A program made the position numbers and the translations under genes. A DNA stretch of 64,000 nt from Candidatus Melainabacteria bacterium 17Bon1m (GTDB taxonomy: Bacteria > Cyanobacteriota > Vampirovibrionia > Obscuribacterales > Obscuribacteraceae): positions 888,974 to 952,973 of the forward strand of contig JAVLKG010000003.1 in NCBI GenBank assembly GCA_032128875.1, given 5' to 3'. This document shows, in pieces, positions 1 through 64,000 of the stretch. The notes below the pieces were generated by a model. The model saw nothing but the letters and a program-made list of their open reading frames with translations. It did not search any database and was not told the origin of the DNA. The first letter of the stretch is position 1. Each line of letters opens with the position of its first letter.

Positions 1-401
1 AGACGCGATAGCTCGGATAGTCGCATCGCAGTCGGCAGGCAGTTGGTAATGAATGTGGCTTGAAGATCCGGTTTTAAGTGCGCTGCAACTTGTGCGGTTG
101 TCGTTCCGCCGTCGATAAAAATGACCTGGCGATCTTTTACGAAAGAAGCTGCACGTTTTGCGATTGTGTTTTTTTCGGCTGGTGATTCTTGCTCGCGCTT
201 TGAAAATTGGAAGGTGACTTTTCCAACCGGCAGGGCGCCGCCATGCACTCGCTTTAGTAGTCCTGCCTCAGCCAGATCCTTTAAATCGCGCCTAATGGTA
301 TCTTCTGACACCTTCAGGTCGTTGACCAATTCCTGTGAAAGAACGCGCCCCTTCTGACTGAGCGCCTCCAATATGCGATTTTTTCTCTCATCATTAAGCA
401 T
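1..401 (-). CDS. DeoR/GlpR-family transcriptional regulator (N-terminal part; runs off window edge)
   Basis: Not in ORF track. Manual translation from ATG at 401 gives MLNDERKNRILEALSQKGRVLSQELVNDLKVSEDTIRRDLKDLAEAGLLKRVHGGA, the DeoR HTH signature (VSEDTIRRDL...RVHGGA). Confidence 0.93.
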   Translation of the reverse strand, partial: MLNDERKNRILEALSQKGRVLSQELVNDLKVSEDTIRRDLKDLAEAGLLKRVHGGALPVGKVTFQFSKREQESPAEKNTIAKRAASFVKDRQVIFIDGGTTTAQVAAHLKPDLQATFITNCLPTAMRLSELSR

Positions 402-506
402 CAGCGTAAAGCTTTAAAGAGATAGGGTTGTCAGTGCGGGTTTGTGCGTGTATTATCTGGAGTGTGCTGGTTTTTGCTGGTATGTGCAGTGATTATAGGT
501 GGTCTT

Positions 507-1367
507 ATGTTTCAAATCAAAGCGTCAGGTAAGAATTCGACCAAAAACTCACGCCATAAACAAAAACAGGTCTACAAATTAGCGGCCATCGACCTGGATG
601 GCACTCTGCTCAACCCAGACCGCCGCATCTCCGATGAGAATAAGGCAGCCGTGGCTCGATTGCGAGAAGCCAATATAGATGTAGTCCTGGCATCCGGTCG
701 TAAGCACGAAGATATTTATAGATTCCACCAGGAATTAGAACTGACCACTCCCATTCTTTCCTGCCATGGCGCACTGGTAAAGGATCCGCAGAATGGCGAG
801 GTGATTAGCAATCGCCACATTCCTCTGGAAATTGTTATGCACTTGCTGCAAGAAGCAGTCGCTGCCAACCTTTCCTGGGTGGTTTACGACGAACGGGGCG
901 TTCACCTTTGCCGCTCTGAATACTGGCTCTCCGAATACGTCCGCCGCACTTGCTTCGACAAACCGAATATCTGCGATTCAATCGAGCAATACGTTTTCAC
1001 CCACGCCGAAAAGGTCAACTGGATGGGCGATGAAGAATCTATCCGCCAAGAATTTCGCCGCATGGGCGATTATTATGCCGGCAAACTGACTACCGTGATC
1101 ACAGACCCTGATCACCTGGAATTCACTTTGCACGGTGCTGACAAGGCTTCCGGGCTGATGGACCTGACAAAGAAGTTGGGAATAGCTCGCGAAGAGGTGC
1201 TGGCCTTCGGTGACAGCAATAACGATGTGACCATGCTTTCCTGGGCCGGCCTTGGTGTCGCCATGAATCACGGGACTACGCAGGCACGCTTAGCGGCCAA
1301 GATGATCTCCTCACCCGGCGACGAAGGCGCCAGCCTTGCGCGCGCCGTCGACTCAATCCTCGGCTGA
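507..1367 (+). CDS. Cof-type HAD-IIB family hydrolase
   Basis: DLDGTLL motif I, LASGR, K..G and AFGDSNNDVTML motif IV. ATG at 507 after AGGTGG is preferred over the ORF-track start at 444. Confidence 0.92.
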   Translation: MFQIKASGKNSTKNSRHKQKQVYKLAAIDLDGTLLNPDRRISDENKAAVARLREANIDVVLASGRKHEDIYRFHQELELTTPILSCHGALVKDPQNGEVISNRHIPLEIVMHLLQEAVAANLSWVVYDERGVHLCRSEYWLSEYVRRTCFDKPNICDSIEQYVFTHAEKVNWMGDEESIRQEFRRMGDYYAGKLTTVITDPDHLEFTLHGADKASGLMDLTKKLGIAREEVLAFGDSNNDVTMLSWAGLGVAMNHGTTQARLAAKMISSPGDEGASLARAVDSILG

Positions 1368-1392
1368 GTTTACTTTCAAAACCCAATGCACT

Positions 1393-1424
1393 AAAAACAG
1401 GCGCCCACCCGCGCCTGTTTTTTT
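1393..1424. terminator. Bidirectional intrinsic terminator
   Basis: AAAAACAGGCGC-CCACCC-GCGCCTGTTTTTTT between convergent genes. Confidence 0.85.
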
Positions 1425-1450
1425 ACGCCTGGCCAGCAACACATAAGTTG

Positions 1451-1478
1451 AGAACCGAATCGTTATCGATTCGGTTCT
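1451..1478. repeat. Palindromic dispersed repeat, copy 1
   Basis: AGAACCGAATCG-TTAT-CGATTCGGTTCT; 21-nt core identical to 63567-63587. Confidence 0.75.
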
Positions 1479-1516
1479 GGAAATGATTATCAATTGTCGG
1501 ATTTTTTGTTAGGCGC

Positions 1517-2350
1517 CTACCGGTAGTTCGGATTGCGTCTCAAAACCTGCGGCATGCGCTGGTTGTGCCAGTATTGGCGGCGGTCACAAGGACCACAGCC
1601 TTCCGGCTCGGGTCTATAAGGCTCGTGAGAATAGTCCGGACGATATGGCAGCGGACGGATTTGCGGGCGGTCATAGTCGTTGAACTGATAATAGTCGCGT
1701 TCGCGGCCCCAGTTATTCTGGTTATCGAACTGAGGACGGTGGTCCCAACCACCTCTTCCCATAAATATGTTGACCACGCCGCCTGGTTGATTGATGATCA
1801 TCGGCATTCTGGGCGGACAATCATTGAAATCTTGCGGAGGCATCGGTCTGGGTATTGGCCTTTCTTCTGGTGGGCAAGGGCGGCGCACCGGATATTCAGG
1901 CTCGACAGGACGTGGTTCGATGCGTACAGGTGGTTCATATGTCACCGGTGGCTGTTCTTTTACCGGCGGTTCTTCTTGCTTCGGGCAAGGAATTTTTAGT
2001 TTCCATTTCTCGCTCATGAAGTCGCGATTGCAATCCAGCGTTTTGTATCTGTCGTGGTTTGCTTCGACAATGGCATCCTGCATGGCTTGCAGCGAATCTT
2101 TATTGACTGCAGCGCCCTGACCTTTAAGTGCGCGTTCGGCTACTGTCGAGAGACTGTCTCCCCATTGAACTTGATACATTCCATTTTGATCTAGTTCTAA
2201 TGGCTTGGATCTTTGCACTTGCGAGTCTTTTGCCCATTGCTGAGCTCGCGGTGTCGAGAGTTCAAAGTCTGGTCTGAAATTGCATGCGGCGGAGTCTTCT
2301 GGAGAATTGCTTTTTTCGCAGTTACGCCATGCGCCATTTTCTGTGCTCAT
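1517..2350 (-). CDS. Hypothetical protein with LysM-like segment and Pro-rich tail
   Basis: YQVQWGDSLSTVAER...IVEAN...KLKIP resembles LysM; PPV/PEY/RP-rich C-terminal half. Confidence 0.65.
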   Translation of the reverse strand: MSTENGAWRNCEKSNSPEDSAACNFRPDFELSTPRAQQWAKDSQVQRSKPLELDQNGMYQVQWGDSLSTVAERALKGQGAAVNKDSLQAMQDAIVEANHDRYKTLDCNRDFMSEKWKLKIPCPKQEEPPVKEQPPVTYEPPVRIEPRPVEPEYPVRRPCPPEERPIPRPMPPQDFNDCPPRMPMIINQPGGVVNIFMGRGGWDHRPQFDNQNNWGRERDYYQFNDYDRPQIRPLPYRPDYSHEPYRPEPEGCGPCDRRQYWHNQRMPQVLRRNPNYR

Positions 2351-2592
2351 TTTCTGTCCCTTACTTCAGCTACTGGACGGGGAATCCAGAGGCTTAAGGT
2401 ATAAATTGCGAGAGGGAAGGGCTTGCGCCCGCTTGAAGGTATTAAATAGCGAGCGGCTCGGTTTGACTATGGTGATTTTCCCCCTCACAAGCGCGCTTGT
2501 TACGCTTCGACATAATTTGCTTTACGTCAAACGCCCACGAGGCGGACAATTTGCCAGTTGCCAGCAAGGCGGACGAACCCGAGGATTTTTCT

Positions 2593-3258
2593 GTGTTTTC
2601 CGGAATCGTAGAAGAAGTAGGTCAGATCACCGAAATTACCCAAACAAAAGACGGCTGCCGTCTCACAATCGGTGCAAAGAAAGTCGTAAACCCGGTCAAC
2701 CTGGGTGATTCCATCTCTGTGGACGGAATTTGTTTAACGGTTGTGAGTTTCAATTCCGAATCCTTTTCTGTAGAAGCCGTGTTGGAGACAATGCGCCGCA
2801 CAAAGTTGGGAGAGAAAAAGGTTGGTGATGGCGTCAATCTAGAACGTGCCGTTACGCTTGCCGACCGCATGGGTGGGCATCTTGTCACTGGTCACATTGA
2901 TGCGGTAGCTACAGTTTCTAAAGTTGAAGACGATGGTTTTTCAAAGCTCATCACTTTTGAATTGCCGGGCGAGCTGGCTGCGTTTTTCGTTCCCAAAGGA
3001 TCTGTCGCTGTAGACGGTGTATCGCTTACTGTCGTTGATTGCCCGATACCTCAAGGGGACGACAATCTATATTTCAGCGTCGCTCTCATTCCTCACACCA
3101 TGGAAGCAACTACCTTTAAGTCTCTTAAGCCTGGCGTGAAAGTAAACATCGAAACCGATGTAATCGCGCGCTACGTGGCTCGTTGGCTCGAGCCGCATCT
3201 GGACGAGAAGCTTAAGAAAGTGGCGGCGAAGATATCTTCCGGCGTCGCAAAGGGATAG
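2593..3258 (+). CDS. ribE: Riboflavin synthase (alpha chain)
   Basis: GTG start gives MFSGIVEEVG, with GAGGA RBS at 2581. Motifs GDSISVDGICLTV, VNLERA, GGHLVTGH, KGSVAVDGVSLTV. Confidence 0.96.
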   Translation: MFSGIVEEVGQITEITQTKDGCRLTIGAKKVVNPVNLGDSISVDGICLTVVSFNSESFSVEAVLETMRRTKLGEKKVGDGVNLERAVTLADRMGGHLVTGHIDAVATVSKVEDDGFSKLITFELPGELAAFFVPKGSVAVDGVSLTVVDCPIPQGDDNLYFSVALIPHTMEATTFKSLKPGVKVNIETDVIARYVARWLEPHLDEKLKKVAAKISSGVAKG

Positions 3259-3308
3259 ACTTTGGGTTGGGCTTGAAAACGGTATCCGGGCGACATGAGG
3301 CGCAGATA

Positions 3309-4679
3309 ATGATGGCAGAATCGCACATTCACGAGTCGGCGGCATTGAGTTCTAATCTGACTGAGCAGACAGACGAGAGCGAAATCTTCGATTCGATTGA
3401 AGATGCGCTCGACGACATTCGTCAGGGCAAGTTTATTGTTGTCTCCGATGATGAAAGCCGCGAAAACGAAGGTGATTTGATCTGCGCTGCAGAATTGGTC
3501 ACTCCCGCCATGATCAATTTTCTTGCGACTGAAGCACGCGGCTGGGTCTGCCTGGCGCTGACGCAAGAGAAAGCTCAGCAGCTCGAGCTGCCGCTTATGG
3601 TGGACAACAATACCGAGTCTCAGTCCACAGCATTTACGGTGACCATCGATGCTGATACCAAATTCGGTGTCACTACAGGAATCAGCGCTTACGACCGAGC
3701 GACGACAATCCGCGTCGCCGTCGACTCCATGTGCAAGCCCTCCGACCTCCGCCGTCCAGGTCACGTCTCTCCGCTTATCGCCAAGCCCGGCGGTGTTCTC
3801 CAGCGCGCCGGACACACTGAAGCAGCTGTCGATCTTGCCCGTCTTGCCGGTCTCAATCCGTCCGGCGTGATCTGCGAAATCATGAACGAAGATGGCACCA
3901 TGGCTCGCGTCCCGCAACTTCGCGAATTCTGCAAAAAACACGGAATCAAGTTCATCAACATTGCTCAGCTAATTGCATATCGTTTACAGCGTGAGCGCTT
4001 TGTCGAGAAGGTTGCGACCGCTGAAATGCCGTCGGCATACGGCACCTTCCAAGTTCACGCTTATAGAAACAAGCTGGACGGACAAGAGCATCTTGCATTC
4101 GTCAAAGGCGATCTCACCGATAAGAATGATGTTCTCATCCGAGTGCATAGCGAGTGTCTGACTGGTGATGTATTCGCCAGCCTGCGCTGTGACTGCGGCC
4201 CGCAGCTGGAAGCTGCCATGGCGATGATTGCACAGCAAGATGCCGGCGTACTTGTTTATTTGAGACAAGAAGGTCGCGGTATCGGGTTGCTCAACAAAAT
4301 TCGTGCCTATCAATTGCAAGATAAGGGGCAAGACACTATCCAAGCTAATGAGTCGCTCGGTTTCAAACCCGACCTGCGCGATTACGGCGTAGGTGCTCAG
4401 ATTCTCTGCGACCTCGGACTTTCCTCAGTACGCATTATCACCAACAATCCTCGCAAGATTGTCGGACTCGAAGGCTACGGTCTTACTGTTAGCGACCGTG
4501 TCGGTCTGCCTGCTGCCTGCAATAGCCACAACTTGCAATATCTGCTCACCAAGAAAGAGAAGATGGGGCACTGGTTGGAAGGACTGGACAAGAACTGGCA
4601 AGAAAAAACCACACCCGCGGGTTTTTCATTGAATTCAATTTCGACTGAAGCCACAGCATCACAGAGCACAGAGAGCTAA
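3309..4679 (+). CDS. ribBA: Bifunctional DHBP synthase / GTP cyclohydrolase II
   Basis: [51 protein letters not shown]. Confidence 0.97.
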
Positions 4680-4708
4680 AAATTCAGAAGCTAGAAAAGG
4701 AGAAGTTC

Positions 4709-5251
4709 ATGGCACGCAATGACGGTTCCGCACCGGACAAGGGAAACTTCAGCTCAGATGCAAAACCACGCACAGTGGAAGGCAGACTGATTGCTACGGG
4801 ACTGAAATTCGGCGTCGTCATCAGCCGCTTCAATGACTTCATCACTAAGCCTCTGTTAGATGGTTGCCTGGACACCCTGCGTCGTCATGGCGCAGACATT
4901 AGTGATGTAGACGTAATGTGGTGCCCAGGTGCATTCGAGATTCCGCTCGTAGCTAAAAGCGCCGCCGCAACCGAAGCCTACGATGCAATCATTTGCTTGG
5001 GCGCCGTAATTCGTGGAGCAACACCGCACTTCGATCATGTTGCCGGACAGGCTGTTTCCGGCATCGCACGGGTATCTTTGGACACCGGCGTTCCGACAAT
5101 TTTTGGTGTTCTTACTGTAGAGTCTATCGAACAAGCAATTGAGCGCGCTGGCACCAAGGCTGGCAACAAGGGTGGCGAAGCCGCTCTGGCTGCAATTGAA
5201 ATGGTCAACTTGATCTCTTCGATCAAAACTAACCACGCTGTTGCTAAGTAA
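4709..5251 (+). CDS. ribH: 6,7-dimethyl-8-ribityllumazine synthase
   Basis: [42 protein letters not shown]. Confidence 0.97.
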
Positions 5252-5259
5252 AAGCGCTT

Positions 5260-6753
5260 TTAGTGCGCTTCTTGTAGTTCGAGAATTTGCGCTTCGCCAA
5301 GCGGATGTTCTTTGAGGAACTGTTCGATCGTGTTTGCGACTTTGAGTGCGTGCAGGAGCGGACCTTCCACTTCGATTTCTCTCAAAAGCAGAGCGCGATG
5401 CATGGGCAGCTTGCTTTGAATCATCTGCGACATTGTCTTTGAAGTGAGGTGGAAGCAGATGCGAGGGCGCTCGTCTTCCGGATCGAAGCGTTCCACTACT
5501 GCTTTGCCTTTTCGCGCCCGCAGTATCCAACCAAGTCCATCCGCATCTTTGATGATGAATCCGATGGTGGTACCGTTGGAGGTGGCACGTTTCAAAAGCC
5601 CTTCGTCGAAATGTTGTGGAATGAATTCTTCGAAGTAGTACGCTGCCAGTCGTTCGGTAAACTTGAAGAGCTTGCGTTTTTCCTTGTCCTGAGGCACGCC
5701 CCAACCAGTCAGCTCCGCTTTCTGCGCGACATTGTGGAAATACTGATTGTCGATTCTTGCACGTGGAATGCCATATCTTCCTGCGACTTCGAATAAATTT
5801 CTCGTCTTAACCTGCAAATTGTCGTTGAGCATTTTGCGCAAAACGCCTGGCAGGTTGAGTGAATCTCTTTCGCTCTCCAGTACAGCATTGAAGCCGATCT
5901 CTGTAGCTAATGCCGAGAGCCACTCTCTGTTCAAAGTTGCTTCGGTAGAAACCAGATTGAGAACGCGCGGTCTCGATTCGTCTTCCAAGTAACGGCAGAA
6001 GGTGTTCACCACTTGATCCGATGGCGAGAACCAGAGCGTGTAGTCTGGATTGTAAGAAACCCTGAGGTCGTTGTTATTGCTGTTCTTTGATTCGTAGTGT
6101 TTGTGAACCAGCGCCAACTCTCTTATCAATGTGAGAGGTCCTGAATAGTTCACGAAATCTGCAGATTGAGAATCAGGAGATATCAGAGGAAGGCGAATCA
6201 AATACCAGGGCGCTTCAGACTTGTCGAGCGCTTCCATGACTTTGTTTTCGTATTGCTGGCAAATGCTTTCGAAGTGGCTTGTTGGCTTGCGGCGCTCGAA
6301 TTCGCATTCTTCCGGAACAACGCCGTCTGTTTGTACACCTCCCCAGATAGAGGAAACAATAAAGATTGGTTGTTCCTTGAAATACTTAAGGAGCGCTGGC
6401 AATTCTGTGGCTGCCCATGGAGCTCTCGGCACTCTCGGTTCGTCGAAATTCGGAGGTAAGCCGCAGAAAATTACGGCATCATATGCGGTGCTTTGCTTGG
6501 CGCCTTCTGCCTGATCGATAAATTTGATTCTGTCCTGGAACATGCGGAAACGTTCGCGCCCGCCAAAGGCTTGTTCCAATGCGCCTCGCGCTGAAGAGCG
6601 CAGATCTAGTGGCGACAAGCTGAAAAGATTGAGCGAAGACTTGGTTGGAATGTGGACAGTCCAGCCGCGTGTGACAAGGGTAGCCGCCAGCGGTCCAGAA
6701 AAGCTGGATACAGGTCCCCAGATGTAAGCTGTTTTGTGTGTCGGTAGGGTCAT
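5260..6753 (-). CDS. Degenerate extended-SDR/acyl-CoA reductase-like protein with C-terminal SCP2 sterol-binding-like domain
   Basis: Rossmann-like N-terminus, IVSS..WGG, YLIRLPLI; C-terminal ...MIQSKLPMHRALLLREIEVEG is SCP2-like. Confidence 0.6.
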   Translation of the reverse strand: MTLPTHKTAYIWGPVSSFSGPLAATLVTRGWTVHIPTKSSLNLFSLSPLDLRSSARGALEQAFGGRERFRMFQDRIKFIDQAEGAKQSTAYDAVIFCGLPPNFDEPRVPRAPWAATELPALLKYFKEQPIFIVSSIWGGVQTDGVVPEECEFERRKPTSHFESICQQYENKVMEALDKSEAPWYLIRLPLISPDSQSADFVNYSGPLTLIRELALVHKHYESKNSNNNDLRVSYNPDYTLWFSPSDQVVNTFCRYLEDESRPRVLNLVSTEATLNREWLSALATEIGFNAVLESERDSLNLPGVLRKMLNDNLQVKTRNLFEVAGRYGIPRARIDNQYFHNVAQKAELTGWGVPQDKEKRKLFKFTERLAAYYFEEFIPQHFDEGLLKRATSNGTTIGFIIKDADGLGWILRARKGKAVVERFDPEDERPRICFHLTSKTMSQMIQSKLPMHRALLLREIEVEGPLLHALKVANTIEQFLKEHPLGEAQILELQEAH

Positions 6754-6896
6754 ATGTTGAATCGATAGTTACCGGCAGTCCACTTGATTGGGTGGGCAGC
6801 TAGAAATTGCAGCATAAATGGTAGCAATTAATGGCTATGGCTTGCCAGCTTGTTAAGCCTTTGCCGCTGCTTGACTAATTGTTTGAGAATTAGTTC

Positions 6897-7778
6897 CTAC
6901 CTTGGCAACGGGTTGGAGAAGTCCATCCCTGCCTCTACTACCATGGTTCCGGCGAATTCATCGCCTTTCCTCAAGCTGTCAGGTCGTTTCCAGGCTCTAT
7001 AACATTCCATCGGCAGCACAACCGCCACATAAATCATGCCGACAATCTGAATCAGGCCAGTAATCGAGTCATGCACCATCTTGTGCGCAGTTTGCCACCA
7101 GGGCAAAGGTAAATTCGCCAGCTGCAGCAGATCTAGAACCACTTTGACTATCAAAAGAACAACGTATGGCGCGCACAGAATGATATTGCGCTTGAACGAC
7201 TGAACCAATGTGCACGGTCGACCTGTCCTTGCATCTACCACTTGCAATCCCATCAAGTTCTTGCCGAAGCCACGACCGCTAAAAAGGCAGTCTCTGAAAA
7301 GCAAAACCAGCGGCATCGCGAAAGACGTGTTGAAAAACTGATTTATGAACGGGATGAATGTCATGGGTACGGACAAAATCACGCCGATAAAATAGGCGCA
7401 TACAAAATCGATGAGCAAAGCCCCGGCGCGTTTGCCTGGCTCAATGCGAACAGCGGATCCACTTTCCGACTCGCCTTGATCTTGATACTGCCCTTGTCCC
7501 TGTCCCTGCCACTGGTTTTGTTGCTGCCCTTGCCACTGGCCTTGTTGCTGACCCTGCCATTGCTGACCTTGTCCCTGCTGACCTTGCCATTGCCCCTGAC
7601 CCTGGTTCGGCATACCTTGCTGATTGGGGAATTGACCAGGATATTGACTTTCGTCCTGCTGATAATTCTCGTTGCCGTAGCCGCGATTTGCCGGCGGGCG
7701 CTGCCCCGGCTGTGGTCGGCCCATAGGTCTACCCGGCTGCTTCTCAGGACCTCCTCCTCGGTTGCCAAAGGATTTCAT
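6897..7778 (-). CDS. RDD-family membrane protein with Gln/Gly/Trp-rich N-terminus
   Basis: KRAGALLID, GRGFGKNLMGLQVVD, RNII, RKGDEFAGTMVV. Confidence 0.88.
   Translation of the reverse strand: MKSFGNRGGGPEKQPGRPMGRPQPGQRPPANRGYGNENYQQDESQYPGQFPNQQGMPNQGQGQWQGQQGQGQQWQGQQQGQWQGQQQNQWQGQGQGQYQDQGESESGSAVRIEPGKRAGALLIDFVCAYFIGVILSVPMTFIPFINQFFNTSFAMPLVLLFRDCLFSGRGFGKNLMGLQVVDARTGRPCTLVQSFKRNIILCAPYVVLLIVKVVLDLLQLANLPLPWWQTAHKMVHDSITGLIQIVGMIYVAVVLPMECYRAWKRPDSLRKGDEFAGTMVVEAGMDFSNPLPR
7490..7625 (-). repeat. Coding degenerate tandem repeat (QGQ/QWQGQ)
   Basis: Repeated TGCC(A/C)(C/T)TG and CCCTG units encode QGQGQWQGQQGQGQQWQGQQQGQWQGQQQNQWQGQGQGQ. Confidence 0.8.
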
Positions 7779-8091
7779 TTGTACGGTCCTTCCTTTTGGG
7801 TGTTGCTGAGACCTGGCAGTCTTAAGCGTGTAGCGCCTTTCCGGCTTTTCTAATAATACCTAGTTCCGGCACCGTTCTGGCGAATGTGGAGACCAGCATT
7901 GAAACTACCCTCTCTTGGTATCTATACCCGTATTTAATAGTCTGATTCAGCATTCTCGTAAGAAGCTTTTGAGGAAATTGAACAAATAGTGATAGGTTCA
8001 AGGTTCGGGCTTCATGAAATGTACGATTTAACTGTCTCACCGAGTTCTAACAACTGCGGCGGGGCTGCATTTACTTGAGAGGATCGCTGAA

Positions 8092-9285
8092 ATGGTTGAG
8101 ACAGTAATCGTAGACGGTTTGCGCACCCCATTCGGAAAGTTGGGTGGAGGATTGAGCACAGTGTCGGCAGTGGATCTTGCCGCCAACCTGATTGCAGAGC
8201 TGGTCAAGCGCAACAAAATCAAAGGCGAAGCCGTTGACGAAGTCATCCTCGGTCAGGTTGTTCAAGCCGGCTGCGGACAGATTCCCTCGCGCCAGGCTCT
8301 TTTGAAAGCTGGTTTGCCCAACACTTGCGAATCAACAACCATCAATAAGGTCTGCGCATCCGGCATGCGCGCAGTCACCCTTGGTGATCTGAGAATCCGC
8401 GCCAATGACGGCGAAATCATCATCGCCGGCGGCATGGAGTCGATGAGCCAAGCTCCATACTTTGTAGACGCGAATGCGGCCCGCTTCGGCAAGCGCATGG
8501 GTCACGTTCAGTTCCAAGACTCCATGATTCATGATGGTTTGGAGTGCCCGGTACAAAATGTCCACATGGCAGTGCATGGTGCAAAGGTTGCCGAAGAGTT
8601 TGGAATTACTCGTGAAGATCAAGATGCCTGGGCACTGAGAAGTCACTTGAAGTCGCTGGAGGCAATCAAAGAAGGTCGTTTCAACGACGAAATTTTGCCT
8701 GTGTCAGTCAAAAAAGGCAAAGAAGAAAAGAGCATTGCTGCCGATGAAGGCCCGCGTGCCGACACCAATTTGGAAGCACTGGCGAAATTGAAGCCGGTCT
8801 TCTATGACAAGGGAACAGTCACTGCTGGTAATGCTCCCGGCGTTAACGATGGTGCTGCCGTTCTTCTCATCATGAGCGCAGACAAGGCTAAAGAGCTTGG
8901 TTTGAAGCCTTTGGCAAAAATCGTTTCGCACGCTTCTATCGGACAAGATGTCCCGTATCTGGCAACAACCCCAGCATTGGCAACAGAGAAGGCATTAAAG
9001 AAAGCCGGTCTGGAAGCCAAAGATCTCGACTTGATGGAAATCAACGAAGCCTTTGCATCGGTCGCTTTGAAGTCCATGCGCATGCTCGGAATTCCGGAAG
9101 AGAAGGTCAATGTTAATGGCGGTGCTATCGCTCTCGGTCACCCGATCGGCGCCAGCGGAGCCCGTATCCTCTTGACTCTGGCAATGGAAATGAAGAAGCG
9201 CGGCGCAAAACTCGGCGCAGCTGCAATCTGCTCAGGCACCGCCCAAGGTGACGCAGTTATCCTTTCCCGCGAAGGTTTGGACTAA
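8092..9285 (+). CDS. Acetyl-CoA C-acetyltransferase (thiolase)
   Basis: INKVCASG (catalytic Cys), EINEAFA, NVNGGAIALGHPIGASGAR, C-terminal AICSG. Confidence 0.96.
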   Translation: MVETVIVDGLRTPFGKLGGGLSTVSAVDLAANLIAELVKRNKIKGEAVDEVILGQVVQAGCGQIPSRQALLKAGLPNTCESTTINKVCASGMRAVTLGDLRIRANDGEIIIAGGMESMSQAPYFVDANAARFGKRMGHVQFQDSMIHDGLECPVQNVHMAVHGAKVAEEFGITREDQDAWALRSHLKSLEAIKEGRFNDEILPVSVKKGKEEKSIAADEGPRADTNLEALAKLKPVFYDKGTVTAGNAPGVNDGAAVLLIMSADKAKELGLKPLAKIVSHASIGQDVPYLATTPALATEKALKKAGLEAKDLDLMEINEAFASVALKSMRMLGIPEEKVNVNGGAIALGHPIGASGARILLTLAMEMKKRGAKLGAAAICSGTAQGDAVILSREGLD

Positions 9286-9298
9286 CATAGGCAACTTG

Positions 9299-9336
9299 AA
9301 ACAGGTATGAATTTCTTGAGAAATTCATACCTGTTT
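9299..9336 (+). terminator. 18-bp perfect inverted repeat, probable terminator
   Basis: AAACAGGTATGAATTTCT-TG-AGAAATTCATACCTGTTT just after the thiolase stop. Confidence 0.75.
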
Positions 9337-9402
9337 TCTCATATCTGGGGCATGAAATTGCTTCCACAGCAAGCGTTTCTATGCGCATGTAGTCATCAGT
9401 GA

Positions 9403-11574
<2,172 letters not shown>

Positions 11575-11580
11575 TACTAG

Positions 11581-12609
11581 TTGGATAGAGTGCATAGAGC
11601 GACGCTTGCATTTACCCTTCTACTCTCTTTTTCCGCCTATCTGGCGGCGCCCTGCGATGCCAAGTCCGAGCGCGGCAAAGGTCACGTTTTGCCGTCCGAA
11701 GCTCAATACGATATCGGCATCAAGAAGTATAAGGAAAAGGACTACGAGGGTGCAGTAGACGCCTTCAAGCAGTCTATTTATTTCGCTCGAAATGAGTACA
11801 TGCCGCAAGCCTGGTACTGGCTGGGTGTGACTTACATGGTCAAATTGGAAGACACCAAGGCGATCGAAGCGCTCAAAAAATACTTAGAGCAAGCCGTCAG
11901 CTCCACATGGGAAGCGCACATTCACCTGGGTCATATTTACTTGCGCAACAATCGTCTCAACGACGCTGAAGACGAGGCTAGGCAGGCTCTGGCAGCGTAT
12001 GCAGGACAGTGCCCGAAAGCTTACAACCTTTATGGATTGGTTGCCAAAGCGCGTAATGATTACGATGGAGCGGTAGGCTGGTTTTTGCAAGCGCTTGGCG
12101 ATAGGCCCTGGAGCTACACTGAAGCGTGGATGAATTATGCCGATATGCTCATGTGGGCAAAACGCTGGCCGGCTGCTATCGAGCAATTCTCACAGATGCT
12201 CGAGAGCGAGAAGACGCTCAAAGGTCTTGATGAGGAAACTCTCTTCACCAGCCGCGGCAAGTGTCTATTGGCGCTGGGCGATCACCAGCGCGCTCTGGAA
12301 GATTTTCATAGAACCCTGAGCATGAATAAAGACAACTCAGAAGCTCACTTGAATCTGGCGATGATGTTTGATCAAGAACGCCACATATCATCAGCGATTA
12401 AAGAATACAAAGAGTTTTGCCGCACTTGCACCGAGCAGAAAAGAACCGCCGCGGTCATGCAGAGAATCGCTATGTTGGAGCATATGCTTACGCCGTCTCA
12501 AGCTGAACCACAGGCTCCGCAGCCGTCACCTTACATGCGCAGACAGCAGCATGAAGAGCAGAAGCAAGAAGAGACTCAACAATTAGCTCCGCACGAATCA
12601 GGCTTTTGA
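11581..12609 (+). CDS. Exported tetratricopeptide-repeat protein
   Basis: Signal-peptide-like N-terminus; repeated AWYWLG/AHIHLG/AYNLYG/AHLNLA TPR motifs. Confidence 0.85.
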   Translation: MDRVHRATLAFTLLLSFSAYLAAPCDAKSERGKGHVLPSEAQYDIGIKKYKEKDYEGAVDAFKQSIYFARNEYMPQAWYWLGVTYMVKLEDTKAIEALKKYLEQAVSSTWEAHIHLGHIYLRNNRLNDAEDEARQALAAYAGQCPKAYNLYGLVAKARNDYDGAVGWFLQALGDRPWSYTEAWMNYADMLMWAKRWPAAIEQFSQMLESEKTLKGLDEETLFTSRGKCLLALGDHQRALEDFHRTLSMNKDNSEAHLNLAMMFDQERHISSAIKEYKEFCRTCTEQKRTAAVMQRIAMLEHMLTPSQAEPQAPQPSPYMRRQQHEEQKQEETQQLAPHESGF

Positions 12610-12674
12610 ACACTGCCGGCAATTTGCCGATATCGCTATCTGGAAGTCTACTGTGTAGGCCTTTTGCGCAGCTT

Positions 12675-13184
12675 TTAAAAGCGAAACAGAACGTGCTGGA
12701 ATGATTTCTCTTTTGTGTCGTCTCCGGAAACCCTTATGAGAAGCGAGCCGTCTGTGCGCTTCTCATACTCGATTGATTTCGGGAAATCGTGCATCGGGTT
12801 TTCAAACTTGAATCTTTCCGAGTTCTGCACTTTGTTCGCACTCGTCAATTTGAAATCCGTTTGTGCTTTGCCGCGCGGCTGGGCTACATAGTAGACACCA
12901 TCCTTGCGCTGCTCGATTCGCAGATATTCAAAGAACTCCATCTTGCTGCCATTCAATTCGCGCCCCATTCCGATCATAAAGCCGTCATGAGGCGTCATCC
13001 AATGTTCTTCAAAACTTGGCTTCTCATTCTTCGATTTCCACCTGCCTGAAAGCCACGAAAGCTCGTTAATACTGCGAGTAATCCCGGGCTCGCTCTGATT
13101 GGTTTTTGCTATCGCTACCGACGGCAGGAAAATCGAACCAAGGCTGAACGCGACGACCAAGCGGCAAAGCGTTTTGTTTTTCAT
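12675..13184 (-). CDS. Exported DUF6265-like protein
   Basis: Signal peptide; LSWLSGRW, EEHW, FEYLRI, FENPMHDFPKSIEY pattern. Confidence 0.75.
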   Translation of the reverse strand: MKNKTLCRLVVAFSLGSIFLPSVAIAKTNQSEPGITRSINELSWLSGRWKSKNEKPSFEEHWMTPHDGFMIGMGRELNGSKMEFFEYLRIEQRKDGVYYVAQPRGKAQTDFKLTSANKVQNSERFKFENPMHDFPKSIEYEKRTDGSLLIRVSGDDTKEKSFQHVLFRF

Positions 13185-13201
13185 TTTATTTTCTATCCGA
13201 A

Positions 13202-13999
13202 CTACTTGCCGGTATAGGCGGGTGTGCGTTTTTCTACAAAAGCTTTTACGCCTTCAGCAAAGTCGTCCGAGCGTCCTGCAATTTCTTGCAGTTGTGCTTC
13301 GTACTCGAGAAGCTCTTCAAGGTCTGAGAACATGGAGCGATTGACGGCGCGCTTGGTGAGAGCAAATGCCTTGGTCGGTCCCTTGGCGAGCTTTTCTGCA
13401 AGTTCGATCGCTTCTTTCATGAGAGCATCTGCGGCAACAATTTTGTTGATTGCTCCGAGCTCCAAAGCTTCCTTCGCTTCCAGTTTGTCGGCTGACAACA
13501 TTAAGTCGAATGCGCGAGTGGCGCCAATCAAGCGCGGCAACAAGAATGTGGCGCCCGAATCCGGAACCAGACCAACTTTGGTGAACGATTGAATGAAGCT
13601 GACACCTTCGGCAACGATGCGGTAATCGCAAGCGAATGCCAACGATGCACCGGCACCAGCAGCGACACCATTGACAGCGGCGATGATCGGTTTTTCCATT
13701 CTACGGATTTTTGTGATAATCGGATTGTAGCGGCGGCGGATCGAATCGCCCAGTGATGGGCGAACGCCTTCTTCGTGACTGATGCTGCGACTTTGCAAAT
13801 CTTGCCCTGCGCAGAATCCACGACCTGCACCGGTGATGACGATTGCCTTGACGTCTTTGGATTTTTCCATCTCTTTCAAGGCGTCTTGCAGTCTGAATGT
13901 CAATTCGTCGGTAAACGAATTCAGCTTGTCGGGGCGGTTCAAAGTGATAATACCGACGCCGTTCTTAATCTCTGTCAAAAGGATTGTTTCTTCAGCCAT
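13202..13999 (-). CDS. paaG: Enoyl-CoA hydratase/isomerase, PaaG-like
   Basis: TLNRPDKLNSF, GRGFCAGQDL, YNPII, AVNGVAAGAGA, GLVPDSG; clustered with paaK. Confidence 0.78.
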   Translation of the reverse strand: MAEETILLTEIKNGVGIITLNRPDKLNSFTDELTFRLQDALKEMEKSKDVKAIVITGAGRGFCAGQDLQSRSISHEEGVRPSLGDSIRRRYNPIITKIRRMEKPIIAAVNGVAAGAGASLAFACDYRIVAEGVSFIQSFTKVGLVPDSGATFLLPRLIGATRAFDLMLSADKLEAKEALELGAINKIVAADALMKEAIELAEKLAKGPTKAFALTKRAVNRSMFSDLEELLEYEAQLQEIAGRSDDFAEGVKAFVEKRTPAYTGK

Positions 14000-14097
14000 G
14001 ATCTTTTACTCCAGATCTATTTAGATGTCTGTTTAAAACGAAATTTGAATGCTTGAGTGAAACCGATTCGAGCGTGCGGGAAACGGTTTCAATCGAA

Positions 14098-14880
14098 CTA
14101 GCGTCCGGTGAAGGTCGCCTGGCGTTTTTCAAGAAACGCGCGCATGCCTTCTTTTTGATCTTCGGAAGAGAAGAGCATATAGAAGTTTTTGCGCTCGAAT
14201 TCCAAACCTTCCATGAGTGAGCCGTCGAATGCTTTGAGAATTGCTTCTTTCGCGAGTTTTACAGCTACAGGAGATTTCTTGGCGATTTCTTTTGCCAAGG
14301 CTTTTGCTTCGTCGAGGTAAAGTTCGACTGGAACGACACGGTTGACCAAGCCCATCGCATGAGCTTCGTGGGCGGTGATGGAACGTCCGGTCAAGATGAT
14401 TTCCATTGCTTTATGTTTACCGACAACGCGGGTCAATCTCTGTGTTCCGCCGGCGCCCGGGATAACACCGATGTTGATTTCCGGTTGACCGAATTGAGCT
14501 GTTTCGGAAGCTACGATCATGTCGCAAGTCATTACCAGCTCGCAACCGCCGCCCAGAGCGAATCCGCTGACTGCAGCGATAATCGGTTTTTTTGTGCAAC
14601 GTACTCTGTCCCAAGTGGCAAAACGATCTTTGTTCATGATCGAGATGGTCGTTTCGTCTGACATTTCTTTGATGTCAGCGCCGGCTGCAAATGCGCGTTC
14701 GCTGCCGGTAAGAATGATCACTCGGATATTGTCGTCGCGGTCAAACTCTTCCAACGCCTTTACCAGCTCGTCCATCAAATCATGGCTGAGGGCGTTCAGA
14801 ACGGTCGGGCGGTTTAAGGTCACGATACCGATTTGATCTTCGGTGCTGGTGAGAATGTTCTTGTAGGTGAGGGTCATCAT
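14098..14880 (-). CDS. paaF: Enoyl-CoA hydratase, PaaF-like
   Basis: AFAAGADIKEM, GFALGGGCEL, FGQPEINIGVIPGAGGTQRL (both catalytic Glu). Confidence 0.8.
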   Translation of the reverse strand: MMTLTYKNILTSTEDQIGIVTLNRPTVLNALSHDLMDELVKALEEFDRDDNIRVIILTGSERAFAAGADIKEMSDETTISIMNKDRFATWDRVRCTKKPIIAAVSGFALGGGCELVMTCDMIVASETAQFGQPEINIGVIPGAGGTQRLTRVVGKHKAMEIILTGRSITAHEAHAMGLVNRVVPVELYLDEAKALAKEIAKKSPVAVKLAKEAILKAFDGSLMEGLEFERKNFYMLFSSEDQKEGMRAFLEKRQATFTGR

Positions 14881-14947
14881 CTCTTGCTCCTTCAGTCAGA
14901 GTATGAATCTGTAGTATTCCGGAGGTTAGAAACCACCGGCACGTCTT

Positions 14948-15919
14948 TTAGCCTTTAAGCTTGGTGCCGCAGGCGCCGCAAAATGCGTTTGTCGTTGGCA
15001 TCGGTTCGTTGCAGTTAGGGCATGGCACCGTATCAACGTGTCCGTTGAATGTGCTTGCTTGTCCTGTGGCTTTGCTTCTAATTTGTTGATATGGGATGTC
15101 TTGTTTTCGGCGGAAAGAACGCAGACCTTCTGCTGTCTCTTGAGCTCCGGCGTGCAGAGTGAGCCAGTCTCGAGCATGACCGATGGTCATACCCCAGGAG
15201 AAGTCGCGCCAGAAGTTTAACTGCTGTTTTGTGTAGCGAGTGCACTCCGGCAATTTGTTGTATAGCTTTTGAGCCAGTTCTTCGACCGCTTGATCTAGCA
15301 TAGAAGCAGGCACTACCTGGTTGACCAGACCCCACTCCAGCGCTGTATATGCATCAATAGGTTCGCAAAGCAGCAACATCTCGCGAGCGCGACGGTCGCC
15401 GATTATCAAAGGCAACCATTGCGTGGCGCCACCAGCTGCGACACTGCCGCGTCCGGCACCGACCTGACGTATGGTCACGTGATCTGCAGCTACAGCCAGA
15501 TCGCAAGCCATATTCAGCTCATTACCGCCACCTACTACCATTCCGTTCAACTTAGCAATCGTCGGCTTGCCGATATTGCGAAGACGGTCATGCATCTCTA
15601 TGAATTGGTACATCCATTTGTAGTAGTTGTTAGGCTTCTTGAGGATGTGGTCTTCCTGCTCTTTCAAATCAGCGCCAGTGCAGAAGGCTTTGCTGCCGGC
15701 TCCCGTGATTATCACAACAGCAACGTTGTCGTCTTGCGAGGAATCAACAAAGGCCGTTCCGAGCTCTTTCAATGTCACCGAGTCGAAGCAATTCAATACA
15801 TCGGGGCGATTGATTGTAATCGTGGAGGTGAAACCCGACTTTTGGTAGATGATCCGTTTGAAGCCGAAAGACTCTGGTGGCGCGCCTGTGAAAACGCTGT
15901 CTGCCGTGGATGTCGACAT
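14948..15919 (-). CDS. Crotonase-family ring-opening hydrolase-like protein (Oah/BamA/BadI/MenB group) with C-terminal zinc ribbon
   Basis: AFCTGAD, NGMVVGGGNE, RQVG..RGSVAAGGATQWLP, ARDWLTLH; CPNC...FCGACG tail. Confidence 0.75.
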   Translation of the reverse strand: MSTSTADSVFTGAPPESFGFKRIIYQKSGFTSTITINRPDVLNCFDSVTLKELGTAFVDSSQDDNVAVVIITGAGSKAFCTGADLKEQEDHILKKPNNYYKWMYQFIEMHDRLRNIGKPTIAKLNGMVVGGGNELNMACDLAVAADHVTIRQVGAGRGSVAAGGATQWLPLIIGDRRAREMLLLCEPIDAYTALEWGLVNQVVPASMLDQAVEELAQKLYNKLPECTRYTKQQLNFWRDFSWGMTIGHARDWLTLHAGAQETAEGLRSFRRKQDIPYQQIRSKATGQASTFNGHVDTVPCPNCNEPMPTTNAFCGACGTKLKG

Positions 15920-15930
15920 CTTCTCTCTCC

Positions 15931-17319
15931 TTACTTGCCCTTGGAGGTAACCGGAGTCTTGGCGTCCGCTTTGTCAGCCGAAGCCTTGTCTTCTTTGCGT
16001 TTGTCTATCACGCGAACAGCTTTGCCTTCGCTGCGCGGCACAGCCTTTGGCTTCATCAACAGAACGTCGGCTGTGATGCCGAGATTGTCTTTGAGAAGCA
16101 ATTGAATATGTTCGGAAAGATTCGACAACTCGACTCGGTCATTGTCAAAATGTCCCCAACGTTTGATCAATTCTTCCGTGACTTCAACTTGCACTTCCAG
16201 CGTGTCGAGCGCTTTCTTTCGATCGATAACGAGCTGGTAGTGGGGCGAAAGTTCGTCAAGAGCAAGTAGAACCTTTTCGATTTCGGAAGGATAAACATTC
16301 ACTCCACGAATGATCAGCATGTCATCCAGACGAGCTCTTACACGCTGCATTCTTGCCATGGTGCGCCCGCAAACGCAGGGCTCCATGGACAATCTGGAGA
16401 TGTCACCGGTGCGATAACGAAGAACAGGAATTGCTTCCTTCGTGAGGGTAGTGAAAACGAGTTCGCCCTCTTCACCGTAAGGAAGTACTTCGCCGGTTTT
16501 CGGATCGATGATCTCGGGCAGGAAGTGATCTTCCCAGATGTGCAGTCCACTGCGTCCCTGTGCGCATTCCATAGAAACGCCAGGTCCGACTATTTCACTC
16601 AATCCGTAAATATCGAGCGCTTGAATTTGAAGTCTTTCTTCAATCTGACCTCTCAATTCTTCAGTCCACGGTTCTGCACCGAAGATGCCGAGTTCTAACT
16701 TGATAGTGTCGCGCTTGATTCCAAGCTCTTCCATCGTGTACGAAATGTTCAGCGCATAAGAAGGCGTTGAGCACAAAATGCGTGATCCGAAATCTTGCAG
16801 AAGCAAAATCTGCTGTTGAGTTCTGCCACCAGATGCGGGGACAACAGTGGCACCGAATTTTTCTGCGCCATAGTGCATGCCCAAGCCACCGGTGAAAAGT
16901 CCGTAGCCGTAGCTGTTGTGGAGAATATCGCCGGGACGCGCGCCGGCTGTGGCTAGCGAGCGAGAGCAAACTTCCGACCACATGTCGATATCGTTTTTCG
17001 TGTAACCGACAACTGTCGGTTTTCCTTTTGTGCCGGAGGAAGCATGAAGGCGGGTCACGTTCGACAGAGGCTCAGAGAACAAACCAAATGGATAGTTCTC
17101 TCTCAAATCGGTTTTCTTCGTGAAGGGGAAATTCTTCAGGTCCGCAAGCGTATTCAAAGACTTAGCGCTGATGCCACGCTCGTCCATGAGTTGCTTGTAA
17201 AACGGCACTTTGTCATAAAGCCGCTGAATCAGAGTCTTAAGCCGACCGAGTTGCAAACTCTCCAGCTCACCGCGCGAAATTCTTTCGCACTTTTCATTCC
17301 AGATGAACGTATTCGACAC
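15931..17319 (-). CDS. paaK: Phenylacetate-CoA ligase
   Basis: LHASSGTKGKPTV, YGYGLFTGGLG, DIYGLSE, RYRTGD, DDMLIIRGVNVYP; GTG start at 17319 with GGAG RBS. Confidence 0.95.
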   Translation of the reverse strand: MSNTFIWNEKCERISRGELESLQLGRLKTLIQRLYDKVPFYKQLMDERGISAKSLNTLADLKNFPFTKKTDLRENYPFGLFSEPLSNVTRLHASSGTKGKPTVVGYTKNDIDMWSEVCSRSLATAGARPGDILHNSYGYGLFTGGLGMHYGAEKFGATVVPASGGRTQQQILLLQDFGSRILCSTPSYALNISYTMEELGIKRDTIKLELGIFGAEPWTEELRGQIEERLQIQALDIYGLSEIVGPGVSMECAQGRSGLHIWEDHFLPEIIDPKTGEVLPYGEEGELVFTTLTKEAIPVLRYRTGDISRLSMEPCVCGRTMARMQRVRARLDDMLIIRGVNVYPSEIEKVLLALDELSPHYQLVIDRKKALDTLEVQVEVTEELIKRWGHFDNDRVELSNLSEHIQLLLKDNLGITADVLLMKPKAVPRSEGKAVRVIDKRKEDKASADKADAKTPVTSKGK

Positions 17320-17592
17320 GCAAACGCTCCAGTCCGCCTGGACCCGCGCCACGTAAGGACGCCCGAGCCGGCGAGGCAACTTAGCACGAAGGCAGATCAT
17401 AACCCCTTAGAAAGAGAAATCACGCGGATTTTAGGCTGTCTTCCACTTTGAGCAACCTTGAAAGCCCGGTGTCAATTTTCTCTGTGTTTGACAACAACTC
17501 TGGGAACAATCCGGTAGTCTCCCCTTGTCGAGTACTTACAATGTTAGAAGCAAGTTTCCGAATCATTCGTATTACTGACTAACGGCAGCCCC

Positions 17593-20500
17593 ATGGCACA
17601 ATTCGTCTCCGCTGACCCAAATAGGCTGGAGGCCCACCAAAAGTCCCCTTATCGCCACCTCTGGTGGCTGGTACTGTTTGGCATCATCGGCTGTGTCATT
17701 TATTTCGCGAAAAATGACGAGGTCTTCGCCGCCGCGTCGCTCAACCTGTCCATGCCAAAGGACGAGATTATTCAAAAGGCCACAGAGTGGGCTGTCAAGC
17801 TGGGGTATGACCCCGAGCCTCATGAAGCGACTGCTGAAGAGCGTGTTGAATCCGGCGAGAAACAGTCTCAGGCTGGAGAGAAACTCAATCAGGTTGATTC
17901 AGTCGGGTCGAAACCTGAAGACCAAAGCTCAACACCATCCAATCCTCCAGTTGTAAAACCTTCGCCAAATCAGCCTGAAGGCTCACGGACTTTACTGCCA
18001 CTTGGCTCACTTTCCACTGCGAACTCGAGAAGTCCCAGCCGTTTTGAGCCAAAATCTCCAGACCCTTCTAATCAGCGCGCCTTGAAATCCATCACCTTCT
18101 CGTACGACGATGATGCCAAGAGTTTTCTCGAGTACGAATTGGGAATTGCCAAAGCCAACGAGCTCATGGTCAAAGAGATTCCTGTTTGGTATTGGCGCGT
18201 TCGTATGGTCCGAGAACTCCAACAGGAAGAATTGCGCATCTGGATAAATCCGGAAGGCAAACTTGCCGGAGTCGATCACGACTTTGAAAACGACAAAGCC
18301 TTGCCTACTCTTTCGCACAAAGATGCGGAGAAATTCGCGCGGGAGTTTGTCGAGAAAGAGACGGGCAATTCGCTCGCAGGTTATGACCTGATTAAGGACG
18401 AGGAAAGCCAGAAGCCGAAGCGCAAAGATCACTCCTTTACTTTCGAAGATTCGAAGAATGACTATAAAGGCGCCAAAATGCGCGTCTATGTCGGAGTTGC
18501 CGGCAACAAAATTGAGTCATACAACCGCTATTTGCATGTGCCCGAAGCATTTGAAAGAAAGTTTGCCGACATTCGTTCTTACAATCGAATGCTTGCGCAG
18601 ATAGCTGGAATCTTCATGACTTTGCTCATGATAGTCAGCGTTTTTGCTTTTGGCTGGGCGGTCATGACCAGCAATATACGCTGGTTTCCTGTGATTGTAA
18701 TTTCGCTGATTTTTTCCTTCGTTCCATTTCTTGACGGTATCAATAACTACAACGAACTTCTTGACGGATACGACACCAGCATCACGTATGGGTCTTACAT
18801 AACCACTGAATTGATCAAAATGCTGATCACGCTTGTTCCCAGTACCTTCGGTGCAGTCGTTATGTTTGGCGCTGCCGAAGCGCTTTATCGAAAAGCTTTT
18901 CCGGATCACATTGCCATTGAAAAGGTTTTTACCAAAGAAGGTCTCAAATCAAAGGCAGTGGCACTCGGGCTTTTCGTTGGGCATATGCTGTTGCTCATCG
19001 ATCTGGGATGGGTAGTCTCCTATTATTTGATGGGACAGAAAATCGGCTTCTGGTGCCCGCTCGGCGTTGAGAATTACCAGATTCTGAGCAGTTATGTCCC
19101 GGCGCTTTCCGCGATGAGAGTCGGCGTCAGTGCGTCTTTCATGGAAGAAGCTCTGTACCGCGTCGTCGGCATGAGCTTGATGATGAAGATTTCCGGCAAC
19201 TTTTGGGTAGCAAACCTCTTTCAAGCGGCTGCCTGGGGATTTGCACACAGTACCTATCCGCAACAACCGTTTTATGCCAGAGGGGTAGAACTCACACTGG
19301 GTGGGCTTCTCGATGGATGGATCTTAAGGCGCTACGGAATTATTGCTTGCATAGCATCCCACTACATCTTCGATACTTTCCTCGGTGTAAAGCCTCTATT
19401 TACCTCCGGAGACCCGCTTCTCAAGGCACAAGCATTTCTCTCGGTAATTCCATTCGTCGCAATATTTGCGTACAGTTATTTTCGCTCTAAAGGAGCTGAC
19501 GATGCCGAGGCAGAGCAGAAGCTTCTCAATCGCACCGTCAATGAAGGCATCCACATAAAGGAAGAGGAAGAAGCAGAGCCCGAAGAAAAGTCGATAAGCT
19601 ATGTGCCGATTGTCCCTCAAAAACGCCTTTTCCTTTTTGTCATTACCGTCTTGCTTGGCTTTGCTTGCTTTGCTGTCAGAGAGCCGATTTTGAATATGGA
19701 CAGCAAGGTTCGTATTGACAGAGCGCAAGCTGAAGTTCGCGCTGCTGAAGTTTTGACGCGTCACGGTATTCAAGCTCCGAATTACACCGTTGTTTCCTGG
19801 CTTTCTGAGCAAGGCGCCGGTCCGGCAGAACAATATATGTTCGAGAAGTCCGGATTCTACAAAACAAGCGACGTAGTCGAGAAGTCTCACTCCGGGGGCT
19901 TCTGCTGGCGTATTCGTTTTTTCAAGCCGAAGGTCCCGGAAGAATATGAAGTCCAGTTGGATGGAGACGGGCGCGAGATTGGCACCGATATTCGCTTGGC
20001 GGAAGACACTAAAGGCGCGTATCTCACAAAAGATGCAGCGTTGGCTAAAGCCATTCATGAAATCGACGTCACTTATCCATATTTGAAACCATACGAGCTT
20101 GAAACTGCCTCAGAGCAGAAGAGGCCAGGGCGCACGGACTGGGCGTTCACTTTTCGCTCGAAGCAATTTGATGTGTCAGAGGCACGTTTCAAAATCAACG
20201 TGAGTGTTTTCGGTGATCTGGTATCCGGTGCCAATTGGAGCTGGGAGGTCCCTGACAAATGGACATTCGACCGCAGCAAGCGAAGTTTTCGCGAGGACAT
20301 GGCTAGTCATATAAATAGGGCCGGCTCACTTTTGTTTTTCATCCTTGGAGGAATTTGGGCAATTGGTGTGCTCAAGGCTCGTGCCATACGTGTGCGCGCA
20401 GCGCTCTTCATTGGCGCCGCCTATGTACTTACGCTGATTCCCACGCAGCTGAATTCTTTGCCACTATTTTTCTATGATTACCCGACCACGACACCACTCA

Positions 20501-21363
20501 ATAATTTCTTGACTGATCAATTGTCGGCATATGCAGGGCAATACATCCGTTCGTTCTTTATGGCATCAATTGTTGCCGCCTTTGCGATTGGTTCGATGCG
20601 AATTCTGTTTCCCAAAATCAGACTTTCGAATTATTTCATTGCCGTAACAAGACCGCACAATCGTGAGAATCAGAGTGTTCAGCGCACGATGTGGGTTGAT
20701 GGTGCCTTAGCAGGCTATGCATATGTAGCAGTGCTCGAAGTTATTTCCCTGGTCGCCAGTGTGGCGCGCACGCGCTATTCGCCAGACCTTCAGCAGGCGT
20801 CGTTGAGCACAATCTCGTCCTTGATGAATCTGCAATTCCCTCCCTTTGACGCCGTGATCTCGGCGCCCGTCCAAGGCGCTCAACTGCTGCTCACAACGGC
20901 GATTTCGGTGGGAATATATGCGCGATATTGTCGCAATCCGAGGGTTTACTTTATCTTCGTTACTTTGGTTTCGATCGGCACATGGTGTGGTCAAAAACAC
21001 ATCGAGGATGCGGTAATCGGTGCGGTTTCCTCATTAGCTGTCTACGCTTGGAACTTTCTTTTCATTGCTCGAGTGGCAAGAATGAATCCGATTGCATATT
21101 TCACAGCAGGTCTTTCCTCTGTTTTGTTTGTACGCATGATTTCTGTCGTTTCGCATGCGTTGCCGGTAATGCTTCCGACTCTGGCTGTCAGCGCATTGGT
21201 TATGGCGGCTCCGGCGATTATCGCTGCAATTCTTTCCATGCGCTCGGAGATGCCGCCGGCAGAAAATGAAGTGGCGCCCATCGGTCCGGATGCGCCCCCG
21301 GAAATTGCCTCACTGGCGCCGGAAACTGCCGAGATTGCAGCCGAAGAGCGTGAAGAAAGTTAG
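17593..21363 (+). CDS. Large CPBP (CAAX/Abi) family intramembrane metalloprotease with duplicated extracytoplasmic domains
   Basis: EEALYR, WGFAH and SHYIFD CPBP motifs; many TM segments; two homologous soluble domains. Confidence 0.85.
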   Translation: MAQFVSADPNRLEAHQKSPYRHLWWLVLFGIIGCVIYFAKNDEVFAAASLNLSMPKDEIIQKATEWAVKLGYDPEPHEATAEERVESGEKQSQAGEKLNQVDSVGSKPEDQSSTPSNPPVVKPSPNQPEGSRTLLPLGSLSTANSRSPSRFEPKSPDPSNQRALKSITFSYDDDAKSFLEYELGIAKANELMVKEIPVWYWRVRMVRELQQEELRIWINPEGKLAGVDHDFENDKALPTLSHKDAEKFAREFVEKETGNSLAGYDLIKDEESQKPKRKDHSFTFEDSKNDYKGAKMRVYVGVAGNKIESYNRYLHVPEAFERKFADIRSYNRMLAQIAGIFMTLLMIVSVFAFGWAVMTSNIRWFPVIVISLIFSFVPFLDGINNYNELLDGYDTSITYGSYITTELIKMLITLVPSTFGAVVMFGAAEALYRKAFPDHIAIEKVFTKEGLKSKAVALGLFVGHMLLLIDLGWVVSYYLMGQKIGFWCPLGVENYQILSSYVPALSAMRVGVSASFMEEALYRVVGMSLMMKISGNFWVANLFQAAAWGFAHSTYPQQPFYARGVELTLGGLLDGWILRRYGIIACIASHYIFDTFLGVKPLFTSGDPLLKAQAFLSVIPFVAIFAYSYFRSKGADDAEAEQKLLNRTVNEGIHIKEEEEAEPEEKSISYVPIVPQKRLFLFVITVLLGFACFAVREPILNMDSKVRIDRAQAEVRAAEVLTRHGIQAPNYTVVSWLSEQGAGPAEQYMFEKSGFYKTSDVVEKSHSGGFCWRIRFFKPKVPEEYEVQLDGDGREIGTDIRLAEDTKGAYLTKDAALAKAIHEIDVTYPYLKPYELETASEQKRPGRTDWAFTFRSKQFDVSEARFKINVSVFGDLVSGANWSWEVPDKWTFDRSKRSFREDMASHINRAGSLLFFILGGIWAIGVLKARAIRVRAALFIGAAYVLTLIPTQLNSLPLFFYDYPTTTPLNNFLTDQLSAYAGQYIRSFFMASIVAAFAIGSMRILFPKIRLSNYFIAVTRPHNRENQSVQRTMWVDGALAGYAYVAVLEVISLVASVARTRYSPDLQQASLSTISSLMNLQFPPFDAVISAPVQGAQLLLTTAISVGIYARYCRNPRVYFIFVTLVSIGTWCGQKHIEDAVIGAVSSLAVYAWNFLFIARVARMNPIAYFTAGLSSVLFVRMISVVSHALPVMLPTLAVSALVMAAPAIIAAILSMRSEMPPAENEVAPIGPDAPPEIASLAPETAEIAAEEREES

Positions 21364-21535
21364 CGGATTATCGGACCGAAACCCGCCAGCCAAGGCTTCC
21401 AAGGTTTGTCAGATCTAAATAAGTGGTAGGCATCTAGTAATAGAGTTCTTAGGCCTGTGGAGAACTGTTTTTCCTGAGGTCTGATAACGCCGATTTACCA
21501 GAAGACCAACTTAGAAGCCCAGAATTTAAACTCCG

Positions 21536-23179
21536 ATGTTCCGACCGCAAAAATCCCCTCCTCCTATTCGGCTGCCGCGTATTGCGCAATTGCCGACCTA
21601 TGAGATGCTCATAAAGATCACGGAGCAGGCGCATGAGTCGCGCGGTCGAACTGTCGAGCTGCCGTTCAACCCTGAGCGCCAGCAATTCGGATATATCATC
21701 GCGGTTTGCTTCGAGCCTGAGTATTCAGAGCCGACCTGGAGCCTGACGACCGGTGACGGCAATCGCGTCACAACGATTTTTCGGATGCAGCAGTCCGACG
21801 TCACTCTGATTCAAACGGTCATTGAAAGCCAATGTCTGGGGACCGACGTTGGTGAAGCGATTAGCAATAGGGCAAAGATTACCGGCACGGAATTGAATCT
21901 GAAAAGCGGAATTCCAAGCCCTAATGACACCGGTACTATGGCGTTTCCGTACATGATGGGTACTCTGCACGGCATGCCGCCTTCATCGCAAGTTGCCGCC
22001 GCTGCAGCGGCTGCCGAAGTACAGGAGACCGGTCCTGCAGCTCTTGAAGGCGATTTGCAAACAGTTCCTTATCCCAACCTTCTTCAGTCTATTTCGATGT
22101 CCAAGATGACAGGGCGTCTGGCTGTGAAGTCATCGAAGGGTGGAGGAGAGTTTTACTTTGAAGACGGGGCGCCTGTCTATGCAGTTGCTGCCGACGCTCA
22201 AGGCGACCTGGCGCTGCTCGAATCGCTGACCTGGGAAGACGGTAAGTTCAAATTCTTCGAGCGCGAGCGCACCGTCGAGCGCAATGTCAAAAAGAATCTC
22301 AATTCCTTGTTGATGGAAGGGATTGGTTTGCTCGACCAACTCAAATATCTGCAAAACACAGGCGTGAAGATGGAGACATATCTCTTCCGCAAAGTGCCGA
22401 ATTTGACTGAGAAAGACTTTGAGCAGAGAGTCTCTCAGTTCGTTCCGATTGATATGAATTTGCAAAAGCAGTTTTATCAAAGTGTCGATAACATGAGCAC
22501 TTTGTTTGAGCTCCTGCGCCGTCGCCCCCTCACGAAAACTGAGTGGGTGCCGATTCTCTTCAATCTTCTGCATGCAGAATTGCTGGCGTTTTCTGATAAA
22601 CCACCAGCAGGCGTTCGCATGGGGCTCATGGAAGTTCAGAGTTTGGATCGCACTCAGATTCAGGGTGTGATGAGCAAGCTGGTCAGACCGGAGACAGGTT
22701 TGTACACGTATCCGATGTTCCTCTTTTTCTTGGAGCAAGAGTTTCATCGATACGAACGCTTGAATGTTCCTTTCAGTGTTGTGCTTTTCGATATGCGCTT
22801 GCGTGATGCAATGGGACTGCAACCGTTGGCTGGCCCTATTCTCAATGAAGCCGTGCGACGTTTGATCACGGTGAGGAGAAACTTGGATATCATTGCGCAC
22901 TTCGAGACTTTTGACTTTGCTGCGATTCTTCCTCATACCACCACAGACAGTGCCGCGTTTTTTGCTCAACGCGTAAGCGAATTGATTATGCAAACGCCAC
23001 TTGCACCACATATCCATCCAACGCACATTCACTTGAGCTTTGGTGTCGCCGGGGTGCCCGAAGATTGCGACGACCCTGCCTTCCTCATTGCTGCAGCCAA
23101 GGAAGCAAGAACCAGAGCGGCGAGCAGCACCATCCCTATATGCTTGTTCAAAAACATTCAGTCGGCTCAATCGTCCTGA
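21536..23179 (+). CDS. DUF4388/PATAN-like plus degenerate GGDEF-domain protein (paralog 1)
   Basis: LEGDL..NLLQSI..SKMTGRL..GEFYFEDG...TWEDGKFKF; ETGLY, FSVVLFD, RNLD..AHFETFDF, SFGVAG. Confidence 0.82.
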   Translation: MFRPQKSPPPIRLPRIAQLPTYEMLIKITEQAHESRGRTVELPFNPERQQFGYIIAVCFEPEYSEPTWSLTTGDGNRVTTIFRMQQSDVTLIQTVIESQCLGTDVGEAISNRAKITGTELNLKSGIPSPNDTGTMAFPYMMGTLHGMPPSSQVAAAAAAAEVQETGPAALEGDLQTVPYPNLLQSISMSKMTGRLAVKSSKGGGEFYFEDGAPVYAVAADAQGDLALLESLTWEDGKFKFFERERTVERNVKKNLNSLLMEGIGLLDQLKYLQNTGVKMETYLFRKVPNLTEKDFEQRVSQFVPIDMNLQKQFYQSVDNMSTLFELLRRRPLTKTEWVPILFNLLHAELLAFSDKPPAGVRMGLMEVQSLDRTQIQGVMSKLVRPETGLYTYPMFLFFLEQEFHRYERLNVPFSVVLFDMRLRDAMGLQPLAGPILNEAVRRLITVRRNLDIIAHFETFDFAAILPHTTTDSAAFFAQRVSELIMQTPLAPHIHPTHIHLSFGVAGVPEDCDDPAFLIAAAKEARTRAASSTIPICLFKNIQSAQSS

Positions 23180-23219
23180 GTATTAAGACAGCGAAACTAA
23201 ATCAAGAAAACCAAAGCTC

Positions 23220-24818
23220 ATGTATCGACCACCAAAGCCACAGCCACCACCACCGCCAATTCGGATGCCTGCACTGGGCACGATTCCGTCCTACGAGCAT
23301 GTGGCGCAGATGCTGGCTCAAGCGCAACAGGCGCGTGGACGAATTGTAGAACTTGTTTTTATAAATCCAAATCAGCATCACGAAAAGATGTTATCAGTGC
23401 GCTGTCCCGCGGACGATTCGGATCCTGTATGGTTTTTCTATTCGCAGTTTAGGGACGACCCCAATGCGGCAAGCAGCCCAGATCAAAACCCTCCGGCATG
23501 GAGCTACCAGAGTCCGGACGTGGCATTGATCCACAATATCGTCACCCGCGAATGCATGGGCGGTCCTGTGGAAGAATCTGCTCAGCAGATAACGACATTG
23601 TCAGGTTTTAGAAGTAACAATTCTGGCGCAGACAGTCTTGCACAAGCGTTCAGAAATGCAGGAGCCGGTCTTCAAGCGGCTCAGGCTCAAGCGTCGATGC
23701 AAGGTGATTTGAAAAACATTCAAGTTCCCAAATTGCTATTGTCTGTTGCTATGCATGAGCTAACCGGCAGACTCTACATTGAAAGTCCGCAGGGTGGCGC
23801 TGAGATTTTCTTCGAGGCTGGAAAGCCACTCCATGCCAATGCGCTGGATTCGCAGGGTGACATGGCTATCATCGAGATGATCACCTGGCAGGATGGTCGA
23901 TTCGAGTTTCACGACAACGAGCGAACAACTGCGCGCACGGTTAGCCAGAGCCTGGATGTTTTAGTCCAGCAAGGCACGCCGTTGCGAGAGTATGTGCGTG
24001 AATTGAATACGCATGGACTAACCATGGAGTCTTTCTTAGTCAGGCGATTGCCGAATTTGACAGAGGTTGATTTCGAGCGCGCCATTTATGGTGGCATCCC
24101 GCTCGATTTGAACATGCAAAAGCTTTTGTATCAATGCATCGATAACCAAAGCACCGTATTTGATGTCTTGCGTCGTCGCCCGATGGCGAAGACAGAGTGG
24201 CTTCCGATTATCTACAACCTTGTGAAATGCGACTTGATCGTGATTTCCAACAAGGCCGCGCAGGTTCAGCAACAATTGCCACTTGAAGCGATGGGAATCG
24301 ATCGCGCCACTATTCAAGCCGGAATGCGCAGTTTGCATCGTCCGGAAACTGACCTGATCAATTATCCATTGATTCTCCATTTCGTCGAACAGGAATTTTT
24401 CCGATTCGAGTCGAGCGGTCTGCCATTTTCTCTCATTGTTTTTGAGTTGGCGATGCGAACCCCTGACGGACCGCAGCCTCTGCCAATACCACACATTCGC
24501 GAGATTGCAAAACGGATCAATTTGATCACTAGAAAAATCGATCTGCTTGCACACTTCGAAACGTTTTCTTTTATGATTCTTCTTCCCTACACCAACGTCA
24601 ACGCAGCTTCGGTGGTGGCAAATCGCATCACACAGGCAATATTGTCTTCTCCCGTGTGCGACTTGGATTCCCGATACATCGCTGTGGCTATGGGCATTGC
24701 CGGACTTCCCGAGGATTGCAACGATATCGGCATGCTTCTTGCCGGTGCCAAGGAAGCAAAAAAACGCGCTCAACAAGGCTCGTCACCGATCGTGCTGCTC
24801 AAGGATATCCAATCCTAG
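23220..24818 (+). CDS. DUF4388/PATAN-like plus degenerate GGDEF-domain protein (paralog 2)
   Basis: MQGDL..LTGRL..EIFFEAG..TWQDGRFEF; RKID..AHFETFSF; co-linear with paralog 1. Confidence 0.82.
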   Translation: MYRPPKPQPPPPPIRMPALGTIPSYEHVAQMLAQAQQARGRIVELVFINPNQHHEKMLSVRCPADDSDPVWFFYSQFRDDPNAASSPDQNPPAWSYQSPDVALIHNIVTRECMGGPVEESAQQITTLSGFRSNNSGADSLAQAFRNAGAGLQAAQAQASMQGDLKNIQVPKLLLSVAMHELTGRLYIESPQGGAEIFFEAGKPLHANALDSQGDMAIIEMITWQDGRFEFHDNERTTARTVSQSLDVLVQQGTPLREYVRELNTHGLTMESFLVRRLPNLTEVDFERAIYGGIPLDLNMQKLLYQCIDNQSTVFDVLRRRPMAKTEWLPIIYNLVKCDLIVISNKAAQVQQQLPLEAMGIDRATIQAGMRSLHRPETDLINYPLILHFVEQEFFRFESSGLPFSLIVFELAMRTPDGPQPLPIPHIREIAKRINLITRKIDLLAHFETFSFMILLPYTNVNAASVVANRITQAILSSPVCDLDSRYIAVAMGIAGLPEDCNDIGMLLAGAKEAKKRAQQGSSPIVLLKDIQS

Positions 24819-24830
24819 AAAGATAAATTT

Positions 24831-24855
24831 GTAGGCGCGATCCCATGCATCGCCC
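24831..24855. repeat. REP-like GTAG-type palindrome (degenerate)
   Basis: GTAGGCGCGATCC-CAT-GCATCGCCC, related to 50764-50786 and 54716-54740. Confidence 0.45.
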
Positions 24856-24912
24856 GCTTTGAAGCCTTGTCGGTTCGATCCGGTTCCAGAACCTATGGTC
24901 CGGTTTTAGAAC

Positions 24913-25890
24913 TTATTCAGCTTGCTCTTCTTTGAGCTGCGGACGCACTTCGTCCATCGTGTAGCCAGGCGGCTGCGAATGCTTCAATTTCAACTGCGTG
25001 CCGTCTGCCAGGTCCATCACGTTGGCTATGACCGCGAAGTGGAAAATCGTCCAGTCTCTTAGTTGACCTTTGCGCACAACATGCAATCGCACCAGGCAGT
25101 TTTGGAGACGAGGCAAAAGCTTTTCGATTTCCTCTTTGGACATCTCTGTTCCGTCTGCCTTCACGACCGGACCAGCGTCTTTCGGTTGGACGTAATCCGC
25201 CGCTTCGTCGCCGAACATGTCTCTCAGTTCTTGTGCCGCTCGTTCGTTTTGTCGACGCTCCAACTCCAGAGCGTCCTTATCCTTTTTGAGCATTCTGCTT
25301 TTGTCTTTTAGAATCGCTTGAAACTCTAATTCAGCTTCCTCAGAAATTGCACCTTTAGGCGGCAGAATGGCGTCCTTCTCAATCGACGGTCTGAGGCGCA
25401 AGTAAAAGCCTTTGTATGCTTCGTGGTCGGGATCCTTTGAAAAGGCGTTCAGCTCTTCTTCCGTCATTTTGTAGCCATAGGCCATCTTGAGCGGCAAGAA
25501 GTAGGGACGATCGTTCTTTTCGAATTTGATCGGTACATCCACGACGGTGTCTTCTGGAGTTTCCCAGAATACTGTCACCGCCTTCTTCTTCGGATGGTTC
25601 ACGTTGTGAATTTTGGGTTCGCCCACAGAGAAATTCTTGCCTACTGTAAAGGCAAGGTTAGGCTCCTGCGCCGATACATATATTAGGTACGAACCCCACC
25701 CACCTTTGGCCGGGCAACGGCAGACATTGCCGCCAAATCGCTTCACAGCGCGGCTCAGTTCGCTGTGCTTCAGATTCTCCAGAAAGGCAAATGCTTCTTC
25801 TTTTGGGCTGACAAAAACTGTGTTCATCACCAAAAGGCACATGGAAAGGGCGAAGACAGAAAGTACAATCGCTGGATAAACAAAACGCAT
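24913..25890 (-). CDS. Hypothetical membrane-anchored protein
   Basis: 325-aa ORF, N-terminal hydrophobic helix, CRCPAKGGWG motif; family not recognised. Confidence 0.75.
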   Translation of the reverse strand: MRFVYPAIVLSVFALSMCLLVMNTVFVSPKEEAFAFLENLKHSELSRAVKRFGGNVCRCPAKGGWGSYLIYVSAQEPNLAFTVGKNFSVGEPKIHNVNHPKKKAVTVFWETPEDTVVDVPIKFEKNDRPYFLPLKMAYGYKMTEEELNAFSKDPDHEAYKGFYLRLRPSIEKDAILPPKGAISEEAELEFQAILKDKSRMLKKDKDALELERRQNERAAQELRDMFGDEAADYVQPKDAGPVVKADGTEMSKEEIEKLLPRLQNCLVRLHVVRKGQLRDWTIFHFAVIANVMDLADGTQLKLKHSQPPGYTMDEVRPQLKEEQAE

Positions 25891-26161
25891 GTGCCGTAAT
25901 TTTCCTTCTCAGCCCTTGCTCAAATCTCGCGTATTCTTAGCCCAGTTCTAACAGGTTGAAAACAGGTTTCGTGTTACATTCATAGTGGTCGGCTAGAAGT
26001 TTATAAGCGTCCGGCTCAAACCTGAAATCAGTCCCAAAACATTGTATTGTAGGGCTTTTCAGGTGGGGTTCTTTGTGTCTTGTTCAATCACGAATTAGAC
26101 AATATGAGTGGAACCACCGATTTAGTCTAACACGCGTCTCCCGGGAGGGTTGGTAACTGCG

Positions 26162-27598
26162 ATGATGGCATTGTCCAGCAACATTCTCAATTTATTTGGC
26201 GCAGTTCTGGCTGTTATTTTTCTCTGGAGCTTTGTTCGAGCGCAGGCGTGGAAAGAACTGTCAGCGAAGAATTTGGTCGCTTCGATCAAGCCTCTTCTCT
26301 TCACATTGATTCCTCTTTGCTCACTTGCGTTCATAGGTACATTCGCCAAAGTCTGCACTTACTGGGACATCGCATACATTGCTCTTGGCGTCGTGATTCC
26401 GTATATCCTCAGCCAAGTCGGCTTGCCAGTTTTCTATCGCTCTATTCTTTTATTGGTTCTCTCTGCTGTAGTCGTTCTGCACCCGGGTGCCGTAGTTGGT
26501 GATATCACCTCTACATTGATCGGCCTTCTCAGTTGGAAGGCGATGGAAAACATGCACAAATTGCCGGAATCTACTTTTGAAGACATTCTTCCTGCATTTG
26601 TTTTTCTTTCGAGCACCTTCTGGTTCAAAATAGGAGGCTCAACTGGTGATGAAGTTAGAAACACAACTTTAGTGCTCGCATCGCTGGTCATCGGGCTTTT
26701 CTTGCGCTGGAGTGAACGACCTCTGGTTGGAAACGATCCGTACTGGTGGAGAAGAATTCTCATCGCTGCAAGCGGCGGATTGTTCCTCCTAGTTGTGATC
26801 AACAAACTTTTGCTTGCTCCGAAAATTGCGACAATTGCAGCTTTGGCTGGCGCTTCCTTCTTCTTTGCTTATTTGTTTGAGAAACTGACGCAAGAAGATG
26901 GAGAGAAAGGCGAAATGCTTAAAGGCTTCAAATCGCTCGTCTTCGTCGGTATTCTCACTTTGCTTGCCACTCGTCTATTTGGAATGCTGGGTTTGTGCGT
27001 CGTTGCTTCCGCCGCCGTTGTAGCTAGAAAGCCGGGGCTTGCACAAACAGTTGGCATATTCTTCGCCTCACGCGTTTTGCTGCAAGGCTTCATGTCTGCG
27101 TACAATGCTAACGTCACCGGCGTAAATATCATGCACACTTACTGCTACGCCGCGATGTTCGGCGGCATCCTCGCGATGTTCGTGATCAGTTCGCTATTTA
27201 GAGAGACCGAGGCTCGCAAATATTTGCCTTTTGCGCTGGTTGGCGCTGGCGTGACACTGCCGGTAGTGTCCAATTATTTCCTGCATGCAGAACCGTCTTG
27301 CGCGCTCTTGTCCTCGGTTCTTGTCGGCGCTGTGCTGCTTGCTGTGTTTTTGCAACATGCTTATGATTTGAAACTGCCCGAGCACGAGAACATCATTTTG
27401 GTTCCCCCTCTCATGATGTCGGTCGCGTATCTTTCCGGTTCGTTAATCGAATTAGGCAATAATGCACCTTCGAATTTGAAGACTCAAGTGATCGCAGTTC
27501 TTCTGGCAGTCGCGACTATCGTTTGTGTTGTAACCCACCTGCTCACTGGCAAGAACGCACCAGTCCAGCCCGCAGAGCCGGAACCCAAACCGGAATAA
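26162..27598 (+). CDS. Hypothetical polytopic membrane protein
   Basis: About 480 aa, almost entirely hydrophobic helices; no recognised motif. Confidence 0.8.
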   Translation: MMALSSNILNLFGAVLAVIFLWSFVRAQAWKELSAKNLVASIKPLLFTLIPLCSLAFIGTFAKVCTYWDIAYIALGVVIPYILSQVGLPVFYRSILLLVLSAVVVLHPGAVVGDITSTLIGLLSWKAMENMHKLPESTFEDILPAFVFLSSTFWFKIGGSTGDEVRNTTLVLASLVIGLFLRWSERPLVGNDPYWWRRILIAASGGLFLLVVINKLLLAPKIATIAALAGASFFFAYLFEKLTQEDGEKGEMLKGFKSLVFVGILTLLATRLFGMLGLCVVASAAVVARKPGLAQTVGIFFASRVLLQGFMSAYNANVTGVNIMHTYCYAAMFGGILAMFVISSLFRETEARKYLPFALVGAGVTLPVVSNYFLHAEPSCALLSSVLVGAVLLAVFLQHAYDLKLPEHENIILVPPLMMSVAYLSGSLIELGNNAPSNLKTQVIAVLLAVATIVCVVTHLLTGKNAPVQPAEPEPKPE

Positions 27599-27645
27599 AG
27601 CGACAGTAAAAACTGCAGCAAAAGCGTTTGATTTTGCAGTCTTAA

Positions 27646-28494
27646 CTAGAACCCGCCGTCAGGGTCGTTTCTGAAGGTGCCTGCGTCATTTCGCGTTCTG
27701 CGACCACCGCCGGAGTTGTTATTGCCGCCGTAGGCACCGCTGCCATTGCCGCTGTTTCCGCCGTATGAGCCGCCACCATAGTAGTTAGAACCACCGCCGC
27801 CACCATAGGTCGCCGGCACCTGGTCTCCTTGAGGCTGCGCAACCACTTCATTGTGGCTGGAGCCCCAGGCCGGTTGCTGAGGCGCCTGATAGTTGTTGGA
27901 GTTGTAATTGCTGTAGCTCGCTACTGCAGGTTGTTGCTGATATTGGGGTTGCTGCTGATACTGCGAGTAGCTTGGCGCTGGCGAGCTTGCCATTGATGAA
28001 GACTGCTGCGAGCGAGGCATCATGGGGTTGTACGCCATCCGTTCATTTAGACAAATGCGAATGTTTGCGATCACTTTCATAGAGCCGCCCGGGAGGTTGG
28101 GCGAAACAAAAGTGTGTTGAGTTTTGCCCACAAAATATCTATCGCCGTGCGTTTCAATCACGCCTTCGTAGACGTCGCCGGACTGGCGATAACTGCCGTC
28201 AGCGTTTTGATAAATGACGTTGCCGCGCATAAGAACGCCATCTCTGATGTCGGCTGGAATCGGGCACCATTGAACCCAGTTGCCGCGCATGCGATTGACA
28301 TTCACTTCTACACGCTCTTTGCCGAACAGCCACGGTCCTGAATAGCTTTTCGATGCAGCGTTCAAATCATAGTAATGCTTGCCGCTGCTGGCGTCAGCAC
28401 GAAGGAATGTGTCTGTCGACTTTGCGTACATTGCCTCTTGCTGGCGTGGCAATTCCTGATAGTTGTCGTCTTTGATTTCTGCTTGTAGCTGCAT
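27646..28494 (-). CDS. Hypothetical protein with Q/N/Y/G-rich low-complexity C-terminus
   Basis: Globular N-half, then YQQQPQYQQQP...YGGGGGSNYYGGGSYGGNSGNG. Confidence 0.75.
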   Translation of the reverse strand: MQLQAEIKDDNYQELPRQQEAMYAKSTDTFLRADASSGKHYYDLNAASKSYSGPWLFGKERVEVNVNRMRGNWVQWCPIPADIRDGVLMRGNVIYQNADGSYRQSGDVYEGVIETHGDRYFVGKTQHTFVSPNLPGGSMKVIANIRICLNERMAYNPMMPRSQQSSSMASSPAPSYSQYQQQPQYQQQPAVASYSNYNSNNYQAPQQPAWGSSHNEVVAQPQGDQVPATYGGGGGSNYYGGGSYGGNSGNGSGAYGGNNNSGGGRRTRNDAGTFRNDPDGGF

Positions 28495-28548
28495 GGTTAC
28501 TTTCGGGTTTGAGTAGTTCGGTGTCGAAACCTGAATTCTGCTTTGGGT

Positions 28549-29988
28549 TTACTTCTTTTGTTTTGCAGGCGCTTTGGGCTTCTTCGCTTCCTTGGGCTTT
28601 TGCGTAATGTCCTGTTTTGATGCGCTCGGTTTGCTTGCCGGTTGCGCTTTTGAAACGTGATGAGGAGAGAAAACATCAAGATGTTTCTTCGCTAAAGCAT
28701 CTGCTTCTGATTCTTTCTTTAGCTCTCTGAGAAGGTCGGAATAAACGCGTGGCAATTCGTAGAGTTCTCGTCTGTGATGGGCGGAAAGTGATTCATAGAC
28801 AGGCAAAACTTCCTTCAACTGGTTTTCCGCTTCCGTCTTGCGTCCATGTCTTCTTAGAAAATGAGCGTACTCAACTGCGCATTCGATAAGCTTCACCCTT
28901 GAGTCAGTGTGATATTTTGTCGCTGTGCCCACGGCATCTTTATAAATTTCTTCTGCTTCTTTTTCTTGTCCGCTGCTGTCTAGAGTGCGTGCCAGATTTA
29001 GCTGATGCACCAACGTATCAGGGTGTCTGTCGCCCTTTAATTGCGAATGCAGCGTCAATGCTTTTCTGTAAGCATCAATTGCTTTGCCGTGTGATTTTTC
29101 CTCAGCGTGGCTGAGACCAAGATAGTGCAAACATTTGATTTTGCCAGGTGCATCATTCAATTTTTCGTAGAGCACGAGCGACTGATCGAGGTATTCGATC
29201 GCTTCTTTGTTGTAATTGTGGTGGTACATAACCGCGCCTAAGTTGAACAAGTCCTGTGCAACTTCTTTGTGCTCTGCACCATAGTTTTTTTTGTCTAGTT
29301 CAAGAGCTTCTAAATAGAGTTTGCGAGCCTCTTCAATCTTGCGCATCTCGCCGTAAAGGTTGGCGAGATTTGTAAGAGTAATTGCCAGTGAATTCGAGTT
29401 GGCATCTTTTCGCTTTATCTCGATGACTTCCTTGTACAAACGCTCCGCGTCCGCATCGTGACCAGATTTATGTTCAACCAGAGCGAGATTTCCGAGCGTT
29501 TCGGCCGTCTTCGGATTGTTCTTCCCTAATTCCTTTTCTCTTATTACCAGCGCGGCTTGCAGGCTCGTGCGCGCTTCATCCAGGCGACGTTGCTTCAAGT
29601 AAAGGTGAGTCATCTGGTTTAGCGTCTCGGCTAAATTCAGTTTGTTGGCATCCTTTTGCGCAATTTCGATTGCTTCTTTCCACTTTGTTTCAGCGTCTCT
29701 GAATTGCCCAGCGACAAAGTTTGTTTCGGCTTCGTTTTCCTTTTGAGCCCAAGCGCTGTTTGTCGTTTCTCCCGTCTGTGCTCTAAGCGGGGCTGATATG
29801 ACCACAGCCGCCAGCAGTGCGAGCGCAAACATCTTTACTTGTGTATTTTTCAAAGATGGCAAGGCGTTACCTCTCGTGCCGTCAACTATTGCCGCCAATC
29901 CAAGCTGCAAATTATAGCCTCGATTGCTGACGGTGAGAAAAGAGTGGACTTTGTGCATGGAAAATTTCTGATGAATCGAAAAGTCCAC
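28549..29988 (-). CDS. Exported TPR protein (kinesin-light-chain-like repeats)
   Basis: AETLGNLALV, AITLTNLANLY, AQDLFNLGAV, HPDTL repeats; real start probably near 29832 (MFALALLAAV). Confidence 0.85.
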   Translation of the reverse strand: MDFSIHQKFSMHKVHSFLTVSNRGYNLQLGLAAIVDGTRGNALPSLKNTQVKMFALALLAAVVISAPLRAQTGETTNSAWAQKENEAETNFVAGQFRDAETKWKEAIEIAQKDANKLNLAETLNQMTHLYLKQRRLDEARTSLQAALVIREKELGKNNPKTAETLGNLALVEHKSGHDADAERLYKEVIEIKRKDANSNSLAITLTNLANLYGEMRKIEEARKLYLEALELDKKNYGAEHKEVAQDLFNLGAVMYHHNYNKEAIEYLDQSLVLYEKLNDAPGKIKCLHYLGLSHAEEKSHGKAIDAYRKALTLHSQLKGDRHPDTLVHQLNLARTLDSSGQEKEAEEIYKDAVGTATKYHTDSRVKLIECAVEYAHFLRRHGRKTEAENQLKEVLPVYESLSAHHRRELYELPRVYSDLLRELKKESEADALAKKHLDVFSPHHVSKAQPASKPSASKQDITQKPKEAKKPKAPAKQKK

Positions 29989-30139
29989 TGTGTGGAAAAC
30001 CCGTCCGCACTAAGGCAGTCCTTAGGGTCCCCCGAAAAACTGATAAGAAAACACGCCTTTGCGTGTTTTTACCATTCTAAAAACGGTGGTCAAGTTCTAC
30101 TATTTGGGGGTCCTCTTGCAACCACGTGAGGCTAGGGCC

Positions 30140-30793
30140 ATGGTCCAAGCATTCGACGCTAATGACGGCGGTGGAATCCCTGAAGTTGAATCTGCAAATA
30201 CCGACCATCAAACTTTGATTGGTGAGGTTTTGGATTTCGTGCAGGAGCACAAAACCTTAAGCGCCATCGCAGGAATTGGAGTCACAGCTGGAGCGGTATA
30301 TTTCGCTCGTGCTCCGATTGCTAGATGCTTAGGTCGTCTCGGCGGTTCTATCGTTGCGGCAGAAGATGCTGCCACAGTTGCAGGCAAGTTAGGAAAAACG
30401 CCGTTAGGACGCGAGCTTGCAGTGGCCGGAGAGGATGTCGTTGTTGCCTCGGGCGCTGTTGATGATGTAATTACAGGTGGTGTCAAAGCGGCTGAAGGCG
30501 CTAGTGATGGGGCGAAGCCGTTGTTGGGCGCACTCGATGAGGCCGCAAAAGCAGGCAAATTAAAAACGCCGGAGCCCTGGGTGTACCATCCGGAAAATAG
30601 AGGACTGTTGAAGGATCTGCCGAAAGGCGGCACCGGAGAAATCAAGTCAGCCGAAGGTGGACTGGATGCCGCAACTACAGCACACTCAACACATTCTCCG
30701 GACGCCGTCGATATAGCCAATCTCGGATTTCCAGGACTGACAAAGGCGCCGATCATTGATGTGACCAGGCACAGATTTCTGCGCGGAAAGTAA
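30140..30793 (+). CDS. Hypothetical Ala/Gly-rich protein with one hydrophobic helix
   Basis: Open frame with plausible ATG at 30140; no recognised domain. Confidence 0.6.
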   Translation: MVQAFDANDGGGIPEVESANTDHQTLIGEVLDFVQEHKTLSAIAGIGVTAGAVYFARAPIARCLGRLGGSIVAAEDAATVAGKLGKTPLGRELAVAGEDVVVASGAVDDVITGGVKAAEGASDGAKPLLGALDEAAKAGKLKTPEPWVYHPENRGLLKDLPKGGTGEIKSAEGGLDAATTAHSTHSPDAVDIANLGFPGLTKAPIIDVTRHRFLRGK

Positions 30794-30901
30794 TAAGCAG
30801 GAGATATCCGAGTCACTCGGCAAGCTCTTCACTTACACGCGGCAGACCCACTTGCGTAACGCGTGACCGCGTTTTCATCGACTGAGTGAAGTGTTTTCCA
30901 C

Positions 30902-32341
30902 CTAACCTCTAGCTGCGGACAATGGAAGCGTTTTGACGAATCCAGTTGCGCTTTCCTGTGTGCCGAGCAGCTCGGTGAACGTGTCCACCCATACGTTTAG
31001 CGGATTTGCATGCAGGCGTGTGTTCATTCTGCGAACACAGGCAGCACGTTCTTCTTCCGGCATCATCAATGCGTGATGAACTGCCGCGCTCATTTCGATG
31101 GGCGACTTCGGATTGACCTTCACCGACCAAGCGCCGAGCTCGTCGAAAACCCCGGCGTGTGGCGACAGAGCCAGCGTTCCTGGTCGGCCTGATTGGCAAG
31201 CGACGAATTCTTTCGCGGTCAAGTTCAGACCGTCGCGCACTGGGTTTACGAGCATCACTGATGCGTCACGATAAAGAACGGCTAGTTCGGCCGGGCTAAG
31301 CGGGCCAGGGACATCGACGATGGGTTGCCAATCGTCGGTGCCATGCTGCGCATTTACCGAGTTAACAAGACTTCTAGTCTCCCAGTAATACTTCGCGAAT
31401 GCTTCGATGTTCATTCTCGACTTGCCGCAGATTTGAGCAAAAGTGATTTTGCCCTTCAATTCTGGATAAAAGTCGAAGAAGTGCGCAATTGATTTAAGCC
31501 GCGGGATAACACCCTTTGTGTAATCCGCTCGGTCGACGGACAAGATGTAATCCGTCTTCAGCACGCCCGACAAGGGATTTGCCATTTTGTCGGAAGTGGA
31601 CAAACTTTGCCAATAGGAGACATCAAGACCAAGTGGCGCAACCAGAACTTGAGTCTGAGAGCGGCTTTGGACAGGATAGGTCTCCACTTTGCCATCGAAA
31701 AACGGATGAACGTATGGAGAGAATGTCTTAACCGAGTCTCTGGCAATCGTCAAGCTATCAGGGAAAGCTTTGAATCCAGGGACATGCTCCTCGACGAATC
31801 TGAGAAAGTTTTCCGCATATTCGGTCGTATGAAAACCAACATACTGCGCCGAGAGCATCGATCTCGTGATATCGACAATAGGCTCTACAAACTCTTGTGG
31901 AACGGACTTCGGCCACGGAATATGCCAGAAAACGGCGGTCTCTGCATTGCACAGACGCTTCAGTTGGAGCGGCATTAAAGCCAACTGGTAGTCCTGTACA
32001 AAGAAGTTTGTTGCAGACGTGTAACGAGATATTTTTCGCGCGAAGATTCTATTGAATTTTTCATAGGCGTGTCTATGAGCGCCACTATAAGAGGCGTATT
32101 CAGACAAGTCGTGCATAATCGGCCAGAGAAATTCATTGCAATAACGGTAGTGCCCGTCAATGATTTCTTTGGCCATATCGCCGATTTTTTCTTCTTCGGA
32201 GCCGCCAAAGCGAGCACAGACCTCGTTTTCCCCGCCCATGAACCACCAACTACTATTTCCGTTGGCGCTTGCTTCCAACCGCGTCAAGCTGGGGGAAACC
32301 CCACCGCCCATCCCCGGGCCACGGTAAGATATAATGTGCAT
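30902..32341 (-). CDS. otsA: Trehalose-6-phosphate synthase (GT20)
   Basis: LWPIMH, VQDYQL, FWHIPWP, VGFHT, SVDRADYTKG, DGLNLTAKEFVA; AGGAG RBS before 32341. Confidence 0.92.
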   Translation of the reverse strand: MHIISYRGPGMGGGVSPSLTRLEASANGNSSWWFMGGENEVCARFGGSEEEKIGDMAKEIIDGHYRYCNEFLWPIMHDLSEYASYSGAHRHAYEKFNRIFARKISRYTSATNFFVQDYQLALMPLQLKRLCNAETAVFWHIPWPKSVPQEFVEPIVDITRSMLSAQYVGFHTTEYAENFLRFVEEHVPGFKAFPDSLTIARDSVKTFSPYVHPFFDGKVETYPVQSRSQTQVLVAPLGLDVSYWQSLSTSDKMANPLSGVLKTDYILSVDRADYTKGVIPRLKSIAHFFDFYPELKGKITFAQICGKSRMNIEAFAKYYWETRSLVNSVNAQHGTDDWQPIVDVPGPLSPAELAVLYRDASVMLVNPVRDGLNLTAKEFVACQSGRPGTLALSPHAGVFDELGAWSVKVNPKSPIEMSAAVHHALMMPEEERAACVRRMNTRLHANPLNVWVDTFTELLGTQESATGFVKTLPLSAARG

Positions 32342-32409
32342 TTGGCTCTCCTTGCTGTCGCATGGTTTGAAGTCCATGCATCAAATTTCCGGCACTAAAC
32401 TTCGGCTGG

Positions 32410-32437
32410 TTAGACCCAGAGATTTGCAAAGAGTTCC
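32410..32437 (-). promoter_or_regulatory. ECF-sigma-type promoter of otsA
   Basis: Minus strand reads GGAAC-N17-GTCTAA. Confidence 0.7.
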
Positions 32438-32489
32438 CGTATTTTTCGATTGTTGATCGTCGTGTCACCTACATCTCAGGATTAAATTA

Positions 32490-33314
32490 GTGACTGGAAA
32501 CCTTGGAAACGAAGCTGGAAAAGAAGGAGCGAAGGCTCCGATACTCGTCGTCGACGACAACAAAGTAAATCAAAAGGTTATGTGCGCCTTGCTCGATCGC
32601 TTGGCTCTGTCTTCGGAAATAGCCAATGATGGACAAGAAGCGATCGATATGTGCAGTCGCAACAAATACTCTGTCATATTGATGGATTGCCACATGCCTG
32701 TAATGGATGGGTTTGAGGCGACAAAGGTTATACGAAAGCTCGAGAGCGCTGCAGGGACCTACACACCGATTATTGCTGTAACAGCTATGGCTATGGCTGG
32801 CGATCGCGAGCGTTGTATCGCGGCTGGCATGGACGATTACATGTCTAAGCCGGTCGACAAGGAATTGCTCAAAATCAAATTGAATCACTGGCTGCGCGAA
32901 GATGTCGTCTACAGCAGCTTGAAGATGGCACGCAAATACTTCCGTATGGACAATACAAGCGATGCCACATGCATGGCTGATTTGCTTGAATTCTACGGCG
33001 AAGCGAAGATAGATGAAATTATTCGCGTGTATTTATTTGAAACAGAAGATCTTTTGCGTCGCATCGAAGTGTTCGTCAAAGAAAAACGAAGTGATGCTGT
33101 TGCAGGACTGGCGCACGAATTGAAGGCATCATCCGCATCTATTGGTGCAAAATCGATGGCGCGTTTAAGTTTATATATGGAACAGTCTGCAGGACAACAA
33201 GATTGGTCAGAGGCTGAAATCAGCCTGCAATCACTGAAGCGGCAGTTCGAGCAATTCAAGGAATTCCTGCTCTCTGCGACATGGCCTTCGATTTCAGAAT
33301 CAAAATCTTTGTAA
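32490..33314 (+). CDS. Stand-alone response regulator, REC plus Hpt domains
   Basis: LVVDDN, ILMDCHMPVMDG, AGMDDYMSKP; AHELKASSASIGA Hpt motif. Confidence 0.92.
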   Translation: MTGNLGNEAGKEGAKAPILVVDDNKVNQKVMCALLDRLALSSEIANDGQEAIDMCSRNKYSVILMDCHMPVMDGFEATKVIRKLESAAGTYTPIIAVTAMAMAGDRERCIAAGMDDYMSKPVDKELLKIKLNHWLREDVVYSSLKMARKYFRMDNTSDATCMADLLEFYGEAKIDEIIRVYLFETEDLLRRIEVFVKEKRSDAVAGLAHELKASSASIGAKSMARLSLYMEQSAGQQDWSEAEISLQSLKRQFEQFKEFLLSATWPSISESKSL

Positions 33315-33380
33315 AACCTAGGTACCGTGAGCTTTTTGGCTCGCTTAATGTTAAGTTGCCCGCGAAAGTTTGATGAATCG

Positions 33381-33406
33381 GGAACTTTGAGGCATTTTAC
33401 CGTCTG
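33381..33406 (+). promoter_or_regulatory. ECF-sigma-type promoter of the LRV-repeat gene
   Basis: GGAAC-N16-GTCTG, with -35 GGAACTT. Confidence 0.6.
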
Positions 33407-33513
33407 TGTCTTATAACAGCCTGATACGCATCAGGGGCAAGTTTGAGATGAAACCAGGCTGCGATCTTTAGACTTTCTGCCGATTTTTCGGTCCTAGAAA
33501 CGAGGTAACACTA

Positions 33514-34017
33514 GTGTTTAGCTACTTTAAGAAACTCATTAAAGTGCAGCGCTTTCAATCGAATAACAGCTCATTGCCTTACTTCACGCTCGCCAAACTT
33601 CGCCTGGCGGCGCATCCACAAGCCCGCTCGGAGGCTTTATCACGGTTGGCAAAGAGCAAAATAGAACAGGTGCTTGTAAGAGTCGCGGAAAATTCCAATA
33701 CTCCACAAGATACTCTGTGCGATTTGGCGCTTTCAGATTCTGCAGATGTAAGAGCTGCAGTGGCGGACAATCAAAACACCCCGGCACGCGCGCTTTTCTT
33801 GCTTGCAATGGATAAAGACTTAGATGTCCGGTACAGCATTGCGGAAAACCACAACGCACCTCCTGCGGTGCTTCAACTTCTCACACAAGATGAGAATCCG
33901 TATGTCGCTTGCAGGGCTTCATCGACGTTGAAGCGTGCATTGGACTATCCGAATATTTCAGGTTCGGACCGTCTATGGGGCGGTGAAGAGCGCTTCCGGC
34001 GTTCAGGAACAGGTTGA
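33514..34017 (+). CDS. Leucine-rich-variant (LRV)/HEAT-like repeat protein
   Basis: 24-aa repeats VRVAENSNTP / VRAAVADNQNTP / VRYSIAENHNAP. Confidence 0.82.
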   Translation: MFSYFKKLIKVQRFQSNNSSLPYFTLAKLRLAAHPQARSEALSRLAKSKIEQVLVRVAENSNTPQDTLCDLALSDSADVRAAVADNQNTPARALFLLAMDKDLDVRYSIAENHNAPPAVLQLLTQDENPYVACRASSTLKRALDYPNISGSDRLWGGEERFRRSGTG

Positions 34018-34050
34018 AAATTCTGTTAGCTACTTCAAATAAATTCGAAA

Positions 34051-34107
34051 GAGGAGCCCGCGAGGGCTCTTCTTCATTTAGAAAGGGGAGCTGAATCTCA
34101 GCTCCCC
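34051..34107. terminator. Pair of terminator-like hairpins between convergent genes
   Basis: GAGCCC-GCGA-GGGCTC(TTCTT) and GGGGAGCTGA-ATC-TCAGCTCCCC. Confidence 0.7.
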
Positions 34108-34140
34108 CGGCGGGTCAACTTCCTGGGCATCAGGAATGAT

Positions 34141-34809
34141 CTAGGCAGATTCTTTGAGGTAAGGTGCCAATTGGGCTTGAATCTTCACGCGGGCGCGAGA
34201 GATTCTTGATTTCACCGTTCCCAATTCGGTGTTGGTGATGACGGCGATTTCTTCATAGGACAAACCATCAACTTCGCGAAGAAGGACGGACTGTCTGAAC
34301 TGTTGTGGGATTTTTTCCAGAGCTTCGCCGAGCGCTTGAACCAATTCCATTCTTTGGAATGCTTTGTCTGGTTGAGTTGTCGTGTCGGCAATGGCGCGTT
34401 CTGCATTCTTTGTGCCATCTTCGCTTTCCACTGGTTCATCAAGCGAGATAACGTCTTGGTTGCGAACTTTTCGTCTCAGTTCGTCATAGTAGAGGTTGGT
34501 GACTATCTGTCCGAGCCAGGCTTTAAAAGCGGCTGGGCTTCTCAGTTGATCGATGGATTTCCACATCCTGATATATGCTTCTTGCACGATATCTTGCGTG
34601 TCCGTCCATTCGGGAGCGCGCTTGCGGATCATCGCAACAATGGTTGTTTTATGGCGCTTCAAAAGTTGGTCAATTGCACCTGCTCTGTGTTGCTGGCAGG
34701 CGACGATAAGTTCGGCGTCGGTCATATCGCTGAAATTCTTCTGCGATGCAACTACCGAAAGGTGATTGACTTTCTTCGCGCTTGGAAGGAATTTCACGGT
34801 ATTACTCAT
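34141..34809 (-). CDS. ECF sigma-70 factor, cyanobacterial SigG/RpoE-like
   Basis: DIVQEAYIRMW, FKAWLGQIVTNLYYDELRR (region 2); LREVDGLSYEEIA...GTVKSRISRAR (region 4). Confidence 0.93.
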   Translation of the reverse strand: MSNTVKFLPSAKKVNHLSVVASQKNFSDMTDAELIVACQQHRAGAIDQLLKRHKTTIVAMIRKRAPEWTDTQDIVQEAYIRMWKSIDQLRSPAAFKAWLGQIVTNLYYDELRRKVRNQDVISLDEPVESEDGTKNAERAIADTTTQPDKAFQRMELVQALGEALEKIPQQFRQSVLLREVDGLSYEEIAVITNTELGTVKSRISRARVKIQAQLAPYLKESA

Positions 34810-34940
34810 TTTTTTCTCTCCACGTCTTAGGACGGTAAATAGCAGCAAAATACCCGCTCCGACGGCATGTGTGCCGTTGGTCGGTTTTTAAAGGTGGGAG
34901 GCGTTTCGTATTCGCCTTACCCTTTCATTCTGCCACCGCC

Positions 34941-34966
34941 GACGGGGACTCACAATTATGGTTTCC
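34941..34966 (-). promoter_or_regulatory. Possible autoregulatory ECF promoter of the sigma gene
   Basis: Minus strand reads GGAAAC-N17-GTC. Confidence 0.4.
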
Positions 34967-35175
34967 TGCAGTGAAAAGAGGTTTGATATCGCTTGTCTGA
35001 TGCTAGAAAACCAGGTAAGGTTCGCCGTTTTATAGATTGTTACGCTCATTTTCGGGAAGCGATATAGGGTTTACTGGTAGTGCTCTTTGTTGAACATGCA
35101 ATTGTGTAAGATCATGCCTCACTTTTTATTGGAAAGAGCGAAACGCTGATGAAAGGCTGCTTTAACAGAAATGAC

Positions 35176-35200
35176 AAAAAAGGCGGAGAGATCCGCCTTC
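35176..35200 (-). terminator. Intrinsic terminator
   Basis: Minus strand AAGGCGGA-TCTC-TCCGCCTTTTTT. Confidence 0.8.
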
Positions 35201-35487
35201 TCTGTTTTGTCTCACGTTCCGTTCGGCATAACCCTGCGAGAAGCTAGGCCGATTCTCTGAAAAACTTTTGATTACTTCTAATTTTGCCATTGGCATATGG
35301 AAGCAACAACAATGGTTTGCCCTAGTGAAGTGTCTCTTGATTTCCCGTGTTGCAAAATCTCTTATCCGTCAGAATGCAAGTGTTTTCTGTCGATGTTACG
35401 TAAGATTTCGGGCTGCTGTATCGGGTTTTCCCGTAGGAATGGGCCCTGTACTAGAGTCTGATTTTACTGTGAAGTCTGCCACCAATT

Positions 35488-36213
35488 TCAGCGTGTTCGC
35501 AAGCGAGATTTACTTTGAGATCTATATAGATCCCTGGAGATAAATGTATCGTGCCCATCATCACTGCGGAAAACCTCGACAAGCAACTCACCCGGAGAGC
35601 CCGTTTGCTCAAGCCGTTTCAGTTGAGCCTTTTCACAACTCTGGGCCATTTTCTGCGACCCAAGAAATTCGACTTTCAATTGTGACGCATTAGTGAGAGC
35701 CCTTATCTGAATGGGCGTGTCCGTCGTGTTCTCAAACTTAAGGTCTGCTCTGCCATACCAGACCGTTGCATCGAAGCCTGGTGGCACCGTCTGCATGGTG
35801 CGCAAATGAGGGACTCTCTCCACGATCTTTAATCCCGCGGTAAGTGCAGATTGATATAGGCACGACGATAAAAGACAAATGCCACCACCCAGAGTATTAG
35901 GCGTTTCCCCACCTAAATAAGATGGAGCCGGCTGGTAACCTTGTTTTCCGGTACGTGGGCCAACTTTACCGTTGAAGGAGAAAGTTTCTCCCGGTTTCAC
36001 AATCGCACCATCAAGCCTCTGTGCTGCTTGATACAAGTTGTTCTTTTGCTCGTATGAAAGCGCCCGCAAACTTACGACGCGTGAAACTATTACTTTTGAA
36101 AATGGGTATACAGCGAAATTTGTCGCTACCAATGTGCCCGTCAACAGAATCAAGAAGATGATTTTGAAATCCAGTAGAGTGGACACTGCATTTTTCACGG
36201 TTGAGAGTTTCAT
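35488..36213 (-). CDS. Membrane-anchored VanW-domain protein
   Basis: LDGAIVKPGETFSFN..VGPRT..GY, GGGICLLSSCLY, ERVPH, GFDATV, DLKFEN. Confidence 0.9.
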   Translation of the reverse strand: MKLSTVKNAVSTLLDFKIIFLILLTGTLVATNFAVYPFSKVIVSRVVSLRALSYEQKNNLYQAAQRLDGAIVKPGETFSFNGKVGPRTGKQGYQPAPSYLGGETPNTLGGGICLLSSCLYQSALTAGLKIVERVPHLRTMQTVPPGFDATVWYGRADLKFENTTDTPIQIRALTNASQLKVEFLGSQKMAQSCEKAQLKRLEQTGSPGELLVEVFRSDDGHDTFISRDLYRSQSKSRLRTR

Positions 36214-36217
36214 ATTC

Positions 36218-39200
36218 CTACTCGGTTATCTTGAGCACATCAAGCATGGAATACCCGCGGACACTCTTGGTGTACATTCCTTCGAATGTGACCGGGTTCA
36301 ACTGCACGTCACCAGGCAATTCCATGCGCAACAGCGTGTGGAATTCTGATTTGCCTGCCGGCATTTCTGTGCCGAAGAATACGATCCGGTCATCGAGTAC
36401 ATCCTGGTGAGTCCACCATGGTTGCCCCCAGTCCCCTTCAATAACGGTGCCACCACTTTCGCCGTCCATCTCTTCCGATTTGTGATTTTCGACAACTTCG
36501 GCACCTGAAGGCAGAGGCGACTCGACGATGATGTATGGCACATGTACCGGTGTTTCTATGTAAACCTTCATAAGCACAGTCTCGCCGGACTTAATCTGTC
36601 CGCCTGCAATTGGTACCGTGCGGAATCGAAGAGTTCCGGTGCTAGCTTCTTTTACTGTTTGTAAGCGGAAGAATTTGCGTGTAACTTTCAGCCCTTTTGG
36701 AAGTGCTTCAGCCTCTATATTTTCGCCCGGTAAGAGCTTTCTGAAATAGGTTTGCAAAAGTGTGTAATAGAGCTTTCCTGCTCCCTCTTTTTTGAGCGTT
36801 ATGGTGTCTTTGAGATCGGCAGGCAATGAGACTTTGCTTTCCGCTGCGTACCGACTCTTAGGGTCAAACTTCAGTTGCGCGAACACACTGTCTTTCATCA
36901 GAGCATCCAGTGAGAAGTTTGTCTCTTTGCTGCTGCGATTGAGAATGTCATCTTTGAGAAGCACTAAGAAAACCTCAGCTGTGGTTTTTGTGTTGTCCCA
37001 ACCAGATTTGCCTCTCTGCATCATGAGCCAGCGCTTGATTGCTTCAACCTTTTGCTCATTTTTTGGTTCCATCGTCAGCACCGCGCGCAGTGCCAGAGCT
37101 GTCGACTCCACCCCTGTGAAACGGTATGAGTACTCAAGCATGTGCGGTTTAAAGGTCGGACCCATCAGCTTTTGGGCGAGCTGCAGTGTATGGTCCCAAT
37201 CGATGGTCTCACCACTTTCATTGGCAAGCTCAAGCAATCTTTGATAAAACACATTCGCTTGTTTGTCTTGCTTCGCATTTTTGAGCGTTATCGTCAGATA
37301 CGTGAGCGCTTCAGGTGTTAATGAGTTGACCTCTTTCTCGAAGCTCGCGCAGATTTTCGCATCTGGTTTTTGCCCAGTCAGGCTGAGAGCGTAGAGAGCT
37401 CTTGCCAGATCGATGCGTTTTTCTCTGTAGTCATAGGCTTCGATCTTGATTTTGGGATCGTGCAATTGTTTGTTCAATTCGACGACGTTCTTGCTCAACC
37501 ATTGGCGACCCGTATCAATCATCTCGCGCGGGACGCTGTAGTCGCAATCCTTGAGCATGAGCAAGCCTTCGACCACATACGATGTCAGATACATGTTGCT
37601 CTCGTCGTCGACCCACCATCCCCAACCTCCATCGCTGTGGTGGTGGTCGGTGAGCTTCTTCATTCCCATTTTGAAAATCTCGTCAAATTTCTTTTTCTGT
37701 GCCGCAGTTACCGGCATGTCGAGGTTTTTCTGCAATTGGAAGGCGACGATTGAAGGCACGAGCCGGCTTAGGGTTTGCTCTGTGCACCCGTATGGATAGT
37801 CGATCAAGGAATCGAAGCTGCCGATTACAGGGCCCATCGAAGAGCTTGCCACAGTTAAATTGACTTTGCCTCTGTCTGCTCCTTTCACCGGAGGTTGTAT
37901 CCGCAAATCAACTTGCTGCGAATCTTGAGTCAATACGCCTGTCTTCGCGACAAATGCCGGCACTCCAAGTGGACGTACAGGCAATTTCACTTCCATCGCG
38001 TCTGCGCGTGTGTCGCCTATTGCTTTGACACTAATCGCCACTTGCCCAGCGGACAAAACGTTGACCGGCCAAATATGGCGATACGCCTTTTCCGGCGCGA
38101 CCTTGAATGTCGCAGTGAGCGGCGCATCTGTACTCAGTTGTCGCGTCATGTTGACTGACAATTTGATGTTCTGCTCTTTTTCAGAATAGTTGTGCACGAT
38201 GCATGTGACCTGACTGTGATCTCCTTCGCTGAAGAATCTAGGCAGTGCCAAACGGACGAGCACGTCTTGAGTCGAGAGAACCTTATTGATGCATGAGCCG
38301 ACTTCGGTCGTCATCGAAACTCCACGTACGGTCGCGCGCCAAGTCGTGAGATTGTCCGGCAGCTTGACTTTCGCTGTAGCGATGCCGTCTTTGTCGGTAA
38401 TCAATTCAGGTGCCCAGAAGGCTGTGTCCTTGAAGTCTTTTCTCACGCGCGGCTCGATTTTGTCAGGACCTCCTGAGTAAGTTTCCGGGAACGAGCACAT
38501 CACCTGCACGAGATTCTCTCGCCTGGCGTAAAAGAATTTGCGAATGTCTTGCGCAAGCTCTGCTCTAATTGAATAGATGCTTTCGTCCACGACACCAAGT
38601 GAAAGCTCAGTGTTGGCGGCGGGAGTATGATCTGCTTTCTCTGCCTTAATTGTATATGTCACCGTTTCGCCTGGTTGATAACGAGGTTTGTCGGTTGCAA
38701 CTTGCACCGTCAAGAAATTGTTCGCCGGCGAAACTTTGATCATCTTGTTCTGCGTGTAGAACTGATGTTTTTTAGTTACGAGTACTGCGTTGACGTACAC
38801 ATTGGGTGCGTACTTTTCCTCAATCGGAATTTCAATCAACTGCGCTGTCGATGAAAGCGGTACTACATGCCGTTTATAGATGGTTGTCCCTTCAACGGTT
38901 ATTACCGCCTGTGCGCCTTCGCTTCCGGTGACAGGTCCGCTAAACATCAAGCGAGCCGTGTCTCCTGGTTTGTAAATTGCTTTATCGAAGCGCAGTGAGA
39001 CTGGTTCGCTCTGCGCGTTGTTGCCGCTTAAAATGTAAGGATAGTCAGGGCTGGCGATCCATATGCTTGACTGGTCACCGACGAGGTTGCCCGCACCATC
39101 CGAGGCACGTGCGGAAATGTAGTAGGTGTCCGTAGCGTACTGGTCTTTAACCGGGAATATGACTTTGCCTTTTCCTTGAGCATCAGTCACAACTTTCGCT

Positions 39201-41245
39201 TCGCCAAGTACTTGTTCATCTCTATAAGTGTACGTCGAAGCGTCCCATGGATAGCGGCTGAGGCGCATTGTAATCGCTTGATTGGCGACCGGCTTGCCGT
39301 CGTAATCAATCGCTGTCACGGTCGCATTCAAACTGTCGCCGACTTTGGCGACATAAGAATCTGGCGTGACGAACAAACAGAAATTCCCCGCAGAAACTTT
39401 TGCAGTGCCGGAACTCACCACAGTCATTCGGCTGATGTCCGTAACTTCTGCTTCGATTTTGTAATTACGATCTCTGTATTCACTGGAATTAGGATGCTCG
39501 CCGAGTGGCTCAGCTTTCTTTGTTTGAACTTCGACTATTGCCTCACCGTTGTCGTCGGTCGTGACAGTGCCTTCCTCGACATAGTCCCCACCGTACTCTC
39601 CGTAGTCTTCGTCTGAATCCCAATCATCGAAGAAAGCAAAATATTCAGGTCTGTCTTGCAGTCTGTATCGACTAGACCAATCTGTCGATGAATAGATTGA
39701 ATACTTCACCTGCGCATTGGCAACCGGTCCACCAAAGAAATATGTAGCGTGGATTTTGGCTTTCACCTTCTGTCCGGCGACATATCGTGCTTCAAGTGGT
39801 TTGACTTCAACCTGATATTCCGGCTTTCTGTATTGCGCGACTTCGAAATTTTCGTACGCTACCGTGCCGTCAGGATAGGTGATATTGATGGAATAGGCGC
39901 CCGTCTTGCCGTCTTGTGGAATTGAGTACAGTCCGTGGAATGTTCCGTGATCTGATGTTTTGATTTTTCCGTTGAACAACTCTTCGCTGTTCGGATCTTC
40001 TATATGAACATTCAGTTCTATATTTTTGCCGGGGTTTTTGAATCCGTCCGGCGAAATTCCTCTGGCTATGCCTTTGAAATTGACCGTCTGCCCAAGCCGA
40101 TAGACTGGGCGATCCGTATAAAAATAAGTCTGCATCTTGTCGGACGAAGAGCGCCAATAGTTCATAGCACCGTAAGCGATATTGCTTCCTGACACTCCCA
40201 TGACTAAGGTGTTGAAACTTGATTGAGTGTTGGTTGATTTTGGCAGTGCACATTCGACAAAACCATCGTTCGCCGTCACGCCGCTTGCCAGTGCATTCTT
40301 GGGGGTGTCCTTGATAAGGCTTTCGTAGATGTTTATCTGTGCGCCGCTTACTGGTTTTAGCGTATTGAGATCAATGGCGCGCACGAGAGTTTTTTCCGGC
40401 GCTTGCCAAACTACAAGACCGATATCAGTGACGCTAAACCAGTGAATAGCGTGCGTGTGTTTCGTCGAATTGACGCCTTGCGCTTCACCATAAACTACAT
40501 AATCGCCCTGGGGAAGCGGCTTGTCGAGCTGAAATTCTGCACGTGATGAATCATTTTCATCTTGCTGGAGATCGCGGCTGAGAACGGCAACCGGAGTGTC
40601 TTTTGGAAATGGGATCGTGAATTTGTTCTGATTGCTTCTGTAAAGCTCCAGGCTGTTGCTCAGTTCATAGCCCCATTTGTCGAAGGACTTCTCTTTCGCT
40701 AGTTTGAGAATGTCTGTTTTGTAGACCTTAACTTTGACGTTTTTCGAGGCGGTAGCATTTGCCCAGAATCGAGGCGCCTCCTTGCTCGTGAATGTGCGCA
40801 TGTTCGAGGCAATGGAAAGGCTCGGTTCAATCAATGAAAGGTGAGTGCTGTCATGCACAACAGTATTCTTTCCGTCTTCGATAAAAACACCGTTAACGTA
40901 TTCGGTGGCATATCCGGTGGCACGGAGCTTTATTTGATACTCCCCAGCCGGTAACTGATCGATACGATATGTGCCGTCTTGGTTTATCCAAACACCGCGC
41001 TCGACTTGCGGGCCGCCACGCGGCCCATATGCCATCGCGTAAACTTTGTTGCCTTTCAGGTCGTAGCTTGAAATTCCAAACCCTCTCTCTTCGAGATCGA
41101 TCTGTCCTGAAACCGACCCGACTGGATGTTCGAGATAAGCACTGAGCAGTGCCAAGAACAGGAGCTGTACGACAACCAGATTCCATGCCGTAAGTATGCT
41201 GCGAGGCTGGTTTTGGATGACTTTGGTATTAATTATGGAAGACAT
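36218..41245 (-). CDS. Bacterial alpha-2-macroglobulin family protein with intact thioester motif
   Basis: YTDRPVYRLGQ (MG2), YRKPEY, VVDESIY, RKDFKDTAFW, LPDNLTTWR, YPYGCTEQ (CTEQ at 37775-37786), DGGWGWW; N-terminal TM anchor plus Ig-like carboxypeptidase-regulatory-type domain. Confidence 0.96.
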   Translation of the reverse strand: MSSIINTKVIQNQPRSILTAWNLVVVQLLFLALLSAYLEHPVGSVSGQIDLEERGFGISSYDLKGNKVYAMAYGPRGGPQVERGVWINQDGTYRIDQLPAGEYQIKLRATGYATEYVNGVFIEDGKNTVVHDSTHLSLIEPSLSIASNMRTFTSKEAPRFWANATASKNVKVKVYKTDILKLAKEKSFDKWGYELSNSLELYRSNQNKFTIPFPKDTPVAVLSRDLQQDENDSSRAEFQLDKPLPQGDYVVYGEAQGVNSTKHTHAIHWFSVTDIGLVVWQAPEKTLVRAIDLNTLKPVSGAQINIYESLIKDTPKNALASGVTANDGFVECALPKSTNTQSSFNTLVMGVSGSNIAYGAMNYWRSSSDKMQTYFYTDRPVYRLGQTVNFKGIARGISPDGFKNPGKNIELNVHIEDPNSEELFNGKIKTSDHGTFHGLYSIPQDGKTGAYSINITYPDGTVAYENFEVAQYRKPEYQVEVKPLEARYVAGQKVKAKIHATYFFGGPVANAQVKYSIYSSTDWSSRYRLQDRPEYFAFFDDWDSDEDYGEYGGDYVEEGTVTTDDNGEAIVEVQTKKAEPLGEHPNSSEYRDRNYKIEAEVTDISRMTVVSSGTAKVSAGNFCLFVTPDSYVAKVGDSLNATVTAIDYDGKPVANQAITMRLSRYPWDASTYTYRDEQVLGEAKVVTDAQGKGKVIFPVKDQYATDTYYISARASDGAGNLVGDQSSIWIASPDYPYILSGNNAQSEPVSLRFDKAIYKPGDTARLMFSGPVTGSEGAQAVITVEGTTIYKRHVVPLSSTAQLIEIPIEEKYAPNVYVNAVLVTKKHQFYTQNKMIKVSPANNFLTVQVATDKPRYQPGETVTYTIKAEKADHTPAANTELSLGVVDESIYSIRAELAQDIRKFFYARRENLVQVMCSFPETYSGGPDKIEPRVRKDFKDTAFWAPELITDKDGIATAKVKLPDNLTTWRATVRGVSMTTEVGSCINKVLSTQDVLVRLALPRFFSEGDHSQVTCIVHNYSEKEQNIKLSVNMTRQLSTDAPLTATFKVAPEKAYRHIWPVNVLSAGQVAISVKAIGDTRADAMEVKLPVRPLGVPAFVAKTGVLTQDSQQVDLRIQPPVKGADRGKVNLTVASSSMGPVIGSFDSLIDYPYGCTEQTLSRLVPSIVAFQLQKNLDMPVTAAQKKKFDEIFKMGMKKLTDHHHSDGGWGWWVDDESNMYLTSYVVEGLLMLKDCDYSVPREMIDTGRQWLSKNVVELNKQLHDPKIKIEAYDYREKRIDLARALYALSLTGQKPDAKICASFEKEVNSLTPEALTYLTITLKNAKQDKQANVFYQRLLELANESGETIDWDHTLQLAQKLMGPTFKPHMLEYSYRFTGVESTALALRAVLTMEPKNEQKVEAIKRWLMMQRGKSGWDNTKTTAEVFLVLLKDDILNRSSKETNFSLDALMKDSVFAQLKFDPKSRYAAESKVSLPADLKDTITLKKEGAGKLYYTLLQTYFRKLLPGENIEAEALPKGLKVTRKFFRLQTVKEASTGTLRFRTVPIAGGQIKSGETVLMKVYIETPVHVPYIIVESPLPSGAEVVENHKSEEMDGESGGTVIEGDWGQPWWTHQDVLDDRIVFFGTEMPAGKSEFHTLLRMELPGDVQLNPVTFEGMYTKSVRGYSMLDVLKITE

Positions 41246-41855
41246 CGGCGGTAATCCTGTACATTTGGCAACGAGAGTTGACGGGAATTCCAGCTTTCAA
41301 TTTGCATTGCACCAGTTGGTAGTGTGCATCGACGCATTCGCCCGGCAGAAGTACTGCCGCACGCCCTGCCTGTCTAACAAAGAGTCCGTGTTTTAAAGGA
41401 TTGATTGCGCGAATACTTTCAATTGGATCAACTGATTTGATGACTGTAACCTGTGCTTTGAGCTTGCCGATTTCTCCGCGCTTCACCTGGCTGAATCTGT
41501 ATTCTTTTGTGAGCGCGGCCTCGGTCGTAAAAACTGTTGAGCTGATGAGATCTGCATGTTCCGGTGTGATTGAGCCCCAGCATGCTCGAGTCTTTCCATC
41601 TTTAGACAATGTGACGAAAAGACCTCTCGGTTCTCCGGTCACTTTTCCTTTGGAAAGTTCCTCGGTTAATTGCGTCAGCGATTTTCGTTTACCATCCGGA
41701 AGAAAATGATTTTCAACTGTTCGCATAGCAATCTCATTCAGATGCAGCGATTTCACTCGCGCATCCGTATCAGGTTGCGCGTTCGCCAGTGCAAGTGGCG
41801 ACGCGGCAAAAACTATGCTGCTGTAAGCAGCAATATAGGCGACAAGACGCTTCAT
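41229..41855 (-). CDS. AMMECR1-domain protein with signal peptide
   Basis: RGLFVTL..DGKTRACWGS, EYRF..V, HGLFV..GRAAVLLP, KLKAGI; N-terminus MKRLVAYIAAYSSIVFAASPLALA; overlaps A2M start by 17 nt. Confidence 0.85.
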   Translation of the reverse strand: MKRLVAYIAAYSSIVFAASPLALANAQPDTDARVKSLHLNEIAMRTVENHFLPDGKRKSLTQLTEELSKGKVTGEPRGLFVTLSKDGKTRACWGSITPEHADLISSTVFTTEAALTKEYRFSQVKRGEIGKLKAQVTVIKSVDPIESIRAINPLKHGLFVRQAGRAAVLLPGECVDAHYQLVQCKLKAGIPVNSRCQMYRITADVFHN

Positions 41856-42041
41856 AAACCTAAGAGTTTACCCTGAGTCGCTCGAAGAAATTCACACATG
41901 GAATTTCAACAGACAACTTTCTAACAACCATTATCACCAGAGCCTGTAAACTTATACAGGCGCACAGGTTGCAAAGCTGTGAAATGATTGTGATGGCTTT
42001 GTAAAACGCCAACAGGCGCGCGTTTGTAAGGGTTTCAGCGT

Positions 42042-42968
42042 TTGACTTCCGACTCAGACAGCAGCAATAACTCCATTGGGCGGCGCGACTTTTTGAAGTC
42101 GATGTTTGGGCTGGGCGGGCTTTTGGAAGCTTCAGAAGCGTCTGCAAAGCCAGCACCCGGGCGCACTATCTTCTTCTGGACCGACTTGAAGACCGGGCAG
42201 GTAGGCTTCCCTACCGGCTTTATGGTCGAGGCTGGCCTGCCTGGCTCGGTTATGAAGATTGTTTCTTCAGCGGCACTCATTGAAGAACGCTTGGTCAACC
42301 CTAACGACACCGTTGACTGCATGGGGCACGCCACGATTCAAGGTCGAAAAATCAATTGTTTAGCCGCGCATGGAAAAGTAGACGCGGTGCACGCCATTGC
42401 CCAATCGTGCAATGTTTATTTTGCGACAGTTTCAAAACAAATGAGTCAGGCCTTGCTCTTTGAGTATGCCAAGAAATTTGGATTTGATTCTGCGGTCGGG
42501 TCTGTGAAGAGCGGGCTGTTTCCAAAGCCTGAGAAATCTTCAGCCTGGCCTTATGTTGTTGGTTTGAGTCCTAACCTGCATCCCAACGGATTGCAGCTTC
42601 TGCGCATGAGTGCCCTTGTCGCAAATCGCGGTGACGTTCCGTATCTTCATAGCGCTGAAGAAAACGCTCAAGGTAAGCCTCGATCGAAAGTGGAGCTTTC
42701 AGATCTCACCTGGGGACGTTTGCAGCAAGGCATGGAGCTGGCTGTACGCGAAGGGACTGCCAAAAAATTAGACCCTAACCACAAGTTGCATATTGCCGCA
42801 AAAACCGGCACGGCACCGCACGGCAACAAGTTTCAGTCTTGGGTGACAGGGTATTTCCCGTGCGAGGCACCTCGTCACGCATTTTGCCTGGGCGCGACCA
42901 GCGGCACCAGCTCAGAGGTTGCTGTACCGAAAGCCAAAGAGTTTTTGTTCGCAACTGAATGGCCGTAG
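42042..42968 (+). CDS. Tat-exported stand-alone penicillin-binding transpeptidase domain
   Basis: GRRDFLK Tat motif; PGSVMK (SxxK), SCN (SxN), AKTGTA (KTG). Confidence 0.9.
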   Translation: MTSDSDSSNNSIGRRDFLKSMFGLGGLLEASEASAKPAPGRTIFFWTDLKTGQVGFPTGFMVEAGLPGSVMKIVSSAALIEERLVNPNDTVDCMGHATIQGRKINCLAAHGKVDAVHAIAQSCNVYFATVSKQMSQALLFEYAKKFGFDSAVGSVKSGLFPKPEKSSAWPYVVGLSPNLHPNGLQLLRMSALVANRGDVPYLHSAEENAQGKPRSKVELSDLTWGRLQQGMELAVREGTAKKLDPNHKLHIAAKTGTAPHGNKFQSWVTGYFPCEAPRHAFCLGATSGTSSEVAVPKAKEFLFATEWP

Positions 42969-44200
42969 GCCTATCTATATATAAGAACGCATTTTGCTGG
43001 GGAAAAACGCTTTTGAATCGCGAGAAGTTGAAAGTGCGGTTTTTTTTGTTTTTTCATTTGTCGATTGCAATAGCTTTGCTTTTGTTCTCAAACACGATTG
43101 CTCTGGCGAACCCGCCAGGCATTTATGTCACTCTCTTTCAATCGCGCCCTCGCATTGACACGCTATATTTGCGCGGTCCATTCGTTGTATCCAATCCGAT
43201 TCACGCTGTCTTTCATGAAGGACTCTTTGAATGCGTGAGCGATGGAGGAGTGATTAGATTCGCACAGATAATTGGTCGAAAAAGAAAACCCATTTTGCGT
43301 GCACCGCATTTGGTGATATCAGATCGAGCTCGCTCAACAATCGAGATTGGTCCGGACCTTGAGCACATGCGCAAATACTATGGGCAAATGACAATCAGCC
43401 GGCGCTCCGCCGGACCACGCGATAGACAAGGCGGCGGACTGAATGTAGTAAATTTGATCGACAGCTTTAATTATGTGGCATCAGTTGTCGGTGGCGAAAC
43501 TACGGCAGATTTCGGCAAAGAAGCTCTCAAAGCCCAGGCAGTGCTCGTCTATACGCGCCTCTCGCCAAAAGGACGACATCCGGCGTTGAATGATACGACC
43601 GACGAGATGGTCTACCTCGGCGCCCAGCATGAACGCGCTGATGTCATAGATGCGGTAATCGATGTTGATCGCCGGAGACTGATGTTCAATGATCGACCCG
43701 CTCAAGCCTTTTTCCATGCCTGTTGCGCCGGGCGCACCAGCAAGGGCAGTGACATCTTTGGAGAAAATGCCAAAGCCTTGGTGTATTTGCAGTCCGTTCC
43801 TTGTAACTATTGCAAGGCGTCTCCACTTTATGGCACGACGACAAAGCAGATTCCAGCAACCATATTCAACCGTGAAATAGCTGAAGGGGGGCCGAATGTG
43901 CTCAAAGTCGACCAAGCAAAGCGTATTGTCATTGCCGACATTCGCAAGGGCGGTAAAACTGAGACTGTGAGTGGCTACCAGTTGTGGCTGCGTTTGGGAC
44001 AGCGTCTGGGCTGGGACAAGGTGCCTGGTACTCGCTATCAGATAAGGAAGACGGGTTCTGCTTACACGATAAAATCAAGTGGTGGCGGGCACGGAGTCGG
44101 TCTTTGTCAGTGGGGCGCACAAGGGCTGGCGAAGCAAAATAAGACCTATACTGAGATTTTGCAGTATTACTTTCCTGGCGCTACCGTAGAGAAACGCTGA
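42959..44200 (+). CDS. SpoIID/LytB-domain lytic transglycosylase
   Basis: YVASVVGGE, EALKAQAV, FFHACCAGRT, GHGVGLCQWGA, EILQYYFPG; overlaps upstream gene by 10 nt. Confidence 0.92.
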   Translation: MAVGLSIYKNAFCWGKTLLNREKLKVRFFLFFHLSIAIALLLFSNTIALANPPGIYVTLFQSRPRIDTLYLRGPFVVSNPIHAVFHEGLFECVSDGGVIRFAQIIGRKRKPILRAPHLVISDRARSTIEIGPDLEHMRKYYGQMTISRRSAGPRDRQGGGLNVVNLIDSFNYVASVVGGETTADFGKEALKAQAVLVYTRLSPKGRHPALNDTTDEMVYLGAQHERADVIDAVIDVDRRRLMFNDRPAQAFFHACCAGRTSKGSDIFGENAKALVYLQSVPCNYCKASPLYGTTTKQIPATIFNREIAEGGPNVLKVDQAKRIVIADIRKGGKTETVSGYQLWLRLGQRLGWDKVPGTRYQIRKTGSAYTIKSSGGGHGVGLCQWGAQGLAKQNKTYTEILQYYFPGATVEKR

Positions 44201-44322
44201 GAAAGCCGCCAAAGAAAAGCGCCGAATATCTGGTCTTTTCTAGTCTTTGCACATGCAAAGCGGGCTGTCTTCTGTTAGATTATCTTCTTGCGCTAGGTCT
44301 AGGCTAAGAGAAGGAACGGCAC

Positions 44323-45501
44323 ATGCAGTCAAGAGTTCGCAAGCTCGCATCCCACAAGGCAGATCAGTTTCAAGAGTCAGTCATCAGAGAGATGTCACGG
44401 CTTGCAGCCCGGTACAAGGCAACAAATTTGGCGCAAGGTTTGCCCGATTTCCCTTGTCCTGAAGAACTCAAAATAGCTGCTAAAGATGCACTGTTCGCGG
44501 ACGTCAATCAGTATGCGATTACCTGGGGTGATAAGCCCTTGCGCGACGCGCTTGCCGAAAAACATTTGAAAACAGCCGGACAGAAAGTAGATCCCGAAAC
44601 TCAGATTACTGTTGCTTGCGGCGCCACAGAAGCCATGGTCGCAACAATGTTGGCGCTTGTGGATGCTGATGATGAAGTGATTGTATTCGAGCCCTTCTAC
44701 GAAAATTACGGACCTGATGCCATCTTATGTGGTGGCAAGCCTCGTTATGTATCGATGCATCCGCCTGATTGGACATTCGATGTGAAAGAGCTCGAGAAGG
44801 CGTTTAACGACAAGACTCGCGCCATCATCGTCAATACTCCTCACAATCCGACAGGCAAAGTTTTTAGCCGGGAAGAAATGACCGAAATAGCACGCCTTTG
44901 CCAGAAGTGGGGCGTTCTTTGCTTGACTGATGAGATTTACGAGCACATTCTTTATGACGGTCACGAGCATGTCGCGATGGCTTCCTTGCCGGGCATGGAA
45001 GACCTGACCGTGACAATAAACAGTTTATCGAAGACCTATAGTGTCACTGGATGGCGCGTGGGTTGGGCGATTGCACCTGCTGAATTGACTTTGCCAATTC
45101 GCAAAGTTCACGACTTCCTTACCGTCGGCTCACCCGCACCATTGCAAAGGGCTGCCGTTACTGCAATTAACATGGGCCAGAAGTATTACGATGACCTTGC
45201 CGCGGAATACAAAGATAGACGCGCGTACATGCTTGAAACGCTCGATATGTGCGGCATCAAGTACTACAAACCGCAAGGCGCCTATTATGTCTTCAGCGAT
45301 ATCAGCGAATGGGGATACGGCACCGACATGCAGTTTACCGAGTACCTGGTTAAGGAGATCGGTGTGGCTGTGGTGCCTGGCGCTAGCTTCTTTGGACCGT
45401 CTGAGTTGGCGCGTAATTATGTTCGCTTCTGCTTCAGCCGTCGAGAAGAGACTCTCGTTGCCGCTCGCGAAAAACTTTTGAAATTGAAGAAGAAGGCGTA
45501 A
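44323..45501 (+). CDS. PLP-dependent class I/II aminotransferase (YbdL/kynurenine-aminotransferase-like)
   Basis: NLAQGLPDF, NTPHNPTGK, DEIYEH, SLSKTYSVTGWRVG. Confidence 0.93.
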   Translation: MQSRVRKLASHKADQFQESVIREMSRLAARYKATNLAQGLPDFPCPEELKIAAKDALFADVNQYAITWGDKPLRDALAEKHLKTAGQKVDPETQITVACGATEAMVATMLALVDADDEVIVFEPFYENYGPDAILCGGKPRYVSMHPPDWTFDVKELEKAFNDKTRAIIVNTPHNPTGKVFSREEMTEIARLCQKWGVLCLTDEIYEHILYDGHEHVAMASLPGMEDLTVTINSLSKTYSVTGWRVGWAIAPAELTLPIRKVHDFLTVGSPAPLQRAAVTAINMGQKYYDDLAAEYKDRRAYMLETLDMCGIKYYKPQGAYYVFSDISEWGYGTDMQFTEYLVKEIGVAVVPGASFFGPSELARNYVRFCFSRREETLVAAREKLLKLKKKA

Positions 45502-45503
45502 GT

Positions 45504-45590
45504 TTAAGGCTTAGCGATTTCAAGCTCGGCTCCGTTCAAACCCGCTCACCTTCAAGCTGGGCTTGGTTCAGGCTCAGCTTGGTTTTGAAC
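45504..45590. repeat. Degenerate 16-bp tandem repeat, about 5 units
   Basis: TTCAAGCTCGGCTCCG / TTCAAACCCGCTCACC / TTCAAGCTGGGCTTGG / TTCAGGCTCAGCTTGG starting at 45519, 45535, 45551, 45567. Confidence 0.6.
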
Positions 45591-45905
45591 CTAGATGATT
45601 CCCAGAAAGAAAAGAACCTGGAAAACGCCTGAGATAATCAGGAGAACGCCGGACGGCATAAACTTCTTGGTCTTCGCCAGGCGCATGGCGAAAACAGCTT
45701 CCAGTACCAGAGCAAGCGCAAATGCGATCATCAGCGCTGTTTTCAGGTCGCTGAAGCTGAATGCGTAGCAGCCCGCTAGCGCTGCAGCGCTGCCTCCTCC
45801 AGCAATAAGCGAGGCTTTGCTCTTGCCTTTGACAAAACCCATGATGCCGCCGAGCAGCATCAATACTGCATAGACAGGTATGGCAATTTGAGCAATTTCG
45901 TGCAT
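45591..45905 (-). CDS. TMEM14-family small membrane protein
   Basis: YAVLMLLGGIMGFVKGKSKASLIAG...RLAKTKKFMPSG. Confidence 0.92.
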   Translation of the reverse strand: MHEIAQIAIPVYAVLMLLGGIMGFVKGKSKASLIAGGGSAAALAGCYAFSFSDLKTALMIAFALALVLEAVFAMRLAKTKKFMPSGVLLIISGVFQVLFFLGII

Positions 45906-45974
45906 CTTTCTTCCCCTTACTGGTTGCAAGAATTATTGCACGGCCGGTCATCCGGCGGCTTTAGCGCTTGCTCA

Positions 45975-46427
45975 CTAGTCGCTTTGCTTGGACGTCGCCG
46001 GCGCCGTCTGTGGCTTCCTTTCGCCCACTAGCTCCAGTTCTTGATGGTCTTCGATTTCAAATTTCAAATCTTCTCCATCTTCGTATCTCTTGGCTGTCCA
46101 GGTGCCCTTGAGGTCCGTCGTTTCCTTGCCGGAACCCGGGACTCGCCAGCGCCCCATGAGCGTCTTTCCATCCTCACTCATGCTTCCCTCGTAAAAGACG
46201 GAGTGTCTTGTGCCTGCTCTATATGTCTTGGTGAATTTGATGTGCGGGTAGAAGAACTTTCCGTCTACATCTGCTTCTCCTGAGGAACAATCATCGAGAA
46301 TATTGCCTTCGATAATGCCGTCAGCATCGATGAAAACAGCTTCAAAGCCCTGGGCGTCACTGTTGCCGGGATAGAAATATCTTCCCCTCCAGCTTCCTGC
46401 AATGCTATGACTGCCTACCATCTCCAC
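45975..46427 (-). CDS. Hypothetical beta-rich protein
   Basis: 150-aa ORF (GSWRGRYFY..FTKTY..YEG..GRW..GTW), operonic between neighbours. Confidence 0.7.
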   Translation of the reverse strand: MEMVGSHSIAGSWRGRYFYPGNSDAQGFEAVFIDADGIIEGNILDDCSSGEADVDGKFFYPHIKFTKTYRAGTRHSVFYEGSMSEDGKTLMGRWRVPGSGKETTDLKGTWTAKRYEDGEDLKFEIEDHQELELVGERKPQTAPATSKQSD

Positions 46428-46440
46428 CTGTCCTGCAGTG

Positions 46441-47934
46441 CTACTCTTTCTTTATCGAAAATTTGTCGATTACTTTGCCGGCATCGGAAACTTGAGACAC
46501 CGTCAATTTCCCACCATCGACCTTGCAGACTGTGTACGAATGGCAATCAGAAATTTGTTTGAGAAGGAAATCACCCATGCGATTGATCTCAGCGTTGTCG
46601 GTTGGGCTGTAGAGGCGCGCGCCGCCAGCGCCCGTGACAATGTGAATGATGCCGTTTGGTTTTGTGTTTTCTGTTGAATCGTAAGATTTGTCCAGAGTGA
46701 TAGCACCATCTACGGTGCCGTCATGATTCATCTTGCCTGTCGTCGGTTTGAAATGAAGAGGGAATGTTCGCTGGTAATTGTGAGCGTGCCCAGCGAAAAC
46801 TATGTCTACGCCTCCTTTTTCGAGTGCGTCGACGATTAAGCGCATGCGCTGTTCTTTCAAGTGATAGAGGTCTGTGCTAAAAGCTGGCTGGTGAAATGTC
46901 GCGAATTTCCATTTTGCAGATGATGCTTTGGCTAGATCATCGCTCACCCACTTGCGCATTTCCGGACTCGACCAGTCCATGTAATAGTTGCCGTCAAGCA
47001 CTATCCAGTGGGTGTTTCCAAAGTCGAAAGAGAAATTTGCCATTTGGGGAAAACGTTTGCCGGCCCCTTGCTGGAAAGAGGAAAGTTTGGACTGGGTTCC
47101 CACAATGGGGCAGATGTTTGGACCCTGAAAATGCTTCAGTGGTCCGTTGAGTGGCGCAGACCAAACCAAAAAATATCCCAATGCATCTTGCATGCGATTT
47201 AGATTGGTCGGCGCTAGCATGACGCTTTGAGCGATATCGTGATTACCAATCACGGGGACGCAAAGCGTTGAACGCATAATCGGAGCGCCTACAGCTTCTT
47301 TCGATTCATCAGCATTGAAGATCGGAAAAAAGCGAGCCAAGTAATCTGAGAGTAAACCCATGTTGTACACAAGGTCTCCCGGCATCACCCACATATCCGG
47401 TGACTCTGAATAAATACGCTGCGCAATGCGCTTTTGTCCATGGCTGCCCGCCCCCAAATCACCGGCAACTATGAATTTGAACGCCTGGTCGTGTGCAACT
47501 TGCGCTTTCGCATTTGCTGAGAATGTTTCCATTCCATCTCTGTAAACCTTGTAGGTAAAAGGTTTTCCGGCAGGTAATCCAGTGAGCGTTGTGGAGAAAA
47601 GGCTGACTGCTTCAGGCTGAGAGTCTTCCAAAATGTTTTTGGTTAGTGGTTTTGCTTTTTGCCAGCTTTTTGCTCCGGCAGTTTTATATTCCAATTCCCA
47701 TTCATGCTTATCGTTGCGAGCTAGAAAAAGAACATCGTGACTGACCTTGTTGTTCTCGAGCTTGCCCTGCCCAAGTTGCACATATGGTTTGGCCACAAAA
47801 ATTTCCGGCGGTGTGAAATAGGCTTTGATTTCCTGACTGATGGTGATGGCTGCCAGCACCGTGACAGTGGAAAATGCCAAAATGGCACTCCGCTTCTTCG
47901 ATTTGCCGAAAAATCTCGAGAATTGCCTTTTCAT
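46441..47934 (-). CDS. Exported metallophosphoesterase (purple-acid-phosphatase-like)
   Basis: GDLG, PGDLVY, IGNHD, FHQP, AGHAHNYQR, VTGAGGA. Confidence 0.92.
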   Translation of the reverse strand: MKRQFSRFFGKSKKRSAILAFSTVTVLAAITISQEIKAYFTPPEIFVAKPYVQLGQGKLENNKVSHDVLFLARNDKHEWELEYKTAGAKSWQKAKPLTKNILEDSQPEAVSLFSTTLTGLPAGKPFTYKVYRDGMETFSANAKAQVAHDQAFKFIVAGDLGAGSHGQKRIAQRIYSESPDMWVMPGDLVYNMGLLSDYLARFFPIFNADESKEAVGAPIMRSTLCVPVIGNHDIAQSVMLAPTNLNRMQDALGYFLVWSAPLNGPLKHFQGPNICPIVGTQSKLSSFQQGAGKRFPQMANFSFDFGNTHWIVLDGNYYMDWSSPEMRKWVSDDLAKASSAKWKFATFHQPAFSTDLYHLKEQRMRLIVDALEKGGVDIVFAGHAHNYQRTFPLHFKPTTGKMNHDGTVDGAITLDKSYDSTENTKPNGIIHIVTGAGGARLYSPTDNAEINRMGDFLLKQISDCHSYTVCKVDGGKLTVSQVSDAGKVIDKFSIKKE

Positions 47935-48093
47935 AACACCATGGACTCCGGTCGACCTAATATAGCTAAACCCTATAGATTGTTCATCATCTGCGCAGAT
48001 ATAGCATTAATCTCAAACTTTTTTGCGCGTAAGGCATTCGTATAAACTAAATCTGGAATGCTTAACAGTGGTTGAAGCCGCTACGAGGAAGAC

Positions 48094-48564
48094 TTGGTTT
48101 TTCTTTGCCCGATTTGCAAAGTAGAAAACAGGCAAAATGCCAAATTTTGCCGCCGTTGCGGGCGTGCGCGGGTAGAGCTCGAGACCTCCAAGACTGCCGG
48201 TGGTGGGGATATTGGCACCCCGGTAGTAAAGGAAGTCGCGGTTCCTATTGCGGCGGTAGTTGCAACATTCGAAGAGGAAGAAATCTTCGAGCCTGCCGAC
48301 GAGACAGTGCCGCAATGCTCAGCTTGCTGGGCAAAATTGAGGCTGACCGACAAGTTTTGCTACGGGTGTGGAGAGCCTCAACCGGAGAGAAACCTAGCTC
48401 ATTTGAAAACTTGCAACCAGTGTCAGTCATTGTTGCCAGCCGGCGCCAATTTTTGTTTTTCTTGCGGGCAAGAAGTGAGTTCTTCTCAACGGCGGAATGT
48501 GCGCTCACCGGTCGAGCTGTTCGATGACGAAAATTCCGAGTTTTTTCCACGTTTTGAAGCCTAG
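48094..48564 (+). CDS. Multi zinc-ribbon (DZR) protein
   Basis: Three CxxC-x10-CxxCG units; GAGGA RBS. Confidence 0.85.
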   Translation: MVFLCPICKVENRQNAKFCRRCGRARVELETSKTAGGGDIGTPVVKEVAVPIAAVVATFEEEEIFEPADETVPQCSACWAKLRLTDKFCYGCGEPQPERNLAHLKTCNQCQSLLPAGANFCFSCGQEVSSSQRRNVRSPVELFDDENSEFFPRFEA

Positions 48565-48779
48565 ATTTATTTTGCCCCTGTCTTATGGTCTCGCTCGGAT
48601 TTGTTTTGAGTAAGGCAAAATCAAGTGCCCGCTTGCTTTTCCCTCTTTAGTGGAAAACACTTACACACTTTTGAGGAAGCGCTATTGTCAATTTACGCCG
48701 ACCAGAACACGACTTAGGATGCTTATTGAGGTGGTCAGGCGAGATGTCCCCTCTCTGGCGATTTGAGGTGACTATTTAA

Positions 48780-49145
48780 ATGGAGCTGTTTGCCCCTTTC
48801 TGTTCGAGGATTACACTTGTTCAGGCGCTTATATCGATTTATCTGCTCTGTGGAGTGTTTTACTTCGCGCAGTGGCTTTGCGCAGACTTTCTAATCTCCG
48901 CGAAAAACCGCAGCAATATGAAAGAACTAGGCGATCTGATTTTGATGTCGTCACTATTGTTTGTCATCACGTGCTGTCACTTTCCCTACGGAACTGAACT
49001 GAACCGCATGGTTGCACAGACATGTGCGCAGCAGTTTGAACTTATTTCACACGCTGCGCATTCGACTGTTGCTGCGGCGCAGCCTTATTTGAGACCGCAT
49101 TCCAAGCATTCCAGCACCCATGGGCGGCACGTCTTCAGGCTATAG
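48780..49145 (+). CDS. Hypothetical small membrane protein
   Basis: ATG start with GAGGTG upstream and two hydrophobic stretches; no recognised family. Confidence 0.4.
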   Translation: MELFAPFCSRITLVQALISIYLLCGVFYFAQWLCADFLISAKNRSNMKELGDLILMSSLLFVITCCHFPYGTELNRMVAQTCAQQFELISHAAHSTVAAAQPYLRPHSKHSSTHGRHVFRL

Positions 49146-49222
49146 CCGCTCATCCGCCCCGAAAGATGGTATCGCAGGCGGTGCACACCGGCGCTACTAA
49201 AGCGAGTTCAATTGGAAAAGTT

Positions 49223-49295
<73 letters not shown>

Positions 49296-49403
49296 GCATA
49301 GGTCGGTTCAGCCTCCGCATAGAACATCAAAAAAGTCCCCAGCGGAGGAGACAGGAACTCAATATATCACATGAGTAATTCCTAGACCCTCGTCAATAGG
49401 AAA

Positions 49404-50186
49404 TCAATACGGACTGTTAGATTGCATTGCGTAGGATTGGTTGTAAAGCCCCGATATTCGGCAGTTTTCGCCCTCTTTACGTACCAAAAGATCCATAACG
49501 ATTTGATGCGTAATGGGGCGAACAGAGGCTTGTTGCAGGACAAGTGTTCCTGTCATTTTTACAACTATACTGCCGTCTGGGTTGACTGCCTGTGCTTGGA
49601 CTGAGATTGGCTGGAATGCGCCCCTTAATTGCCCGGAGGCAATGCCATTGGCGATTTCAGGGCTCCAAAAGTTTGTTTCGAAGGCTTGCGCGGATTCTTG
49701 TGTCATCCATTTTGCTGCTTCTTTATGGCTCTGGGCGGCTGTGGCGGTGTTGTAATCCATCGCTCCACCCATCCAATATTTAACGAAATCCGTTGCCAGA
49801 GTCGGTGTGAGAGCGTTGGGATCTACGGGGGCGGCTGCCGCCGGTGTTGCCTGTGCACTGGGCGCCCCTTGAGCACCGGGAGTGCCTTCTTGGGCTGCCG
49901 TCTGGGCTCCAGGCTGACCATGTCCACCTCCACCCCATCCTCCGGATTCTCCGAGCTGCGGGGGAGCATTGGGATCGCTGCTGTTGTGACCGGGCGCCTT
50001 TTCATCATTGCCGACGTTCGGCACGACGAAGACAGCCAGAACGCCAAGAATGACAAGCCCCATGAGGATCTTGTCTTGCATAATCCGGGTAATTAGAGCG
50101 CGTACGATTTCCTGGATCATGGCAGGGGTTGGTCGCTCCTTGCTGAGCTCACGAAGGCGTTCTCTCGTTGGAAGTTGTAATGCCAT
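49404..50186 (-). CDS. Bitopic membrane protein with VirB8/DotI/Mam-like (NTF2-like) C-terminal domain
   Basis: Short cytoplasmic head, one TM, G/P/Q/A linker, then helices (ATDFVKYW..MDY..AAKWMT..AFE) followed by beta strands. Confidence 0.55.
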   Translation of the reverse strand: MALQLPTRERLRELSKERPTPAMIQEIVRALITRIMQDKILMGLVILGVLAVFVVPNVGNDEKAPGHNSSDPNAPPQLGESGGWGGGGHGQPGAQTAAQEGTPGAQGAPSAQATPAAAAPVDPNALTPTLATDFVKYWMGGAMDYNTATAAQSHKEAAKWMTQESAQAFETNFWSPEIANGIASGQLRGAFQPISVQAQAVNPDGSIVVKMTGTLVLQQASVRPITHQIVMDLLVRKEGENCRISGLYNQSYAMQSNSPY

Positions 50187-50387
50187 ACATTGATTGTGCT
50201 TATATTTGGCGGAAAATCAACTGTGGGGTGGGGGTATTCCCATGAATTTACCTCTCTTTCGCCCATCGTGAGCGGAAATAGGGGAAGTAAACTGCCACTT
50301 CCTAAGCCTTTACACTGCCAGCCTGTCGAATTTGCTGACCAGCCTGTAATACAATGTTGGCGACGAGCGCAAGTGAACCTGTGGGGA

Positions 50388-50732
50388 ATGATGCCTGACG
50401 ACGAAAGCGATAAGAATTCCGAGTCAATGGAGCAGCAGACTATTCCCTTTGATGCTCCGGCACAAAAGACATTGCCGGTTGTAACGAGCGGTGGGCGGAA
50501 GTATGTGGCGTACACAGTTAAGTTGCCGTCCGAGCAGCTGGCTGCGCTTCAGTCAATCTGGCTGGAGCTGAAACGCCTCTATGGACCGCACTCTCCTGAC
50601 AAAAGCGGCATGATTCAGCAGGCGATTACTGATTGGCTGAAGAAATGGGACGGGCCTGATCGCCAGAAGCTTTTGCAAGATCTGCTGGAAATCCGCGAAG
50701 ACACGAGAAAGCGACAGTATAAGAAGGACTGA
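50388..50732 (+). CDS. Small ribbon-helix-helix-like (ParG/CopG-type) protein
   Basis: YVAYTVKLPSEQLAALQSI...DKSGMIQQAITDWL strand-helix-helix pattern. Confidence 0.55.
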   Translation: MMPDDESDKNSESMEQQTIPFDAPAQKTLPVVTSGGRKYVAYTVKLPSEQLAALQSIWLELKRLYGPHSPDKSGMIQQAITDWLKKWDGPDRQKLLQDLLEIREDTRKRQYKKD

Positions 50733-50763
50733 CACCAAATACGGTGCGTAAGTATTGCTAATG

Positions 50764-50786
50764 CAGGGAGGCCATGCGTCGACCCC
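50764..50786. repeat. REP-like palindrome remnant
   Basis: CAGGGAGGCCATGCGTCGACCCC; 12-mer GCCATGCGTCGA shared with 54726-54737. Confidence 0.45.
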
Positions 50787-50975
50787 TTTTGTCTGCGGAT
50801 GTTGGATGCCGGTTGGCTCCAGGACCTGCCGGAAACTCCTCACCAGAACCCATAAATATGTGCAGGGTTTCAGCTTGGCTGAAGCCAGGTTAGAAAACGC
50901 TGATTTAGTTGGTTTTTGAGCGGCTTCTTAATTACAAGAACGAATGTTGAAAGCATATGCAACTATTATGAAACC

Positions 50976-51728
50976 ATGCATTTCCCAGTCTTCGTTCCCC
51001 CGCTGCTCGCTGCGACCATGTGTTTGGTCTGCGCTCTGGCAGGTGGAAACTATCCGCAGTTGTTCTTTCAGGAGTGGCAGCCGGCCACGCTCTACAACGC
51101 CGTCCAGTTGTTTCTCTGCTCTCTTGTCGCCGTAGCGATTGCAAATACCGTAGCCGCACGCAAGGTTCCGTCACTAGCGGCGACCGTCCTCTGGTCAATT
51201 GTCGGAGGGTTTTGCGCTTATATAGGTTTTGACGAGCTCTTTCAGTTTCACGAAAGTACCGCACCGCTTGCTCAAGCATTGCGCGACTTTCTGGGGCAGC
51301 CAGGCAATCGCCCGGTCATTGCCGGATTTGAACTGCCCTCGTACAGCTTCTTAATTGAAGGCAGCTATGCGGTGATTGCAGCTGGAGTTGCAATTGCTTT
51401 TCGCCAAAACCTGCTTCTGCAGCCGACGGCACGTTGCCTGATAGCACTGTCAGTGCTGTTCTTGTGTGGTTCTCAAATCGTAGACGTTGTGCTTTTGCAA
51501 GGTCCATCTACCTATTTGACTGCTCTGCCTGGAGACCTTGTTGTCTCTGATGGTTTGCTGTCCGCGCTTTCTCAGTCGCTCAAGGTTGCCGGATTTGCAA
51601 CTGTTCTTGCCGCTTTGCTGGAAACGCTTCTTGCTAAAAAACAGATTTTGTCTGTAGAGCGCATGTTGTCAGAGTTTAATACTGAAGAGCCGGTGCGCGT
51701 CATTCCATCAGCGAAGTCGCTGGTTTAG
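50976..51728 (+). CDS. Hypothetical polytopic membrane protein
   Basis: About six TM helices with DELFQFHE (DExxxxHE) motif. Confidence 0.75.
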   Translation: MHFPVFVPPLLAATMCLVCALAGGNYPQLFFQEWQPATLYNAVQLFLCSLVAVAIANTVAARKVPSLAATVLWSIVGGFCAYIGFDELFQFHESTAPLAQALRDFLGQPGNRPVIAGFELPSYSFLIEGSYAVIAAGVAIAFRQNLLLQPTARCLIALSVLFLCGSQIVDVVLLQGPSTYLTALPGDLVVSDGLLSALSQSLKVAGFATVLAALLETLLAKKQILSVERMLSEFNTEEPVRVIPSAKSLV

Positions 51729-51859
51729 TTGAAGTACGCATCCCAGGACGCATAAGCCTACGTTCTGACCACAAAAGAAAAGGGAGGCATTGAGCCCCCC
51801 TCGAAGTTTCTTGTTGTCTAGAGCTTTGAACCGCTGAGGGCTCTTCTTTCGGCGTTTTG

Positions 51860-52471
51860 CTAGTCGTGCTTCAGGTGATGCTTCAAATAAATGCCGAACA
51901 AAACCAAGCCGACGACAACAATTGCAACGTCGAATTTGTGCCAGAGGTCGACGAATACTTCCATGTTTTTGCCGAACTCGATGCCTACCCAGGTCAGGAA
52001 GTAGCACCAGATCAGAGATCCAATGAATGTCGAGCCGACGAACATCCAGAAGTGTGCCTTGAGCACGCCGGCTGGAAACGAGATGAAGGTTCGCACTACA
52101 GGCAGCATTCGGCAAACGAAGAAAGTGATGTCGCCGTATTTGTTGACCCACTTATCAGCTAATTCCATGTCCTTTTCTCTCAGCAGGAAATACTTGCCGT
52201 ATTTCTGAAGAAAGGGACGTCCGCCATAAAGACCAAGAAAGTAGGACGGAATTGAGCCAAGAACGCAGCCCACTGCGCCAGCAAGAGCGGCCAGGTGAAT
52301 GTCCATCTTGCCTTCGTTAACGAGAATTCCGGCGGTGGGCATGATTGCTTCACTGGGAAGTGGAATGTTAGCGGATTCGATTGCCATCATGACGACGACG
52401 CCGAGGTAGCTCCAGTTTGCTACTTGATCTCTTATCATCTGCAAGATTGGGTCGATTATTTGGTGAAGCAC
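51860..52471 (-). CDS. DedA-family membrane protein
   Basis: AIESANIPLPSEAIMP, GSIPSY.LG..GGR, CRMLPVVRTFISFPAG. Confidence 0.94.
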   Translation of the reverse strand: MLHQIIDPILQMIRDQVANWSYLGVVVMMAIESANIPLPSEAIMPTAGILVNEGKMDIHLAALAGAVGCVLGSIPSYFLGLYGGRPFLQKYGKYFLLREKDMELADKWVNKYGDITFFVCRMLPVVRTFISFPAGVLKAHFWMFVGSTFIGSLIWCYFLTWVGIEFGKNMEVFVDLWHKFDVAIVVVGLVLFGIYLKHHLKHD

Positions 52472-52711
52472 AGGACGTCCTCGGAAGCTGATAAATATAA
52501 CCAGGCGATTTTACTCGGAGGGCTCCTGGCAAACATTCCAGCCGCCTAATGCTGATGCTTTCTGCATCCTTGCTTGCCTGGCAAAAGCATCTGAAGCCTG
52601 TCTCTTTGCTGTTTGTTGTCGTTTGATTTGCTATACGTCGCACATAAATAGTTTAGAATTCTCTTACCGACGAAATAGAGTTAGATTTTCGCTGGACTTT
52701 AGTTGGGTCTG

Positions 52712-54718
52712 ATGTCAACGCCTGATCTGAAGAGTAAAACGAACACCTTGTTTTTCACCGTGTCGACTGCCGGACACGTGGACCATGGCAAGACGAGTCT
52801 TTTGCGCGGGCTGACAGGTACAGATCCTGATCGCCTGAAAGAAGAAAAGGCTAGGCAGATGACGACTGACCTGGGCTTTGCTCATTTGCGATTGCCGGCT
52901 GCAACAGTTCGCAAGAGCAGACCGAAGGTTGATACCGACATTGTCGTTAGCTTTGTAGATGTGCCGGGGCACGGCAAGTTTTTGAAGAACATGCTGGCTG
53001 GGGTCGGCGGCTTGGATATGGCACTGCTGGTGGTGGCGGCCGACGAAGGTCCTATGCCACAGACTGAGCAGCATGCGAAGATTCTCAGCGCGCTTGGAAT
53101 TTCCAGAGTCTTGCTTGTTATCACGAAATGCGACATGGCTAGTTCATCGCAATTGAGCGATGCGATTTTGCGTTCGAAAGAACTTTTGCAACGCGTAGAT
53201 CTAACTCTTGTCGATGTGGCTGAGGTTTCGAACGTCACCAAAGACGGCTTTCCAGAGATGACAGAAAAGCTCGTAAACGCGCTTGTAGACGCCGGAGAGC
53301 GAGAAAGTGCACGGCTTAACGCGCCGCCATTTTTGCCAATCGATCGTGTTTTTTCCATTCAAGGATATGGCGTTGTTGTGACTGGAACGCTTGTTAAAGG
53401 TTCGATCGCAGCAGGAGATAATTTGCTGATTGAGCCCGGTAACATCAAGGCCAGAGTACGCGGCTTGGAAACTTTCAACACGTCAGTCGCCAATGCCACC
53501 GCCGGACAACGTCTGGCTATCAACTTCTCGCTTAAGGAAGGCAAAGCACTTTCTCGCGGACAGGTGGTCGTTGGTGAACAATGCGCGCCCACTAGTATTT
53601 TGATTGTCGAACTAGGTCAACCCGGTGTGAAACTGGAAGACAATTTTCAGCAGCACGTGCTTGGACAGCCGGCCAGAATTTATCACGGAACTGCTGAATG
53701 CCAGGGTGCCGTGCGATGGATGGAAGACCTGCCTGTACAGCCGAACGGCAAGAAATCTTTTATTGCCCAGATTACTCTTTTTGATCCTTTGATTGCCGAA
53801 CCTGGGGATCGATTTGTTTTGCGTTATGGCGATGATGGTTTAGCTGGTGGCAGCATTTTGGTTACCTCTCGCCCACGCTGGATTACTCGTGAACGTTTGG
53901 TTGCACTTGCAAAACTATTAGCAGGTGGCTTAAGAAACGAAGCTGCCCTCGAATTCCTAAAAGCTAATCCCCAAGGGCTTTTGCCTGATTCTGCGTTTGG
54001 CTGTTTGCTGCCACCGCTGGTCTTGCCCGTTGTTATTTCTGATTTGATTGCGTCGGAAAAACTTACGCGACTTGCGAATTTTGTTTTGTCTCCTCACACT
54101 CGTCAAACTCTATTTGCTCGTTTGGTTGCTGAGGTAGAAAATGCAGCAAAGACATCTGCTTCTGACGCATCTGTGGATGTGAAAAACTCGCAAGAGGCGC
54201 TGCGTAACAAGGTTCTGGCTGGTCTTGATAGAACTGCATTTCAAGAACTTGTAAAGGAAGCAATTGAGAAAAAACTTGTCATTCGACAGTCGGAAAAATT
54301 ACTGCCGGCGAAAGCAGAGCTTTTACAGGCACCTGATGATGTTCTTGAACTTGCTGAGAAAACGATTGCGATTCTCAAGCAGCATGTTTGCTTAGAACTT
54401 GATGAACTGGCGAAGCAGACTGGAAGCGACAAACGGAAGGTGCAGGTAGCAATGCAGTACCTCTCTAAAATGGGACAAGCAAGCATTGTTGCCCACGACT
54501 TTGCAAGCAGCACAGAAAGTCTCGATGCTGCCCACAAGCAATTGTCGAGGATTTTCCGTGCGAAAAAGGACATTGCGCCCGGCGATTTCCGTGAATCTGT
54601 TGGAACTTCACGCAAGTATGCAATGGCACTATTAGCCTATTTCGATGATCGCGCCATCACTCGCAGAGTTCAAAACGGGCGCGTTTTACTCAAGTACCCC
54701 AAAGACGAAATCACATAG
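52712..54718 (+). CDS. selB: Selenocysteine-specific translation elongation factor
   Basis: TAGHVDHGKT, DRLKEEKAR..TTDLGF, DVPGH, ITKCD, PIDRVFS, C-terminal winged helix GTSRKYAMALLAYFD...TRR. Confidence 0.93.
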   Translation: MSTPDLKSKTNTLFFTVSTAGHVDHGKTSLLRGLTGTDPDRLKEEKARQMTTDLGFAHLRLPAATVRKSRPKVDTDIVVSFVDVPGHGKFLKNMLAGVGGLDMALLVVAADEGPMPQTEQHAKILSALGISRVLLVITKCDMASSSQLSDAILRSKELLQRVDLTLVDVAEVSNVTKDGFPEMTEKLVNALVDAGERESARLNAPPFLPIDRVFSIQGYGVVVTGTLVKGSIAAGDNLLIEPGNIKARVRGLETFNTSVANATAGQRLAINFSLKEGKALSRGQVVVGEQCAPTSILIVELGQPGVKLEDNFQQHVLGQPARIYHGTAECQGAVRWMEDLPVQPNGKKSFIAQITLFDPLIAEPGDRFVLRYGDDGLAGGSILVTSRPRWITRERLVALAKLLAGGLRNEAALEFLKANPQGLLPDSAFGCLLPPLVLPVVISDLIASEKLTRLANFVLSPHTRQTLFARLVAEVENAAKTSASDASVDVKNSQEALRNKVLAGLDRTAFQELVKEAIEKKLVIRQSEKLLPAKAELLQAPDDVLELAEKTIAILKQHVCLELDELAKQTGSDKRKVQVAMQYLSKMGQASIVAHDFASSTESLDAAHKQLSRIFRAKKDIAPGDFRESVGTSRKYAMALLAYFDDRAITRRVQNGRVLLKYPKDEIT

Positions 54719-54745
54719 GGTCGACGCCATGCGTCGAACCGTTTT
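54716..54745. repeat. REP-like palindrome / terminator between convergent genes
   Basis: TAGGGTCGACGC-CAT-GCGTCGAACC-GTTTT. Confidence 0.6.
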
Positions 54746-55192
54746 TCACTTGATCACTGATTCCAAAACGGCGCGATCTACCCAACCACGAACGACGAGA
54801 ATTTCGCCCAGGCGCTCGCCTGAATGCCTCTGTTCGAGCAATGCGAGCCACAACTGATTAATCGTTATATAACCCAGGGCAAGCAACTTGTCGCCGAGTT
54901 TACTGCGCAGAGTTGGCAAACATTCTTTCAATTGTTCGTAAGTTAACCAGCCTTTTAACAGGCAGACTTCTCCCAGGAGAAGACCAGTTTCCCTTTGTAG
55001 CTTTAACGCTTCTTCTAGTTGATCATCCTTCAGAAAACCGCCCTCGATCAGCCTTTGACCGATCAGACTGGCGTTCCACTTCGCGTTTCCTTTCGAACTG
55101 GGCTTTGAACGTTCCTTAGAGTTTTCCTTGGAAGTTTCTTTCGAGCTGTCCTTCGCGCTGTCTTTCGATTTTTCTTTAGCAGTCATTTTCAA
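54746..55192 (-). CDS. Stand-alone MshEN-type (T2SSE_N-like) c-di-GMP-binding protein
   Basis: Four RLGxxLxxxG-like motifs: LIGQRLIEGGFL, LLGEVCLLKGWL, KLGDKLLALGYI, RLGEILVVRGWV. Confidence 0.75.
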   Translation of the reverse strand: MKMTAKEKSKDSAKDSSKETSKENSKERSKPSSKGNAKWNASLIGQRLIEGGFLKDDQLEEALKLQRETGLLLGEVCLLKGWLTYEQLKECLPTLRSKLGDKLLALGYITINQLWLALLEQRHSGERLGEILVVRGWVDRAVLESVIK

Positions 55193-57703
55193 CTAGTCGT
55201 CTAAGGACAGGACGATGTGGTCTCCGGATACTCCCAGGCGGTTGCCGTCTTTATCGACCGCCCATGCACGAAGTTCATATATACCCAGTGCACTGAAATC
55301 CTTTCTTTCGAGGGTAATACTGCCAGTGGTGCCGGCGCTTTTAATTTCTCTCAGTGTAACCAGACACTTCTCTTGGTCGTTCTGGCTTGCGAAAAGCAGG
55401 TTGGCTCTAGTTAGTTCGAAGACAACTCCGGCTGCACCAGGAATGCCGCTGGCGTCGTAATTTACGGTGTCTTTTGGTTTATTACTTCCAAGGTGCAAAT
55501 AGCCTTTCGTGCCCATGAAGCCGGATTTTTCAAATGCGATCGAAGGCATCACCGATTTGGTTGGGACTGTCTCGATGGATATAATCTTCACTTCCCCGTG
55601 CAGCGGTAGGTACAGCTCAAACTCGCTAGACGTTCCACCTAATGCCCATTCCGGCGCACTGCGCAATGAGAACAGAAGCTTTTGAGGCTCGTTTGATTGT
55701 ATGAGATTCGCGTGAGCCCGATGGAAGAGATTGAACTCTCTATTGATATCGTTTTTGTACAGCAGATCCAAACCTTTGTTATCCGCTGGGACGGACGGCG
55801 CGATTACAGTAACTGCAATAAAATCGGTCGTGAAGCAAGGCAAGGTCAGCCCGATCTTGAGCGCAGGGCGCCTACCTTTGGGTGCGTCAGTCGTGACGGA
55901 GAAGGCACCTTTGTCGTCAAAGGATGAGGTCTTTATTCCATAGTTGTCGGCTACTTTTACCAGCTGTTTCAGGTCATCGCCTTGGAATTTCACCGGCGCC
56001 TGGTCGGTTTCTACAAGCTGTTTCTCAATTCCCGTGGACGATTCACCAGATTCTTTAGGGATAGATATGGCGACGAATTTCTTGTTTTCGAGATCCCATC
56101 GATAGATCTTGACCTTATCACCGGCATTTCGCAGTGAATTCTTTATATAGCCAAAGGGCATGATTGGCTCGAAGCGGTCGACCAGAATGTTGTGTTCGAC
56201 ATCGCGGTGGAGCTGCGGTGCCTTAGTCATGCCGTAGAGAGCGTTGCGGCAAACATAGGAGCCATGTATTTGATCCGGAAGTCCCAGGAAGAGAACCTGC
56301 GGGTCGCCTTGGATTTCAGTTTTATACAGCGCGTCGAGCTGACTTCTAATCGCGTTCGATTGCTCCCCGGCCGCAATCCAGGCTTGATTGTTCGTCCAGA
56401 GCATTGCCGCAGCAGCAGTGACAAACAGTGCTCCCCAAACAATTCTCAGCCTGTTCGCCGCGCGCAGCCACGTTATCGGATTGCCCACCATGCGCACGGT
56501 CGTGAAGCCGAATGCCATGAGCAAACTTAGTGGAACAGTCGCAAGATAGGCGAGTCGGCTGCCTTGCAAGTCGTCAGAGATGGCAAAGATTTTGTAGACG
56601 GGTATCAGGGCCAAGGCGAGCCAGACCGTGGTGAAAATAAACGTTGGGAGCATTCGCCTTAGAGTTGCGAAGTTCGCCAATGCGGAAATGGCGATAAAAC
56701 CGAGAGAGACTTGCCAGAAAATGAGAAGAGCGTTTTTTGTGTCAAAGAAGTCTTTGTTGGCAGGAATAAGCAGCATCTTCAGGGCATGGAGCCATCCATA
56801 GACGAACTCTTTCATGTTGGAGATAAAGAAAAGCGAGTCGTCGTATCCGCCGACAAAAGTTCCGAGCGCAATCAAACGAACCACAAAATAAAGTGCGATA
56901 ACCACAGCGAAAGGAATGATCGCTTTGATGGCATTGATTGCTCCGGGAACCAAATTCTTGAGGTTGCCGCCTTTCTCCGACCAGAGAAGAACCTCATAAG
57001 CAGCCATTGTTGCAGGTAAGGTAATTGCCATTTCCTTGGAGAGCAGCCCAAGGATAAACGAAACAATCGAGCCGCCACACCAGAGAATGGACTTGCCGTC
57101 GCGCCACTGCATGTAACACCAAAACGACAGAACAATGAAGGTGGTGACGACACTATCTACTCGACCTGTGATCCACGAAACCGCCTCAGGATGCAGCGGA
57201 TACAGCCCGAATATAATTGAGGAGAAGAATGCAAAGGAAATTGCACTTCCTCTTATCGCTCGCGTCTGGCTATTCGAATCAGCGCTGAATATTCTTCCTA
57301 GTCGCAAAGAGACAAAGAAAAGAACAACCGTTGATGTGAGGTGGAAAAGTAGATTGGTAACGTGATAACCAAGCCCGTTCAGCCCATACGCCATGTAATC
57401 TGTGACCATAAAGATCGAGATCAATGGGCGGTAGAATTTGGTTGTTGTTCCGTCTAACCAGGACGAATAGAAGTTTTTCCAAATCAGCGTGGGATAGCCC
57501 ATGGCTTGCTTGAGCCATGTGAGGTGCACGAAGTCGTCGCCGCAGAAGAAATTGAACAAGACCGGCAAATAGCATAAGAACGTCGCCAGTGCGATGATAA
57601 AAACCAGAATTGGGACGGCGTTCTTCTGCACCAATGTCGGGCTGGCCGGGTGACCTGGCTGCTGTGCTTCGCTATCGTTTCTAGTTTGATCTAGCACATT
57701 CAC
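55193..57703 (-). CDS. GT-C superfamily membrane glycosyltransferase (TMTC/ArnT/PMT-like) with large periplasmic C-terminus
   Basis: GDDF, FYRPL, YHVTNLLFH, LHPEAVSWITGR, LLSKE, RLAY. Confidence 0.8.
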   Translation of the reverse strand: MNVLDQTRNDSEAQQPGHPASPTLVQKNAVPILVFIIALATFLCYLPVLFNFFCGDDFVHLTWLKQAMGYPTLIWKNFYSSWLDGTTTKFYRPLISIFMVTDYMAYGLNGLGYHVTNLLFHLTSTVVLFFVSLRLGRIFSADSNSQTRAIRGSAISFAFFSSIIFGLYPLHPEAVSWITGRVDSVVTTFIVLSFWCYMQWRDGKSILWCGGSIVSFILGLLSKEMAITLPATMAAYEVLLWSEKGGNLKNLVPGAINAIKAIIPFAVVIALYFVVRLIALGTFVGGYDDSLFFISNMKEFVYGWLHALKMLLIPANKDFFDTKNALLIFWQVSLGFIAISALANFATLRRMLPTFIFTTVWLALALIPVYKIFAISDDLQGSRLAYLATVPLSLLMAFGFTTVRMVGNPITWLRAANRLRIVWGALFVTAAAAMLWTNNQAWIAAGEQSNAIRSQLDALYKTEIQGDPQVLFLGLPDQIHGSYVCRNALYGMTKAPQLHRDVEHNILVDRFEPIMPFGYIKNSLRNAGDKVKIYRWDLENKKFVAISIPKESGESSTGIEKQLVETDQAPVKFQGDDLKQLVKVADNYGIKTSSFDDKGAFSVTTDAPKGRRPALKIGLTLPCFTTDFIAVTVIAPSVPADNKGLDLLYKNDINREFNLFHRAHANLIQSNEPQKLLFSLRSAPEWALGGTSSEFELYLPLHGEVKIISIETVPTKSVMPSIAFEKSGFMGTKGYLHLGSNKPKDTVNYDASGIPGAAGVVFELTRANLLFASQNDQEKCLVTLREIKSAGTTGSITLERKDFSALGIYELRAWAVDKDGNRLGVSGDHIVLSLDD

Positions 57704-57778
57704 GGTTTCAAATTAGCGCTTTGCTGTACTGTTCGATGCCGCGCCGTTGCGTCTCGTAGTGATTCTGTAAGTTTGGCT

Positions 57779-58561
57779 CTAGCCCTTATTTTCCATTGCC
57801 ACATCGTATGCAGGGCGGTCTTCAATGTGGCAGCGAACCTCTTCACGCCCTTTGATTACTTTCGCAGGCATACCGGCGACAACCATGCCTGGCGGTACAT
57901 CGTGGGTCACCACAGAGGCGCCTGCAACAACGCTCTTGGACCCGATGCGAACTCGCGGAAGTATAAGTACCTTGGCGCCAATGATGACACCTTTCTCAAG
58001 GTACGGACCTTCGCGCCCTTTCTGGCATGGCGGATGCATGCTGTCGACAGTGCAAGACATCGGATAGAAGTGCACGTCGTCTTCGCAGGTGGTGAATGTT
58101 GCTATGAACACATTATTGTGGAAACGGCAGTTGTTGCCGACGGTCATTTGACCATCGGATTGCGCCATTGTCCCGAACGAGCACATATCTCCGAAAATGC
58201 TCTTCTCGCGGATTACTGCCCGGTGACCGGTTTGAAAACCTTTGCCGATTTTGCAATCTGCATAAATGATTGTTCCCGAGCGGATTGTCGCGTTTTCACC
58301 AATCAGCAGAGATGGGTTTTTGTACGACGGGTCGCTCAAATATCCCGACAATCTTTCGCCTAGAATGCACTGCGAACCAACATATGAATTGGCACCCAGT
58401 TTTACGTTTTCATAGACAATCGCACCCGGCTCGATGATGCAGTTGTCGCCGATAGTGGCGCCTGCGTAAATCAGTGCTTCCTCGTGAATGCGGGTATTTG
58501 CACCAATCTTCGCATCTTTGCTGATGTGTTGGCTTCCGGTCGGACTGGTTTTTGTGCTCAT
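57779..58561 (-). CDS. Hexapeptide-repeat (left-handed beta-helix) sugar N-acetyltransferase
   Basis: KIGANT/TIGDNC/LIGENA repeats; IGAKVLILP, GASVVTHDVPP, VAGMPAK. Confidence 0.88.
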   Translation of the reverse strand: MSTKTSPTGSQHISKDAKIGANTRIHEEALIYAGATIGDNCIIEPGAIVYENVKLGANSYVGSQCILGERLSGYLSDPSYKNPSLLIGENATIRSGTIIYADCKIGKGFQTGHRAVIREKSIFGDMCSFGTMAQSDGQMTVGNNCRFHNNVFIATFTTCEDDVHFYPMSCTVDSMHPPCQKGREGPYLEKGVIIGAKVLILPRVRIGSKSVVAGASVVTHDVPPGMVVAGMPAKVIKGREEVRCHIEDRPAYDVAMENKG

Positions 58562-58607
58562 CGTTTTGCCGCAGGCTCCATTGCAGCGGCGAGGCTAAGC
58601 CTGCCGC

Positions 58608-59804
58608 TTATATGATGACCGGAGGCGTCGGAGCCACAACATGCGGCACCGCAACTTCACTGGTCATGATCTCGGTAATTGCTTGTCCGACTGCTTGAAT
58701 CTCCTGATCCTTGAGTTCGGGGAACATCGGCAGTGAGAGAACTTCACTAGCCAATCTTTCGGTGATCGGGAAATCGCCTTGCTTGTATCCGTAGCCTTGG
58801 AAGGCTTGTTGCAAGTGCAGCGGCACAGGGTAATAACACATAGAACCAATACCGCGTTGAGCCAGTCCATCGATCACCTGTTGGCGCATGGTGGCGCCAG
58901 TGGTGCCGAAGTTTGTTTCGAGAACGCGAATTGTATACTGGTGCCAGACGTGTCTGTAATCTGATTTGACTGCCGGATTGGGCAGGATGATGTTTGGCAC
59001 GTTTTTCAGAACTTCAAAGTACTTGCCTGCGATGGCGCGACGTTTTTCAGTCCAGTCATCGAGGTGTCGCAGCTTGGTGAGCAAAACTGCGGCTTGGATT
59101 TCGTCGAGACGGCTGTTGACACCTAGCTCTTCGTGGAAATAGCGTTGTTTTGAACCATGTGCTCTCAAGCAGCGCAAGCGCTCGGCCAGTTCATCACTGT
59201 CAGTGACGATCATGCCGGCATCGCCGCAAGCGCCCAGGTTCTTCGTCGGATAGAAGCTGATGCAGGCTGCATCGCCAAGGCATCCGGTGGGCTTACCTTT
59301 ATATGTTGCGCCAATTGCTTGAGCGTTGTCTTCAACGATCTTCAATGCATAACGGTCGGCGATTTCCTTGATCGGATCCATGTCCGAAGCCTGTCCGTAT
59401 AAGTGAACAGGAATGATCGCTTTGGCTTTAGGCGTAATTACTTTCTCGATTGCTTTTGGATCGATATTGAAAGTCTTTTCGTCCACATCGACAAACACCG
59501 GTTTTGCACCGTGCATGAGGATGGCTTCAATTGTGGCAGCGAAAGTAAATGGGGTGGTGATTACTTCATCACCGGGACCGATATCGAGCGCCCAGAGCGC
59601 CAGAATCAAGGCATCGGTTCCATTAGCTACGCCAATTCCATGTTTGACACCGCAAACTTTGGCGATTTGCTGCTCGAGGGTCTTATTCTTTTGACCCATG
59701 ATGTAATTGCCGCTGCGCAATACTTCTAAGACTGCGGCTTCCAGATCTGCGGCGATTTGAGGGTATTGCTCCTTGGCGGAGAAAATCGGGATATTGTTGC
59801 TCAT
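58608..59804 (-). CDS. DegT/DnrJ/EryC1/StrS sugar aminotransferase
   Basis: VANGTDAL, PVHLYGQ, EDNAQA, SFYPTKNLGACGDAG, NSRLDEIQAA. Confidence 0.95.
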   Translation of the reverse strand: MSNNIPIFSAKEQYPQIAADLEAAVLEVLRSGNYIMGQKNKTLEQQIAKVCGVKHGIGVANGTDALILALWALDIGPGDEVITTPFTFAATIEAILMHGAKPVFVDVDEKTFNIDPKAIEKVITPKAKAIIPVHLYGQASDMDPIKEIADRYALKIVEDNAQAIGATYKGKPTGCLGDAACISFYPTKNLGACGDAGMIVTDSDELAERLRCLRAHGSKQRYFHEELGVNSRLDEIQAAVLLTKLRHLDDWTEKRRAIAGKYFEVLKNVPNIILPNPAVKSDYRHVWHQYTIRVLETNFGTTGATMRQQVIDGLAQRGIGSMCYYPVPLHLQQAFQGYGYKQGDFPITERLASEVLSLPMFPELKDQEIQAVGQAITEIMTSEVAVPHVVAPTPPVII

Positions 59805-60020
59805 AACGAGTGTGCTTCCAGTCCTTTTTAACTCGGTCTGCCCGTGTTCGGAACTGGCACATACTATCCGGTCTGATCATGGCATCCAAGATGAAGTTGA
59901 TAAGAATGGACCATTAGACTGTCTGATATCGGTTTAATGTCTCAAAACACTAGCAGGCTGGATTTTGCGTCACTCGGTATCGAATATTAGAGTCTGTTAA
60001 ATCAAGTCCACAATCTTCTA

Positions 60021-60052
60021 CAAAAAAAGAAGGAGGACATTGTCCTCCTTCA
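60021..60052 (-). terminator. Intrinsic terminator of the H1-like/RHH gene
   Basis: AAGGAGGACA-T-TGTCCTCCTT preceded on + by an A-tract (U-tract on -). Confidence 0.75.
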
Positions 60053-60078
60053 ATAATGTGTCCTGTTTAACAGGGCGA

Positions 60079-60408
60079 TTAACGTTTGCCTTTTCCTGCT
60101 ACCGCTACGGTGCGGGAAAGTGCGTTGGTTACGAACAGGTTGAGGCTGACGCCTTCTTTTTCTGCGCGGTCAACGAGAGCTTGGTGGAGCGACTTGGGCA
60201 GACGCACCGTGAACTTGCCGCTGAACTTCGTGTAGTCGGAATCCGAGCGAGCTGCTGCGGGACGAGTAGCCTTAGCTGCATGCTTCGCTACGTTCTTGCG
60301 GGCAACAACTTTGCGAGCTGCAACTTTCTTGTGTGCCGGTTTCGCTGCTTTGGCCTTCGGAGCGGCTTTAGCTTTGGATTTGGCAGACTTACTCTTGGAA
60401 CTGGCCAT
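60079..60408 (-). CDS. Histone-H1-like Lys/Ala-rich N-terminus fused to a HicB-type ribbon-helix-helix domain
   Basis: KSKAKAAPKAKAAKPAHKKVAARKVVARK plus FSGKFTVRLPKSLHQALVDRAEKEGVSLN; AAGGAG RBS. Confidence 0.85.
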   Translation of the reverse strand: MASSKSKSAKSKAKAAPKAKAAKPAHKKVAARKVVARKNVAKHAAKATRPAAARSDSDYTKFSGKFTVRLPKSLHQALVDRAEKEGVSLNLFVTNALSRTVAVAGKGKR

Positions 60409-60540
60409 GATTCACTCCTTTTGCTTTGGGGATCTTTAGGCACTACTCGGGCAAAATTCCGATTGGTGCGCAAGGCAATTCGGCAAACCGAAATGCCCAG
60501 CCGGGCCGCCGAATATATGTCGGGCGACTCGCTAAGTTGG

Positions 60541-60583
60541 TATGCCACCTACCACCATTCTAGGTGGCATATAGATTGTACCA
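60541..60583 (-). promoter_or_regulatory. Extended -10 promoter followed by an 11-bp inverted repeat
   Basis: Minus strand TG-G-TACAAT, then TATGCCACCTA-N9-TAGGTGGCATA. Confidence 0.55.
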
Positions 60584-60889
60584 AAGGGTGCTATATCTCT
60601 AACCGTCGATTGGATATATTCTTCGCCGGTGATACCAGGGGTGATTGCGCAAACTCCGCTCCACAGCTGGTGCGCACCACTTTTGATGGCTGATACCACG
60701 AAGTTAAAAAGTTACAGAGTATTACCGATGGTGCCTTTTTTGAGCGGGATAAAACCCCCGAGCGTCAAATAAAGCCCTGGTTTTCAGTCCTTGGTGCAAA
60801 GTGGTGGCAAACAACTTCGGCCGGCCTGCCAACGATTTTTGACCAAGCATTCAATTTTCAGCAGGCCTCCGCAGGTGGTTCTTCATGGT

Positions 60890-60994
60890 GGTGCTGAATT
60901 CGGTGCGCAATTGGCTCCGAATCCGGTGCTAATTCGGTGCTAAACCTGGCCGAATAGCAGTATCAAATCCGGCGCTGAATCTGGTGGCGAATTA
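60890..60994. repeat. Degenerate 11-12-bp tandem repeat
   Basis: GGTGCTGAATTC, GGTGCGCAATT, GGCTCCGAATCC, GGTGCTAATTC, GGTGCTAAACCT, ..., GGCGCTGAATCT. Confidence 0.65.
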
Positions 60995-61338
60995 GCCTTT
61001 GGGGAAAGGACGAAACATCCTGATCGTGGAGCGCCAGAGGGGACGAAGAGGTCGGCCCTGTTTCTCTTTCAGCACTTGTCTGTTCTGGCTCAACGGGTAT
61101 CGGTCGGGGTGCCTGGGACTTGTCTGCAAACTCTTGCCGCCCTAATCATTGTCAGCTTGTCTGTCTTGTCAGGAATATTTGCGCCCAAAAGACTTCCAAA
61201 TGACGACTGGAATTGCCGTACGCATGTCTGGTATTCGGGACTTCCAAACTGGTTCCGACGCTGCAAAACCAATACGCGTACGCAGATGCCATGGTCCGAA
61301 ACGATAACAGGCGCACTATCTTCGTCGTCCTATGTGGA

Positions 61339-61475
61339 GCGGGTCGATGCCACCGGCGGTGGGGTGACACCAGGGGCGGAGTGGTATCGGGGGTGGGGTT
61401 GATACCGGCCGTGGGGTTGATACCGGCCGCGGGGTTGATACCAGCTGCGGAACTGATACCAGGGGCGGGGTGACA
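61339..61475. repeat. 17-18-bp G-rich minisatellite, about 7-8 units
   Basis: GTGGGGTTGATACCGGCC twice exactly (61393, 61411), then GCGGGGTTGATACCAGCT, GCGGAACTGATACCAGGG and decayed flanking units. Confidence 0.85.
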
Positions 61476-61699
61476 TGAACTACTCGTCGGCCATCGATTT
61501 CCATGCCAAATCCTATGAGCAAAACCTCACTCAGATTCGAAAGTGATAGTCGAAATAGTCGAATAGCTCTGTTTCAGACCGGTCGGTCTGCTCTACTGGA
61601 AGACCAGTAGGCTCAATCATTCGGGTGGTAGCCAAGGGAGGATTGGGTTTCCATTCTTTCGGCAGTGTATGATCCACCGGAAAGAATCTCTGGTGCTAT

Positions 61700-62809
61700 A
61701 TGGAAGTCCTGGTAGTAAAACTGAGCGCGATCGGTGATGTCGTTCACAGTTTGCCGGCCATTAGTTTGCTGAAACAACGCGTTCCTCAGGCCAAAATCAC
61801 CTGGGTCGTCGAACCCTTGTCTAAGGATTTGCTCCAGGGAAATCCTCTCGTTGAAAACGTTGTCGTTTTTGAGAAGAAGAAGTTCAAGTCCCTCTCTGCC
61901 AATGCCATCAAGGCTTTTGCCAGCGAATTGAAGCGGACGAAGTATGACTACGCTATCGATCTGCAAGGTCTTTTCAAGAGTGCTGCAATTTGCCGCGGCT
62001 CTGGCGCCCGCAGAATATTCGGATTTGCAGATGCGCGTGAGATGGCACCACTTATGTACACCGACCGAATCAAGACTGGTGACTATTACTCTTTTGATGA
62101 TCACGTAGTCCTGCACAACATGCGCCTTGCTAACGCTTTGGCTAACTCGATTACGGGAAAAAAAGCCGATGTTGGCGACGATCAAGCTTTAGCATCAGCA
62201 GCCAAATTTGTCTTGCCTTCCATTAATGATGCTTCGAGTCAAAAAATTGAAAAGCACTTCGCAGAAGAGCAGGCTGCTCACGGAATAGCTGGCTCGGAGC
62301 ATGCACCTCTGGTGGTGCTGATTCCAGGCACAACTTGGATTACGAAGATTTGGCCGATGCCATCATGGGCGACACTGGCTGAAAAGTTTGCGGCGAAAGG
62401 ATATCGAATTGCCCTGATTGGCTCAAAAGGAGAAGCGCAGACCAACAAAGAGCTTGCCGATAGTGTGCGTAAAAACGCTTCAGGAGCCAATGTAATAGAC
62501 ATCACAGGCAAAACAAGCCTTGTTGATTTGATGGCGTTGTTTTCGCGAGCACAGCTTGTCGTCGGCGGTGATACCGGACCCCTTCACCTCGCTGCTGCAG
62601 TTGCCGGACCTGCAATCGTAGGTGTTTATGGAAGCACTCCAATTGGTCGAAATGGTCCTTTTGGTGCACAATGTTCGACTGTCTCGACTGCGCTGGAATG
62701 CCAGCCCTGCTTTTCCTCTACTTGCAAGATTACGACCCTTGCATGTTTGAGAGAATTGAGTCCAGATGCGGTTTTCGCCAAATCTATGAGCGCCGTTGGA
62801 AATTGCTAG
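61700..62809 (+). CDS. waaC: LPS heptosyltransferase (GT9), WaaC-like
   Basis: VKLSAIGDVVHSLP, IDLQGLFKSA, KIWP, GGDTGPLHLAAA. Confidence 0.82.
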   Translation: MEVLVVKLSAIGDVVHSLPAISLLKQRVPQAKITWVVEPLSKDLLQGNPLVENVVVFEKKKFKSLSANAIKAFASELKRTKYDYAIDLQGLFKSAAICRGSGARRIFGFADAREMAPLMYTDRIKTGDYYSFDDHVVLHNMRLANALANSITGKKADVGDDQALASAAKFVLPSINDASSQKIEKHFAEEQAAHGIAGSEHAPLVVLIPGTTWITKIWPMPSWATLAEKFAAKGYRIALIGSKGEAQTNKELADSVRKNASGANVIDITGKTSLVDLMALFSRAQLVVGGDTGPLHLAAAVAGPAIVGVYGSTPIGRNGPFGAQCSTVSTALECQPCFSSTCKITTLACLRELSPDAVFAKSMSAVGNC

Positions 62810-62841
62810 GATGTTCTGGAAAACATACATATATAGGATGC

Positions 62842-62876
62842 AAAAAAGGGACCACATTCCTGTGACCCCTTCTTTT
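62842..62876. terminator. Bidirectional terminator-like hairpin
   Basis: AAAAAAGGG-ACCACA...TGTGA-CCCCTTCTTTT between convergent waaC and ndk. Confidence 0.6.
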
Positions 62877-62909
62877 GAATTCTGTAGAACTTGATTAGCT
62901 GGCTGGGGC

Positions 62910-63365
62910 TTATTCCCAGATCCACTTGTTCAAGCTGCCGCTCCACTCCACCAGCTCTTCTGGCTTGAAGAAGATGCCGATTTCACGCTGACCGTTTTCC
63001 GGACTGTCAGAGCCGTGCACGATATTGCGGCCGATTTCGACAGCCAGATCGCCGCGGATGGTTCCTGGGGCTGCGTCTGCGGGCTTGGTAGCGCCGATTG
63101 TTTGACGGGCGAGGGCAACTGCGTTTTTGCCTTCAAGCGCCATTGCAACGATCGGGCCAGAGGTGATGTAGCTGACCAAACCATCGTAAAACGGTTTTCC
63201 TTTGTGCTCACCATAGTGTTGCTCGGCCATCTCTTTGGTGACCTTCATGAATTTCATGCCGATGATCTTCAATCCACGCTTTTCAAAGCGTCCGACAACT
63301 TCGCCGATCAAAACACGCTCGACACCGTCCGGCTTCACTGCCACAAATGTACGTTCTGTTGCCAC
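62910..63365 (-). CDS. ndk: Nucleoside diphosphate kinase
   Basis: ERTFVAVKPDGV, HYGEHKGKPFY, PGTIRGD, NIVHGSDS; GTG start with AGGAG RBS. Confidence 0.97.
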   Translation of the reverse strand: MATERTFVAVKPDGVERVLIGEVVGRFEKRGLKIIGMKFMKVTKEMAEQHYGEHKGKPFYDGLVSYITSGPIVAMALEGKNAVALARQTIGATKPADAAPGTIRGDLAVEIGRNIVHGSDSPENGQREIGIFFKPEELVEWSGSLNKWIWE

Positions 63366-63566
63366 CTGAAAACTCCTTGATAAGACCTGTCGGGAAGACA
63401 CTCGCTCTCCCGGCCAATATGGCAAACCATCCTATTAGATCTGATCCCAGAGTTGCCCTAACTCATCCAGTGAAGTTAACAAAGCACCGAAAAATTTCGC
63501 CTAATCTTTGGTTGTCACGAGAATCGCGGCAGAAAATTTCCACCCGCCCCGGTAGATCCAAAACAG

Positions 63567-63587
63567 CGAATCGTTATCGATTCGGTT
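63567..63587. repeat. Palindromic dispersed repeat, copy 2
   Basis: CGAATCGTTATCGATTCGGTT, identical to 1456-1476. Confidence 0.75.
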
Positions 63588-63650
63588 TCAGCCAAATTAG
63601 CTGCAAGGCTCCTTTTAGTGAGCCTGTTTGCCTTTCAGATTTCGGTGCCT

Positions 63651-64000
63651 TTAGGTGGTCTTGATCAGTTTTGCGAATCTCGGGTCAAGAAGACGGCGGC
63701 CTGCCTCGTCAAATTCGACGTTGTAAAGCTCTTTGTCTTGATCGCCTATGACTTGAACAACTGTCCCGATTCCAAATTTGGCGTGTTGGACTTTGTCGCC
63801 CACAGCCAAGCGCTCGAAAGAAACAGGTGCGCTGGTTTCCTGTGAGTGTTGTGTTTTGGCTGGTGGCTGAGCATTCGGGTCCATGCGCATGGCGCGTGGT
63901 TTTGCCGGGGGCTGCGAAGAGCCGCTTCTTTGAGCTCCGCCGCCATACGAATTATTGGAGCCGTAGCCGCCTCCTCCACCGTAATTGTTAGGTCGCGAAT
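63651..64000 (-). CDS. pcrA: C-terminal end of PcrA/UvrD helicase (Tudor-like RNAP-interaction domain); partial
   Basis: VGDKVQHAKFGIGTV...VEFDEAGRRLLDPRFAKL; frame open to the window edge through a G/N/Y-rich linker. Confidence 0.75.
   Translation of the reverse strand, partial: SRPNNYGGGGGYGSNNSYGGGAQRSGSSQPPAKPRAMRMDPNAQPPAKTQHSQETSAPVSFERLAVGDKVQHAKFGIGTVVQVIGDQDKELYNVEFDEAGRRLLDPRFAKLIKTT

Follow-up and report, generated by a model that had tools for sequence, protein, structure and literature searches.

Bacterial alpha-2-macroglobulins (A2Ms) have been described in two gene contexts, type I beside pbpC and type II within a six-gene mag/yfa operon (PMC5764988, PMC3735191). For the type I pair, joint defence and repair by A2M and PBP1c has been published as a hypothesis and is unproven (PMC5764988), and a lipobox is a reported feature of ECAM (PMC3735191). 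Within type II operons, the stability of A2M is influenced by a membrane partner (PMC5764988). The passages of these papers that deal with the E. coli and Salmonella type I A2Ms name pbpC as the adjacent gene and leave AMMECR1 unmentioned (PMC5764988, PMC3735191).

A locus of different composition lies at 35488..44200 of the window (the whole stretch of DNA analysed here, 64,000 nucleotides from Candidatus Melainabacteria bacterium 17Bon1m), where A2M is encoded together with AMMECR1, VanW, penicillin-binding protein (PBP) and SpoIID domains. Coordinates, overlaps and gaps in the list of open reading frames (ORFs) matched those given by a sequence-only reading of the same DNA exactly, and its picture of two tightly coupled arms diverging around a 186-bp gap was borne out. 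The minus-strand arm comprised VanW, A2M and AMMECR1, with a 17-nt overlap between AMMECR1 and A2M and a gap of 4 nt between A2M and VanW, and the plus-strand arm comprised PBP and SpoIID, which overlapped by 10 nt. All five genes of the module proposed in that reading were confirmed, but one further member, a membrane protein, had gone unnoticed there and brings the total to six. The features of the locus were as follows.

26150..27598, plus strand: distal sixth member, polytopic membrane protein, 482 aa (from synteny of orthologues; no Pfam or NCBIfam family)
35174..35205, minus strand: probable terminator of the AMMECR1-A2M-VanW transcript (hairpin with a 14-pair stem and a T-rich tail, ~280 bp downstream of VanW)
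35488..36213, minus strand: VanW-domain protein, 241 aa (Pfam VanW, 1.3e-44)
36218..41245, minus strand: type I-like A2M, 1675 aa (Pfam domains and thioester motif)
41229..41855, minus strand: exported AMMECR1-family protein, 208 aa (Pfam AMMECR1, 4.1e-26)
41856..42041, no strand: divergent intergenic region, 186 bp (presumed promoters for both arms)
42042..42968, plus strand: transpeptidase-only PBP with a twin-arginine leader, 308 aa (Pfam Transpeptidase, 1.6e-26)
42959..44200, plus strand: SpoIID/LytB-domain protein with a signal or anchor segment, 413 aa (TIGR02669; putative lytic transglycosylase)

A simple sigma-70 scan gave no promoter site in the 186-bp gap. The terminator scan used a consensus only and returned 12 terminator-like sites in the region, where shuffled sequences gave an expectation of 11.4; the hairpin at 35174..35205 had the longest stem among the sites listed. 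Three runs labelled as RNA-Seq contained the region as contigs of 35–50 kb that span everything, and these look like DNA in the library.

Conservation of the gene cluster in relatives

Synteny was assessed in 57 loci from genomes of related species, and the denominators given here are testable loci. A2M came immediately after AMMECR1 in 55 of 55 loci; for AMMECR1 directly upstream of A2M and overlapping its start, the counts were 55 of 55 and 16 of 17. VanW was next after A2M in 41 of 43. The PBP gene was divergent and adjacent upstream in 49 of 50. SpoIID adjoined PBP in 25 of 46 loci, was found elsewhere in the locus in 11 more and lay outside it in 10 of 46. PBP and SpoIID were both missing from all five loci of one family, in which the AMMECR1-A2M-VanW triad persisted; these two genes are thus not obligatory partners, and the stable core of the cluster is AMMECR1-A2M-VanW.

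The phylum includes a further non-photosynthetic class, in which a single co-directional operon contained the genes in the order membrane protein, PBP, SpoIID, AMMECR1, A2M, VanW. All six genes were present in 6 loci of this sister class, and two further loci kept the same co-directional order up to the contig end. The divergent layout of the sequence-only reading therefore stands for the class of the window organism, whereas the sister class has all genes in the same orientation; between the two layouts, PBP and SpoIID were turned round together and are still neighbours. Overall, gene order recurred across genera, families and two classes at 27–50% protein identity, and for this reason the arrangement is not due to chance. 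That reading had looked to other genera for synteny of the five genes, and this synteny reaches well beyond the genus. Flanking genes were conserved within a genus or family only, and the ECF sigma gene at 34141–34848 was seen beside the locus in the same genus only.

A scan of a genome collection with a narrow pattern placed all loci with the full cluster in one phylum. Judged by AMMECR1 matches, the cluster was present in 23 of the 24 sampled genomes of the family. Whole small-genome orders of the class were without the strong AMMECR1 type, and family f6 had only weak AMMECR1 matches, in open frames of ~450–490 aa.

The gene for the sixth member lies 8 kb from the cluster in the window. Within the family, orthologues adjoin VanW in genera other than that of the window organism, and in the sister class they lie directly upstream of PBP, such that the gene recurs at the edge of the cluster, at either end. 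The encoded protein has ~16 predicted helices; NCBIfam and Atlas gave no family for it, and Pfam gave none for the window protein at E-values up to 10 and none of relevance for four orthologues. A structural model of middling confidence (pLDDT 66, pTM 0.73) was aligned by VIA-align to membrane pyrophosphatases (M-PPases) with Z-scores of 19.0 and 18.1 (next match 9.2), the best of these alignments covering 419 residues at an rmsd of 4.2, and identity in the structural alignments was ~10–11%. Foldseek against the PDB returned only weak pyrophosphatase rows (E 4e-3, TM 0.36–0.47), and a profile scan did not place the protein in the H+-PPase sequence family. As modelled, the membrane protein resembles membrane pyrophosphatases in predicted fold only. 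The protein was also considered as a glycan polymerase of SEDS type that would partner the PBP; this found no support, as no SEDS family appeared in the scans and none was among the structure matches listed.

The encoded proteins and known A2M systems

The A2M carries MG2, bait-region (A2M_BRD), A2M, TED and bMG10 domains (Pfam), and its thioester motif, GCTEQ, lies at residues 1153–1157. Residues C1154, E1156 and Q1157 were invariant in 17 aligned orthologues, and C-x-E-Q was present in at least 95% of orthologues (sets of 24–34 per protein). The closest solved structure was E. coli YfhM (6.8e-28). An N-terminal hydrophobic helix at residues 24–38 is followed by EHPVGS, and a lipobox Cys was not found at the N-terminus in either class. 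By its domains, CXEQ motif and YfhM match, the protein is classed as type I-like, with a predicted transmembrane anchor that replaces the lipobox. The genome encodes a second, stand-alone A2M.

VanW has been published as an LD-transpeptidase family with a Cys-His-Asp triad; 3-3 cross-linking activity was confirmed in just 3 of 7 other VanW proteins assayed, and VanW proteins are called scarce outside Gram-positive bacteria (PMC11348318). The VanW protein of the window has a hydrophobic segment at residues 16–30, and its C113, H136 and D148 were each present in at least 95% of 26 orthologues, the triad being matched to that of C. difficile Ldt4 and Ldt5 by motif context. All three proteins have in common a VanW domain that is membrane-anchored and retains the Cys, His and Asp residues, whereas Pfam detected no PG4, G5 or SH3 accessory domains in the window protein and the host here is a relative of cyanobacteria. 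The published family function, together with the Pfam match and the conserved triad, upholds the earlier assignment of this protein as a putative LD-transpeptidase, here apparently membrane-anchored.

The Transpeptidase domain of the PBP (PF00905) occupies residues 67–299 of 308, with the motifs SVMK (69–72), SCN (122–124) and KTG (254–256); S69, K72, S122, K254, T255 and G256 were present in at least 95% of 24 orthologues, and N124 in fewer than 95%. Its nearest NCBIfam model was PBP2/MrdA at 102 bits, and all NCBIfam PBP models scored far below their cut-offs. Neither a glycosyltransferase nor a pedestal domain nor a membrane anchor was found by Pfam, NCBIfam or a search for hydrophobic segments, and the protein falls outside both class A and class B high-molecular-weight PBPs; orthologues in the sister class were likewise transpeptidase-only. 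The sequence fits a putative DD-transpeptidase or DD-carboxypeptidase equally. For the SpoIID protein, a Pfam match (2.9e-11) and an NCBIfam SpoIID_LytB score of 134.6 bits (TIGR02669, cut-off 83.3) point to a putative lytic transglycosylase. Of 25 orthologues, at least 95% have its E180; in an alignment with the solved SpoIID structure 5i1t this residue corresponds to the Glu of GEMSSEF, which we take to be the catalytic residue.

VanW, AMMECR1, SpoIID and A2M have one N-terminal hydrophobic segment each, and the PBP N-terminus carries SIGRRDFLKS, a twin-arginine motif, so that export or anchor signals are present on all five products, as had been claimed from the letters; signal types were judged by eye. 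Export or anchor features were kept in both classes. The RR motif recurs on the PBPs of class relatives and TatC is encoded in the genome, but the Tat signal is class-specific, which confines the description of this protein as a Tat-exported PBP to one class.

Compared to type I systems (E. coli yfhM-pbpC and Salmonella A2M), the locus has in common a thioester CXEQ A2M of ~1650 aa, predicted to be attached to the inner membrane, as well as a nearby gene for a penicillin-binding transpeptidase, and the same trap-and-mend logic may be proposed for it (PMC5764988). It differs in the anchor, which here is a transmembrane helix and not a lipobox, in the PBP, which resembles class B PBP2 and not PBP1c and is without a glycosyltransferase, and in its extra partners AMMECR1, VanW, SpoIID and the membrane protein. 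A PBP1C above the family cut-off was not found in the genome (best TIGR02073 score 351 bits, cut-off 494; assembly 93% complete). With type II systems (P. aeruginosa magABCDEF and E. coli yfaA-T-S-Q-P) it shares a multi-gene envelope operon around A2M; type II A2Ms are without the thioester, whereas the A2M of the window has CXEQ. None of the window's proteins matched DUF2135, DUF2300, DUF1175 or DUF2138, for which the same kind of scan does match E. coli yfa proteins, and VanW, AMMECR1 and Transpeptidase domains were not found in the E. coli yfa proteins scanned. The assertion that known A2M contexts are without VanW and AMMECR1 agrees with these scans and with the published passages in which pbpC is the named neighbour.

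Within the E. coli type II operon, YfaQ matched Pfam SpoIID (27 bits, cut-off 23) and YfaT is NlpC/P60-like and wall-related; BLASTP of YfaQ against the SpoIID protein of the window gave nothing significant, and the link between these two runs solely through the Pfam SpoIID model. Because a type II operon encodes both YfaQ and YfaT, the pairing of A2M with wall enzymes is a recurrent theme, and we read the present cluster as a new form of the association already known between A2M and peptidoglycan enzymes. A search of the literature for macroglobulins with VanW, AMMECR1, SpoIID or Melainabacteria found no description of the arrangement, and a VanW-A2M linkage was not found in published literature. 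The proposal of a third A2M architecture is sustained by this search and by the absence of PBP1C and of yfa/mag partners, but its SpoIID-like partner has a precedent in YfaQ.

Proposed function and alternative explanations

We consider it moderately probable that non-photosynthetic Cyanobacteriota have in this cluster a conserved envelope module that traps proteases and mends the wall, with an AMMECR1-A2M-VanW core usually joined by PBP, SpoIID and the membrane protein. The invariant core consists of three translationally coupled and presumably co-expressed genes, for an exported AMMECR1, an inner-membrane-anchored A2M and a membrane-anchored VanW, and all products would act at the periplasmic face of the inner membrane. 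There, A2M would covalently trap proteases that pass the outer membrane, the PBP domain would have DD-transpeptidase or DD-carboxypeptidase activity, 3-3 cross-links would be formed by the VanW enzyme and the SpoIID-like enzyme would cut or trim glycan strands, such that PBP, VanW and SpoIID might jointly remodel or mend peptidoglycan at one site. The scheme parallels the published yfhM-pbpC hypothesis, with wall enzymes that differ and are more numerous; by extension of that unproven idea, the cluster probably guards and mends the cell wall.

Several observations would also fit a housekeeping module for wall maturation (3-3 cross-linking, glycan trimming and DD-peptidase activity), in which A2M merely protects the wall, or the enzymes themselves, against periplasmic proteases of the cell or its neighbours. 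The VanW gene at 35488–36213 is the only one found in the genome, presence of the cluster in nearly all sampled genomes of the family is as expected of a core function, and no conserved stress regulator adjoins the locus, the ECF sigma gene being restricted to the genus. We nevertheless regard this explanation as rather unlikely. Elsewhere in the genome there are four matches to YkuD-type LD-transpeptidases, as well as three PBPs of class A, which indicates that the wall has other builders, and absence of the strong AMMECR1 type from the small-genome orders indicates that the function is dispensable for growth in those relatives.

The AMMECR1 superfamily is conserved from archaea to humans, and the members encountered in this analysis bear the label hypothetical. 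The exported subfamily to which the window protein belongs is small (120 of 8487 profile matches reach 1e-30), and the solved structures that come closest to the protein, 1zq7 and 1vaj, are of hypothetical proteins. Against the model for AmmeMemoRadiSam system protein A (TIGR04335) it scored 71.3, under the cut-off of 99; the two share the AMMECR1 fold family, and R-x-C-x-G here corresponds to RGCIG, whereas the window protein has a signal peptide and has A2M and PBP as neighbours, among which Memo and radical-SAM genes were not found. Residues F80-V-T82, R90, C92-W-G94 and P171-G-E173 were invariant in 22 sequences from two classes, and R-x-C-W-G was present in at least 95% of orthologues (sets of 24–34 per protein). 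The genome has a separate AMMECR1 match at another place, within a ~530-aa open frame.

An invariant Cys within this motif, the constant position of the gene immediately upstream of A2M, overlapping its start, and survival of the triad after loss of PBP and SpoIID could all be explained if AMMECR1 were dedicated to A2M as a factor for its maturation, locking or recycling, acting for instance on the thioester via Cys92, with the wall enzymes as passengers. We think this quite doubtful, as close relatives of the protein occur in loci without A2M, following PBP and SpoIID at L141 and L146 and following FtsX and VanW at L125, and as pbpC, not AMMECR1, is the neighbour named for type I A2Ms. Among other subfamily members without A2M, the one at L030 adjoins a protein with an SLH domain, and those at L097, L137 and L140 have housekeeping surroundings. 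Exported AMMECR1 also occurs in genomes of Armatimonadota and Deltaproteobacteria. A complex prediction for one pair, A2M residues 900–1675 with mature AMMECR1, gave a score of 0.00, which speaks neither for nor against binding. An apparent SpoIID-AMMECR1 fusion at L141 was rejected, the long ORF being an over-extended frame that overlaps the SpoIID gene in another frame.

Since AMMECR1 is found with VanW or with PBP and SpoIID in loci without A2M, it may serve the wall enzymes and not A2M, and our best guess is that it is an accessory of the wall enzymes and possibly a Cys-dependent enzyme. A bolder and distinctly speculative proposal, which we hold to be improbable, is that AMMECR1 acts in the periplasm, as a Cys-dependent enzyme or as an adaptor, on the peptide stems of peptidoglycan (with VanW, SpoIID and PBP) or on the A2M thioester. 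In this proposal the membrane protein with the pyrophosphatase-like fold would be a platform in the inner membrane, or an energiser, for a machine of six parts that guards the wall and is ancestral to the non-photosynthetic Cyanobacteriota. Shared ancestry alone, with genes that are functionally unlinked, would be in keeping with the restriction of full-cluster loci to one phylum, where related genomes are non-independent samples, but is already disfavoured and very improbable, given that order and adjacency hold across two classes at the identities above while every flanking gene changes, that PBP and SpoIID were inverted as a unit yet are still adjacent, that the membrane-protein gene keeps returning to the edge of the cluster and that genes overlap.

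The cluster brings the genetic contexts of bacterial A2Ms to three, and its good conservation strengthens the idea of protease traps working alongside peptidoglycan enzymes. Through it, a putative LD-transpeptidase of the VanW type is placed in relatives of cyanobacteria, and attention is drawn to a family of membrane proteins, so far uncharacterised, whose predicted fold is pyrophosphatase-like. The functionally uncharacterised AMMECR1 family gains a concrete and testable envelope context, and a periplasmic activity of AMMECR1, if the bolder proposal is true, would be the first biochemical role for this superfamily.

Layout and enzyme parts of the cluster

Two divergent operons around a 186-bp gap, with overlaps of 17 nt and 10 nt and one gap of 4 nt, had been proposed from the sequence alone, and the coordinates agreed with this layout. 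Pfam confirmed the family of each of the five products: AMMECR1, alpha-2-macroglobulin (A2M), VanW, a transpeptidase-domain penicillin-binding protein (PBP) and SpoIID.

Genes of the cluster and its sixth member, with the basis of each assignment
35488–36213, minus strand: VanW gene (ORF list, Pfam)
36218–41245, minus strand: A2M gene (ORF list, Pfam)
41229–41855, minus strand: AMMECR1 gene (ORF list, Pfam)
42042–42968, plus strand: PBP gene (ORF list, Pfam)
42959–44200, plus strand: SpoIID gene (ORF list, Pfam; NCBIfam SpoIID_LytB above cut-off)
26150–27598, plus strand: polytopic membrane-protein gene, 482 aa (ORF; orthologues inside the cluster elsewhere)

All five products carried the export or anchor signal expected of them, four as a single N-terminal hydrophobic segment and the PBP as a twin-arginine motif (N-terminus SIGRRDFLKS, as read by eye), with TatC encoded in the genome. 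GCTEQ was found in the A2M, in line with its description as a thioester protein. Active-site residues were considered conserved when present in at least 95% of 24–34 orthologues. These included C1154/E1156/Q1157 of A2M, C113/H136/D148 of VanW, S69/K72, S122 and K254-T-G256 of the PBP, E180 with His and Cys positions of SpoIID, and R90/C92/W93/G94 and P171-G-E173 of AMMECR1. The PBP was a bare transpeptidase domain with PBP2-type closest models; its twin-arginine leader was common to the window's class, and PBPs of a second, sister non-photosynthetic class had ordinary signal peptides. PBP residues C93, C106 and C123 were present in at least 95% of 24 orthologues, which is unusual with a twin-arginine leader; they may form a disulfide or a metal site.

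VanW was single-copy in the 7.55-Mb source assembly. Elsewhere in it, YkuD was matched four times and class A PBPs numbered three, none of which reached the PBP1c cut-off. A second A2M of the genome (L114 9671–14332, contig C1), a 1553-aa protein that includes TED and receptor-binding-like domains, adjoined two histidine kinases, and wall genes were absent nearby.

A terminator scan placed a long terminator-like hairpin 280 bp 3' of VanW. Just beyond it lay genes for an ECF-type sigma factor (34141–34848, minus strand) and an LRV/HEAT-repeat protein (33514–34017, plus strand), placed outside the conserved module because they were common only to two same-genus loci. DNA near-identical to 35300–44300 (0.73–1.00 of sampled words) was present in runs of seven studies, with labels that included plankton, drinking water, oil production facility and seawater metagenomes; three RNA-Seq-labelled runs carried it as contigs of 35–50 kb, which suggests DNA in those libraries.

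Conservation in two non-photosynthetic classes

The cluster proved to be real and highly conserved. The sequence-only reading had staked its proposal on synteny in other genera, and the order recurred across genera, families and two classes. Among 16 loci fetched around AMMECR1 matches from 16 genomes, nine had all five genes in the divergent order, two of these from another family of the window's class at ~35% identity. Three agreed as far as the contig end, three departed by a single gene (no SpoIID, SpoIID 7 kb off, VanW 2.5 kb off), and one had AMMECR1 without the other four. A second count used 57 loci recovered with the AMMECR1 alignment, with testable loci as denominators. A2M immediately followed AMMECR1 in 55/55, VanW followed A2M in 41/43 (the remaining two had it at another place in the locus), the PBP was divergent and adjacent in 49/50, and SpoIID adjoined the PBP in 25/46, with 11 more elsewhere in the locus. 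Genes outside the five were common to the genus only on the left flank and to the family only on the right.

Database titles of the 57 loci named Candidatus Melainabacteria, Obscuribacterales or Obscuribacteraceae, with a few other labels. A few full-cluster contigs were labelled Proteobacteria, Bryobacterales, Planktothrix or Drouetiella. In these, the proteins of the cluster were 42–50% identical to the window's in an Obscuribacterales-like arrangement, and the labels may be unreliable.

When 401 genomes of the phylum were searched with a profile, AMMECR1 was also matched strongly in families that do not belong to the window's class, and 20 such loci were fetched. Six had the one-strand order PBP, SpoIID, AMMECR1, A2M, VanW, and four followed it as far as their contig ends; five, all of one family, had AMMECR1-A2M-VanW only, one had AMMECR1 and A2M on a short contig, and four had AMMECR1 alone. 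In the triad-only family (L102 7393–8694 and 15742–19981; L107 18–4267 and 11299–13760), flanking genes encoded an O-antigen-ligase-like Wzy_C protein, an NHL-repeat protein and a PMT-family glycosyltransferase, and additionally a lipid A acyltransferase in L107.

The photosystem reaction-centre family was found in 164 of the 401 genomes and in none of the cluster-bearing families (coded f24, 0/10; f22, 0/8; f19, 0/1; f10, 0/8; f36, 0/1). Conversely, no AMMECR1-profile match occurred in the large reaction-centre families (f18, 0/45; f13, 0/25; f32, 0/29; f20, 0/20), and the single reaction-centre genome with such a match (G308) had no A2M at that locus. Within the 401-genome sample, the cluster was therefore found only in non-photosynthetic lineages.

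AMMECR1 and the membrane protein

The exported AMMECR1 subfamily is small, as 120 of 8487 profile matches among 1.84 billion representatives reached 1e-30. Signal-peptide AMMECR1 proteins with the RGCMG motif also appeared in clusters sourced to Armatimonadota and Deltaproteobacteria. A metagenome scan using signal-peptide AMMECR1 sequences gave 65 loci, and A2M directly followed AMMECR1 in 32 of the 48 that were testable. Other contexts included PBP-SpoIID-AMMECR1 with no A2M downstream (L141, L146), an FtsX-VanW-AMMECR1 row with no A2M after it (metagenome contig L125, 40–2422), an SLH-domain protein adjoining AMMECR1 (L030) and the housekeeping order of L097, L137 and L140 described below. 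From these few A2M-less loci, the gene neighbourhoods lean towards AMMECR1 working with wall enzymes over a role exclusive to A2M. Related AMMECR1 proteins with an N-terminal extension of ~80 aa (L097 9512–10315, L137 5117–5845, L140 9833–10576) shared a housekeeping order of PLP enzyme, AMMECR1 and type III pantothenate kinase. Only in L097 and L140 did chorismate synthase and a RadA-like ATPase come next; L137 was without chorismate synthase, and one of the three genomes had photosystem genes.

Orthologues of the membrane-protein gene lay next to VanW in other genera of the family and directly upstream of the PBP in eight second-class loci, giving a six-gene co-directional operon in six complete second-class loci. 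Unrelated genes spanning ~8 kb set it apart from VanW in the window's genus, and this stretch looks like a genus-specific insertion. The intervening 27646–33314 encoded a TPR protein, a glycosyltransferase of family 20 (the trehalose-phosphate synthase type) and an Hpt-domain response regulator, and had two further ORFs without a family. The membrane protein matched no Pfam or NCBIfam family, and a profile search found just 19 relatives, all those with names being labelled hypothetical. Its predicted structure, of middling confidence (pLDDT 66, pTM 0.73), aligned over ~420 residues with membrane pyrophosphatases (Z 19.0 and 18.1; next match, 9.2), and Foldseek ranked this fold first, weakly. 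The pyrophosphatase profile gave no match, and sequence identity was ~10%. We describe the predicted fold as pyrophosphatase-like.

Relation to known A2M systems

PMC5764988 and PMC3735191 describe type I bacterial A2Ms, which have a thioester and adjoin pbpC, and type II A2Ms, which lack it and belong to a six-gene mag operon; they also hypothesize that A2M works as a pair with PBP1c in periplasmic defence and repair. VanW domains are established by PMC11348318 and the review PMC12729407 as an LD-transpeptidase family, mostly from Gram-positive bacteria, whose triad is Cys-His-Asp. The nearest solved relative of the window's A2M was the type I protein YfhM of E. coli, although the former has a helix as its anchor and YfhM a lipobox. 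In the type II operon of E. coli K-12, YfaQ (yfaQ, L115 3149–4798), for which the sole annotation is tandem DUF2300 protein, matched Pfam SpoIID (27 versus a cut-off of 23 bits, residues 312–374), and YfaT matched NlpC/P60 weakly (3.8e-4). A SpoIID-like partner of A2M, which the cluster shares with E. coli's yfa operon, therefore has precedent.

The arrangement had been put forward as undescribed, and no description of it as a standard A2M operon came up in the literature searched. Full-text searches found no co-mention of bacterial macroglobulin with AMMECR1, of VanW, macroglobulin and peptidoglycan as whole words, or, among the papers listed, of macroglobulin with Melainabacteria, Vampirovibrio or Obscuribacter; macroglobulin with SpoIID led to one paper, on the thylakoid-lumen proteome of Synechococcus sp. 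PCC 7002. The cluster fits best as a further version of the A2M-plus-wall-enzyme theme, in which a type I A2M is joined by other wall enzymes and by two uncharacterised partners. By reasoning from these parts, its mechanism would be one of defence and repair, in which the A2M protease trap would work with peptidoglycan enzymes after a breach of the wall.
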